Assembly (NCBI GenBank): GCA_015680685.1
Contig: MNCI01002583.1
Span: 1-64,000, forward strand
Origin: Gnetum montanum
Taxonomy: Eukaryota; Plantae; Gnetophyta
Direction: 5' to 3'
DNA length: 64,000 bases
Below, in pieces: positions 1-64,000 of the stretch (positions are counted from its first letter, which is position 1; each line of letters begins with the position of its first letter). Both the position numbers and the translations under genes were made by a program. Under the pieces are notes generated by a model, which saw only the letters and a program-made list of their open reading frames with translations, was not told where the DNA came from and searched no databases.

Positions 1-1394
1 TTAGACTTCTAGAGTAATGTCCAATCCACCAAGCTCTCAAATTTTGATGAGAGGTGAGTTAGAAATTGAGGATTTAGAAAAAGTTAATCTTTTATTTCTT
101 AAAATAACTAACTCAAATATTTCTATGTAAGTTCAATTATCCAAATATGTAGAGTTTTTATCATTTGGCATTTTTGTAGAACTTATTGTAAGATCTTTCC
201 TAGGATTGAAATTAGAGAACTCAGGTGATGTTCCATTTTGATATGCAATACAAAGGATTAAATTGTATAAATCTTGAAATAAGTACAATAATTAGAAATG
301 GCTTCATCCATTATGAAATTAAGTTCATGAAGGAAATGTGGAATGGCCAAAGGGGTTAAGGATCATACGAAGTACAAATGATAAGTAGAAGTTAACTTTG
401 TATAATGTTTTACTATTTTTGAAGTTATAAGATGAAGATAAAGTTAGTTAATGATAATACATGCTTACTTGTAGCTTAAATAATCATTGATGATGCCAAA
501 TTCCTTAATTTCATAGAAGTAATAGAAGAGTTTAAATTAAGATCCACTAGTGAAGTGCAAAGTGATCAAAAAGTGTCATTTGAAGGGGAAGAAGTTAGAT
601 ATTTTAGCAAGTATAATAGGATGAGAATTTTATGTGCTTCAGGTTTGAAGCATCTCTATCCTTACATGATATAATGTGTTGGTTTAATCAAGTGTTATTA
701 TATGGAAAAGGAAGTTTTTGTGATGCATGTAAATCAAAAGAAAGTAATCATCACTTGAGATGTGGCTACACTAAGGTCTTTATTAGGATTCCTAGAGTAG
801 GAAATAAAGATTGATAGTTCAAAGCTAGATTCAATAGAATTGGTGTCCATAAAAGAGTGGATGGAATCAATAAAGAGGGATACCATCAACATCCATAAAG
901 GAACAAACAAAAATTTGAAGAAGTTGTTCCCTTTATTTATTAAGAGGCTCTTTTGTAATAATATAAGCTTAAAATGGAAGCTAACCTCCACTCAGTTGTA
1001 TGAGTTGTATAGGAAAATGATGTAATGAAGGGTAACCAACTAAACATTAGTTATGCATTAAGTGATAGTAAAAGAAATAGAGAAGCTATGTAGGAGAACA
1101 AAAAATGAAAGAGAAAGATAGTGAGCAAGTAGCTCGATTTTGGTTTCTATTATGGTATAATAAAAGTCATGGCAATGCTATTTTCTCAAGGAGGAGAGAA
1201 TCATATCAATGTTACTTCAGAAGCAAAATTTAGACCCCCATAGTACCAACACTTTGAAAGTTTAATGTTTGCATATAACATTAGAGGTGGTGCTCCTCTA
1301 GCTTTAGCTTTGAATACCAAAGAGGAGGTTGGGTACTTGGTTTTTGACAACATTGAGGAACCTTGGAAGAAAATAAGTGGATATAGGAAGTAGG

Positions 1395-2281
1395 TGATGG
1401 CCAATGAGGTACCCCTATGCCAACCATATAAATCACAAAGCGTTCATGCGTGATCTGGTCAAATTTCGTGGACTTCCTAACTTCCAATGCACGAGTCTTC
1501 TAGGAAGTGAATCTTATCATAAGGTCATTCGTTGTCTTTCCAATTACACTTTTGAAGTAAAAAGGTATGGTTAAGTGTAATTGAGAGATATGATTTTTAT
1601 CATTTTATATTTTATGTTCTTTGGTGCTTTGAAGAGAGAGGTAAAGTAATTTAATGACTAATCTAAATTAACTGACTAACTAATCTCTAACTAGTCTTAA
1701 CATAAGCATCCAATCTCACTTTCCGTACATGTCCTGAACACACATATCCCCTACTAGGTTACCAAGTGCTACACTACTAGGTGCACTAAGCAATATCACT
1801 ACTAGGATTACCAAGTGAATACGTGTTACACTTGAAGTGGTCGTACTTATGTATTTAGTCTATCTAGCTTATCTTGCTTAATTAGCTAATTAACTTATTT
1901 ATTGAAAAATATTGAATAAATAACTAAGAATATTAAATGCATAAATGAAAAATTTAAACTATCCAAAATGATACAAGGTTTATCAAGAAGCTCATCTTTA
2001 TTACCACACACATTGTCATGCTTAGGTACAACAATGCTCAAATAAAGATCTGTATACTCAATGACTCCTGTTGTGGACACTTGGAAAAAATATTCTAACT
2101 TTTGAATGGAAAACCTATAAGTACTCTGCTACTACTATCAATTTGATGCCATAAATGAGGCTAATGAGCACATATTTATAGCAAAAAATTAACCTTGCAT
2201 TAACGGGGTTGCTTCAATGGGGCCCAGTTGATGATGATGCATCAATGAGGCCTCATCAATGCAACCAACTGTGACCCATCA
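1395..2281 (-). repeat. 3' LTR of element A
   Basis: About 80-85% identical by eye to 13786-14645. Starts TGATGG and ends CCATCA. TATA (GCTATAAATATG on minus) near 2171-2182. Confidence 0.92.
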
Positions 2282-2297
2282 TACCCCCACAGCTAAA
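2282..2297 (-). other. Polypurine tract of element A
   Basis: Minus strand reads TTTAGCTGTGGGGGTA immediately before the LTR start TGATGGG, similar to the Athila-type AAGTTTGGGGG tract. Confidence 0.7.
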
Positions 2298-2522
2298 TGA
2301 AAACTCATCCTCAAGTTTCTTTACAAAATTAGAAAGGTATGGGATTATTGACTAACTCTTAACAAAACAAAACAAACTTTTTTGACAAAATTAAGTGCCC
2401 AAGTGTATAGATCAACACATGATAAAAAATTACAGTGTTCATGATACAAAATTGAACACCATGATATGACTCTTAAAAATTGGATAGAATGCTTTCTGAT
2501 GGCATGAATTTTGTGGAGAAGG

Positions 2523-5389
2523 TTAGACAATCCCAGGCAGTGGAGGTTCCTGAGATTCTGAGAGACCTTCACTAGTTTTAGGCATGTGCAATGGTTGAGG
2601 CATCTGTGGTTTCCCTACTACTGCTACAAATTTTGACAGGAGGAAAAAAGCATCCAAAAATGCTTTAATTTTCTTCTCATTACTCTTGGGATCATGCACT
2701 ATCCATGTAACTTTGTCAATGTGGGTTAGAATAGGCACATCCCAAAGACAAGAAATCACTAGGAATAAATCCTTTACATTGATGAACTAGGTAGTGAATT
2801 GTTTGTGCTCAATGTCAAATTCTCTACCTGCAACTTTTTACTCTTGCTAATCATTCATTCTCTTGGTCAAGTTCTTGATAGTTGATCATTGATCTATGAA
2901 TATTGCCTTGAGAACTTCATGTTTGGCATTTGCTATCTCAAGCTTTTTCTTGGTGTCTTTATGGTGCTTAAACTTAGCCTCGTATAGAAAGTATGAGTTG
3001 GCCACTTGTTTTTCCAATTCTAATTGTAGTCATCTAGAATTTAGCATTTCTAGGTTTGTATAGTAGAGATTGGCCAATTCCATGTATTTTGTCATTTCTT
3101 CAATTTGCAACTCCCTCAAGTGAATCTATGCTCTATTATAGGCATCAATCCCATCAATGATNAGTGAATCTATGCTCTATTATAGGCATCAATCCCATCA
3201 ATGATGGGCTGCCACACTTGGCTTCCTTGCTGGATTTGCTAGAGGGCTTCATTTACTTTTTCCTTAGCCATTTGAATGTTCTTCCCATTCACTTCCTTTT
3301 TTAAGAAAACCTGGTCTCTATAGTGATTTTTAACTCTTTCAAACTTCAAAGCCTCAATTTTTCTAGGTAGTAATCTAGATGATAAGCTTCTATCATAAGG
3401 CCTAGACTTCCTCCATAGATTGATTTCAATTCTCCATGGCTAGTTTCCTCAACTTAGTATTTACCCTAGCGAGTTGCTCCTATTGTTAATGAATGAATTC
3501 TTACATTTTTTGTTTTTGTGCATCAACATTATGCAAGCGATGATTTTTTACAATCAGTGACTCATTTTACTAGTGCATTTGAACCAAGTCCTTCTAAACT
3601 GAGTAAGATTTTACTTTTGCTATAGATTGATTGAATATGGTCATCACCATTTCCTCATCAACTTATTTTAGTCATTCTTGAAGCTATTAAAAATATTCAT
3701 CTCTAGTTATTTCCAAGATGAGGAGTGAGAGATTAGTAAAACGAGCACACAGTTTAGTAACTTTTGTATCTAACTCTTGGTTATGTGCTTAGGTCATTTC
3801 AAGTTTCCCATCCAAGATGATGCACTTAACCTTTGCTTCTAGCAGATCTAACTAGGTTGCAGTGATATTGTCTGGAAAATCGAATATATCTAGAATTGTT
3901 TGCCCTATCCCTACCAGTTGGTCTAGCAACTCTTCATGCTAGGCTACACTCAATTTTTCATTGACTGTGCTTGTAGACATATACACATCTTAAAATGAAA
4001 ATATGTTTGGTACAAATGCCCCAAGTGCATTAAGCACTTTAGCAATTGGATTAGCAACAACTTCAACAATAGTCTCCTACTCTTGGTGTTGCATAACCAA
4101 TACAGTTGCCCCCTCATCTTCCTTAAAAAATACAAAAAAGGAGGTAGCATTCCCAAAGATTTCTAGGAATAAATGGTGTTAAGATAATGACACTATCACC
4201 TCTCAAGCATTGGGATCTAACCTTGTAGGCAACTGTGTCTATTGGATAGAGAATATTGGTCCATACATTTCCATTTAGCTTATTATCTGAGCCACCTCAT
4301 TAAAGATGGTTCCAAACTGCTCATTCCTACATTCTACTTCTATTCATGCAAGAGCTATTCTTGAATTTTGTGCAAGCACTTAATAAATATGCAAGCCTCT
4401 AGTGTTGTTTCTTGAGTAGGCGATGGAAGTGGTGGCCAATGCTCCTCTTTTTTAGTCATGGTAGATATCTTTTTCTTCATTACTTTAGACCACAAGGCCA
4501 AAGGGGCATGTCTAACAGTGTCATCTATGTAGCAGATGATCCCTATTCTTTTGCAAAGTTTCCAAATCAGGCATGGAAAAGGCAAGGTCTTCCTTCCATG
4601 TTCATTTTCTTTAAAGTGCCCTTTGATCTCTAAATAGATTAGTTGTGGAAGGTTTGCTAGAAATCTCCTACTTGAACTAGTGCATGCTTAGGTAGAAAAG
4701 GCAGTCACCTTGCTAGGCCTCACCATTAGATTGAGGTAATAGGCTACAATTTTGAGGTGTATGCATTCCACCTATGTGAGCACATTGAACTTCTTACGGT
4801 CAACCTTCTAACACCATTGAGTCCACTCCTTTTTAGCCTCAAGGTCATCTTGTGTTAACAGTTTTGCTAGTTATATCCCAATATCAGGCAACCCCAACAT
4901 TTATGCAATAGCTTCAGCCAAGTATCGTTGATTTTCACTATGGAGCCTGGCCCCTTTTTGTTCCTAAAGAGATATATCTCTTGCATGTATTACTTCCCAC
5001 TGAAAGTGATGACTAGCCAAATGGGAGAGGTTTGCAATTGTGCTTTTATCTTTTCTAATACATGCTCTAAAAAAGACTTGAAGTTTAGTTCCTAGAGAAC
5101 TAAGCATTAGATCCTACAAAGCTTGATGGTGTCGAGGAAAGCTTATGTTAGTATGACTTCAAGCCTTGGTATGGGTCATGATATTGCATTGTGATTGTCC
5201 TGAAGGAACTTCTTCTTTAGGAATCTATTGAACAAATTCCACTTTGGGCTCCTCTCAAAGAGGTCCTATTACATGGGTTACCTCTGGTGGCTTGAGGATT
5301 TGTTTTTGTTGATCCCTTCTAGTTCTATGTCATTTCTCCCTTGGTTGAGAGGTTCATCCCTCCTCTAGTCAATTTGGTCTTGGTGCCAT
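2523..5389 (-). pseudogene. Athila env-like accessory ORF (about 950 codons, disrupted) with long coiled-coil-like C-terminal half
   Basis: Lies between INT and the 3' LTR. Starts ATG GCA CCA right after a CTAAC...TTACAG splice acceptor. Contains MPFPCLIWKLC (4355-4585 ORF), resembling the FPxLITxLC motif of Athila env-like proteins. E/K/L-rich remnants run to the stop at 2523. Confidence 0.7.
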
Positions 5390-5843
5390 CTGTAATCACA
5401 ACATGATCATAGGTTAGCAATTCTTGTGTAACATGAAACAATTGGGATACCTTATCTCCTTAGGATAGTTACACTTGGCTAAGTTATGATTATGGCTGAT
5501 TTAATCAATTTTCATCATTATTTTATTTATGTTTTAATGTTAACGTCATTTTGAAGGGTGTTGGAAGAATTAACTCTCAAAATTTGATGGTTTTATATCA
5601 TTGTATTCATTAAGCCTTTGGGGGAGTTAGAAAATTTTTCAAAAATTTTTCATTGAAAACCTTAAGGTTTATTGTCCCCACAATGAAGAGCTTATGTTTG
5701 GTAGCTACAAGGTCAAAAAACGGAGTGATTTGGACAAATAGTTAGGAAGTTATGGGATCTGGAGGTTTTTGGGCTCTAAAAAATGGGAAAAACTCCCCTT
5801 GTGTTATGAAACAAATAATTAAAAATCTCAAAGTATGCAGTGT

Positions 5844-5950
5844 TATTTATAGGATATTTAGCATGCACCGATAGGGCCTAGTTTATGGGGCCTCATCAAT
5901 GGGGGTTGGTTGCATCAACTAGGGCTAGTTGACACAGTTGTTGACCATCA
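5844..5950 (-). promoter_or_regulatory. Candidate internal promoter for the env-like gene
   Basis: CCTATAAATAAC on minus (TATA 5844-5851), preceded by GGCCTCATCAATG / GCATCAA motifs that also occur upstream of the LTR TATA (2200-2281). Confidence 0.55.
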
Positions 5951-7599
5951 TAGACTTTTGTTGAATTCGGTCAAACTTCCAAAATACAAGTATTTTTTGA
6001 GTGAAATTTTGGTCCAATGGAAGATCAAAAAGTCATGAACAAGATGCAAATAATAGAAGATGGTTTTGGAGCTTAGAAATTTAGGAAATTGAGAAAATGA
6101 TCTGGAGAATGAATTTAATGGAAGTTAAAAGGAGCACTAAGTAGGATACACAATGGGATATGCAAAAGATAAGATTGTAACAATGTCTAAAGTAAGGACC
6201 TTAACTAACCAAGCCAAACAATATGCATGTGAGTCCTCTCCATAGCAAGCACATACCATTTTTTCCCTTGCACAACCTCAACGAAGGAGCCCATGGACAC
6301 CATAGTTGATTAATGGTCATGAAAAGTTAAGGACCAACCCAGAAGTATATATCCATGAATTCCAACACATCAAACTAAGACATCAATCATAACATAGAAA
6401 CCAATAGTGATATGAGTTATGGCAACATAGATGGATGATTGAGAAGGTGGGATAGATTCTTGTATTGAGGTCATAAAAAGTTCCTTGTGGAGTTTCTATT
6501 TAAAATGACCTGAGAAGATCCATCCTTAGTCCAGACCAAAACTAGCCTCTTTTAGGAACTTTGCATCACCACTCCAAGATCAATCTACCCACTCAAGATA
6601 CAAGAGTTCTTACTCAAGACAACCACCATTTCATAAAGAGAAGAAAAGAGAAGTAGGAAGTAAGAGAGAGGGCCTNCACCATTTCATAAAGAGAAGAAAA
6701 GAGAAGTAGGAAGTGAGNCAATGCTTGTAGTCTATTTATTTGTCTAAGGGATGTTCTTTGAANCCATAGATAATGCTTTTAGTCTATTTATTTGTCTAAG
6801 GGATGTGCTTTGAATTCCCATCATGTTTTTTTTTTGGATGAGAACCACACAATTCAAAGACTTTATTTTACTTCCTATTAGTGGCTGGAATGGAATGGTA
6901 AGAAGTTCATGAGAAGACACTCAAGCACTCAAGCAAGTAGAAGAGTACAAATTTTATTGCATCCCCTTGAAGTAACATCCTATACAAACAGTTGAATCCT
7001 TCTCAATTCTAGAAACTACCAAGATCATCAATTGATAAAAAAGTTTCTTTAATGCAAGATACCTAAAAATTTTAGAACAAGGAAAACCATAGAGTTTGTT
7101 GGATGGGTAGATGACATGGACTCACTTCTTGTTCCATGAAAAATAAACCATGTCATAGTCATCAAACATCAAAATTCAAAAATAGAAACCAAACATTAAC
7201 AATTACAACATTAAGCACAAATCATAATTAGTAAATAGTAATAGTGGCACTGTGTTTTGTGATAATAAAGCACCTTTATTAGTAGAAATAATGAAAATTC
7301 ACACTAAAAAAAATAAAGTAAAATATATAAGAAAGTGTAAACTAATCAAGAAAGGTAAAACATACTAACAATGTTGTAAAATAAAAAATTAAGAAAATCA
7401 ATAGAATGAAAAACCAAAGAAAAAGATAAAAATCAAAAAAGTGTAAAACAAAAATGTGTAAAAAAAAAAGTGAGAGACTGAGAAGCCATGTGGATGGTTA
7501 GCATGGATGGCCATCTCCCCCATGATTGTGTTGAAGGGAGGAGATCCAGAAAATGAAGCATGGTTGTCCATCCATGAGGTGGTAGTTGTAGTAGCTTGT

Positions 7600-10500
7600 C
7601 TTGGTTTGAGAAAAGGTTTCACTTGTTGGATATTAACCAATTACTTTTTATTTGGGATTTCAAGTTTGTAGATTAACATGGTCCTAAAGGGAAAGGTTTG
7701 ATCAATTATATAAGGTTCTGCCTATAATGTTTGGAACTTTTTCTTCTGGGGTACGTGTGTGGGGTTCTAATAGAAAACCTTATCTCCTAGTTGAAATTTT
7801 ACTTTCTATATTTTGAGGTTATGACATTGCCTATTGAATGCCTTGTGCATATCATTCAAAGATAGGGCCACCAATTGGTTTTCATCTAGCATGTTGAGGT
7901 TGATCAATCTTTCTTTTTGTACTAGACTTAGGTCAAGATTTAGATCATGGGTTATTGAGAGTGTACGAAGCTTAGATTGAATCAAGAACATTGGAAGTTT
8001 TCTATACACTAGCTCATAGGAAGAGTAGCCAATAGGAAATTTTCATGTTGAGTAGTAGGCCCATAAGGCATCATTGAGTTTTGTGCTCCAATCTTTCCTA
8101 TATTTTCTTATGGTCCTTGTTAGGTTCCTTATGATCTTCTTGTTAGTTACCTCTGCTTAACTATTAGCTTGGGGTTAATAGGGTGTTGTTAATTTATGTT
8201 CAACCCCTAAGTATTGCATCAACTTTCTAAAAGTGGCACCTATGAAATGAGTTCCATTATAAAAAATTAGAGCACATGGCATCCCAAACCTATTTACAAA
8301 ATTTTGTTATATAAATTTAGTGGTGATGGATGATGTACAATTGTTGATGACTGCTACTTCTACCCATTTAGTGTAGTAGTTGACTTCTACGATGATATAT
8401 GCCTTTCCATTAGACATGGGTGTGATGGAACCCATGAATTTAATTCCCCATATGTCAAAGGGATCCAATGGTTGAATCCACTATTGAGGACCTTCCGTTC
8501 AAGTAGTTACCCCACCATCTCATTGACAGTGTTCACAAGATCAAACAAACTGATGGGCATCCCTAAAGATTGTAGCCTAGTAGTGTCCTACCATCACGAT
8601 TTTTGTGGTCGTGCATCTCCCTACATAGTGGCCTCTATAAGGTCCTTCATGAGCATCGTAGAGAACACACAGTTGATCTTCATCAGGGACATACCAACAA
8701 ATTATGCCATCAACACACACCTTGTAGAGCTATTCATTAATTTCCATGAAGTATTTGGCTTGATGAAGAAATTGTTACTTCTTTCTAAAGTTAAGATATT
8801 GTGGCATCTCTTGAGTGAGAAGATAGGTGAGGATTCCATTGTACCATGTTATTCCTATGGGTACTTAGTCATTTATTACTTCTATAAAGAGGAGTTCATC
8901 TAGAAACTAATCAAAGAGTGGGCTCTCCTTCTCTTTATTATCCCATCTTAATTGAGAGAGGTGGTCAGTGACCACATTCTTGATCCATTTTCGATCTACC
9001 ATGATGAGATCAGATTCCTATAAGATCATGAGCCACCACATGATATGGGGGCTCACCATCAACTTTTTCATTAGGAAGTGGATAACATTGTGATCTGTGT
9101 GTAAAAATACTTTATAACCAAGCACATAATGCCTAAATTTTTCAAGAGTAAACACCACTATCATTAATTTTTGATTTGTGATGGTGTAATTTAGTTGTGC
9201 ACATACAATGCTTCAAATTGCACAGTGGAAGTATTATGGATAATTTTTTATCATCCAACTATGTAAGCATCACTCTCAAAGCATAATTAGATGTTTCTGT
9301 CATTATGTAAAATGGTCTAGACTAGTTTGGTATTTGTAGAATTGGAGTTTCTACGAGTTTCTCCTTCAACTATTGGAATGCATGTTTGCACTCCTTGGTT
9401 CAAATGAATGAAGCATCTTTCTTTATAAGCTCAACCAACAACTTTGCATTCTTAGAGAAATTCTCTATGAATCACCAATAGTAGCCAATATGTCCAAGGA
9501 ATGATCAAACATCTTTAATGATCTATGGTTGGTGTGTTATTCCTTGGATGACCCTTATCTTCTCCAAGTCTACCTTAATCCCTTCTTGTGAAATTTGATA
9601 CCCTAATATGATGTTCTTTTGGACCATTAGATGGCTTTTCTGCTAATTGAGCCTAAGGTTTGTTTCAACACATATTTTTAGAACTTGCTTAAGGTGATCT
9701 AGGACTTGCTCAAATGTAGCCCCATAGGTAGATAAGTCCATGAAAACTTCTATCCCACTACCAATTTGCTATTGCTAAATACTAAGGACCATACATTGAA
9801 ATGTTGCAAGGACATTACATAGAATGAATGGCATCTTATAATATGCAAAAGTCCCCTAGGAACTTGTGAATGTTATCTTGGCTTGATGTTTTGGTGCAAT
9901 TTCAATTTAGTTATAGCCACTATAACCATCCAAGAAGATGTAATAGAAAAGCCCTGAGATAGTGTCCAACACTTGGTCCACAAATGGAAATGAGAAATTA
10001 TCTTTAAATATTGCCATGTTCAATAGCCTAAAGTCAATGTAGACCTATCACTTACCACTTTTCTTTGGCATAATTACAAGTGGGCTAACCCACTTGCTAT
10101 TTGTGATGTAATAGATGAACCTCGCCTTGAGGAGCTGCTCTATTTCCTTCTTGATGATATGTTTCAAATTGGGATTCAATTGCCTCTACAATTGCCTTCT
10201 TGGCTTCATAGTTGGGTTGGTGTAAATGTGATGTTGGCATATCCTTGGATCGATTCTAGTCAACTTAAGATATGATCAAGCAAAGCCTATTGGCCATTTT
10301 TTAACCACATTCAACAACATTTATTTTTTTTAGGAGAAAGTTTGGCATTGATTATGATTGGTTTACCATTATTTAAGAATGCATACTCTATGTTGGTTGC
10401 TAGAGTTTTCAACTCTAGGGGCTCTTTCTTGAAGTTATTAGAGATTTCCAACTCTCCCCAATAGGTATCATCATCTTCGTCATCAGAGAGTTGATGATGA

Positions 10501-13320
10501 ACTTGCTTAACTTCATCCATGCTTTCAACATAAGTACATGTTAGGCTCTTAGTTGGTACCATGCATAATGTGCTACTATCTAAGTCAGTTGTTAGCTAGT
10601 GGGTGCCCTCCTATGTTATGGCTACTACATACAAACACCTTTGAATATCTATTTCTTATGAACATTGATTACATGCTTTAATATATGTACTTTTGATGGA
10701 CCAAATCTTTTGCATGCAGTTGCACTCATTATCGCTATATATGATGCATGGAATACACTTCTTCCCTAGCCTTCCAAATTCATCTTCCTTGGAGATTTCC
10801 AAGGAGATGTTCCTTATGTCCATACATGCATCAACCGTGATTAACCATGATCTTCCCATAATGATGGAAAAGTCACCTTTGCAATTTTTTATCTTGATTA
10901 CTAGAAAATATATAAGATAGGACCACCCACTACCTGTGGTCACAATGTCCTTCACTAATCACAAAGGAATAGTGATTGACTGGTCTACCAATTCTAAATA
11001 GATGTTTCATTTCTTGAGAGGTGGTAGGTTCCATGCCTTATACATTTCATGAGAGATGACATTAATACTAGAACAAGAATCAAGAAGACCCTTGCATGGC
11101 TCATGTCCAATGATTTGTAGGTAAATGAGTGGACTTCCTAGGTTAAATATTTTCATGCAAAGATTGCCAACTTTGATCCAATTGAAAATATCATGAGTTA
11201 ACCTCACAATGTAGATTTGAGGTAGTGTTTGGTTTAAAAGACATTCAAAGGTGTTTAATGTAGAGGATTAGGGTGTTGGGGATGCAAGATGACCAGCTAC
11301 ATTAGGTTGTAAGGGTTTGGGAGAGCTATTGGGTCAAAAAAAGAATTATTTCTTGGATTGATTATCTAAACCACTCAGTGGGAATTCTAGTTGTGATGGT
11401 AGCATTTTGTTGTTGTGATTGTAAAGGAATTTCTCCCAACATCAAAAGAGCAAGAGGTAATTGGATTGAGGACAAAGGGATGTGTGTAGATGGATGTAGA
11501 GGATGGTATGGATATGGGTTCTCTCCTCGAGTAGATGGTGAATGTGTTCAATGGTACTTTGGAGGGTAATAGTGATGCTAAAATGAGGTGTGGCTTGTAG
11601 AACATTGTGGAGAAAGGAATTCCTAAACATAGTACCTATATGGATTTGGTTGCCTATAAGGGTACTACTACCTTGGTGGTGGCACTATTGGTATTGCTCA
11701 TATGGTTGTGGTGGAGCTCCACTCGGGTAATAAGCTTGTTACTTCTAGTGGAACTACCTTAGATTACCTTGAGGATAAGGCAATCATTTGGGTGCTTGCC
11801 TACATGCTAGTCGAGGATTCAATGCATACACCCCAAACTCTTGTAAGTATGGCACCATTGGGTAACATCCCTTTGGATGTTCATATTGATAGATTTCACA
11901 ACTAGTATCATCCTTAGAGTTGGTTCCCACAACTTCCTCTATGGCAATAGCTTTGTCCTTACCTCTTTGGTAGGCATGTTTAGCTCCTTTCTACCTCCTA
12001 TGATCATGATCACTATTCTATTCTTTGAATGCCTTAGAAATTTTCATGGAAATTTGGGGCTTTTCATCCAAAGAGTCCCATAATATATCAACCTTTGTCA
12101 AAATGTTAAAAAAATAGATTTTTGGATAAGCAAGGTTTTCTTGTTCACCACTTCATCAAGTGGTGACTCCTTCTCATCACAAAATTAAACCTCCATTTTT
12201 TGGATGGAAGGATCCCTATTATACTTTTTTGCACTTTCCATTTTTTCACAACTCACCTTCTTATTTTACTACTTGCTCTAGAAGCCTTTACATCGAATGA
12301 GATCTTAATTCAAATAGTCTCCCTTGGGCATAAATCCCAGGAGTTCTTCTAATTTCTATGTATGATTTGGAAAAGCTATTTCCTTTGAGAATAACCATGG
12401 CTAGGTTATCAATGTAAGAGATAATAATATCTACCCATGGCAGCATCCAAGGGTTCATGTGTTCCCTATTTCTAGCCTTGGATTTGCCTTCTCAAATCAA
12501 AAACTTTAGAGTATGTTTGGTATTTGTCATTAAATAGTTCTAACATGGTATTCCATTGACGAATAGATTCTAGCTCCAAGGACTAATACTAGCTTTTAGC
12601 TTCCTTGATGAGTGTCCTAGGAAAAAAATTGCATTTTTAACCATCATTTTCAATGTTTTGTAGAGCTCAAGCATTGTGGAAAGCTTGTAGATGTGTCTGC
12701 AGATTAGAGTTGTATTCCCCCTCAAATCTTGGGATATTATTCATGTCTAAGTGCTTGATCCAACTATATTTCACATGCTTGGTTGGGATCTTTATTACCT
12801 TTACAATGTTAAGCATATTTCTAGTTTCCAACAAAGGTTCATCATCATCATTGTATTGATGATGCCGATGATGATTCTTGCCACCTCTGCATTCTTGATG
12901 ATCTTGAAAGTCATTGCTATCTCATTAATCACCTTCATCATGAATATTTTGATGGTGGCTTTTATAAGAACTAGCAGATGAAGAGGAATGCGTGAAATTG
13001 AATGAAGAGGATGAAGAGGAAGGTGGACTACCACCACCACCATGGTAACTACCATCACCTTTTCACTCATTACAACCATCATCCTTGGATCCCTTACCAT
13101 CATGATGTTTGCCCAAGTTCCTACTTTGACTATCACTTTTTCTTGAACTTAGTTTATGAATAATGGATCACAGGGTCAGGGCCACACTCTCATCACCAAC
13201 AATAGGGGGTGGAGAATCTTCATGGTGAGAACCTTCAAAGGGAGGATCCTCATTATCATCTTGATTTAGTAGGAACAAGGGATTAATGAAGTATTTTCCC
13301 TTTACAAACTCATGGTGCTT
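7600..13320 (-). pseudogene. pol: gag-pol of element A (gag about 13300-11200, protease about 11100-10650, RT about 10290-9500, RNase H about 9300-8950, integrase about 8800-7600)
   Basis: Protease LLDSCSSINVI...IMGRSWL. RT motifs WVSPLVIMPKK, FLDGYSGYN and MPFILCN. RNase H and integrase remnants (PFDIWGI.FMG, YYTKWVEVA, PQAN). Many stops. Confidence 0.9.
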
Positions 13321-13766
13321 CTACTAATGTTGATCTCACTTGTGTTGTGTTTCAGTGGGATGGTATTCCTAAGTGTCATAACCATTCACAACTTATTCCT
13401 CATGAAGATCCAAGATGCCTAACTTCCTAAGGATTTGAAATAGCATCTTAGGCATATATTGATCAAGGGAAATTATGATATTATCCTCCATGTCATGCCA
13501 TCATAGCTACTCATCCTAGTGTAGGATGAAGGTAATGTCTAGTACATACTCATCTGGATGAGTATATCCCACTTTGCACTCTTGTGGGAACAATGGTTTG
13601 ACGTCTTCATGCCAATGGGAACAAGAAGACATTTTGAAAAAAAAAACAATTATCAATGTGCTTAGTAATTATATGTTGTTGTAAGAGTGATGTTGATCTT
13701 GGGTTCATCCAATGATATCAATAATATTCACTAAACCTAGATAGTACACATTTCAACAAATAGAAG

Positions 13767-13785
13767 TCCCTTGTAATGGTGCCAA
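13767..13785 (-). other. Primer-binding site of element A (tRNA-Asp type, decayed)
   Basis: Minus strand reads TTGGCACCATTACAAGGGA, a transition-decayed form of the Athila PBS TGGCGCCGTTGCCGGGGA, directly after the LTR end. Confidence 0.85.
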
Positions 13786-14645
13786 TGATAAGCACTGAAG
13801 TACCCCTATGCTCAACCATATGAAACACAAAGCATTCATATGTGATTTGGTTGAATTCTCTAGACTCCCTAGCTTTCAGTGCACTAGTCTTCTAGGAAGT
13901 GAATCTTTCCCTAAGGTCATTCATTATCTTCCCAATTACACATGTGAAGTACAAAGGTATGATTAAGTGTAATTGAGGCATATGATTTTTATCATTTTAT
14001 ATTTTATGTTCTTTGGTGCTTTAAAGAGAGAGATAAAGTAATTTAATGACTAATCTCAATTAACTAACTAATTGATCTCTAAATATTCCTAACATAATCA
14101 TTCGATCCCACTTTCCATACACATCCTAAACCCATGTATCTACTATTGGGTTACCAAGCGCTACGCTACTGGGTGCACCAAGTAATAATGCTACTAGGAT
14201 TACCAAGCCAATAGTTGTTACACTCAAAGCAGTCATATTTATGTATTTAGTCTATCTAGCTTATCTTACTTAATTAGCTAATTAACTTAATTACTAAAAA
14301 ATATTGAATAAATAACTAAGAATATTAAATGCATAAATGAAACATTTAAACTATCTAGAATGTTACAAGGTTTATCAAGAAGCTCATCTTTATTATCGCA
14401 CACACTATCGTGCTTAGGTACAATAGCACTTGAATAAAGATTTGTACACTCAATGACTCATATAGCGGGTACTTGGGAGAAATATCCTAACTTTCAAATG
14501 GACAAACTACAAGAGCTCTACTACTACTATCAATCTGATGCCATAAATGCAGCTAATGAACATATATTTATAGCAAAAAATGGACCCTGTGTTGATGGGG
14601 TTGCGTTGATGAGGCCACATCGACATAGCCAACCATGATGCATCA
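13786..14645 (-). repeat. 5' LTR of element A
   Basis: Direct repeat of 1395-2281, TGATAA...GCATCA, adjacent to the PBS. Confidence 0.92.
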
Positions 14646-16996
14646 ATAGGGAAGGAGGGGATTTTGGAGAGCACCTTTAAAATAATGAAGAAAGAACATA
14701 AATCAAGAATGAGAAAACCTCTTTTTGAGAAAGAAATTTATTCTAAGACCTTAAAAGTTAGAGTCTCTTAGGAATAATTGGATGCATAAATAAGGAAGTA
14801 TATTATGTATTTTTATGCTAAGTATCATTTATATGATGTAGTTTCTAATTTTAATGTTACCAAAAAACAACATAATGCTAACACTTTGCTATTTTTGCTT
14901 ATCGAAGCTGTCCAAGATAGAAGAACATTAGAATGTAAAGCAAAGAGGCTACATTTCAATCTTTCTTAAATTTTCAAGGACAAAAATGAAGGTATGAGCT
15001 AGAAAGAAAAAGATTTCTTACATGACATATTTTCATTGAAAGAAAATAGATGGGACAAAGAAAGTATGCCTTTTTCCAACCTCTTCAATTTACATTTCAA
15101 CTAAATAATTTAAGAAATAATTTAAGAAGAACATGAAAGTGGGCATAGAAGAAGAGATGAACTTGTAACATTGTAGATCCTTCCTCCACCTCCATTAGAC
15201 ATTGTTCCACCACTGAGCAAACTTGTTTTGAATGATAGAGGTTTCCAAGTAGATCAAGGAGGTAACCAAATTGAAGCTTTTTACATCATATGGTAAGTGT
15301 AATTAACGTTGAGTTGAAATTTTAAATTTTGATTAAATTAATATCAAAGAGACTTAATCATTTTCTTCTCTTTACTGGAGATGAATATAAAATCTATGCT
15401 TGCATCAAGAATAAGAAAATGACAATGGAAGGTTTAGTAGAAGACATGGAAACAAAGTTGCAACTAATGTCTCCATGAAAAGATAAGTTGGAAATATTAT
15501 TACTATAGAATAATGTTAATTAGAGGTAGAAAATTTGATGTTCTCTTATTTTCCATGCAAAAATAAAGATTAAATTACATAAGAGTCAAGTCACATTCCA
15601 TGATCTAGCAATAAATATAGACATAGCAGCAGAAAAGATTGTTGTAGAAAAAATTAGATCTACTCTCAACTATGATAAGGATATGATAGTATTGGACATA
15701 GAACAAGACAATACCAATGTCATACTCCTAGATTCTTTGGAGCAAGCATGAAAGGAAAAAGAGAAGCACAAGCACTAAATAAAGATGTTGTCTAAGCAAG
15801 TGGAGCTATTAGAAATAGAAATAAAAAGAAACAACGTGGTCAGGCACAAACCCCCTTCCTAAGAAAGAGGAATAATTTTTTGGAATTCTAGAAAGCAATA
15901 ATGGAAAGGAAGAGATTAGCTCTACCCATGACTAGTCTTTAGAAATCTACAACAACATGGAAGAGCTAGGGTAGAAAGCATTAGAACAATGAAAAGTGGT
16001 ACAAAAGATAAGACCATAGATTGCTGATAGTGAATAAAATTCTATACATAGATAAGGAAATAAGAAGTTTTTTTATTAAAGAAACTAGGTTGAAGGAATT
16101 ATTTGAAGATTTTACTAATAGTATAGTAATTACCACATTGGAGGAGAAGCAAAGAGGTCCCCAAGGCAAACCTACAATAGAAGTGAATGATGATGACATC
16201 ACCTTGGAGAAGTTAAAGGCCTATGAAGAAAAGTCAACAAGCATTCTATCAACGATTCTAAGTTCAATGTTTTATACCTTAAACATAGTCAATTTGAGCT
16301 TGAAGAAGATAAAATAATGAATCCTTGAGATTTATAGAGGGATGCAAGGTAGGCATCAAAATCTTAGGTAATCATTTTATATTATTTCATCTAACTAATG
16401 GAATAAAATGAAATTAACTTATCTTGTTTTTTGTATGCAGACCCTATAGAGAGTAGTTAGAGATTGGTTGAAGAGCCTACTCTAATGGAAGTTGATGAAG
16501 ATGTATAGAAGAAAATTGCTAGAGATACATAAGGCTATTGAGTATTCTTTTTTTTTTACATAGTTTTTTGTGTCATTTGTATTTGATGCAAAGAAATTAT
16601 TTATAAAATGTCAAGAGTGTTTGACATTAATATAAGATGTCATGTCAAAATTTATTATATGCATTAGTTATAAAAATGGTAATGAAAATAAAAAGTATTT
16701 TCACATTATCTTAAATTAGCCATGTTTCTGCAATTGATAACTAAGATTAATGTGACATGTCAAAACTAGAAACCACTTATTAACATAACATTGTTGGCTA
16801 ATAATAAGTGATTAAGGGAAAATTAAAGAAAATTAAAGTAATGTTAATTTTTTTCACTAACCATCATTTCCTAATGATAGCAAATAACAAAAAATAGTCA
16901 AAGGTATATTCTAATAGGCACTAGTAGATGTCCACCAATTAGTGATCAACAAGATGGTAAACAAGCTTAAGTATCTATGATTCTCACAATGAACTT

Positions 16997-19270
16997 TCAA
17001 GTAGTTGAATAAGAAGGATAAGGGTAAATCCTTTTCTTAGGTAAGAATATGTCTAGTTCTCCAAAGACCAAGTCAATAAAATCAATGTCAAAATTAGACT
17101 TATTACCTAATTCTATTAAATTCATAGTAACAATAGAATTCCTAGAAGAAAAAGGGGCTATAGGCTTTCCTATAGGTTCAAGCTTAATATCAGCTAGTTT
17201 ACTACTATGTTGATAAGATTGGGTTTTTGGATCTAAGTAGGAAACACTAGGAATTTGTATGCCCACTAAGATAATTATCTCATGCTTATGAATAGGGATG
17301 TATATCTCTTGATGTATGGAAGAAGATACAACTTGATGTTGAGCTAGCCAAGGTTTCCCTAGGATACCTTTGGTACTAAGACACTCATATATCATCATGA
17401 AGATAGCCTTAGATTGTAGGGCATCATCTACCATGAAAGGTAATCTGATGAAACCTATAACCTATACTCATGTATCATTAAACAAAACAATGTTAGTATA
17501 GGTTTCAGTGAAAGATACTTAATCATGAAGACTAAAATGCTTGATAATAGCCAATTTAATCATGTTTGATTTGGCACCATCATCAACATGTATGAGTGGA
17601 ACTAAAGCTTCTAGAGATACCTTGATGGTGATGTAGAGTAGAAGCTAATAGATATCTCTTGTCTTTAAATAAGCCTTAATATTCTCATGATGAAATTTTA
17701 GACTATATTATCCATAGTGAGGGATTTGAACAAAGAAAGATATGGCTCTCATCCATAGTAATGGGACCATGATTCCCTGAAGAACATCATATAGTGCAGT
17801 GTGATGTTCTTTAGAGGTTGTCACAAAGTAATACAAGGAGAAGTTGATGTCTTTATAATAGATAATAATGGTCATTTTTTATAAGACATTATTGTCTGTA
17901 GGGTGATATGCTTATGAAGTAGGTATTACCATGACTAGCTATATGGGATTGGATGTAGGTGGGAGGCTAGTTAAGAAAGAAATCTCCTATTGTTGCTATA
18001 AGGAAGCATTCTTTATTATATTAGAATGTTTCTTTTATACACCAGTAACCTACGCCTTCTATTTAGCTTACCATGACTTGTTGGCATGTTGATTTCATAT
18101 AAGGATTTTTAGGTAAAATAAGGAAAAATAAGATGTTGGTGCTATAGTGAATGGAAAAGTATTTTGAGGATCAATATGATGTGAGGTAGGCTGATAACTA
18201 GATGGATGGGTAGATTAAGTGAGAGTGGAAGGATGGAAATTGGTAACATGAATGTGATAGAAATATGGAGAAGAATGACTTGATTTGGATGATGCAATGG
18301 GATAGTTAGACCAATGGATGACATAAGGTTACTTAGATTATCATGATAAGTATCTAGGCTATTTGTAATCAGAATAATAGATAATGTAAGCCCCCTTGGA
18401 TGAAGAATTATGAGCTTTTTATTCAGGCTTAAAAGTTGAAATTGTACCTTTAGCTTCCAAGGAATTTTAAAATACTTCAAGTTGTTGGTTATTTGATGCA
18501 TAGTGAAAGGATTTCTCTTCATCATTTTCTTGCCCCTATCATTGAGACATGGATTTCATCTTTCATATCGATCTAGTTATCTATGTCATGTCAAGTAGTC
18601 TAATGATAGTAGTAGTATTTTCAATAGTTATACCACTTAGACACCTTAGGGTCACCTTCTTGTCTTTGAGAAAGATCCATAGCTATTAGTTGTATGTGAT
18701 GGTATCACACTCTTGTTTGATCAAAAAACTACTTTTTAACATGGCCATCTCTAAGAAGATTGTTCAAAAGTAGCAAGTACTCATGGGTGTCTTGGTATGC
18801 TAGTCTCTACTCCTTTAAGGCCTATTTTATTGAGTGAAAGAAGAAGTAGCTAAGAGAACATTATTTTTTCCCTTAGAAAAAGAAGAAACACTTGTAGAAT
18901 TTTGTTAGGCTTGTTATGAATTAACATGAATTTCTAGTCATTGCATTGAATAGCTATTTCTTCAATGCACCTCATATCCAAGAAAGCATCATTTAGAGAG
19001 TGAGGCTTAGAATAAGTCATTATATTCTGAATGTAATTAATTACTATAGCTTCAAAGATGTCTTGTAGATGACATTCCTCCAAATTATAGGGAAGTTTCA
19101 TTGATGTTATTGATAATCAAGAAATGAATTTATTAATGGACTCATTCAGATCTTATTTAATGGTAACAAAAGACATCAAGCTTATGCTTTGGGACATACA
19201 CATTTAATGAAAGCTACCAGTAGTTGCTGAAGAGAGGTGATAGATCCATGTACTAAAAACCTATAAAATT
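16997..19270 (-). pseudogene. gag: gag-protease remnant of element E
   Basis: The translated fragments above are homologous to gag/PR of B (25667-26305) and D (60625-61467). Confidence 0.8.
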
Positions 19271-19281
19271 CCAAATCTCTT

Positions 19282-20484
19282 TGATGAACATCAAAGTGTT
19301 GCATTGATGGGCCCCCTTTTGAGTGGCCTCATCGATGAGCCCCCATTGACAGGGCCTTGTTTACATGGTGTTGCCCCATTGACATAGAATTTTCTACATC
19401 TATGGGGCCATGTTGACACAAACCAATAATAACAAATATAAATACAAGTTCACAGTCATGTTTATGAGGAGAAGAATCATAATTGTACCAAAGATCTTGC
19501 AATTTTTCCATTCGAGAGTTAGAATATATCTGAGTGCCCAAAATAAGAGTCAAAAAGTGTATAGATCTTTATTGGAGAACTATTGTACCTAAACCACACC
19601 AATATGTATGAAAATAAAGATAAGCCTTTTGATCAAGCCTTTCAGCACTTAGAATAGATTAATTATTTATTTATGTATTAATTTTTTTCATTAATTATGT
19701 AGTTAATCAAGTTAAATTAAGCTAAATTAGACATTAAGTGATTATTTAATTGATTATGCTAAATAGATTAAGCAATAAGGACAACCGCTTCAAGCATAAA
19801 CATGTATTCACTTGGTAATCCCAATAGTGTTATTTCTTGGTGCACCCAATAGTGTAGCACTTGATAACCTAGTAGTGGATACATGGGTTTAGGACATGTA
19901 TAGAAAGTGGGACTAGATGCTTATGTTAGCACTAGTTAGAGATTAATTAATTAGTTAAATTAAATTAGTTATTAAATTACTTCATCTCTCTCTTCAAGTA
20001 CCAAAGAACATAAAACATAAAACATAAAACATAAAAATCATATGTCTCAATTACACTTAACCATACCTTTATACATCACATCACAAGTATAATTGGGGAG
20101 ACAATGAATGACTATTAGAGTAAGGTTCACTTCCTATAGGACAAGTGTACCAAAAGACATAAATTCCATGGAATTCAACCGAATTGTCCATGAACACTTC
20201 ATGATTGATATGGTTGAGTGTAGGGGTACCTTTAGCTATTCATCATTAGTGCCATTACCAGGGACTCTTTCTATTGAAACGTGTGCTATCTAGGATTAGT
20301 GAATATCATTAACATCGTTGAATGAACCCTAACGTCAACACCATTCTTACACATAATATAATTACATAAGCATACCACTATTTTATTTATTTTGAAAAAT
20401 GTCTTCTTCTCACAACTGAGATGATATGAAACCACTTGTATCTCAAGAATGCAAAGTGATATATACTCATCCTGAAACATTACC
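19282..20484 (+). mobile_element. Element A2: 5' LTR (19282-20245), PBS (20246-20264) and leader fragment of a second Athila copy, opposite in orientation to A
   Basis: Reverse-complement homology to the A LTRs. Ends CATCA, then TTAGTGCCATTACCAGGGA (decayed Asp-type PBS). The leader matches about 13530-13765, and homology stops at CATTACC 20484. Confidence 0.88.
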
Positions 20485-21418
20485 AATTTCGGGCTCCTAT
20501 AGTTCAATGTCAGATTTGTTAAGTGTCAAAACTTGGGCAAAATTTTTCTAAGTTGGATTTCATGCTATGTAGTGTAGATAGCATAGCACACTTGAAGCCC
20601 TGATATTTTCCAAAATTTTTCTAAGTCTTCCTACTACACTTCATAGCACAGCCAATGTAGTACACACTTCCATGGCTAGTCTGCACAAATGTCAAGCCAG
20701 AAGTGGTCAAGGGCTACTTGATATGGACCAAAAAATTTGGCAAATTTTCTATCTCCTAGACTGTCAAGCTCACTATGCTCTCTAGATTTCCTAGCTTGAC
20801 ACATGTCTCGATTGCCAATCCACCCAAGTATTAGTCTAGAGTCTATCAAAAGTGCCCAACATGGAAAAAATAGTTTGGCAAATTTTCTATATTTTGGGCT
20901 ATCACACTTTGATACGCTGCACAGCATAGCAAGCTTGACATAGGTTTCAAGGTCAAATTTTACCTAAGTGTTGGATAAGGATCTATTAAGCTATCTAGAT
21001 ATGGAAGATGCATTTGACGATTTTCTAACTTCCAAGGTTGCCAATCCTACTACACCCTAGAATGTGGACAACGTGCCACAAAGAAACATTGTAAATTTTG
21101 TCAAAATTTATCAAAGTATGCATGCTACACTCTACTACACTATGCAACATAGACAACATGATGGATGTAGCAAGTCAAAATCTACAAAATTTTACTAAGT
21201 GTTCATGCTACACTTTGTCACGCTATGTAGCGTAGATAACTTAACATGTGGGAAATGCCTTTGAAAGCCTCTAGAAGCTCCAAAAACTTGGTATTGACCT
21301 TCATTTCAGCTTTGATATCCATTTGGTGACCAAGATCATTAGTTTTCCTTGCTTTTGCACCCCCCATTAATCCCCAAAACTGTCCTTACGCTTGACACTA
21401 CTCAGAGAAGGGGGAACA
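20485..21418 (+). mobile_element. 3' UTR plus PPT fragment of a B/C-family Tat element lying upstream of the B LTR
   Basis: Homologous to the reverse complement of the C 3' UTR (about 37800-38900). Ends AGAGAAGGGGGAACA (21404-21418) directly before TGTAGTC. Confidence 0.8.
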
Positions 21419-22359
21419 TGTAGTCTTGGAGCATAGACTCCAAGTTGCATTTGTTTTGACATTATTTGTAGGTACATGGTAGTCTCTTAGACTCTAGCAC
21501 ATGCAGTGTGGGTGGTTTGGTCACACTCCAACAGTCTCTAGGTTCTTGTTCCTATCCTACAAAGCATAACACTTTGAGCATGACATGTCAACATGACCCC
21601 TCCATGCCCATGCCACATGGCACCTAGGCCACATGGCATATAATCTACATCTCACATCAATCCTGGCCCTATAAATACCTTTACATTCAGCATTTTAGGG
21701 GTTGGAAAATCATTTGAGCATTAAGCATTCAAGCATTCCTAGCATCTTCACTACTCCCAAATCTAAGCACCTAAGCTTGACACCTTGGCAAGTATCGTGA
21801 CACAGTCTTCCTCACACCCGCATAGCGTGACGACTGCCAACCCAGTAGGTTAAGCCATTCTTGCAACTGCCAACACTATGTCTATGACATCCTAGAGACT
21901 ATGAACACACTGCTACACTATTGCTATGCCTATCTAAACGTTGCATACCAGCTTCAAACACTGTTCAATCAAAAGTTATGCTCCCTAATCTTGGGGTAGT
22001 GCATTTATCCACACTTAAATTCTTGATCCATTCTCTTTTTTAGTATTTTTTTTAGATTTTTAGCATTACTCTTGAATTTTTCTACTATCAATACACATTT
22101 GCACATTCACATTACTATTTTTAGGCTAAGATCCCATGTTACGTTCTTGCTTGCTATCCCAGCTCCCATGCGTAACTTAGTAAAACCCTTTTTTTACAAA
22201 TGGTTATTGTTACATCATGTAATTCCCTATTTGATCGACCAGACCATTCAGGGCACCTCATTTCTATTTTTCTAGCACAGCCCTCACACGGATTTAAGGG
22301 TAGGTTGTACACTCACAAACCTCTTGATGCTCCAACCAGTGACATTTTTAGACATAACA
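21419..22359 (+). repeat. LTR of element B (941 bp)
   Basis: TGTAGT...ATAACA. TATAAATA at 21670. Homologous over its length to the reverse complement of 36843-37781. Confidence 0.9.
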
Positions 22360-22364
22360 GTTTT

Positions 22365-22380
22365 TGGCACTAGAAGGAGG
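22365..22380 (+). other. Primer-binding site of element B
   Basis: TGGCACTAGAAGGAGG, 5 nt after the LTR end, matching the TGGCGCTAGAAGGAGG-type PBS of Tat elements. The cognate tRNA is not assigned. Confidence 0.8.
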
Positions 22381-22831
22381 ACCTCCCATTCCTTCTATAT
22401 GCAAAGGGTAGTCCCACATGCTTTCTACACCCCCATCACTAGTAGCAAGCTAGCATAGATATAACACCCCTATGGACTTGCCACGGTAGTAGTTGGACCA
22501 TAGGCTAGTGTAGGAGTTGTCTACATTCTAGTTGGCATAGATCGGTCATAGTTAATGATTCTCTTAGAACCCCGTAGGATGGAAAGCCCAAACTGTGTCC
22601 ATTGAATCAAGCTTTGAGTGTTTTGTAGAGTGTGAAAACCCAATGAGTGTAACAGTCCCTTAGAGCATGAAGAGCAGAACATTAGAGATAACTATTTTTT
22701 CAGCATATTCAGACTTAACCATTTTTGTTCTATTTTTTATAGTTTTCATACATAGCCATTTTACTTTAAAATTTTCTACATTTAAACATATTTGCAAGCA
22801 TATTCTTTCCTCACATTTTCTCTATGTAATG

Positions 22832-25800
22832 AAAATGAATGCTGTTAACACCTTAGCTGCTACCTTGAGCTTGGAGGTGGCTCACCCTATCCAATATGTG
22901 GGAGACGTTGAACAACCACCTAGCCCCGTGCAACCATAATGGTAGTCTCTTTGACTGCATCACCAATTTCTTGAACATGGGGCAATTAACGATGAATGAT
23001 ATAACTTCCTTTGCGCAAAGCTTCAGGTGGGCCTATCATTGGACTACCAAGGAATGGAAGCAAAGCATAGTTTTGAGATTATCCATTGAAATAGGAGGGA
23101 GTTTCTTCCCACCTTGGACATGGTGATACTACTCATTGAAAACCTCAAATGGATTTTGGACCAACTTGTTAGGGTGACAAGGCCAAGAGAGCCAGATGCT
23201 ACATCAAACTATGATGAACCCCTACATGATGGGCAAGAGGAGTTTGAATCTCATTCCAATAGTGGTGTCCTATTCTACATCTCAGTCCCATAGTCTAGCT
23301 CTATTTTCTTACTGCATCAATCATAGCACTCTACCTTTTTTGAGGTAGCAGTGATAGTTTCGTAGCCCAAATCTTCACCAATGGTAGCTAGCCACTAGGT
23401 CCTATCTATGCAACAAAACATAGGTCCTTCTACCTCCCTTTCTTTCATCATTTCTTCACAATTTTTCAACCTTCATAGGCAGCATTTGTGACACCAATGC
23501 TATCGTATGTGCATACCATGCCCATATCTCAGCTGCACATAAGTCACATTCCTATCATTTCCACCATCTCGGTCCCACCACCAACAACAACCTTAGCCTC
23601 AACTACGTGGTGGGCTCCAACATTTGTACCTACTATTCAACTATCACATGTGCCATAGTATACATAGCAACAAATGTACCAAGCATTACATGTGATGGCA
23701 CAACCCACAACAGGGCTATGCACCACTCCAATGGCACTACCAATGGTACAGTCGATGAAACCCTCTACAACATTCCTATGTTTGAACCAAGAATTTCAAC
23801 TTATCCAAACTCTCATAGAAGAGGTCAAGTGACTTAAAGTAGCCAACTCGAAGATGGTCCATGTAATGGACTTCTATCAGGATGATCCCATTAGCCCTGT
23901 AGTCCCTCCACTAACACTACCTCCTAGGGTCCAACTTCCCTAGTTCACAAAGTATAGCAAATACGATGACCCCAATACTCACCTAGTGAGTTTTTGTTAT
24001 AAGTTCTTACTACTACAAGTATGGCCACACGCGATCATCCACATCTTTGCCATGTCTTTGATGGGCAAAGCCCTTGATTGGTATCGTGCACTTCTTAGAG
24101 CTTCAATCTCAACTCTAGATGAGTTTTTGAGCCAATTCGTAACCTACTTCAAGTATAACTTGAAGCCAAAGGTCATACTAGACTAGTTAATCAACATAAA
24201 ATAAGGAGCATAGGAACCAATGCAAAAATTTATATTGCATTAGAGCACCTCCTTAAATGAGATTTGTGAGCCAATCACTGAAACCCACCTCCTAGACATT
24301 TTTAAGGATGTAGTAAATGATTTCATTAAATCAAAGCTATACTATTTAGCCCCATGTTCCCTTAGCCAAGCCATTGCTTAGATAAAGAGCATACAAGATG
24401 CAATAAAAGCCAATAGGGACCCAGCTTACATAGCCTACAAGAATGCACATATACAGAGAGACAAAGAAAAGGGAAAAGTCACAAAAACCACTATGGTAGT
24501 TGTGGCTGATGAAGCCAAGCCCAACAACAACAAGAAAGTGGCCAAGGCATCTAAAGCTCTAGCCAATAACAACAAAGCACTGGGCTCTGGCAACGTGGGA
24601 ACCAACCAATCCCAATCATCAGCGGTCATGGGGAAAGCTTCCCCAAGGTCAAAGTTTGAGCACAAGGATCACTCAAAATACACCCCTTTTCCAATCAAGC
24701 TATCAGATTTTTTGGATCTACTACTCAATGTTGGGTGCATTCAGCATAAGAAAATGTCAGAGGATGTGCACAAATGCCATGAGAGGTACTACAAGGTACT
24801 CAAAAACCTTTCTATAGCTATGCCCAATGAGTGTCTGCTACCCAAGAACATCAAGCTGGATCAATTCTGCAACTACCATAAGTTTCATGACCATGACATG
24901 GATTATTTCCTAGCATTGAAAGATGACATTCAATGCATGATTGATCAAAGCAAGTTGGTCCTTGATGAAAGTAATCTTGTCCAGCTAGAGAACCATTCCA
25001 TGAAAATCTATTAGGATCCATTAAATGCTAGAAGTGCAGGTTATATTATCAATGCGATTAGCGTTGATGGTGATGCAAATCCAACACATCAATAATTTTT
25101 GGTTCGTGTGCCCTTTGGTAATGTTGGGGCCTCAACATCAACTAACCCATAATCCCCCTTTATCATCAAGGCATCACCTTGGGTGGCCATGACACCCTTT
25201 ATGGTTAGTGCCCTGCAACACATTGCGATAACAACAACCTAGACACCTTTTATCATAAGGGTTCCAAAATGTGCAGATCCCCCATCTACTTATGATCTAG
25301 TGGTGGGGACTACATCACAACCTACCCATCCAAAAAGATGTGACAAGCATCTGGCCAACAAGATGGCTAGGAAGAGCATAGAGCTGGGTCATCCTAAGCC
25401 TACCTCCTTGTTAGACATTCCAATGGCCTCATCATCTTAGGCCACCAACACAGACATGCACACTTAACAAGTAAGCACTGAGGCTTGAGGGCCCACCATC
25501 CAACCAAAAACCAAGTCTCCTTCTTGGGAGATCACTCTCCTAGGACGTATGGATGAGGAAAAAACCACTAAACAAGCTAATGGTGAAAAATATTTTCTAA
25601 ATGCACTTGCATAGGTCAAATAGGCTCTAAAAAAATAATATAAATTTAAGCCTGTATGACCTAATTATGACCTCCCCTACTCATCACGAGGCCTTGGTTC
25701 ACATGTTGGCATCAATTCCTATTAAGGAAGACATGTCGATAGAGGAAAATTCTATCCATGCCATAATACTTCCGCATACAACCAAAGAGCCAAGGTCAAC

Positions 25801-26510
25801 ACCCTTGACCTTTCATGATAAAGTAATCAAAGCTAACCCTGAAAAGGGTCAAGTAACCACTACACCCATATTTATAACAATTTACATGGGTCAATACAAA
25901 ATTCAAATGGTGCATGTAGATGATGGGGCAGCAACCAATGTTATCCCATTCCCCATTATCAACAAGTTGGGCCTAGTGGATCAAATCAGGCCAACACCAA
26001 TGACCTATTTAAAATCATTTAATGGAGCATGTGTGGTTGTCAAAGGGATAGTCATGATTGATTTCATGGTAAGGGAGCAATTCCCCAATAACATAGAATT
26101 CATCATTGTTGAAGAGATGCCTACATTCAACCTAATCTTAGGGAGGTCTTGGTTAGCCAAGCTACAAGCTGTCTCTTCACCAATCCACCAAGAAATCCAC
26201 TTTCCTTATGAGGGTGTGGAAGTGGTAATCTTTGGTGACAATGTAGCCCCTTTGACCATCAATAACATAGACACTGAACAAGGGTTGGAGGTGGAGATCT
26301 TTTAGGACACACCACATTTTTGCAATGAAATTCAATGTTTTTCAGCTAATGTTAAGCAACCAAGCAAGATGAGTGACCTCCATGAGGAAGCTCTATGGGT
26401 AGAATTGCCCTTTTCTATGGTAGATGATGGCCTAGGGAAGTACCGCCTAGTGCCTTCTAGGCCTTATGCACCACCTAACCTACATCAGGTTAGGAAACAT
26501 CTGTGTGATT
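22832..26510 (+). pseudogene. gag: gag-protease of element B
   Basis: Capsid-like SLMGKALDWYRALLRASISTLDEFLSQF. Nucleocapsid FCNYHKFHDHDMDY. Protease HVDDGAATNVIP...LILGRSWL (ORF 25667-26305). Confidence 0.9.
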
Positions 26511-26644
26511 AGAGCATGTCCCTAATTTTCTTGCCCACTTAACTTATCTCTACCTCCTTTGCCTATATAGTTTGAGTTTGCATTATGTTTTCTTCTTGCA
26601 TTAGTTACGATTTTATTTAGCTTTCTGTCTCTAAAAATAATATG

Positions 26645-26882
26645 GCCTGGAAAGGCCTTAAACTACCATGTGGCCCAAAATGGCCTTAAACTATCGAATG
26701 GCCCGAAATGGCCTTAAATTATTACATGGCCCAAAATGGCCTTAAACTACCATGCAAACTAAAATGGCCTTAAACTATTGTGTGTCCTGCCAAGGCCTAA
26801 AACTAGCAACCAACTTCCTTTTACACAAGGGCCTAAAATGGCCTTAAACTAGCAATGGCCTTGCTACCATGGCCTTAAATTG
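26645..26882 (+). repeat. Array of about 8 stem-loop/TAAACT units (GGCC-N6-GGCC-TTAAACTA)
   Basis: Read directly, e.g. ggcc cgaaat ggcc ttaaatta and ggcc caaaat ggcc ttaaacta. Confidence 0.9.
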
Positions 26883-27099
26883 GCATGGGACCCATAAGGG
26901 GCCTAATTACATCAACAAAAATCATAAGTTAAAATCATAACAATATTAGCCAAATTACAAGTTAAATGATAGAAAGAGAAGTAAATAAATGTCATGTTTT
27001 TCATTAAATCATAAATCAAATACATAGTCTAAATTTACATGGAACATCCAAAAAGACATAAAATTTCCTAATAGTAGGGCTACATCCAAAAAATTCTGA

Positions 27100-30000
27100 T
27101 TTACATTGTGATGTGAAGCTAAGGCTCTTCCCCTTCATCTTCATCTACTGCTCCACTATGTCTCGTACCTTTACTTGGAGCATGTGCAAAGAAAAAATGA
27201 AACAATAAACTCCTCAATAAATGGGATAATATGCAAAATCATAATGAAATACACAAAAATAAGGTGAGTTAAACTCACCTAAGATGGGCCTGTATCCATG
27301 TCTAGAGGCATCTTGTTGAAGCTAGCCTCTAGGCATTAAAGGATCTCATCCTCTAACATAGGTGTCTAGTTCTCCTCTTCCAAATCAATGATTGTGAGGG
27401 TTTTAACTTTCTCCATGGCTATCCCCATGGTTGGCCCTAGGGAAAATGTTGCAGAAGTGACCTCTCTAGAAGGAACAACGATCTCTCTCTCTAGGGACTT
27501 GCTAACCACTAGATGGTTTGCAAACATTTCGTAAGCCTGCTTTGCACCAATGGTGTTATGGAATATGTCTTGAAATCAATGCTCTACAGACTTATCCCTA
27601 TACTTCTTGAGATAGGATACATGTTCCATCTTGTAATGATGCTTGTGGTTTTTCTAATTCTATCCCCATTCATATACTTTGGCACTGTAATTCTTCCAAT
27701 CTTGGTTCTTTTGAGCCAAGAGGTCCATCTGCAAATGTTGTCCAATGGCCTCACGAGTAGCCTCATTCTTACTCTAAATGGCCAACCAGTACTTGGCATA
27801 GTCAATATTAGTTGTACACCAACTACTATTTGATTTTTTGTGGGCTACCAGGAAGTCATAATGCAACTGTAAATCTTTCAGCCTAGTTGCCTAGTTTGCC
27901 TTCTATTCCCATAGCTCATACACTTGTTTCCAAATCTCCTAATTCACATGTTTTCACTCCCACAACGATCATGCAGAGTGCATTGTGCATTTTCTTGCCT
28001 CATCATATATATGACAAGGTACCTACTTCAGCTCAGGAGGGAACTCAGGTACAACATCAACCTAGACTACTTTGCTTAGATCCCACTTGAGTTACGGGTC
28101 TGTTATCCTAAGTGGTGAAATATTAGTCATAAAAAAAGGAGGGGAAAGGAGGTAATGATAGTAAAATAAACATATCTATCTTAGGAACTATCTATTTAAG
28201 GTGGTTGATCATATCATCCACTATGCCTTGCATAAAGATGAACTTGTATAGATTTTCTACACATGGTCATGAGTGGAAAGTGGATGTAGAATTGGGACAC
28301 TTAGCAAAGGCATCATGTGTTGTGACATAAATCATATTATGGCTGTCAAAACAATATATATATATATATATATATGGTGAACACAATGAATATGGTGGTG
28401 TAAAGCTCCTACCCAGCAAGCCCTTAGGGGTGAGAGTGAGGGGATCATCCATTTGCACATCATCAAACAAGTGGTCAAACTCACTGTCCTCAAATTGTAG
28501 CCCCTCTTCTTTGAGTTGCCTCAACACTTTAGTGGCTTCCTCATCTTCCATGTGTCCCTTGGGTTGAGGGACATCATCCTCTAAAGGCTCCTCTTCTACT
28601 GCAGGGGCCCTCCTACCTATGTTGCATGAATCTAAATTAGAATATTTGATAATAAGAAAAAGAAAAAAATGAAGGAAAAAAGGTATATAATAAAATATAT
28701 TAAATAATGCATACTTACTAGCTAATTCTGATCGCATGTCATGAAGTCTGAACCACAACTTTTTGCCCCTTTCTTCAACTTCATGCATAGGCTTCTCCAT
28801 GGGGCGAGGCTTCTTGATTTACATATTTGACCTCACCATCTCAGTGATGAGTCATTTCCTCCTTACTACATTACCTATGTTTGTTGGTGGTGCCTCCCTA
28901 GCACTACCATGTGCATGGTAAGAGGGCCACACATGGCCTTTGGTTGTCACTGACAATGACTCACCAATACCCTCTAAGGGATCTTATGACCACATCATGT
29001 GGAACAAATGGCGGATCCATGGCTTGGAAATTTGGATGTGATCTTACACCATCCATATCCCATTCTCATTGACCACTAACAATTATGCAAACCTTCATAG
29101 GCATGCTACGAAGAAGGAAAAATGCACATTAGATCGTGCCTAGAGGTTGCTGCACAACTTGACAATTTTAGCTTATAGGCCATCAGCAAGGTATTTGACC
29201 TAGTTATACTTTGCTCCTTCCTCTATCACATCTCTAATTACCCAAGCTTGCTCCACCCCAAGGACCTTTTCTTGGGAAAGAAACTTAGAAAATGCATGAG
29301 CTCAGAAGAAAAAATAGAGGTGTTGGGCCATAGGCAATTCCACTTTCTTGATAGGTATACCTTTGTGACCTTTCTAAGTGCCCAACCACTCTTCAATGCC
29401 CCCTTTGTGGTTTAGATCCTTATTATTCTTCTCGCCTATCGATAGACCTTTAGAGGGAATACCCATGAGATCTAAGAAGAGATTATCTATGATCTTGAAG
29501 ACCACTCGCATGCTATGAACTTATGTGTGGAAATGGTCAACACTCTTGGTGAAAGAGTCAACTAAGGTAATCATCTCCACTCTCAGGATGTTTGGGTTCA
29601 TGGCCAAGAAAAGGTCCATGAGCCTAGGCCGTTGAAGATTTTGGGCTATCCTTGATGGGGCCTTGTGGCACAACTAATGTTATGAACTATCAACCTCACC
29701 ATACTTGAAGAGGATATTGGCCTCAGTGCATCTTGAAACCACCACTATAACCTCTTTGGACTTAGGTGTAGCTATAATAAGCAAAAGTAGAATCAGCAAC
29801 ATGATAAAAATATAAGATTAAAAGTGCATGAAAATAAATAGGTGATACAACTTAAATGGCACAAACAATGTGTAGAATGATGGTAGTGGGACCGAAACCT
29901 CCTCTGCACTTGATATTTGGGATGCCCACTCAATTTCCAACCAACCGAGATCCCAACACCTCTCATAAGCTTTGGAATACCTACTAAGGTATTCTGCCAA

Positions 30001-31983
30001 GTCTATCCCAACTTGCCCTAACACACTAGCACACATATTCTAAATGGATGAGAATTCCTATAGGGTTTTTTGGGTTAGGTCTAATATCCCCTCTCCATCA
30101 TGGAGGTCTTTTGCATCAACAAAAATCCTAGCAATAAGAAAAAATGCAGTTAGCATCCTAAGTCATGAAACAATAGGCAGTGTAAAAAAAACACAACAAG
30201 GCTTATCCTCCAACACAATAAACTATCCCAAGTGAATTCTGGAAATCCATGTACACATGTCATGTAAGAAATACAGTGTTGTATTTGTGGTAGCATTGGA
30301 ACTCAGGCATTTCCTAGATCCAAGATAAGAGTCTAAGGCCCTTTGGGTGCTGGCTCAAGCTCCCTGCTCCTTCACCTTTAGTAGGTTCATATGACATGAA
30401 TTTTAGAATGCCTCAATTTACCCCAGGCAACAATGTTTCAACAATGAAACTTGCTGCTTTGACTAACCAGTGTGATCATATGATCATACTAAAGTGGCAG
30501 AGTAGGAATTTTCTAAGAATTCTTGTGCACTCGATCAAAACTAGACTACCTAGTGTCCTATATGTGCATGTGGTGCAGGTACATTTGGTCTAGGATCACT
30601 CATGCAATATAGAATCCCCATTAGTTTAACCATGATGAGAATAGGTTTTAACAAGATCCTGCAAGGCCATAATGGTGAAAATGTTAGTATTAGAAAAAGA
30701 TAACAAAAAATGATAAGAAAGCAATGAACAAAAAATGCATAAAATAAGATAAAATAAAATAAAATTTTTTTGTGCAACATAATTAACTTTTCCCCAAGCC
30801 CCATAGGGAAGGGATGTTGGCATCCCCATCTAATGTGCCTAATCCCCAATAGGGCACAACATTAACACTTATAATTTTTAAAAAAACATCAAAAATTTCT
30901 CTAACCATCAGCCATGCTCCATGCAAAGCATGATGTTTTTAAACTCAAAAAAGTTTTTGACTATTGATCATACTCCCCGCAAGGTGTGACATCTGGAAAA
31001 ATTTTAAAAAAATTTCTAACTATTAATCACACTCCCCATAGAGTGTGACACTTTTCAACCCAAAATTTTTTTAACTATTGGTCACACTACCATAGATCAT
31101 GACACCTAGAAAACTTACAAAATTTTCTAGATGTTGAATGTAGCAAGGTCAAAATATTTTCTAACTTTTGGTCATGCTCTTAGGGACACTAGAGTGTGAT
31201 GGGCATAACCCTAGACCACCTTGGCCAAGTCCTATCCCATGATGCAAGATGCCAAAAAATCCTTGTCCCATGTCATCATGCAAGATGTCCATGAAGCTCC
31301 TATTCCATGTTGTAGTGTGGGACATCATGGAAAACCCTGTTCCATGCCTTGACATAGGACACATAGGAGACCCTATTCTATGATGTGGGATGTGGAGCAC
31401 CTAAACCCTCAGAATGTGTTATGCTCACAGTACACATCACAGAAGGTTCCAATCCACGCTACACTTGTGGAATGCCAAAAACCCTCCATTCCATTCTATG
31501 GCATGGGACGCTGAAAAAAAACATTATCCCATCCTATAGCATTGGATGCATAGAAACCTTTGCTTAAACCCTTTCCTAGCATCATGGTGCCAGACATTGA
31601 TACGAAATTTTTGTCATGCTAAGAAACCCTCATTTCATGGCTACTCATGCCATGAAATGAGGGTTTCTTAGCATGACATCACGGCATGGGATGCCGACAA
31701 ACCCTCAGTGCTAAAATAGAGAAAAATGGAAATAATGATGCACTACATGCACTCCCATAGTGGCCATGGTGATAGTGGTCCCTACTCATGGTAGGCTGCC
31801 TTTCAAAAAATCAAGGCCCCAAAACCCAAATCCCAGACATGTGGGAAGGCAAGAAAAGAACAAAATCACAAGGTAGAGTGTGATAGCTTACTTGGCTGAT
31901 GCTATCTCTTGGCATCCATCAATGTGTGCCCTAGGAAGGTGTCGTAGGGTATGAAGGTGTCTACGTTTACTTTTGCATGCCAT
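27100..31983 (-). pseudogene. Antisense multi-exon accessory gene of B (FCP1/NIF-like N-terminal domain, coiled-coil C-terminus), decayed
   Basis: Exon 1 MACKSKRRHLHTLRHLPRAH, then donor GTAAG near 31892. Acceptor TTGCAG at 30659, then PILIMVKLMGIL...VVWF...EFL...YNTVFL...FQNS. Later exons align with those of C and D. Confidence 0.8.
31612..31678. repeat. Perfect 30-bp inverted repeat with 7-nt spacer
   Basis: TGTCATGCTAAGAAACCCTCATTTCATGGC tactcat GCCATGAAATGAGGGTTTCTTAGCATGACA. Confidence 0.97.
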
Positions 31984-32125
31984 CTTAAGCTACTATGCTC
32001 TAGCTTTCCTATTGTCATGCTCTAGTTTCCCTCTATGGCTACTATGCTCTGCCTTGCCTATGCTACACTTGAATGACAATTGGCTCTAATAGTGAAAATG
32101 ATAGGTTTACCATGGATAAAACCTC

Positions 32126-32133
32126 TATTTATA
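32126..32133 (-). promoter_or_regulatory. TATA box of the antisense gene in B
   Basis: GGTATAAATAGAGG...CCATGGTAA...TCATTTTCACTAT on minus, conserved with 43564 in C. Confidence 0.7.
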
Positions 32134-32573
32134 CCCTTCAATGTCAAAGAACACATCACCCTCCCAGAATGTTCTATGTCCCACACGTAATGCGGGATGT
32201 CCTATGTCCTGCGCATAACACAGAATTAGTGTAACACACAGAGTTTGAAAAATTTTCTAACTTTTCTAGCTTCCTACACTTAGAAAAGTTTTTACATTTT
32301 TTCTACATGCCTAATAAACATTCAACTTGATTCCACATTCCAAACCTTTTAATCTTTATCTAAACTTATGTCCCACACATAGTCTATGATCTCCTATGAC
32401 CTTAAACTAACAATTTTATGGCCAATCGAGGTTGTAATAAAATAAATAATATAAACAAAAAATTTTACATACTGCATAGTTAATTAAGTTTTCATATCAT
32501 TTCCTTCCTTATTCTATGCATTTGGCTTTATTAAGATAGGTGCCGCTTGACATTTTTTCTGGTTGTTTTGTAG

Positions 32574-35500
32574 GATCTCTTAAAAAATGAATGCATATGA
32601 GAGTCTTCATTCACCTTTAGTTTTGACTAGACCTTATGGTAAATCCACAAGATACATAAATGCAAAACTCTTAGACTTCGAACTACTTACCTATGACACA
32701 AATGTAGCATTCCTAGAGACATTGCTAGATTAGCTAGAACATCTACTTTGAGGTCTAGACTTAGAAGCAAGTGATGTAATTGAGGATCCCCTCATAGAAG
32801 TCCTTGTAACAACATACAAAGGTGAGGCAAAAACATTGAAACTTAGCTCCTTACTAGAGCCTCCAATCCAACAAACCATCTCCAAAGCTCTTGGCAACAA
32901 TGTCAAGGCGTTCACATGGTCCTACAAGGACATGTTGGGCTTAGAACCTCATATAATATAGAATATCTTAGATCCTTGCATTAAGCTAGTTAAGGAAAAA
33001 GCTTGTAAATTCAAGCCTAAGGTCATGTTGGGCATCTGTGATGAGATCACTAAGCTTTACAAAGCTAGTTTTATCCAAGCAATTGACTATGCTGACTGGG
33101 TCTCAAACATTGTAGTTGTTCCTAAGAAAAATGGAAGTATACACATTTGCATAGACTTCTAGGACCTAAACAAGGCAACCATTAAAGATGATTTTCCATT
33201 ACATAGTATTAACCAACTCATCAATACTATGATTGGTCATGCTTTTTTTTCCTTCATGGACAGGTTCTCAAGGTACAAGAAAATCTGAATAAACCCAAAG
33301 CACTAGCTTAGTGCTACTTTCATGACCCCCTAGGGTATTTTGTTATACAATAATGTCCTTTGGACTAAAAAATGCAAGAGAAACATATCAACATACAATG
33401 ACATACATCTTTAGTAACTATCTATTAGAGTTCCTCAATAGCTACATTAATGACATTGCAGTTAAGTCTAGAGTGGCTTATGACCACCCAAATGACTTGG
33501 ACCATGTCCTTAAACATTTCCTTGTACATGACCTTAGGCTTCATCCCAAAAAGTGTGTCTTTAGCATTAAAACTAGTCACATGTTAGGCTTTGTGATATC
33601 AGAAGAAGGTATACGCATAGACCTTGACAAGGTCAAGGCTATCACCAACTTAGCACCACTAGCAAACCTTAAGGAGTTACATAGGTTACAAGGCAGGCTA
33701 TAATTCATATGTATGTTTATCATAAGGTTGATTGACAAGTTGCATCCAATGCAAAATTTTCTCAAAAAGGGGGTTTACTTTGAATGGGCAACTCAATGCC
33801 AAGAGGCATCTAACAACTTGAAAAGGGAGTTGGCTCAACTTCCAACAGTCTACCCTCCACAAGCAGATAAACCTTTCTACATTTACCTTGCAACCTCAGA
33901 CACGTCCATATTTCTCTGATATGCCAAAAGTGAGACGATGGCTCCAAGGTTCCTATTTATCACTTAAGCCATGCACTAGTAGCCCATGAGGTGAAATATA
34001 ACAATGTGGAGAAGAACTGTCTTGCCTTAGTCTTTGCACTTAAAAGGTGGAGACACTACCTTTTCCATAGTCAAGTCAATCTCATCTACAAAAGCAATGT
34101 ACTTAGTTCCATTACAATGAACATATATGAAAGCAGTCGAATAGCAAGGTGAAATGAAATAATTGTGGAGTTTGACTTGCACTACATAGCGTAGCATCTA
34201 CAAAAGGTCAAGAAATAGCCACACAACTCATGACTTCACCTGTAGATGATCAAGTAATGATAGATCTGGAATTCCTAAATGAGCATGTCAATAATATAAG
34301 CCAAGTACCTACAAAATTTGAGGTTGTTTTACACTTTGATGATGCTTCAACCACACAAGATGGTAGTGTTGCAGTCGTTATCACATTTCCTTCTAGGAAG
34401 ATCTGACCCTTTGCATATCACTTTGCATTTCCTTGTATGAACAATGTGGTGGAGTATGAAGGTCTCCTTAGAGGCATCTTAGCAACTCAAGAGCTAGGAA
34501 TCTAGGACATAGTAGTTAGAGGTGACTCATAGCTGGTCATTAACCAAGTCATAGAGGTTTATTCCTGTAAGGCGCAACATCTACAATCTTAATGTGATTT
34601 GGCAAAGCACTTGCTTAAACAATTTGCAACCATATATGTCCAACATATCCCCTACAATGAAAATGTCATAGATAACGCACTAGCTACTTTAGCCCTAAGC
34701 ATAGTGCCAAACATGTTCTATGCTCTTCTTGCTTTAATTACAAATTGCACTAAACCTATAACTCATATAACAAGCATTACATCCATAAGCATAGCTCATG
34801 CCCAAGGGTGGTATGATGATATTAAGGCATACCTTCAATAGAGAGAGGCCCCAAAAACTTAACCTCTACTGAAAAAGATGTAATACAGAAGTGGTCATGG
34901 TAGTATGTCCTTGTAGGTGATGGCATCTTATGTCACAAATCCTATGATGGAATACTATTAACTTGTGTTAGTGGCAATGAAGTGTAAAAGATCATCGACC
35001 AAGCCCATGAGGGACTATGTGGGGGTCATATAGCTCCTGGGGCAATGGCGGCAAAAGTCAGACACCTAGGCTATTACTAGCCTTACATGGAGTATGATTG
35101 CCTTTCCAAGATTAGGACATGTGATGTGTGTAAATGACATGGGAACCTAATGCACATGCCACCCACTAAACTATATACTATGTAGATCATGTGGTCATTC
35201 CAATGTTGGGGGTTGGACATCATAGGGCTTATAACACCTAAGTCTTCCACAGGACATAGCTTCATCATTACTTCCACTGAATATTTTACAAAGTGGGTTG
35301 AAGCCATTCCTCTTAGAAAGACAACATCATAGCAAGTTTGTAAATTCATTCTTGACAACATAGTGACCCGATTTGGTCTTCCCATGACTATAGTCATAGA
35401 CAATGGGCCATAGTTTAGCAATGTAGAAACTAAGGACTTCTATGAAAACCTTGGAATTAAACATTCCTTCTTGTCACCATACTACCCATAGGACAATGGT

Positions 35501-36048
35501 CAAGTGGAGGCTACAAATAAGGTCATCATAAACCTTCTGAATAGGATGCTTAACAATAGCAACTAATGATGGCATGAACAACTAGTCTACGCACTATGGG
35601 CCTACCACACAACATGCAAAACAACAACATGTAAAACACTATATAGTCTTGTATATGGATTTGAATCAATGTTTCCTCTTAAATTTAGGTTCCATTGCTC
35701 TATATGATCCTCTTAAGCTTCATTGATGAAGTTCAAAACAACAAGTTGAAAACCATTAACCTTGACTCTATAGAGGAGGGGTGCATGCAAACACTTGATT
35801 GCATCATGTGGAACAAAGAAAAGCAACAGCAAAAGCACCATCACAATCAGCATCAACACCCAATCAAGAAGGAGGACCTAGCCCTCAAGGTTTTTTGCAA
35901 GCTTGTAGATAAATTCTTAGCCAACTAGGAAGGGAATTTCTTGGTAAATAAGTCATATGATAACAAAGCCTTCAAGATCATTGATCTAGATGACAATGAG
36001 TTTGCCAATCCTATTAACCATTCATACCTAAAGTTGTACTACACTTAA
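32574..36048 (+). pseudogene. pol: pol of element B: RT (about 32900-33700), RNase H (about 33860-34200), additional archaeal-type RNase H (about 34320-34700), integrase (about 34800-36048)
   Basis: WVSNIVVVPKKNG, SFMDRFSRY, MSFGLKN, YIND. LHFDDAS...NNVVEYEGL...GDS.LVINQV. HEGLCGGH...C..C, WGLDIIG, YFTKWVEA. Confidence 0.93.
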
Positions 36049-36084
36049 TATGCAGTATCACATTAATGATAGAAGCAAGGTAAG

Positions 36085-36363
36085 TGCACATCCACTACAA
36101 CATTAAATTGACACAAATGTCTACTATGATGTTAAACTGGAAAATATGTCTGCTATGGCATTAAACTAGCATACAATGTCCTTGGGCTATGACACTAAAC
36201 TATCACCCATAGCATGGTTCGCTATGACCCTAAACTAGCCATCCACTATCCATTACGATGTTAAACTAGCACAATGGTCTACTAGAACCTTAAACTAGCA
36301 CATCACAATCTACTAGGACCTTAAACTAGCACAACATGTAGTCTACCAAGACCTAAAACTAGG
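36085..36363 (+). repeat. Array of 9 stem-loop/TAAACT units just after the pol stop of B
   Basis: tgtc-tgctat-ggca-ttaaacta, ggtt-cgctat-gacc-ctaaacta, tgtc-cttgggctat-gaca-ctaaacta and others. Confidence 0.9.
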
Positions 36364-36842
36364 TTCACAGTTCAACATCTATAGTTCAACACACATAGTT
36401 CTGTGAACAAGGGAGCGAGAATACTTCCAGTCCTTCATCTACTACCCATGCCTCTCAGGCAGGATGGGGTGGGATGTTGTAGTTCTAGAATGAAATTCAC
36501 ATTGTCAAGGAAAAACCCTCTAGGATAATTACAGCATCATCATCCCTGGCATCTTACTAATCTTCCAAAGATGTTTTTTGGCATTTTGCTGATCTTCCAA
36601 AGCTACCGTCACCATCACCAATCATCCTAGTCATAGCTCTTGCTATTAGCAGCACTTGCTAGAGTCCTAGTAGTACTGTGGCATAGCCACTGCACTACCA
36701 TCCTTTGGCCCTCATCATCGTTAGAGTTTGGAAGAGCATTCAGTAGCATGGCTCCTCGCCCTATAGCTAAGTTTCCTAGCTCCTGACTTTGGTAAGAATT
36801 ATTGAGCACCTACACCACCATTACCTCTAGCCACTTGGGTGT

Positions 36843-37781
36843 TGTAATGTTTGAAAATGTTGGTGGTTGAAACACCGAGAGGTTACCAGGTATACAGCCT
36901 AACCCTGGATCTATGCGAGGGCCATGTTGGAGAAAATGGAAACAGGGTGCCCTAATTGGTCTAGTTGATCAAAATGGGACTTATATGATGTACAATAACC
37001 TTTTTGTGAATAATGATTTTAATATGTTATGCATGGAGATTGAAATGAAGAAAACCATAGCACACAGAATAGTAAAAACATAGCAGAATATGTAACTGAG
37101 TAATAAACATGAATCAATACACAATGATGTAAAATGTATGCTATAGTGAAATAAAATGAGCTTAAGTGAGAGAATGCACTACCCCAAAATCATGGGATTT
37201 GATCTTTGTTTAGCTGAAGAAGGTGTACAACTGATGTGTAGTGTTGGATAGGCACAGCTAACAATGAAACGATATGGTCACAGCTCCTAGACTTTTGCCA
37301 ATGGTCTACTAATAGGAACTAATGAGCCAGTGCTTACTGAGCTAAGAGAGATCTAGGAAGTGCTACTGTGGGGATCTACTGTTCACCAACCTTCTACTTT
37401 CCAACCTCCTTGTCAAAGCCAATTGCCAGAAATCCAATTGCCAAAGTGCCAATCGCAAGAAAGCCAAATTGAAAAGCCAACCCTTTGAACATTGTTCACT
37501 AGGGTATTTATAGAGCCAAGAGCAAGAGAAAGACATGGTTTGGATACCACATGTCTTAGGTCCCACATGGCATGAATTGTGGATGTCCTACACTGCCATG
37601 TGGCGCTACACTGCACTGTTACGCTACAATGCTACACTAAGTGGGGCAAGGATGGAAGTAAAACCTGCTGATCCATGACCATACCATTCAAACTGCATGT
37701 GCTAGAATCCAGGGAACTACCATGTTTTTACAAAAAATGCTAACATCAAATGCAAAGTGGAGCCTATGCTCTAGGACTACA
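36843..37781 (-). repeat. 3' LTR of element C (939 bp), PPT at 37782-37796
   Basis: Minus strand TGTAGT...ATTACA, preceded by TAGGAGTAGGGAAGA. TATA at 37505-37512. Confidence 0.9.
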
Positions 37782-40632
37782 TCTTCCCTACTCCTACGAG
37801 TAGGGTCAAGCATAGGGAAAACTTTAGGAATCAACAAGGGGGTGCAAAACAAAGAAAACTACTGATATTATCTATAGAGGATATGCTGGAGTAGAACTGA
37901 CCATCGCCAACTAAGTTCTAGAGCTACTGGAGATGTCTAAATGCTTCTTTACAAGTATTACACTACCTATGCTACTCAGCGTAGCGTAAACACTTACATG
38001 CTATGTTGTGTTACAGTGTGTAGCGTAGCTTAGCATAGCAGCCAATTTTGAGATAAATCTTGCCCAAAAATCAAAAATACCCCTATGAGGCCTAGCTAGA
38101 CAAGCTATCTCAAAAAATATCCATTACAATTTTCATGTTGAAGAAGATTGAGACTCCCTAGTTTCATGCCTCGGACATTTTTAGCCTCAATGTCCCTGCT
38201 ACACTGTGCTATGCTATGCAGCATAGCATAGCGTAGTAGCCAGTGTGACATGAATTCTTTCTTAATCTACAATGCTTTGTCAAGAGACTTTGATTAGGAC
38301 CCAAGGGTGAAATGGGACATGCAGTCTTGGAGGTCGGAGCATGGCCAAGGGCAATTCTTTTGTTAGAACAACTTGATAGAGGATCTTCGTGCATTTAGAC
38401 CTTGCTATGCTATGTAGTGTAGCATAGCCTAGCACCTAGTTTGGCCCGAATTTTAACTCACTTTGCAAAAATTCTATCATGGGATGTTGGTCATCTCTTG
38501 GGATGTCAGTAGAATAAGCATTTTTGATGGTCAAAGCATGGGCAATTTTGTTTCCTATGTTAAGGTAGTTTGGGAAAATGTTGTCATGTCTTACTATGCT
38601 GTGTAGCGTAGAATAGTGTAGCACCCAAAATGGGACAAATTTTGTGACATTTGCCATGTTTTTCTATGTCATGATAATCACACTTCAAGGATGAAGTGGT
38701 GCCAGCTCCTTTGAGGACTAAACATCCACCAATTGCATCTTCTAAGTCTGATCAGTCACCACAAGGCTTGCTATGCTATGCAATGTAGTGTAGCGTAGTA
38801 GGTCTCACCATTAGAAAACTTGTTGAACTATTTAGTCCATCCTAAACACCTTTGACAACTCCTAGCATGGTCCCTGGGTAGACCGTCAATCGGGTCATGT
38901 GTTAAGCTGGGCAAACTAGAGAGTGTAGCAAGCTTGTCAACCTGAGAGATAGAAAATTTGCTGAACTATATGGTCTAACTTCAATGCTCCATTTTTGCAA
39001 AATGGCTCTGCAACTAGGTGCTACGCTGACTATGGTGGGGAGTGTGGCAGCCACACTTAAACATAACCTTGTAGGCATTAGGACTTCCAAGGTGTCAGAC
39101 CATTTGTGCAGTCCATCATGGCATTACACCAAGAGAATCATGATGATCCAAAATTGATGATGTTTCACTGGTCCTTCTTTGTCGATGTCTAGAGGATCTA
39201 CCCAAGAGACGTCAACAAAGAACACAAAAGACCATGCTGAATGTGACATCCATACCATTCATTAGTGTCCACTTAGATAAACCTTTGCTATGCTTGGGAG
39301 TGCTAGGAGAGCTGAGCATGATAGGGAAAGGGGATGGATTTGAGGAAATCAAGCTAAGGGAAAGGAAAGGTGCAAGATCTGTTATCATGAGAGTCATTTC
39401 CATAGTGTGATCCCTCGTCGGAATGCTTGTGAGGGAGTTAATACACATGGGTGTCTTTCTCTTTGGATCTTGACCTATCACTGGAGTGCTTAGAGATGGT
39501 CGATCTAGAGCTAAAACAATTGCAAAGCAACTATCATGCCATTTTTTTTGGTTACTTTTCTTCCTTTTTTGTGCTTTTTTGTTTTGTGCTTTGGGTGCCT
39601 TTTTTTTTGTTGCACACCCATGTTCATTGGAAAGAAATCTTGTTGTTGCTATAGGATATGTGTTTCCTCCCTGAGATAAGTTGTGTTACATTCATGTGGG
39701 GCTTTGACCAACCTACAGAGGCTTTCCATGGGATGCATTGCATTATGTCCATCATGGGCCTAGTGGTTAGGCATGGGAGATGGCTTTATGTGCATTAGAA
39801 AAGCTTGTGAAGAAGATATAAGAAATTATAAGTATAGGGAATGGAGATTAAGTTGGCCAAAGGGAGAGTAGGATATGCACTCTAAGGTAGCTAGGCTAAT
39901 CAAAGTAGGTACTTCAAAATAATGTAGTGTCTCACTCTTGTGGTGAAAAGCATCTCTGAATGATGCCATCCTGGCTTTTATCATGCAAACACAACAAAGA
40001 GGAAAATAGAAAAAACAACCATCAAATGAAGTGAGGGAAAATTCCTATTTGCTTGGGATACTGCCAAGGTGGAAAGTGTTGTGTCTAACACACACAATAT
40101 CTAGAGTAGGAAGGCCAACGCAAGCTTTGATAATAATAGGTCAGAAAGCTTTAACGGACCTATCGGGAATGAGCACTAAAGAGGCTAGAAGCAATGATGA
40201 TGCAAGTGCTTAGGAATCCCTACCAAACACAAGCATCATGAAATCTAGATGAAAGGTGAGAAGCCTGACAACTGAATGCTTTTTTGAACTCTAACGATGG
40301 TGAGGGCTAGAGGATGGAAGCATTGTGACTAGGCCACAATAGTGTTGGGACTCCAGCAATAGGTGCTGATAATGAGAGCTATGACCAAGATGATTGGCAG
40401 TGGTAGCGGTAGCTCTGGAGGATCAGCAAGATGTCAAACGACATCTTTGGAAGATTAGGAAGATGTCAGGGATGACGACACTACATGTGTCCTAGAGGGG
40501 TTTTTCTTGGTAACATGAACTTCATTCTAGAAATGCAACATCCTAGCCCATGTTGTCTAGGAAGCTTGAATATGTGCATGCTCGCTTGTTCACAATGTCA
40601 CATGTGTGAGCTAGGAGGCGTTGCACTGTGAA

Positions 40633-40921
40633 CCCAGTTTAAGGTCTTGGTAGACCATCGAATGTGCTAGTTTAAGGTCCCAGTAGACCAATGTGCTAGT
40701 TTAAGATCCAAGCAGACCAATGTGCTAGTTTAACATCATAGTAGATGGGGGATGGCTAGTTTCAGGTCATAGCGGACCATGCTATGGATGCCAATTTTAT
40801 GTCATGGCATAAAGACATGTTGTCCCAGTTTAATGTCATAGCAAACGTTCTGTGCCAATTTTATGTCATAGCAGACAAGTTGTGCTAGTTTATAGTCATA
40901 GCAAACTATATGTACCAGTTA
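40633..40921 (-). repeat. Array of about 9 stem-loop/TAAACT units in the 3' UTR of C
   Basis: On minus: ggtc-taccaa-gacc-ttaaactg, ggtc-tactgg-gacc-ttaaacta, tgtc-tttatgccat-gaca-taaaattg. Confidence 0.9.
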
Positions 40922-43034
40922 GTGGGGACGAAGCACATATTACCATGCTCGCTTTCATAGTGCATCCCTTTGAGCAGGTGTCACGGTGCGTGGGGGTTCA
41001 CCATGTTGGAGGTATGCTTTAATGTTGTCATACCATTATTGAATAGGTGTTGCACTTACAGATGTGATATGTACCATATGAATGATGGGATTGGTGCATT
41101 CCACTATCGAAGCAAGCAAGGTAGCAAACATATGTGATGGCACACTTAGCACTAACATGACTAATGCATCTGCTATAGTGTTTTCATTGCGGGGAACATG
41201 TTGGATGTCTAGGGTTGTGAACTAATTTAGCAAGTACTTTTCCAAATCATAGTAAGGTTGTAGATGTTGTGCTTTGCAAGTGTATACCTTTATTACTTGG
41301 TTAACAACTAGTTGCAAGTCACCTTGAATTGCTAAGCTTTGGATCCCCAACACCCGGGCTACTAGGATGCCCCTAAGGAGACCCTCGTATTCCATCACAT
41401 TATTTGAGAAAAGAAATGTGAAGTGATATGTGAAAGGTTTGATCTCCTTAGAGGGGAATGAGAGAACAATAGTGGAACTACTACTTTTAGTAGTTGAAGC
41501 CTCATCAAAGTGGAGAATGGCTTCAAAGTCTTTTGGTACTAGGCTTATGTTATTAACATGTTCATCTGGGAACTTAGGTTCTATCACTACCTGGTCATTG
41601 GTAGGCAAGGCTGTAAGTTGCGTAGCTATTACCTAACCTTTTACATATGGTTGTGCTACATAGTGTAGGTCAAATTCCATGGTTATGGCCTTCCATCAGG
41701 CTATCCTACTACTTTCGTATATGTTGGTTGTAATAGCTCGAAGTATGTTATTTTTGCAAATAATGTTTACTTGGCTATGAAATAAGAAATGCATCCATTT
41801 CTTAAGTGCAAATACTAAAGCAAGATAATTTTTCTCTACTGCATTGTATTTGGCTTCATAAGCTATCAAGGCATGACTCAGGTAATAGATAGGGGTTTTA
41901 GAGCCATCATTCCTCTTTTGGCAAAGCAAGGTGGCGATAGACGTGTCTGAGGTGGCAAGGTAAATGTAAAATGGCTATCTCTTTGGGGAGGGTAAACAGT
42001 GGGAAGATGGGCAAGCTCTTTCTTTAAGCTATCAAAATATTTTTGACATTGGTTGGTCCATTCAAATTTAACACCCTTTTTAAGCAAGTGTTGCATTGGG
42101 TGCAACTTATTAGTTAATCTTGCGATGAATCTTCTTATGAATTGTACCCTACCCTGTAGCCCACATAACTCCTTAAGGTTTGTAGGTGATGCTAAGTTAA
42201 CGATAGCTTTAACTTTATCAAGGTCTACATGTGTCCTTGTTTCCGACACTAAAAAGCCTAACATGTGTCTAGTTTTTAATTTGAAAACTCATTTTTTGAG
42301 GTTGAGGCGAAGTTCATCCCTGCAACAACATTGAAGGAACAAGTTTAGGTGATTTGCATGGTTAGTAGCTTTTTCAGATTTAATGGCTATATCGTCCATG
42401 TAATCATTTAGCTTCTCTAAAAGGTAATCACTAAAGATGTAGGTCATCACCCGCTAGTATGTTGCTCCCACAATTTTCTTAGAAACAAAAAAGATGTTTG
42501 ACACCCATTCCAAATAATCCATTGCCTGGATGAACCCAACCTAGTAAAGTTTAGTGATTTCATTATGCATAGCTAAGGTGATCTCTAGTTTGATCTTGTG
42601 GGCTTTTTGTTTGAACACCTTGACATGTAGGCCTAGTATGATATTATGTTGTATGATGTGTGGGTCTAAGCCTGGCATATCTTCGTATGACCATGCAAAC
42701 ACTTTGGCATTGTCATTGAGAACTCTAGAGATACTTTGTTTAACTTGTGACTCTAGTAACGAGCTAACTTTTAATGTTCTTGGTTTCCCTTGGATGTAGT
42801 CATGGGGATTTTGACAAGAGGGCCCTTAGTTACATCACTGACATCTAAATCTAGAGTTTGGACCAAATGTTCAGGCTAGTCCAAGGATGTTTCTAAGGAT
42901 ACTATGTTGGTATCATAAGAAGATGGTTCATCACCTACCAACTCTATGTTCAAGTGTCTCATAAACCTACCATGGGACCTTGTTAGAATTAAGGGTGAAC
43001 GAAGATCATCATAGGTAGCAATTTTTCCAAGCAA
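40922..43034 (-). pseudogene. pol: pol of element C: partial RT, RNase H, aRH; integrase almost wholly deleted
   Basis: FAWSYEDMPGLDPHII, YMDD, LHFDEAS...NNVMEYEGL. Jumps from VSKK to VGATY in RT, and from the start of INT straight into the 3' UTR array. Confidence 0.9.
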
Positions 43035-43563
43035 CTTATTTTAACAAGCAAACAAACAAAGTCAAGTGATACCTACTTAATACGGCAACATGCAATGAAA
43101 TGCATGTAGATTAATTATGTGATGTTTAAAAAGTAGCCAATTTAAGGTCTTAGTGAACTAAAACCATGCAAAATTGTACATTGAAATTACTAGTTTAAGG
43201 TCTTATCGGACCATGATTGGGTTAAAAATGTAAAGGGAATGCTAAAATTGGTAGTTTAAGGTCGTAGCAGACCGTAACCATGCAACATTGTAAGTCAAAG
43301 TTGCCAGTTTAAGGTCGTAGCAAACTATAACTAAGCCACATTGTAAAAAAATGAAGTGAAAATTTTAGTGCATCTATGTGCTACGCTGCAGTTACATGCT
43401 ATGTTGTAGTAGATCCATGCTACACTATAGAGGATAGGAATGTCCCATGCTACATTGTAGTAGATAAGTGCATTTTGTGTCATGTGTGGGGCACGGGATG
43501 TCCCGCGTTACATGCAGGACATGGAACACCCTAGAAAATGATAGGTGTTTCAACTGCGTAGGC

Positions 43564-43571
43564 TATAAATA
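43564..43571 (+). promoter_or_regulatory. TATA box of the antisense gene in C
   Basis: GGCTATAAATAGGGG about 135 nt upstream of the candidate ATG, with context conserved in B. Confidence 0.7.
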
Positions 43572-43699
43572 GGGGATTACCCATGGTAATCTTGTCACTT
43601 TCACTATCAAAGCTAACACCCAAAGCATAGCGTAGTTGAGTTGAGAGATAGCATAGCAGTCGTAGCATAGCAGTTGATACACCTAAGTTTGTTAATAGG

Positions 43700-46600
43700 A
43701 TGATGACACATAGGAGTGAATGCAGGCATTAGGGTCTTGCCAACGTAGACGAAGGGGATCATACCCTATGACGTCTCCCCAGGGTGTGCATTGAGGAACG
43801 ATAGGAGGCCCCATCCACCCAGTAAGTCACTACACTACCTTTTCTTTCATGGTGCAATTTATCAAGTGGATTTTTCACTATCGTCACTGCGTCTTGGTTG
43901 CTATGGTTGTCACTATTGCTATGCTGTGACTGTTGTTATTGCCTTGGCTATCACTTTAGCTGCTACACTATTGTTGTCACCACTCTAGCTGTAGCCACCA
44001 TGGAAATTACTATGCTATGGCTGGCATGCGGCACTACCCTAGCCACCATTGCTAGGAATGGGCAATGCACCATTGCGAGGGTTTGGGTAGCGTAGCATAC
44101 GTTCAACATAGCATAGCACCCATGGAGGGAATTTTTGTTTGCAAGGTTTTTAGGCAGCGTAGCACATGTTTAGCATAGCGTAGTGTGTGTAAGGGGAGTT
44201 TTTTTTTGTATTTTATTTTTCTACATTTCATGTAATGGGACAAGGCTAGGGCAATGGGAACGTTGTATGTTCCTTTTCGTGTTGTGTCTCATCGTGACTA
44301 ATGGGTTGTGTTACGTTTTTGACGCCTGTCATGCTATGCTGCTATGTTGCCATAACTACTATGCTGGCATAACTTCTACACTTGTTGCAGTGTTGTACTT
44401 GCTATGTTGTTATGCTTTTTACATGTCATACTTGCTATGTTGCTATGCTATGCAAGGTGTAATCTTCAAGCCATGCTATGCGTAACATAGCCGCTACTTT
44501 GTGCAAAGTGTACTTGCTATGCTACGCTGCACATAACATAGCCACTATGTTATGCAAGGCATACCTACTATGCTAATCTATGCGTAACATAACTACTACA
44601 CTATGCAGAGTGTACCTACTATGCTACTCTATGCATAGAACTTTGCTATGCTACGCGTAACAGTTTGCTACGATGCATGCAATTGCTTCGCTACATGGGA
44701 TAAGTCATGAAAATGGAACCGATACTTGGAGAAAAATTGGATTTGTCTCATCATACCAAGGACATACTATTTCATACTTCAAAAAAATTTGTACATCAGG
44801 GATTACACTATGCTATTCATTAACCATCACTTGGACACTGTACTAAGGCTTTGTGCTATGCTATGCAGGGTCATGTTGAAACATATCCTGATCGTGCTTG
44901 AGTTGGTTAGAGTTCTGTGTTTCTTGAGTGCCCCTATGGACAATGTCCCCCCTTCTCATGAACAAGTAAGAGACCAAGTGTTCTGGTTCTAGGAAGGTAC
45001 ATAGGAGTTCCTAGAGTTCCTCCTTTCCCACTTTAGTGTGATAGTGTGGTCACACTTGTTGGTCAAGACAGTTGCTATTCTTGTTGAAATGCTATTGCCT
45101 AAGGCATCTTGAAGTTTATGGATAATGGATCTATTGAAGTTGAAGGGGTAGAAGGCTCAAATCGGCACCTGAGAGGTTTAATACGCTTATCTTAGATTTT
45201 GGCCATGCCTGAATTTAAGTGCTATCATAAATACAACACATTGTTTGTTGCCCATCACATGGGTATCTTCTTTCAAAATCCACCTGGGACTATCTACTAT
45301 CTCAACAGGTGAGTCCTATGAAGATGTTTTAGACATGTTGTACCTCTTTTCTTACGTAGTCGAAATGCTTATTGTACTCTGTATGTTACTAGGTTTGTAA
45401 TTGACAAGGATGGTCTTCACGATCACAAGGGGACATTGGCATTGACCCAAACAGCCTTGCACCAATTCTCTTCTGCTGCAAACACATGCACCACCATCAT
45501 AGAACAACTAGGGGCTGATTTTAGAATGTATCCAACCAAGTACGCTAAGTTCTATGTGAAATGTCAAGAACTTGGATGGCTGGATGGCAAATGGGCATCC
45601 CATCGAGCACTTACTGTAGAAGACATTCTAGTGGAAATCCCACCATTTCCCATGTCATTCACACTTGGTGTGTTAGATTATGCACTTGTCTTTCATGTGT
45701 TCAAGTGATTGATTTTTTTTGCCTTTTGTTAATTTTTTCATTTATTATTGCAGTAGGAAGCGAATCCCAAGAAGTTACTATAATCACCTCTAGACATGAT
45801 GAAACTAGCCTCTTTTTTAAATATAGGGAGGTGGATGAGATATAACGTTGGCTATGTAATGGGGTCCCAACCATCCTTGTTCACAATGTTTAGGAGGCTG
45901 GGCTCGTGGATTTATTTTTAGCAATAATTCCAAGTGTCCCAACTACAGAAATTCTCTCCCTAGTTGATTCTTTTTCAGAAAAGGCTAACCACTTCTGCAC
46001 ATGGGTTCATAATTTGCAGGTGGTGTTCGAGATTACTGATAGCCTTTTTGTAGATCTCTTCGGTGTTCCCTCCAATGGTCTACATATAGGGGATAAGACT
46101 AGCAAGGATGTAAACCATCAAGGGGATATAGAAGAATGGCTATGGATGAGCAAAGACCAAAAAGGGATTTACATGCATAAGGTTAGGCTACAGGTAGCCC
46201 AAAAGGTTTACCCTATCTTCTAGGATCATGCCTTTCCCAAGCTACTCTCTCAAGGGAAAATTCTTAGAGTAGATTAGGCTTGGATCATGAGGGATGTTAT
46301 GGAAGAAGGGACTCACTATAATTGGGCCAACTACCTTTCCAAAGGCTTGTGTGCTGAAATGGTTAAGCTTCATGAGAAGTTTGATGCACGTTTCAATGTA
46401 CACTTCACCTTCTTCATAGTTTGCCTATGACAGTTTGTGGAATTCTTAGTGGTCTAAGATAATGGCATCTGGGTGTTGTAGGATCACACCCAGATATCCA
46501 AATTATGGATCTACCAAGTATTTCGCACCACTCGATCCCAAGACCCCCCAGAAGCTATTAGGAAGTCTCTTTCGATAACGATGAAGGACTGGGTGGGATG

Positions 46601-48450
46601 ACCCTTTTATGCACTTGAAAACAGGAAATGCCTCCCACTAACACAGGAAATGTGCTAAGGGAGGTGCATCTTATTATTGAGGTAGTGAAATCAAGGTTAC
46701 AATGCAAGAAGTCTTGTCCTGGGGAAGAGGCTCCATGCACCAGTGAAGAAAGGGGTAGAAAGTTTTGAATCAAGGTTCATAAGGTGCAACTTGCATTTGT
46801 TGGTAAGTATGTTTAATTGTTTCATTAGTTACCCCTCCCCCTTTGTGTTAGACCAACATTCTTACTTTAGATGTGTTTAATCAATGAAGAAGAAGAAGTT
46901 TTGGCCTCTAAGGTAGGGGCCCCTGCTATAGAGGAGGAAGAGACCCTGACTGCAGAGGAGGAGGTCCCAACTACAGAGGAGAAGGCCCTTGTCATAGACA
47001 AAAGGCCCTTGTTTCTAATGATCCCTTCATAGAGTGTGCCCCAGCACTTTAGGAGCATATGAAGGTCGAAGATGCCGCCACACTATTGAGTCAACTTGAG
47101 GGGAAAGGGCTACAATTTTGTGCCAATGCATTTGACCATTTTGTTAACAGTGTGCCGATGGATGATCCCCTCGCTCTCACCCCTGAGGATTTGCTGGGTA
47201 GGATCTTTGCACAATCAGTTATATTCCTTCTTAGTTTTTTCTTTCCTCCTCTTCACCATTATTACATGTTTTGTTTCATAGCAGACACCACTATTAAGGT
47301 TCCTAATTCTTCTTCTTCAATCCACCTCCAACCATGGATAAAGATCCCAAACAAATTTGCCTTTATGGAGGGGATGGTTGATGACATGATTGACTGCTTA
47401 AGGTAGATTGACCCAAAAATAGGTGTGTTTAGTGGTTTAGCACCTATCTTTTACATTATTTTGTTTGTTATTTTGTCATCTTCTCATGATTGCCAGCTTA
47501 AGTGGGACCCTAGGTAGGTAGTCAAATTTGACACTATGCCTAAACTCCCACCAGAGGTGACCAAGGTGCCTCATGATGTATACAAGGAAATAAGAAAATG
47601 TGCGCTATACTCGACACGATCATTATGGGAGTGTAGGCACATCAGTGAAGACCTCTAGAAGTAGGTCTAGAAGCTAGAGAAGGAGAAAGCTAGCCAAGCA
47701 GTCGAGTTGGAAGATCTACAGTCAAGAAATGAATTCTTATTGGCCCATGACACTTCCAACGGTAGTTGGCGCACGGCTATGGTTGATTACGCAAGATATT
47801 GGTCAACTATGCAGGGTAAAAATGAGGCCACCTGGGAAATAATTGAGAAACACTTGTAGATGGATTTACTGGCCCAGAAAAACCAAGACTAGAAAGACTA
47901 CAGCACCAAGGTATACAAATAGGGGCAAGCACAAAAAAATCATAACCACATGTACAAGGTGGAACGTGCTACCTATCATCAGAAATATCGAGATGCTTCC
48001 ATTGAATTGCATACCCATAAACTATTTCTTGATGTTATTGGTGCTACTGAGGCCTATGAAAAATTTATGTAATAGGTAGTGGTTAGTGAGTCTCTCAAAA
48101 GAAAGATGACCTTACCTTCCAGGGAGACCACTACTGCCACCTTTTCTCTAGGGCCACCTAGATGGATGGCTATGGAGAAGGGGAGAGTTGCAGCGAGCAT
48201 TGATCTCTGGGAAGAAGATTGGGAAAACTTAAATGAGGAGATTCTATGGCCTCTAGTAGCTAGCATGGACAAGATACCCCTGAGATGGATGCGGGCACAT
48301 CTCAGGTTAGCTACTCTTTATTATATCATAGTCTATTTCATGAAAGCCTTATTGTAATTCAATTCATTATTCTTTTTGTTTTATGCAGGATCCAAATGGA
48401 GGTGCGAGACCTAGTGGAGTAAGAGATGAAGATATTAGCAAAGACTTGTA
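43700..48450 (+). pseudogene. Antisense 8-exon accessory gene of C (FCP1/NIF-like domain, middle domain, coiled coil)
   Basis: GT-AG introns at 43822-44868, 45309-45392, 45668-45753, 46803-46870, 47198-47284, 47423-47496 and 48306-48388. Exon 2 reads ILIVLELVRVLCF...VFWF.EG..EFLEFLLSHFSVIVWSH...YNTLFV...FQNPPGT. Confidence 0.85.
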
Positions 48451-48931
48451 GTGTGACGGTGAAAAAAAATTTATTTTTGTTTTTCTATTTTATTTTTTGG
48501 AAGTCTTAATATATGGACTCAAATTTAATGAAGATTAAAAAGTGAAAAAATTATTTCATTTCTTTTGGTTAATGTTTTATTAATGTGCTTGGGCCCCATG
48601 TGGGCCCCTTGTTTTAGTTTAAGGCCATTTCGGGTCATTGCGATAATTTAAGGCCATTTTGGGCCCTTGCTAGTTTAAGGCCATTTTGGGCCATGCAATG
48701 TAATTTATGAATGTCAGTTGCTAGTGTTAGGCCTTAGCAGGCCATGGTGATAGTTTAAGGCCATTTCAGGCCATGGAAATAGTTTAATTGATGCAAACAA
48801 TGGTCATGATGCAAATAGTGGACATAATGCAAATAGTGAACATGAAAAATCAAAAGAAACAAGAGTATTAAGGCCAAGCATTCATGGAAGTGAATTATAC
48901 GTAGGCTCTAATTACATAATTTTTTCCTAAC

Positions 48932-49800
48932 TATACCATCCGAAATCATCGGTCTCCAGCTCGAAGGAAACAAAAACCAGGAGATCTCTGGACATGCACA
49001 GAAGACCCTACCTTCGCTTGAGGGTAAGCTAGAGTTAACGAAGGCAGAGTACCTTGAGTGGTCCGCACGCGAATCAGGCAAGGATTTCCCCAAACGTACA
49101 CCAATATGCTATACACCAAGTTATACGTGAACGACGTAACTGATGTAAAACAAAGCGTAAACAGCGTAGCTAATGTAAACTGAGTGTGAACGTACAAGAG
49201 CGTAAACAATAAACATGAAATGATTAATGAAAAATTGTAACATATTTTAGCAAAGAAATGTAGCAATATTATTGCGAGATGAGAGTTACAATGCACTAGT
49301 CTAACGCAGTTGTAACTCTGACACAAGGCGGACGAATAGCCCCGGTGGATGCAGGGATGACTGTGTACTAGGTTCAACTGGAGGCACAGCGTAAAAGCTG
49401 TATGCTCAGCGTGCAGGGCAAGGTCTAGCGTATAGGGTTTCTGCTCTATTCTCTCAGCGTCTCTTTTGTCTCTTCATCTCTGGTTTGCTCAAAATTTCGA
49501 ACCCTAATCGAATGAAAAATTGGGGTGTTTATACAGGTTTAGAAATTAGACTCGGTTTGGGCAACACGTGGCGCATTGATCGGGTGCGAAAGAATAAAAT
49601 TTTACAAGTGTACAACATGCTGCATCTACTGGGCGTATACGTTGTATCTGGTGGGCGTAGACTCTGGGTGTATACGCTGGGCGTATACTCTGGCCATGCA
49701 GGATGTATACGCTGGGCGTATACACTATACATGCTGGGTCTACTGAGCGTATACGTTGTGTCTATTGAGTGTATACGCTGGACGTACAGAATATAATACC
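48932..49800 (-). repeat. Probable 3' LTR of D (inner boundary uncertain)
   Basis: Homology of C to B stops at 48931. Minus strand ends ...GATGGTATA, probably a decayed ...TACA. TATA (CCTGTATAAACAC) near 49530 with ACACGTGGC upstream. No second copy or clear PPT is visible. Confidence 0.55.
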
Positions 49801-51384
49801 CAACGTATAGACTCCAAGATGTATGATGTCAACATTGACGATTGCTCTGTTTGTATGAGTTGATGCTTTGTGCCAAGTCTTGCTCTGCAATGCTATTTCC
49901 ATGCCATCTTCAGGGATTGCATGCCGGGTGTATACATCAGTCGTACATGCTGAGCATACTTGTGAGGCGTGTACACTGGGTGTATACACTATGGATGTGT
50001 ACGCTGGGCGTATATGCTAGGCATATACGCTGTGGATGTGTACTTGGGCGTATACACTGGGAATGTGAACTTGGACGTATATGCTGGGCGTATACGCTGA
50101 AAAAGCATACTTAGTGAAAACTAAGTATGTTGAGCTTCGAAGTTGCCATTTCTGATAGCATATGTTGTCATGGTCATCAGTGGATCCCAGGGAACTGCTC
50201 CTTGTTGAGTTTGACTCCGCTTGAAGCTGTCTGTGCGGCCCTCAAGCTTCATTCATGATGGGGAACGTCATGACTTAGCTTGACTCTTGTTTGAAAAGTA
50301 CTAAGCTCAGAATTTTGTGGTCTTTCGTTGGCCCCTCTTTGTTGACGCTTGGAGGAATCGACCTAAGAAGCATTGACAAAGAAGTGCAAAACACCATAAG
50401 CAACTCGATAGAGACTTTGTCTTTTGCCACCTGACTAGACATCATCGCACCATGTTTAGTAGCACGTGGGATTGTGGGAAATAGAAGTTGTATTTGATAG
50501 GAAAAGGGAAACTGTGGGGATTCGGGAGGAATCAAGGTTATGCATAGTGAAAAGGATGTTCTGGTGTGTATGTGGGTCATGCTGATCTTTGTCAATAGCC
50601 ATTGTTTAGCAAACTCGGAATCAAGACATGAGAGTGCATCCTTTGGCAGAACAAGACTCTTGGTTAGTATTCGAGAGGACTTGTTCATAGAACGAAAGCC
50701 ACGTGATGATGTGTTGCATTGTTTGGAGGAACAGGATCCTTGTTTAGTGTTTAAGGGGGAACCTGTTGGCGGAGAGCCAAAGCCATGCAATAAGATGTTT
50801 CTTGATTGTTTTAGACATGAGCGTTTGCTTTCGAGGCAACTTTCGTCCCGTCTTGTGTTTTATGTGGGAAGGGACGACATTTTTTTTGTGAGGAGCTTTG
50901 TTTTGATCTTGTACTCATGCTCAAGTGCTATGTTGTGTGTTGCAACTACTTAAAAATGGTGCGATATGCAACGGTATGTTCGATGTTTTGGGCTATACTA
51001 GATGTGTTCGGGATGTAACCAAGTATAAGGTGTTGAGGGATAGGCAGGATATGAAACAGGGGATGTACTAGTGAATGGTTTGATTTAGTCTTATCACATG
51101 CGCTGTAAACAACGTCTCACCTTGCTGCTTATGACGAAGTGCATTCTTGTGTGAACACCTCTGAGTGTCATCCTGCAAACACAACTCCAAGGAGACAAGA
51201 AACCCATGAGTGAGTAAGCGAGCTTAGAATTAAACCATTACTGATGAAACAAAGGCACTAGATGAGATTTCAGGCATTGTATATGAATAGCAGCAATGGC
51301 GTTAGGATCAGCCGATTGGCGAGTGATGTAGCGATTCTGATGAAGTTTGAATGCAGCCACTGATTGAGGAACCAGAGATGAAAT

Positions 51385-52015
51385 TACCAGTTTATAGCCT
51401 TAGCGAACTATCATGGGTTAGTTTTATGTCATGACCCATTGGACATTGCCCGTTTAGCGTCTTGGTGGATGGTACATTGCCAGTTTCTAGTCTTGGCGGA
51501 CCGTGAAGAGGCAAACTAGTTTATAGTCTTAGTAGACTCTAGCGAGTGGGACTATGGTAGTTTACTGTCGTGTAGGAAAGGTGCTAGTTTATTATCCTTG
51601 TGGACACTGTGTGGTATCAGTTTATCGTCATGATGCCAGCATGAGCTATGGTATCAGTTTTAAGTCATGATTCCATAACTGTGCTATGGTATCAGTTTAC
51701 CATCATGATTCCAGGACGAGTTGTGGTATCAGTTTACTGTCATGATTCCAGGATGAACTGTGGTATCAGTTTTAAGTCATGATTCCAGAACTGTGCTATG
51801 GTATCAGTTCACCGTCATGATTCAAGGATGAGCTGTGGTATCAGTTTACCATCATGATTCTAGGACGAACTATGGTATTAGTTTTAAGTCATGATTCCAG
51901 GACTATGCTATGGTATCAGTTTACCGTCATGATTCTAGGACGAGCTGTGGTATCAGTTTACCATCATGATTGCAGGATGAGCTGTGGTATTAGTTTATAG
52001 TCGTGATGCCAGGAC
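51385..52015 (-). repeat. Stem-loop/TAAACT array after the pol stop of D, including 11 tandem 37-38-bp units (51612-52015)
   Basis: Unit TGGTATCAGTTTACCGTCATGATTCCAGGACGAGCTG and variants. About 7 more divergent units at 51385-51610. Confidence 0.93.
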
Positions 52016-52037
52016 TCGCACGTACCTGAGCCTATAC

Positions 52038-55000
52038 TCAAATATGGAATGGTTTCAAGAACAAGTGATTGGTCGGATTTGCAAGCTCATGCCCTTCCAT
52101 ATCAACTAACTTGAATGCTTCATTGTCATATGCTTTGGTGACCAAGTAGGACCCTTCCCAATTGGCTGAGAATTTGTCCGGGTGTTCCCGAGCAGCCTTA
52201 AGTACAAGGTCGCCTTCTTTGATAGGGCGCTTATGAATGTCGTGCCGATGGAATTATCGTTGTTGCTTTTGGTACCATTCGATTTGATCGAGTGCATGTA
52301 TGCATTTCTCCTCCACCGAGTCCAAGTCAATGATGTGTAGGTGATTGTTTTATCCTTCATCGAGGAGTCTGGAAAGTGTGATCCTTAAAGACAGTACCTG
52401 TAATTCCAAGGGTAAAACAGCTTCTGAACCATAAACAAGACTATATGGCATTTTACCTATTGAAGTCCGATGCGTAGTGCGGTATGCCCACAGTGCGTAT
52501 ACCAGTTGCTTGTGCCATCTTTTCTTACTTTAGGTAAGCATATTTTTAAGTACTGTAATGATAGTTTTATTTTTGGCCTCTGCTTGCCCATTTCTCAGAG
52601 GGTAGTAAGGGGATGAAAATGAGTTTTTGATCCCCAGACTTTCGTAGAAAGTTTTGGTTTCAACACTGCTGAATTGTGGCCCAGTATCAGTGATGATGGT
52701 CATGGGGATGCCAAAATGGGTCACAATGTTTTCAAGAATGAAGTTGCATACGTGTTTAGATGTAGTTTTTCGAAGGGGAACAACTTCTACTCACTTCATG
52801 AAATACTCTGTCGCGGTTATGATGAAGCTATGCCCTACAGAAGATGAGGGTGTTATTGGTCCGATAAGGTCCAACCCCCACTTTTGAAAGGGCCATGTGA
52901 TTTGCACTGTATGCAACTCATTTGGTGGAACATGGATTAGATTACTATGTCTTTGATAGGTGCTACATGTTTTAGCCTTGGAGAGATAGTCATACTCCAT
53001 ATGTGGCCAATAATAGCCTAAGCGCCTTATTTTTGTTGCCATTGCTTTTGGTGCTATATGTCCTCTGCATAGTCTGTCATGTACTTGCTCAACGATGGTT
53101 TGAGCATCAGTGCTACTAACGCATGTTAGCAATATGCCTTCGTAGGATCGATGACACAAGGTGTCCCCTACCAATGCATATTTCTTAGAACGCTTTTGTA
53201 CCGCGTATTTTTGTGCATTCGTTAAGTGTTGCGGTGTTTCACCGCGTAGGAGGTACTCTTTTATGTCATCATACCATTCTGTCGTGTGTGTTGTACTAAC
53301 ATATGAAATTGGCAATGTATCAAGCGTATCGGTTATGGGTTTCGCATAGTTGATTATGGAGCTTGGCAATGTATAGAACATGCCGGGCGATATGTTTAAC
53401 GCTAGAGTGGCTAGTGCATCTGCAATGGTATTATCGTTTCTGGAGACATGTTGCACGTCTATGTTTTAGAATTGCCTCATTAAGTGTTTGGCTAAGTCAC
53501 AGTATGGTTGTAAATGTTGCGCTTTGCATGTATAAATACTTGTGACTTGGTTCAAAAGCAGTTGTGAATCTCCTCTGACCACTAGTCGTGTGATGTATGA
53601 AGCTAGTGCTGCCACGAGACCTCTAAGGAGACCTTTGTACTCTGCTACGTTATTGGTACAGTGAAAGTTGAAACAATAAGCAAAGGGTCGGATCTCTCCG
53701 GAGGGATAGGTGATGACGGCGGTAGCACTTCCCCCTCAAGAGGTGGATGCTTCATCAAAGTTCAAAATAGCATCGTAGTCATTGGGTACCATGTCTATCA
53801 CACTCACATTTTAATCAGAGAACTCTGGCTCTATCATTGCTTGATCATGTGTTGGTGACACAGTCATTTGATTCGCTATGGCCTAACCCTTAACTGATGA
53901 ATGTGCTATGTAGTGTAGGTCAAACTCAGCTATCATAGCTTTCCAACAGGCTATTCTACTTGATTTGTAAATATTTCTGGTGATGGCTCTGAGCACATTA
54001 TCCTTGCAAATTATGTTAACTTGATTATGGAAGAGATAATGTCGCCATTTTTTTAGAGAGAAGACCAGGGCTAGACATGACCTCTCCACCTTGTTATATT
54101 TCTTCTCATGGGCTACTAATGCATGGGTTAAGTAGTAGACAGGGACTTCGGTTCCATCATCTTGTTTCTGGCAAAGCATGAATGCGATTGACGAATCTGA
54201 AGTGATGAGGTAGATGAAAAATGGTTTACCATTTTGAGGTTGATAAACCGTGGGTAGTTGAATGAGTGCTGCTTTAATATTATCAAATGCTTCCTAGCAC
54301 TATGGAGTCCATTCAAAATGAACATTCTTGCGTAGCAAGTGGTTCATAGGTTTCAGCTTGTCTGTTAGTTTTTCTATGAAACATCTGATGAACTGCAATC
54401 TACCTTGTAGACCTCGAAGTTCAGTAATGGGTGGTTTTAAGTTTGTTATGGTCTTAACTTTATCGGGATCTACTCATATCCCTACTTCTTAGGCTATGAA
54501 TCTAAGCATTTTTCCTATCTTGACTTCGAAGATGCATTTCTTTGGATTAAGTCTCAGCTCATATTTTAAACAATGCTTTAGTACTAGGTCAAGATCTTGT
54601 ACATGTTGTTCTGATGTCTTTGATTTAACCACAATGTCGTCCATGTACTCGTTGAGCGAGTGCAACATGTAATCGCTAAAAATGAATGTCATCACCCTTT
54701 GATATGTGGCCCCAGCATTCTTAAGACCGAAGGGCATGATTGTGTAACAAAAGGTTCCCCATGGTGTCATAAAGGTGGTTCGGAGATGATGCTCCGGGTT
54801 AATGCGTATCTGATTGTATCCTGAGAAGCCATCCATAAAAGATAATAGGGCATGCCCAGTGGTTGAGTCAACAAGTTGATCGATGCTAGGTAGGAGAAAA
54901 TCATCTTTTATGGTTGCAACGTTGAGATCCCGGAAATCAATGCATAAGCGAATACTTCCATTCTTTTTCGGGACAATGACCATGTTGGATACCCAATCGG

Positions 55001-55519
55001 CGTAATCAACAGCCTGAATGAAACCAGCCTGATAAAGTTTGGTGATCTCATTACAAACTGCCAATGCTACCTCAGGTTTAACCTTTCATGCCTTTTGTTT
55101 TACTGACCTCAGTTTTGGATCAAGGATAATGTTGTGCTGGACGATTTGAGGATCTATCCCGGGCATGTCGGTGTAAGACCAAGCGAATGATTTCATGTTG
55201 TTTTGAAGCACATCTTCTATGTCTTTGGGTAGTGGAGGTTGCAAGAGTGTACTTAATTTTAATATTTTGGTTTTACCATTAGGCATAATGATGGGAGTTT
55301 CAGTCAATGGGTCTTCAATGATGTTTTCAGCTTCTATATCAAGGGGCTTTATCATACCTTTGTAGCTATCTAGCGTTTGTTGCATTGAGGCTATGAGTGT
55401 GTCTTCCGTTGATGTACCTAAGTTGATGGAGTTTATGTCGATTTCTCTTGTGATTTTTCCATATGGTCCATCGATGATTAATGGTGCGGATAAATGCTGA
55501 AAATCCATCGGGCTTGCTC
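52038..55519 (-). pseudogene. pol: pol of element D: RT (about 55200-54400), RNase H (about 54230-53880), aRH (about 53760-53390), integrase (about 53290-52038)
   Basis: WVSNMVIVPKKNGSIRLCIDFRDLN, FMDGFSGYNQI, MPFGLKNAGATYQR, YMDD. HDRLCRGH, WPFQKWGLDLIGP, TDTGPQF, NGQAEA. Confidence 0.95.
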
Positions 55520-58500
55520 CTACCAATAAACAGAGAGCAGAATGAGCTAATAGGTATTGTTCCATGTTCTTTGGCAACGTAAATCATGTGCACACGCATG
55601 ATGGTGGTTTATCATCACACTAGGATGCATGGTAGTTTAAGGCCTTACCGGGCCATGGGTGGTAGTTTAAGGCCTTATTGGGCCTTCATGGCAGTTTAAG
55701 GTCATGCCGGGCCGAAGGTGGGCTGCATGTGGCATTTAAGGCCTTATCGAGTCATGATGGTAGTTTAAGGCCATATTGGGCCTTCATGGAAGTTTAAGGC
55801 CATACTGGGTCTCTATAGCATACAGCATAGATGGTTTTAACTATATATAGCATAAATTGTTTTGTCAGTGCATAGCGCAAACAATTTTACCAGTACATGG
55901 CGTAAACGATTTTATTAGTATGAAACCTAGAAGATTTTCACAGTGTATACGCTGACTGTTTTCACAACATATACGCTGATGGTTTCCACAGCATATACGC
56001 TGATGGTTTCCACGGCGTATACGCTAACTATTTTTACAGCGTACAGCGTAAACTATTTTCATAGCGTACAACATAAACTATTTCCATAGTGTTCAGCATA
56101 AACTGTTTGCACAGTGTTCAGCTTAGACAATTTTCTTTACAGCATATACACTGATGGTTTCCATGGCATATACACTGATGATTTTCACATCGTATACACT
56201 GAGCGTAAACAGTTTGTTCTTTTTAGGCGGTGTATAGTGTAGACCTGTTTTCATGGCGTAAACAGTTTTCACAACGTATACGCTAACGGATTTTTACAAC
56301 ATATATGCTGAGCGTGAATAGTTTTATTTCTCTTTTAAACAGCGTATACGCTGAGTGTTTTCAGTCTGTTGATGGCGTATAAAACCAGTGTAAATAGTTT
56401 GTTGTTTTTTGAAGTGTTGGCCTGCAAAATGAAATTTCGTTCGTTCATCTGATTTTCATGTATGGCTGATTTATCGTGGCTTTCTGGTTAGTTGTAGGGA
56501 CACTGAGCCTATCCTCCTGGTAGTTGAGCTAGTTGGGGTGTTGGTGTGGTTTGGCGCCCTTGAGACTGATGAACCTACCCCTGATCTGACTGTTGAAAAC
56601 AATGGGGTATGGTTCAGGGAAGGGGCGTGTGAATTCCTCGCCTTCATCTTGGACAGATTTAAGGTGGTGGTCTGGTCGCATCTGAGCGAACAAGTGGCAT
56701 GGAGCGTGCTGAGGCTATGTTTCTGGGAGCTTTGGAGGACGTCGCGGTCTTCATGGAAGACATTGATGAGGGCTCGCTTGTGATCGAGGATGGTCCCACT
56801 GGTGAGCCCAAATCTACTCGCTCATTAGCACGCCTGTGGGCCCTGTTGCCCTGAGGATGTGATTATCTCAACAACACTTTATTTCTAGCTATACGTGCAC
56901 ACACACTATTCCAGAATCCTCCTGGTACAGTGTACCAGGTAGAGAGGTAATATTTTTTTTAGCTTGTCGTTTCTATCTCTCTTTTTTGTTGTTTAATGTT
57001 TGTCCTTGTTTTGACGATGGTTCTTTTGCAGGCCCCAAGTTAACCAAGAGGGGACATGCGTTAATGATGATGGGCTTGCCCTCGCTCATACTACTCTAGA
57101 GACCTTTATGGCAGGTCCCACCCTTCACGAAGCTGTATTGGCTCAAACCAAGGGTGATATTGTACATTTTCATAAATTATTTTCTAGAGCATTCGCACAA
57201 TGCATAGCTCATGAATGGTTGCATGAAGATTGGTCACATAATGGACCAATTTTCCCTCATGACTCTGACTTGGGTAGCACCTCTAAGTCCACAACTAAAG
57301 GTAAGTGACAACATTTTCTAAATTCTTTAGTTTGTTTATCTGACTGCTGGGGGTTATACTGATGTGACGGTTTCAAATTGTATCTGCAGTTGATGTCCCT
57401 CCCGGCGGAGACCCTATCACAACAGGATGAACTAAGAGTACGCTCTCAATGAAGTTCGGGGAGATCAGTAAGGCATAGAAATGGTTGTGCACCCATGCCC
57501 CGCTGTCCATTGTTCGTTGTTTAGATGATGACGGCCTTATGGAGCTCTTTACAACCCTGAGCCCTGATGTGTCGATAGCCGAAATGATCGGAATTGTTGA
57601 ATCATTCGACAAATCCATCTCTTACTACAACACTCGGATTAAGGGTGTTAAGATAGTCTTCCATCTGTCAGCCGANTTGGTTTTGAAGTTGTGTGCATCA
57701 TGCGAACCATCTTAGAAATGGGGATGCATTATAATTGGGCTCAATTTTTGTTGCCAGGCCTTCATAAGGAGATAGTGCGATTGCGCTCAAATGTTGAGGT
57801 GCAATCCCATTTTACATTTACATTCTTTGCTGGCTACCTTCTACGCTTGGCCGAGTTTCTAGTGGTTTGCACAGACAATAAATATATCCTACGGGATCGT
57901 ACTCAGTTGTCTCATTCGTGGATCAACCATTTGTTTGAGATAGCTGAGTCCCAAGATGCTCCTGAGGGGATTGATGAGTCAGTGTCCATCACGATGGGAT
58001 GGTCATCTGGTACCTCAATCCACACACGTGACAGTGTGGGGTTGGAACTAGATGACATGCCTTATACTACCAAGAGAGCCAAATGTGTCATCAAAGAGAT
58101 AATTGGGAAAGCCAAGTCAAAGCTCTCAAAATGTGAACGCTCAACGGAGGTGGCCTCAAATGTGGAAGAGCCACGAGTGAAGCGCATACAGTTCAAGATG
58201 CCTATCCGAGGTAAGTAGACTTGGTGCACTTATTGCATTGTCCTTTTCGTCTTATTCATAATTTTCATTTTGACCGCTTACATGTAACTAATGCCTTCAG
58301 ACTTAACTCGCGAAGTGAGGAGACAAGAGTTAGAGACCATCATCGAGGAGGAGGAGACTACAATGGAGTTGATAATCGAGGAAGAAGAGGTGGACAAAGA
58401 TCAGGCGGAAGGGACGGAAGAGCTAGGAGAAGACACCACGGAGACGGAACTGGTTGATGATTAGGGTAGTGTTGATGAAATGTTCAGTAGCTTCCTTAAA

Positions 58501-60543
58501 GGAAGATTGGACCTAGGAGAGCCTCCAAACCCGTAAGGGGTCAGAGAAGACGGTATGTTTCCTTTTGTTTTATTGTGTTGCTTTGTGAATAGTTGTCTTC
58601 TATGGTGTTTTACTTTTATTTTTTTATCCCTCCCAGACGAAGGTAGGATAATTCCTACTATGCGGTTGGAAGTGCCCATGAAGGTGGTTCCCCCTGAAAT
58701 GCCCCCTGAGGCTAGTCCACCTCGTACTTGTAGACCATTTTCTTGGATAGAGATGCCAAGTAAAATGGATTTCATTACCGGCATCGTCGACGAGGTGGTC
58801 GAACATATTCAGGAAGCCCACCCTGAGATAGGTACAAATGTTTCGAGTCTTTGGTGGCTTTAGAATTTCACAGCCCTTTTTGTTATCTAATGTTTAATGC
58901 CCGTTCTTTTTGTGTGCATAGGTGCCAAGTTGAAGTGGGACCCATTTCAGACCATTAGCATTGAAAGTTTGCCTACACTGCCCCCAGAAGTTGAACAGGT
59001 ACCCAGGCCGCTCTATGAGGAGGTGGCGGAAGGTCTTGTACATAACGCCAAAGTGTTGTGGACCTGTAGGCATTCCATCAAACAGTTCTAGTTGCAAATC
59101 CAAGCAAAGGAGAAAGAAGTTTCTGAGTTATCGGTTGAGCGTGATGATCACAAGGCTCGTTATGAGTTTGCCTCAGCTAGACTAATAGGCGATCATTCTT
59201 GGCGAACCTCTGTGATTACTTATACTAGGTATTGGAACCTACTCAATCGCCATGCATCACTAACTTGGAAACTAGCAGAGCGTAAGGCCCAAGTAGACCT
59301 ACTAAACCTCAAGTGCCAGGACTGGAAGGCTTTCGCTTCCAAGGTGCGTAAGTGGGGTCAGGATGAGAAGAACCACAAGCACCATTACAAGAAATCGTTG
59401 AAAGAAGTGTCGATTGAAAAGCGTTAGCTTGAAATGTTTGTGGAGGGTCTAGGTCTACGCTCTATGTTTGATACCTTTGCTCAGAATATAATTGTTGAGA
59501 TGGAATCACCTACAAGGGTAATTACAACCGCTTCTTGGGAGGTTTTTGTGGGTGAATTCCCTTTAAAGCGTCCTACCTGGTCGGCTGCTAACAAGGGGAA
59601 GGCCTTGGCAGATGTTGATCTAGGCCTTGATGGGACTGATTGGGCTAGTGTCTCAGAAGAGGAAATCCTCTGCCGATTGGAATTTAGTTTAGGGGGATCC
59701 CCTACGGTAAGTGTTTTGTTATCATGAAATTCGTTCATTGAATAATGTTTGAAGGTTTTCTCTTTTATCCTTATGTTGATTCTTTCTTTTGCATTTTATA
59801 GGATCAAGGCAATGATGATGTTCAGGAAGCTAGCCCCAGTGGAGGGGGGGGCTCATGATGCTAGTGGTTCTAAAGGGGACAATCCTCCTGCCCCTGATGT
59901 TTAATCTTTTCTTTGTAATTATTCTGGCTCACATTCTTACGTGAATTGTAAATTGAATGATTTGAGTTATATTGAACGGATGAATAAAATCAGTTAACTC
60001 TTGTAATTGTACATCATCACTACATGTATATATATTTTTTACTTATATATATTATTTTTTGTTGTGGATTTTGGGTTTGAATGTAAACACGACATGGAAA
60101 TATAAAATGTTTTGGTTTGTTTTTGTAGTTTAAGTGTAGCGCACAAATGTAATTATAAGTAGGAGTGTAATTATAAGTGAAAGATAATTGCAAAAAAGGA
60201 CAACATAATAATGCAAGTGTAAATTCGAACAGTGAACTGGAACTTGGGAGGAAAATAAAGTATAAGTGGATGATCTAGTTTAAGGCCATTTTGGGCCACA
60301 TGCACTAGTTTAAGGCCATCTCGGGCCATGCGTAAACAAGAGAAATTTCAAGTGACATGGGTTGATTTCTTAGGAGACCGATCATTTCTGATTATGGCTA
60401 GTTTTATGTCGTTGCGGACATGATAGTTTAACGTCATTTCAGACAGGGAGGATAGTTTAACATTGTTCCGGACCTTGGCTAGTTTAATGTCATTTCGGAG
60501 AATTTGTGGTTTATTGGTTTAGTAATTTTTTGATTTTTCTCAT
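55520..60543 (-). other. Candidate 5.0-kb PR-RT intron of element D
   Basis: Acceptor TCTCTGTTTATTGGTAG| at 55520. The position equivalent to the B donor reads CAAA|ATGAGA, possibly a decayed AG|GTGAGA. Arrays at 55632-55812 and 60275-60500. Frame compatibility is not established. Confidence 0.55.
56498..59904 (+). pseudogene. Antisense multi-exon accessory gene of D (best preserved copy): FCP1/NIF-like pseudophosphatase domain, middle domain, acidic linker, coiled coil
   Basis: Canonical GT-AG introns at 56947-57031, 57301-57389, 58211-58300, 58553-58636, 58832-58921 and 59707-59801, at the same positions as in C. Reads PILLVVELVGVLVWF...GVWFREGACEFLAFILDRFKVVVWSH...NNTLFL...FQNPPGT. The first exon was not located. 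Confidence 0.85.
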
Positions 60544-63500
60544 TTTGATGTTAGGAGTAGCGTTAGTGGGTATGATTTTATATTCAACGTCCCCTTCGTT
60601 AATCACGTTGAATGGTAATTCAGCCTAAGGGATATCTGATGGAATTATTCTTGCGTTGGTGTTTTCTTGCGCTTCAGCGTGTACTGTGGTTTCTGTGTTA
60701 GTTGTGGTTTCTGAGTGAGGCTGTGTATGTATGATTTCAGGCCCGGGTGTTTCTGTTTTGGGTAGATTTCCCTTTGTGTCTACAAGATTATCACCTACTG
60801 GTTGTTGTTCATTTATATCATGTTGTTTAGGCTCTTTGAGCTTAACCTCCGAGCCTTGGTCTGTATCTATGAATGAGGAGATGATGGGTGTAGCAGCCTC
60901 CCCATGTATAATGATTTCGCCACCTTCATAAGCCAGGTGAATTTCTTGGTGTATAGGGGAAGAGACTGCTTTCAGTTGAGCTAACCAGGGCCTTCCCAAG
61001 ATTAGGTTAAACCCTATCATTTCATCAATTACCACAAAGTCGGCAGATGTGGGGAATTGATCCCCTGCTATGAAGTCTAAAGTCACAGTGCCTTTGACTA
61101 TCATGCGTGACCCACTGAACGATTTCAAGCATGTGGTGGCAATTGGTCTGATTAGCTCTGTGAGCTCCAGTTGTTCGACGATGGGATATGGCACTACATT
61201 TGTGGCAACTCCATCATCTACATGGACCCTATGTATCTTGAATTGGTTTACTCATATTGTTATGAACATTGGGGCTGTTGTTACCTCTCCTTTTTTCTCA
61301 TCCAACTTGATGTTGTCATTATGAAAACTTGATGGCTTGGAAGTTGACCTTTGTGACGAGTACATTACCGCATGAATTGAAGGTTCATTTCGAGGCAAGT
61401 CCTCGCTTACTGGGATAGATGTTAACATGTGCACTAAAGCTTCGAAATGGGTTTGAGATGTCAGCACTAGGTCGTATAAGCTCAGTGAAGTGTTTTTTTG
61501 TTTGAGTGCCTGCGTGACCTATGTTAGAGCTGTTGCTAGATCTCTACTGTTGGGCGTATGTTTGTCGACAGTGAATTGGTCCATTGGGCCCAACAGTTTT
61601 ATTTTGTGCATCGTTGGTTTGTCATTTTTTCTCAGAACTAGTGATTTAGATGTATCATGTTTTCTGGATGATTCTCCCTCATGGCCTGTGTTTGATTTAT
61701 CGTTAGGTGGTGTCATGGATGTTGCGTTTAGCGGGGTAGGTTTAGGAGGTCCTACGGCTATCCGTTGATGCTCCTTTTCCAAGCGTTCGCATGTAAGCTT
61801 ATCTGCTAAGCATTCTCGTGTGTGGCATGGGGGTGCAGTTAGTTTCAGAGCCTCAGGCTATTTTGGGATTCGTACTACGTATGGAGTTGGGTGGGGTTTT
61901 GGTTGGACGGTTGCATGCGGTTGAGTGCCAGGCTGGCTGGGCACCTTGATGACATAAAGGCTAGGTTTATTGTGTGTTTGAGAAATGGAGGATTGGTGAT
62001 CACTAGGATGTTTAGGTGTCCTAATAATGTATGGAGTTGGCCTAGCTAGAGGTTGTACCTCCACTGTTGCGACAGCAGGTGGTACTCGAACTACGTAGGG
62101 AGTTGGTCGCGTAGGAGGTGTTGGTATGTTTACGGTAGTAGCGGTGGGAGGTACACGCACCACGTATGGTTTTTCACATGTCGGGTGTTAGAAGTTGCTA
62201 CGGTGGGGCGTACTCAGACAACATAAGGCTTCTGCGGTGAATATGAAGACTGAGGCACCGATGTTTGTATAGTGGGAGGAATACACACTACAAATGGTTT
62301 TTTAGGCGTTTTCTACTCATGGTCAGAATAGACGGTGTTAATGCTAGGTGTTTTAGGTTTGTTATCAAGGTAGATTGTGTTGATCATGTATGGTGCCTCC
62401 TTGGTATTTAGAGGATCTTTGTACACACCCATGGCCTGGTTTTGTGGTTGGACCGGGTTGGCTTCATCAAAGGTGATCTGACCTCCATCAATCATTCGTT
62501 GGATGTCTTGTTTTAGGGTGAAACAACAATCTGTGCCATGCCCGTTATGTTGGTGATAGTTGCAGAAATGATTCATTCTAAAGCCTTCTGACACTGGGGG
62601 CTCATCTGGCATTGCTAGGCTTGGGTTCTGAACTAGTTGACAGAACTGATCATGCCTCTGGATTGCTGCAGGGGACAACTATTTATGTTTCATTAATCCA
62701 GCCTTCAAGAGTTGGTCAAACAGCTGTGATGGTTTCATGGGTAGTGGTGTGNCTGCTTTGTTGTCCCACATGTGCTAGTTGTGTTTCCGCTACCGCCACT
62801 ATAGTTGTTTTAACTTTTTCTTTGTCTTTTTTACTATGTTGATNCTGCTTTGTTGTCCCACATGTGCTAGTTGTGTTTCCACTACCACCACTATAGTTGT
62901 TTTAACTTTTTCTTTGTCTTTTTTACTATGTTGATTCTTAAAAGCTGAATATGCAGGATCATGGCTATTTTTTGCTTCCTCCTCTATGTTCTTTATTTGT
63001 ATAAATGCTTGACTCAGCGTGCACACATTGAGATAGTATAGCTTGGATTTGAAANTCCTCCTCTATGTTCTTTATTTGTATAAATGCTTGACTCAGCGTG
63101 CACACATTGAGATAGTATAGCTTGGATTTGAAAAAATCATTAACAGCCTCTTTTAGGATGGTGAGGAGATACGTCTCTGGGATCGGCTCATGGAGCTCAT
63201 TGGGAGCAGCACTCCACCGTTGGATAAATTTTTGGATAGGTTCAAGTGGTGCTTGTTTGACCTATATGAGGCTATCTAGCATTGCTTCGGGCTTCAAGTT
63301 ATACGTGAATATGGTGATGAATTGGTGCAAAAAATCTTCTAGAGAAGATATTGAGTTCCGTGGTAAGGCCCGATACCAATCAAGTGCTCTCCCAGCGAGG
63401 GACATGGGGAACACTCGTAAAATGACATGTGGCCATGCCTGAAGTAGTGCGCACTCTAGTATGAACGTTATGAGGTGAGCGTTGGGGTCTATCTCCCTGT

Positions 63501-64000
63501 TATATTTAGTAAGCATGGGTAAAGAAATGCCCTTGGGTAATGTTAGGGGCGGAACCAAAGAGCTGATAGGGTCATCATGATAGAAGTCCACTACCTTCAG
63601 TTCTCCGTCGGGGGATGTTTTGAGGCATTTGACCTCATCGGTTAGCTCCTACATGAGTTTTTTAGTGTCAGCCTAGTCTTGGGCACTAGGTGAGATAGCA
63701 GATTGGGGGTGTTGTACAGTATACATGTTAGATTTTTGGGCAGTGGGTTGGAAGGTAGAAAGTTGTGTGGTCAAAGGTTGTACTTGCGGGATATTTATAG
63801 CGGATGGTACTAGGGGTAGTACATTGTAGGCGAGGGGTTGCTGTTACTGTGGTTGTCCTTGAGGGATGTTGGCCGGTGGAATTGTGTGAGGTGGTATGTT
63901 ATAGTAAGGGGGTTGATGTGATTTAGCACCAATTGTTGTCCATTGCATGATCATATTTTGTGTAGGAATCCCCTGAACTTATTGGGTTACAGCGGTGAAA
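60544..64000 (-). pseudogene. gag: gag-protease of element D (5' end off-window)
   Basis: FPMSLAGRALDWYRALPRNSISSLEDFLHQF. FCNYHQHNGHGTDCC nucleocapsid. HVDDGVATNVVP...LILGRPWL protease. Confidence 0.93.

Follow-up and report, generated by a model that had tools for sequence, protein, structure and literature searches.

Intron-containing genes are thought to be exceptional in LTR retrotransposons, because introns are lost when spliced RNA is copied. The HBZ gene of HTLV-1 is antisense and has its own promoter, and the intron of its spliced form persists in the provirus. Antisense retroviral genes have been reviewed (PMC7264820), and among plant elements Grande carries an antisense gene with its own promoter that encodes a nuclear protein (PMC7264820, PMC11963269). 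In Ogre, a member of Tat lineage IV found in legumes and other dicots, the region separating the gag-protease ORF from the downstream pol ORF is an intron, which a fraction of the transcripts lose by splicing (PMC6317226, PMC4408406). The extra ORFs of described elements lie upstream or downstream of gag-pol, and the Ogre intron measures about 274 bp (PMC6317226, PMC7264820, PMC11963269, PMC4408406), while an additional archaeal-type RNase H (aRH) between RNase H (RH) and integrase (INT) is a trait of the Ogre and Retand subclades (PMC6317226). Among DNA transposons, the VANC protein (DUF1985) of VANDAL elements binds family-specific short motifs that stand in tandem in the non-coding regions of the element itself and differ from one related family to the next (PMC5735166). 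DUF1985 is similar in fold to PMD-C, and retrotransposons encode proteins of the PMD-A type (bioRxiv 10.1101/2024.09.27.615353).

Here, the window, a 64,000-nucleotide stretch of Gnetum montanum DNA (contig MNCI01002583.1, positions 1 to 64,000), is analysed with a focus on three Ty3/gypsy elements, designated B, C and D. A sequence-only reading had proposed that their pol is split by a long spacer hosting an antisense, multi-exon gene, a layout it did not know from described elements; no description of it was found in the retrotransposon literature consulted (PMC6317226, PMC7264820, PMC11963269, PMC4408406).

Results

Element organisation and lineage

The minus strand of D carries, in order, gag pieces, protease, the spacer, a pre-RT ORF, RT, RNase H, a second RNase H (RVT_3) and integrase (Table 1), and B has the same order on the plus strand (protease 25631-26353, spacer, RT from about 32962). 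The protease-RT spacer spans 5.3-6.3 kb in B and D. Protease homology between D and B ends near D 60838, and from the end of the D protease to 55583 there is no pol homology. The proposal that pol stops after protease and resumes before RT in each element therefore stands for B and D and is not confirmed for C, in which gag and protease are absent within the window and the RT side alone is present; the C spacer stops at a breakpoint near 48931, adjoining the apparent 3' end of D. No element is complete within the window, the 5' LTR of D lying beyond it, B being without a 3' LTR and C without gag-protease.

Table 1. Positions of the main features in the window (a slash marks a putative exon-intron junction)
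Feature	Position	Strand	Remarks
D gag, decayed pieces	62316-63648	-	tblastn vs B gag, 41-57% identity; weak Retrotrans_gag match, E=0.002
D protease and C-terminal tail of gag-PR ORF	60628-61500	-	51-53% aa identity to B 25631-26353
Candidate sense 5' splice site GAG/GT	60845-60846	-	exact end of B-D protease homology; B counterpart 26291-26292
Alternative D donor GTAG/GTGATA	60794-60793	-	would join protease to RT in frame
GGCC-hairpin and TTAAACT unit array	60270-60500	.	protease-side spacer edge in D
D sense 3' splice-site-like signal	55520-55523	-	U-rich tract and GTAG; last intron base 55520
D pol	52533-55583	-	pre-RT 55583-55089, RT 55085-54492, RNase H 54293-53886, extra RNase H 53735-53469, integrase 53465-52533
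D antisense gene, conserved part	56505-59858	+	collinear with B and C
D antisense exon 1, conserved part	56505-56946	+	weak NIF-like match; ambiguous start codon
D antisense exon 2	57032-57300	+	homology to B and C
D antisense exon 3	57390-58210	+	best conserved part; N at 57676
D antisense exon 4	58301-58552	+	acidic stretch
D antisense exon 5	58637-58831	+	
D antisense exon 6	58922-59706	+	two in-frame stops; 38-41% identity to C and B
D antisense exon 7	59802-59858	+	stop 59857-59859, or 59901-59903 in B/C-matching frame
D antisense introns	56947-57031 (a, phase 2), 57301-57389, 58211-58300, 58553-58636, 58832-58921, 59707-59801	+	GT..AG
AATAAA 3' of antisense stop	59975-59980	+	sequence reading
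C antisense gene	44879-48451	+	introns 45309-45392, 45668-45753, 46804-46870, 47198-47281, 47423-47496, 48306-48388
B antisense gene	27120-30654	-	introns 30206-30128, 29850-29772, 28718-28632, 28412-28314, 28175-28100, 27278-27181
D-family motif GCGTATACRCTG array	55935-56353	.	just upstream of antisense gene; 12/23 window hits
GCGTATACRCTG, second and only other cluster	49633-50099	.	11/23 hits; presumed 3' terminal region or LTR of D
C-family motif TGCTATGCTAYGC array	43646-44866	.	upstream of C antisense gene; 16 hits

The domain assignments in D pol rest on Pfam matches to RVT_1 (3.7e-27), RT_RNaseH_2 (1.1e-23), RVT_3 (1.2e-11), Integrase_H2C2 (6.9e-8) and rve (3.8e-9), the B protease piece matches gag-asp_proteas (E=0.009, Pfam), and DDG and GRPWL motifs can be read by eye in the D protease. 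The GAG-PROT-RT-RH-INT order of the Tat clade, OTA/Tat among the non-chromoviruses of REXdb, is present in D and B, and its aRH is represented by an RVT_3 domain between RH and INT, located in D between RT_RNaseH and Integrase_H2C2 and found also in C (41632-41225, E=7.2e-6). The RT is at most 59% identical to any entry of the protein collection searched, in which its matches include P0002 and P0006. Ten ORF pieces 3' of integrase in B, C and D gave no Transposase_28 match, a weak negative given that the copies are decayed. In a fourth element, E, with a protease at 17854-17270, the spacer (17270-14617 and 1401-1) has no significant or collinear similarity to the antisense gene. B, C and D are likely to be decayed copies of three diverged families belonging to one Ty3/gypsy lineage of the Tat clade, which would have inherited an antisense gene in the spacer between protease and RT.

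An antisense gene with conserved introns

In all three spacers the strand opposite to pol carries coding segments that are collinear among the copies, with HSPs among B, C and D reaching E values down to 1e-35 and an exon total of approximately 2.8-3.1 kb, which bears out the proposed multi-exon, opposite-strand gene; it has at least seven coding exons and about 940-1030 codons. Its six introns, U-rich and 67-99 nt long, occupy identical alignment positions and have identical phases in B, C and D. All six have GT-AG ends in C and likewise in D (12/12 sites each), so that the positional agreement first noted for these two divergent families is confirmed and extends to phase; in B, three donors and two acceptors are mutated. 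The introns are AT-rich relative to the exons (63-84% vs 44-63% across the three copies, 63-74% vs 44-56% in D), and exon lengths are kept across copies, for example 269/275/277 and 785/809/821 nt. D exon 3 lacks around 270 nt relative to B and C, and all three copies are pseudogenes with stops and frameshifts. Comparison of exon and intron identity by global alignment did not discriminate between the two, since short AT-rich segments align at approximately 60% regardless.

Upstream of the gene, a TATA-like element falls in one alignment column in all three copies. A TATA box had been proposed as common to B and C; the comparison shows no more than this TATA-like element, whose best version is that of D (TATAAAA, 56377-56383), with TTATAAG in B and a degenerate sequence in C. 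The D-family motif GCGTATACRCTG occurs 23 times in the window, compared to 0.08 expected by chance, and the array nearest the antisense gene stands between it and the pol ORF, which points the other way. The C-family motif TGCTATGCTAYGC occurs 32 times (2.4 expected), with a further cluster of 10 at 38023-38786, in the presumed 3' LTR of C. Three more stretches, 55616-55815, C 48615-48790 and B 26642-26880, hold hairpin arrays similar to that at the protease-side spacer edge of D.

Constraint and joint divergence with pol

A dN/dS comparison had been suggested as a check on the gene, but dS is saturated and the ratio unreliable, so pN, pS and codon-position identities were used instead. In the antisense gene pN is 0.29 vs a pS of 0.74, and the codon-position identities (0.63/0.74/0.45 for C-B and 0.53/0.67/0.35 for D-C) follow the pattern seen in pol (0.68/0.80/0.53). 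In the two comparisons with D, 461 and 363 codons could be aligned on the antisense strand vs 81 and 81 on the pol strand of the same DNA. Gag-PR and pol are under constraint similar to that on the antisense gene in the same copies. The closest pair is B-C both in the antisense gene (dN 0.37 vs 0.54-0.60) and in pol DNA (68.9% vs 64-66%). These comparisons support joint divergence of the antisense gene and the element under purifying selection, which would make the gene an integral part of the lineage as opposed to a secondary insertion.

The predicted protein

The exons were searched one at a time, as separate pieces. Against 1.84 billion representatives, phmmer with D exon 3 returned a low-complexity/repeat-protein artefact (P0001) alone, a length-limited word-index protein search with C exon 3 and D protease gave no match, and scans of metagenome contigs and viral contigs found no relatives of the antisense gene. 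Among about 40 exon pieces, the sole Pfam match was a weak one of D exon 1 to NIF (PF03031; E=7.2e-4, 19.7 bits and thus below the gathering score of 21.8, over positions 3-72 of the 160 in the profile). NIF was matched neither by the B and C pieces in Pfam nor in PDB sequence searches with antisense exon pieces, which gave no otherwise relevant match. By-eye alignment places VELVG (D), LELVR (C) and VKLMG (B) at the catalytic DxDx(T/V) positions; if the fold of exon 1 is NIF-like, the domain would be inactive, because the motif is absent. Two AlphaFold (AF2) models were of low confidence (pLDDT 69.6 with pTM 0.36; pLDDT 47.7), one of them, that of D exon 1, being all-helical. Language-model similarity reaches 0.90 between one exon and DUF1985 clusters, and 0.84 for a PMD cluster, while profile-HMM searches of the approximately 40 exon pieces for PMD (PF10536) and DUF1985 (PF09331) gave no match, a weak negative because stops keep the pieces short.

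Sense-strand splice signals

An acceptor-like signal, consisting of a U-rich tract and AG, is found exactly where pol coding resumes in D and also in B (32569-32572) and C (43039-43036, TAAG), and is the only conserved sign of a possible sense-strand spacer intron. The splice edges proposed from the sequence alone were exact for the acceptors (D 55520, B 32572/32573, C 43036/43035) and held for the B donor at 26489 (CAG/GTTAGG), whereas the proposed D donor at 60543 lacks a GT. Other candidate sense donors were located by alignment and by-eye reading. The GAG/GT site common to B and D is in phase 0 and out of frame with the RT ORF, and the RT frame lies at a different offset from the acceptor in B than in D.

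Discussion

The preferred model for these elements is one in which the gag-protease and RT-RNase H-integrase blocks are parted by a spacer bearing an inherited accessory gene on the opposite strand. The introns of this gene would be reverse-complemented in the genomic RNA, unspliceable before reverse transcription and hence kept, an argument of the sequence-only reading that rests directly on the orientation of the gene. Pol would be expressed from spliced RNA using the conserved 3' splice site, either through Ogre-like removal of the whole spacer or through a subgenomic mRNA. The product may be a nuclear regulatory factor, perhaps a DNA binder of the DUF1985/PMD type whose NIF-like N-terminal domain is inactive and whose targets are the motif arrays common to its own upstream region and the LTR. 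In its fullest form the model is speculative and rather unlikely to hold in every part: a complete seven-exon antisense gene with its own promoter, housed in a multi-kb spliceable pol spacer, would encode a sequence-specific DNA-binding anti-silencing or transcription factor that joins a fold resembling DUF1985/PMD to a dead phosphatase module of the NIF type, maybe binding the RNA polymerase II CTD, and recognises family-specific arrays co-evolving in the LTR and upstream region, making it a retrotransposon counterpart of VANDAL VANC.

The role of the spacer in pol expression has a competing explanation of appreciable, if lesser, plausibility, namely that it is not an Ogre-type intron and that translation of pol begins independently at a start codon of its own, on a subgenomic RNA joining a leader donor to the conserved acceptor (cf. 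foamy-virus pol and retroviral env), on a transcript initiated in the spacer, or by reinitiation. An in-frame ATG follows the acceptor at 11 nt in D (55508-55506) and 13 nt in B, and the phase of the intervening segment differs between the two as it would in a non-coding leader; nevertheless, this ATG is not conserved in C, and small indels in decayed copies could have shifted the phases. Use of the GAG/GT donor would end gag-PR 8-13 codons beyond the junction, overlapping the pol ATG, while the other D donor (60794) would yield an in-frame fusion. The position of a motif array between divergent pol and antisense genes also favours separate expression, yet Ogre, the closest relative with data, fuses its ORFs by splicing (PMC6317226, PMC4408406).

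Two further explanations concern the origin of the spacer. Nesting is common in the window, where A lies inside another element and D apparently inside C, and the protease of the related gypsy element A directly adjoins RT, as would be expected if the spacer were a secondary nested insertion, with a further mobile element or a fragment captured from a host gene as its source. Such an origin is highly improbable: in three families that are approximately 65% identical in DNA the gene is collinear and has the same place and orientation, its divergence tracks that of pol, the hairpin arrays of the spacer edges also occur after integrase and are therefore not insertion termini, and A is of a distant lineage with an RT only 39% identical. 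That every copy seen is defective, and that non-autonomous Tat/Retand families are known (PMC11963269), would fit a dead end, in which foreign DNA split pol in a rearranged, non-autonomous derivative that was amplified in trans by helpers and whose antisense gene had no role in the life cycle. This too is improbable, since the codon-position pattern and a pN well below pS indicate long selection on the protein during divergence of the families, C and D have retained their splice sites and intron phases, and gag-PR and pol remain similarly constrained. An inherited accessory gene thus remains the preferred reading.

Sequence comparison establishes the layout, the conservation of exon-intron structure, constraint on the coding sequence and divergence in step with pol. 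If the model is correct, Tat elements can serve as stable carriers of a full eukaryotic-style gene, antisense inside pol, and pol tolerates, and probably splices across, a spacer about 20 times the length of the Ogre intron. Elements of this layout would be overlooked or split by annotation pipelines that require PROT and RT to be contiguous, which matters for large plant genomes. Furthermore, the motif arrays common to the LTR and the upstream region of the gene offer a testable hypothesis of self-recognition or anti-silencing by a retrotransposon-encoded protein.

Like Ogre, these elements are large, have a gag-protease ORF apart from an RT-RNase H-integrase ORF, carry an extra RNase H after the first and ahead of integrase, and contain tandem repeats outside their coding regions. 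Unlike Ogre, whose intron averages 274 bp and contains no gene, they have a spacer of several kilobases with a seven-exon antisense gene, and the extra ORF of Ogre (PMD and coiled coil), present in 57% of elements, is in sense orientation upstream of gag, whereas here the gene is antisense within pol. With Retand, Grande and RIRE2 (Tat lineage VI) they share an antisense accessory gene that is conserved across families of a Tat element; in those groups the antisense ORF is located 3' of pol, ahead of the 3' LTR, is described as single and usually carries Transposase_28, whereas the present gene, interrupted by six introns, is housed inside pol with protease on one side and RT on the other, and gave no match to Transposase_28. 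HBZ and other deltaretrovirus antisense genes are likewise antisense genes of reverse-transcribing elements, although HBZ belongs to an animal retrovirus, is located at the 3' end and LTR, has one intron and shows no sequence relation. The VANDAL transposons are a different element class, and the predicted protein has no HMM-level DUF1985/PMD match; however, family-specific motif arrays occur in the presumed LTR as well as upstream of the gene, and the similarity of one exon to DUF1985 clusters adds to this likeness to VANC.

An antisense gene between protease and RT

The spacers of B, C and D, three decayed Ty3/gypsy Tat-clade elements of diverged families, hold a seven-exon gene on the strand opposite pol. 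When every stop-free piece of the D spacer was compared with the window by tblastn, collinear matches were confined to the C and B spacers, on that opposite strand. Six introns occupy identical alignment positions in all three copies (three-way MAFFT alignment with a junction-by-junction check), and the sequence-only reading, which had placed GT-AG introns at the same positions in C and D, is borne out, with 12 of 12 splice sites being GT/AG in each. In B, three donors and two acceptors have been lost, two of the donors by GT to AT changes. The first to fifth introns have phases 2, 1, 1, 1 and 1 and the sixth most likely 2, and the unbroken junctions are spanned by long open runs, which in D cover 30 and 91, 186 and 53, and 98 and 55 codons. 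The introns are 67-99 nt long with 63-84% A+T and 37-58% T, and the exons have 44-63% A+T. Exon lengths are similar across the three copies (269/275/277, 195/141/138, 785/809/821 and 57/63/61 nt), giving a total coding length of ~2.8-3.1 kb. Stops and frameshifts occur in all three copies, and D exon 3 lacks ~270 nt kept in B and C, a stretch that includes the best-conserved motif.

Coding constraint and common ancestry

Between C and B, identity at codon positions 1/2/3 is 0.63/0.74/0.45 in the antisense gene and 0.68/0.80/0.53 in pol, and between D and C it is 0.53/0.67/0.35 in the antisense gene, which diverges faster than pol. In the D comparisons, 461 and 363 codons could be aligned on the antisense strand, against 81 and 81 when this DNA was read on the pol strand. 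For C and B, pN is 0.29 and pS 0.74; dS is saturated in the antisense gene comparisons, so a dN/dS ratio is not reliable. The antisense gene and pol DNA agree in grouping B most closely with C. Independent insertions are ruled out by the place, orientation and exon structure that the gene has in common across three families ~65% identical in DNA, and these shared features indicate, from sequence comparison, that the gene was already present in the common ancestor of the B, C and D families and was under selection during their divergence.

Element layout and the sense strand

The window is plant DNA composed of nested, decayed Ty3/gypsy elements, with a longest ORF of at most 224 codons and no complete or intact element copy. 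D has its second RNase H between the first one and the integrase, an order of the Ogre/Retand type within the Tat clade (PMC6317226); B has the same domain order as D, and C, on the minus strand, has RT, RNase H, the additional RNase H and integrase. No entry in the protein collection searched exceeds 59% identity to RT. The claim that pol is split between protease and RT in all three elements stands for B and D and is not confirmed for C, where neither gag nor protease was found within the window. The C spacer breaks off near 48931, and the DNA at 48931-52040, which carries the family-specific motif of D, is probably the 3' end of D.

Features of the elements and of their repeat arrays
Element	Feature	Position	Strand	Remark
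A	LTRs	1402-2224 and 13793-14616		84% identical to each other
B	gag	from ~23812	+	
B	protease	25631-26353	+	
B	antisense coding span	30654-27120	opposite pol	
B	RT	from ~32962	+	
C	antisense coding span	44879-48451	opposite pol	
C	TGCTATGCTAYGC cluster	43646-44866		upstream of antisense gene
C	TGCTATGCTAYGC cluster	38023-38786		presumed 3' LTR
D	gag pieces	63648-62316	-	
D	protease	61500-60628	-	
D	antisense coding span	56505-59858	opposite pol	
D	pre-RT ORF	55583-55089	-	
D	RT	55085-54492	-	RVT_1, E=3.7e-27
D	RNase H	54293-53886	-	
D	second RNase H	53735-53469	-	RVT_3
D	integrase	53465-52533	-	
D	GCGTATACRCTG cluster	55941-56353		directly upstream of antisense gene
D	GCGTATACRCTG cluster	49633-50099		presumed 3' LTR region
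B, C, D	GGCC/TTAAACT arrays	55616-55815, 60270-60500, 48615-48790, 43100-43270, 26642-26880, 36261-36336, 40661-40737		

On the sense strand, pol coding similarity restarts in B, C and D right after a U-rich tract that ends in GTAG in D and B and in TAAG in C. This agrees with the acceptors proposed earlier, whose last intron base would be 55520 in D, 32572 in B and 43036 in C, and the conserved sense acceptor is probably real. The proposed donors fared less well: that of D at 60543 is not GT, and that of B at 26489 does read CAG/GTTAGG but lies beyond B's stop codon.

The spacer might be removed in the manner of Ogre, a Tat element with a short spliced intron between protease and RT, or pol might have its own mRNA and start codon. 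Precisely where protease homology between B and D ends, the two share a GAG/GT (D 60846-60845, B 26291-26292), which has phase 0 and would give no fusion with the RT frame; GTAG/GTGATA at D 60794 could give an in-frame fusion and has no counterpart in B. The offset from acceptor to RT frame is unequal in B and D, and an in-frame ATG lies downstream of the acceptor at 11 nt in D (55508-55506) and 13 nt in B (32586-32588).

Element A (minus strand) is a more distant gypsy element whose protease (10958-10659) directly adjoins RT (from 10284), and the LTR of A with ~240 bp of leader recurs at 19437-20475 in the opposite orientation, 74-75% identical. In element E, a protease (17854-17270, -) is followed by a spacer interrupted by A (window 14617-17854, 1-1401), in which no sequence resembling the B, C and D antisense gene was detected. 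The tails of B and C face each other (36836-37676); B has no 3' LTR, and identity between its presumed 5' LTR (~20500-21600) and the presumed 3' LTR of C (38975-37676) is only 71-77%. A tandem repeat of 37/112 nt period (51610-52016) lies directly downstream of D integrase, and the D gag region (62753-63133) contains two duplications, of 92 and 79 nt, each with two near-perfect copies, which may be assembly artefacts since N bases adjoin them (62752, 62844, 63055).

Family-specific motif arrays

The D 12-mer GCGTATACRCTG has 23 matches in the window with one mismatch allowed (0.08 expected), all in two clusters, and the motif in C is a different one, TGCTATGCTAYGC, with 32 matches (2.4 expected); each is almost confined to two places per family. 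Arrays of ~29 nt units (on the pol strand GGCC, a 5-7 nt gap, GGCC, TTAAACT) also occur in B, C and D at both spacer edges and again after integrase, and were rejected as insertion termini because of the latter position.

Candidate identity and comparison with described elements

In all searches the antisense exons were used singly and as natural sequences only. The sole Pfam signal is a weak, below-cut-off match of D exon 1 to NIF (PF03031, E=7.2e-4); by eye, B and C exon 1 follow the NIF pattern, and the DxDxT aspartates are replaced. In the Atlas, one C exon-3 piece is similar to DUF1985 clusters (score 0.90) and to a PMD cluster (0.84), and the region has a conserved motif reminiscent of both, an assignment to which HMM and PDB searches of exon pieces lent no support. 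Both predicted structure models of the protein are unreliable. Relatives of the gene outside the window were not detected among protein representatives, metagenome contigs or viral contigs.

Tat elements are known to have PMD-type extra ORFs, which lie either at the 3' end in antisense or at the 5' end in sense orientation (PMC4408406), and it is therefore plausible, though unproven, that the antisense gene is a relocated and elaborated version of such an ORF. A full-text literature search turned up no account of a gene lying between PROT and RT: in the survey and reviews extra ORFs are placed upstream or downstream of gag-pol, and the Ogre intron is ~274 bp (PMC6317226, PMC7264820, PMC11963269, PMC4408406). 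Meanwhile, the family-specific arrays of D and C resemble those of VANDAL DNA transposons, whose VANC proteins target family-specific tandem repeats (PMC5735166), an arrangement that motivates the hypothesis that the antisense protein would act on the motif arrays in a VANC-like manner.
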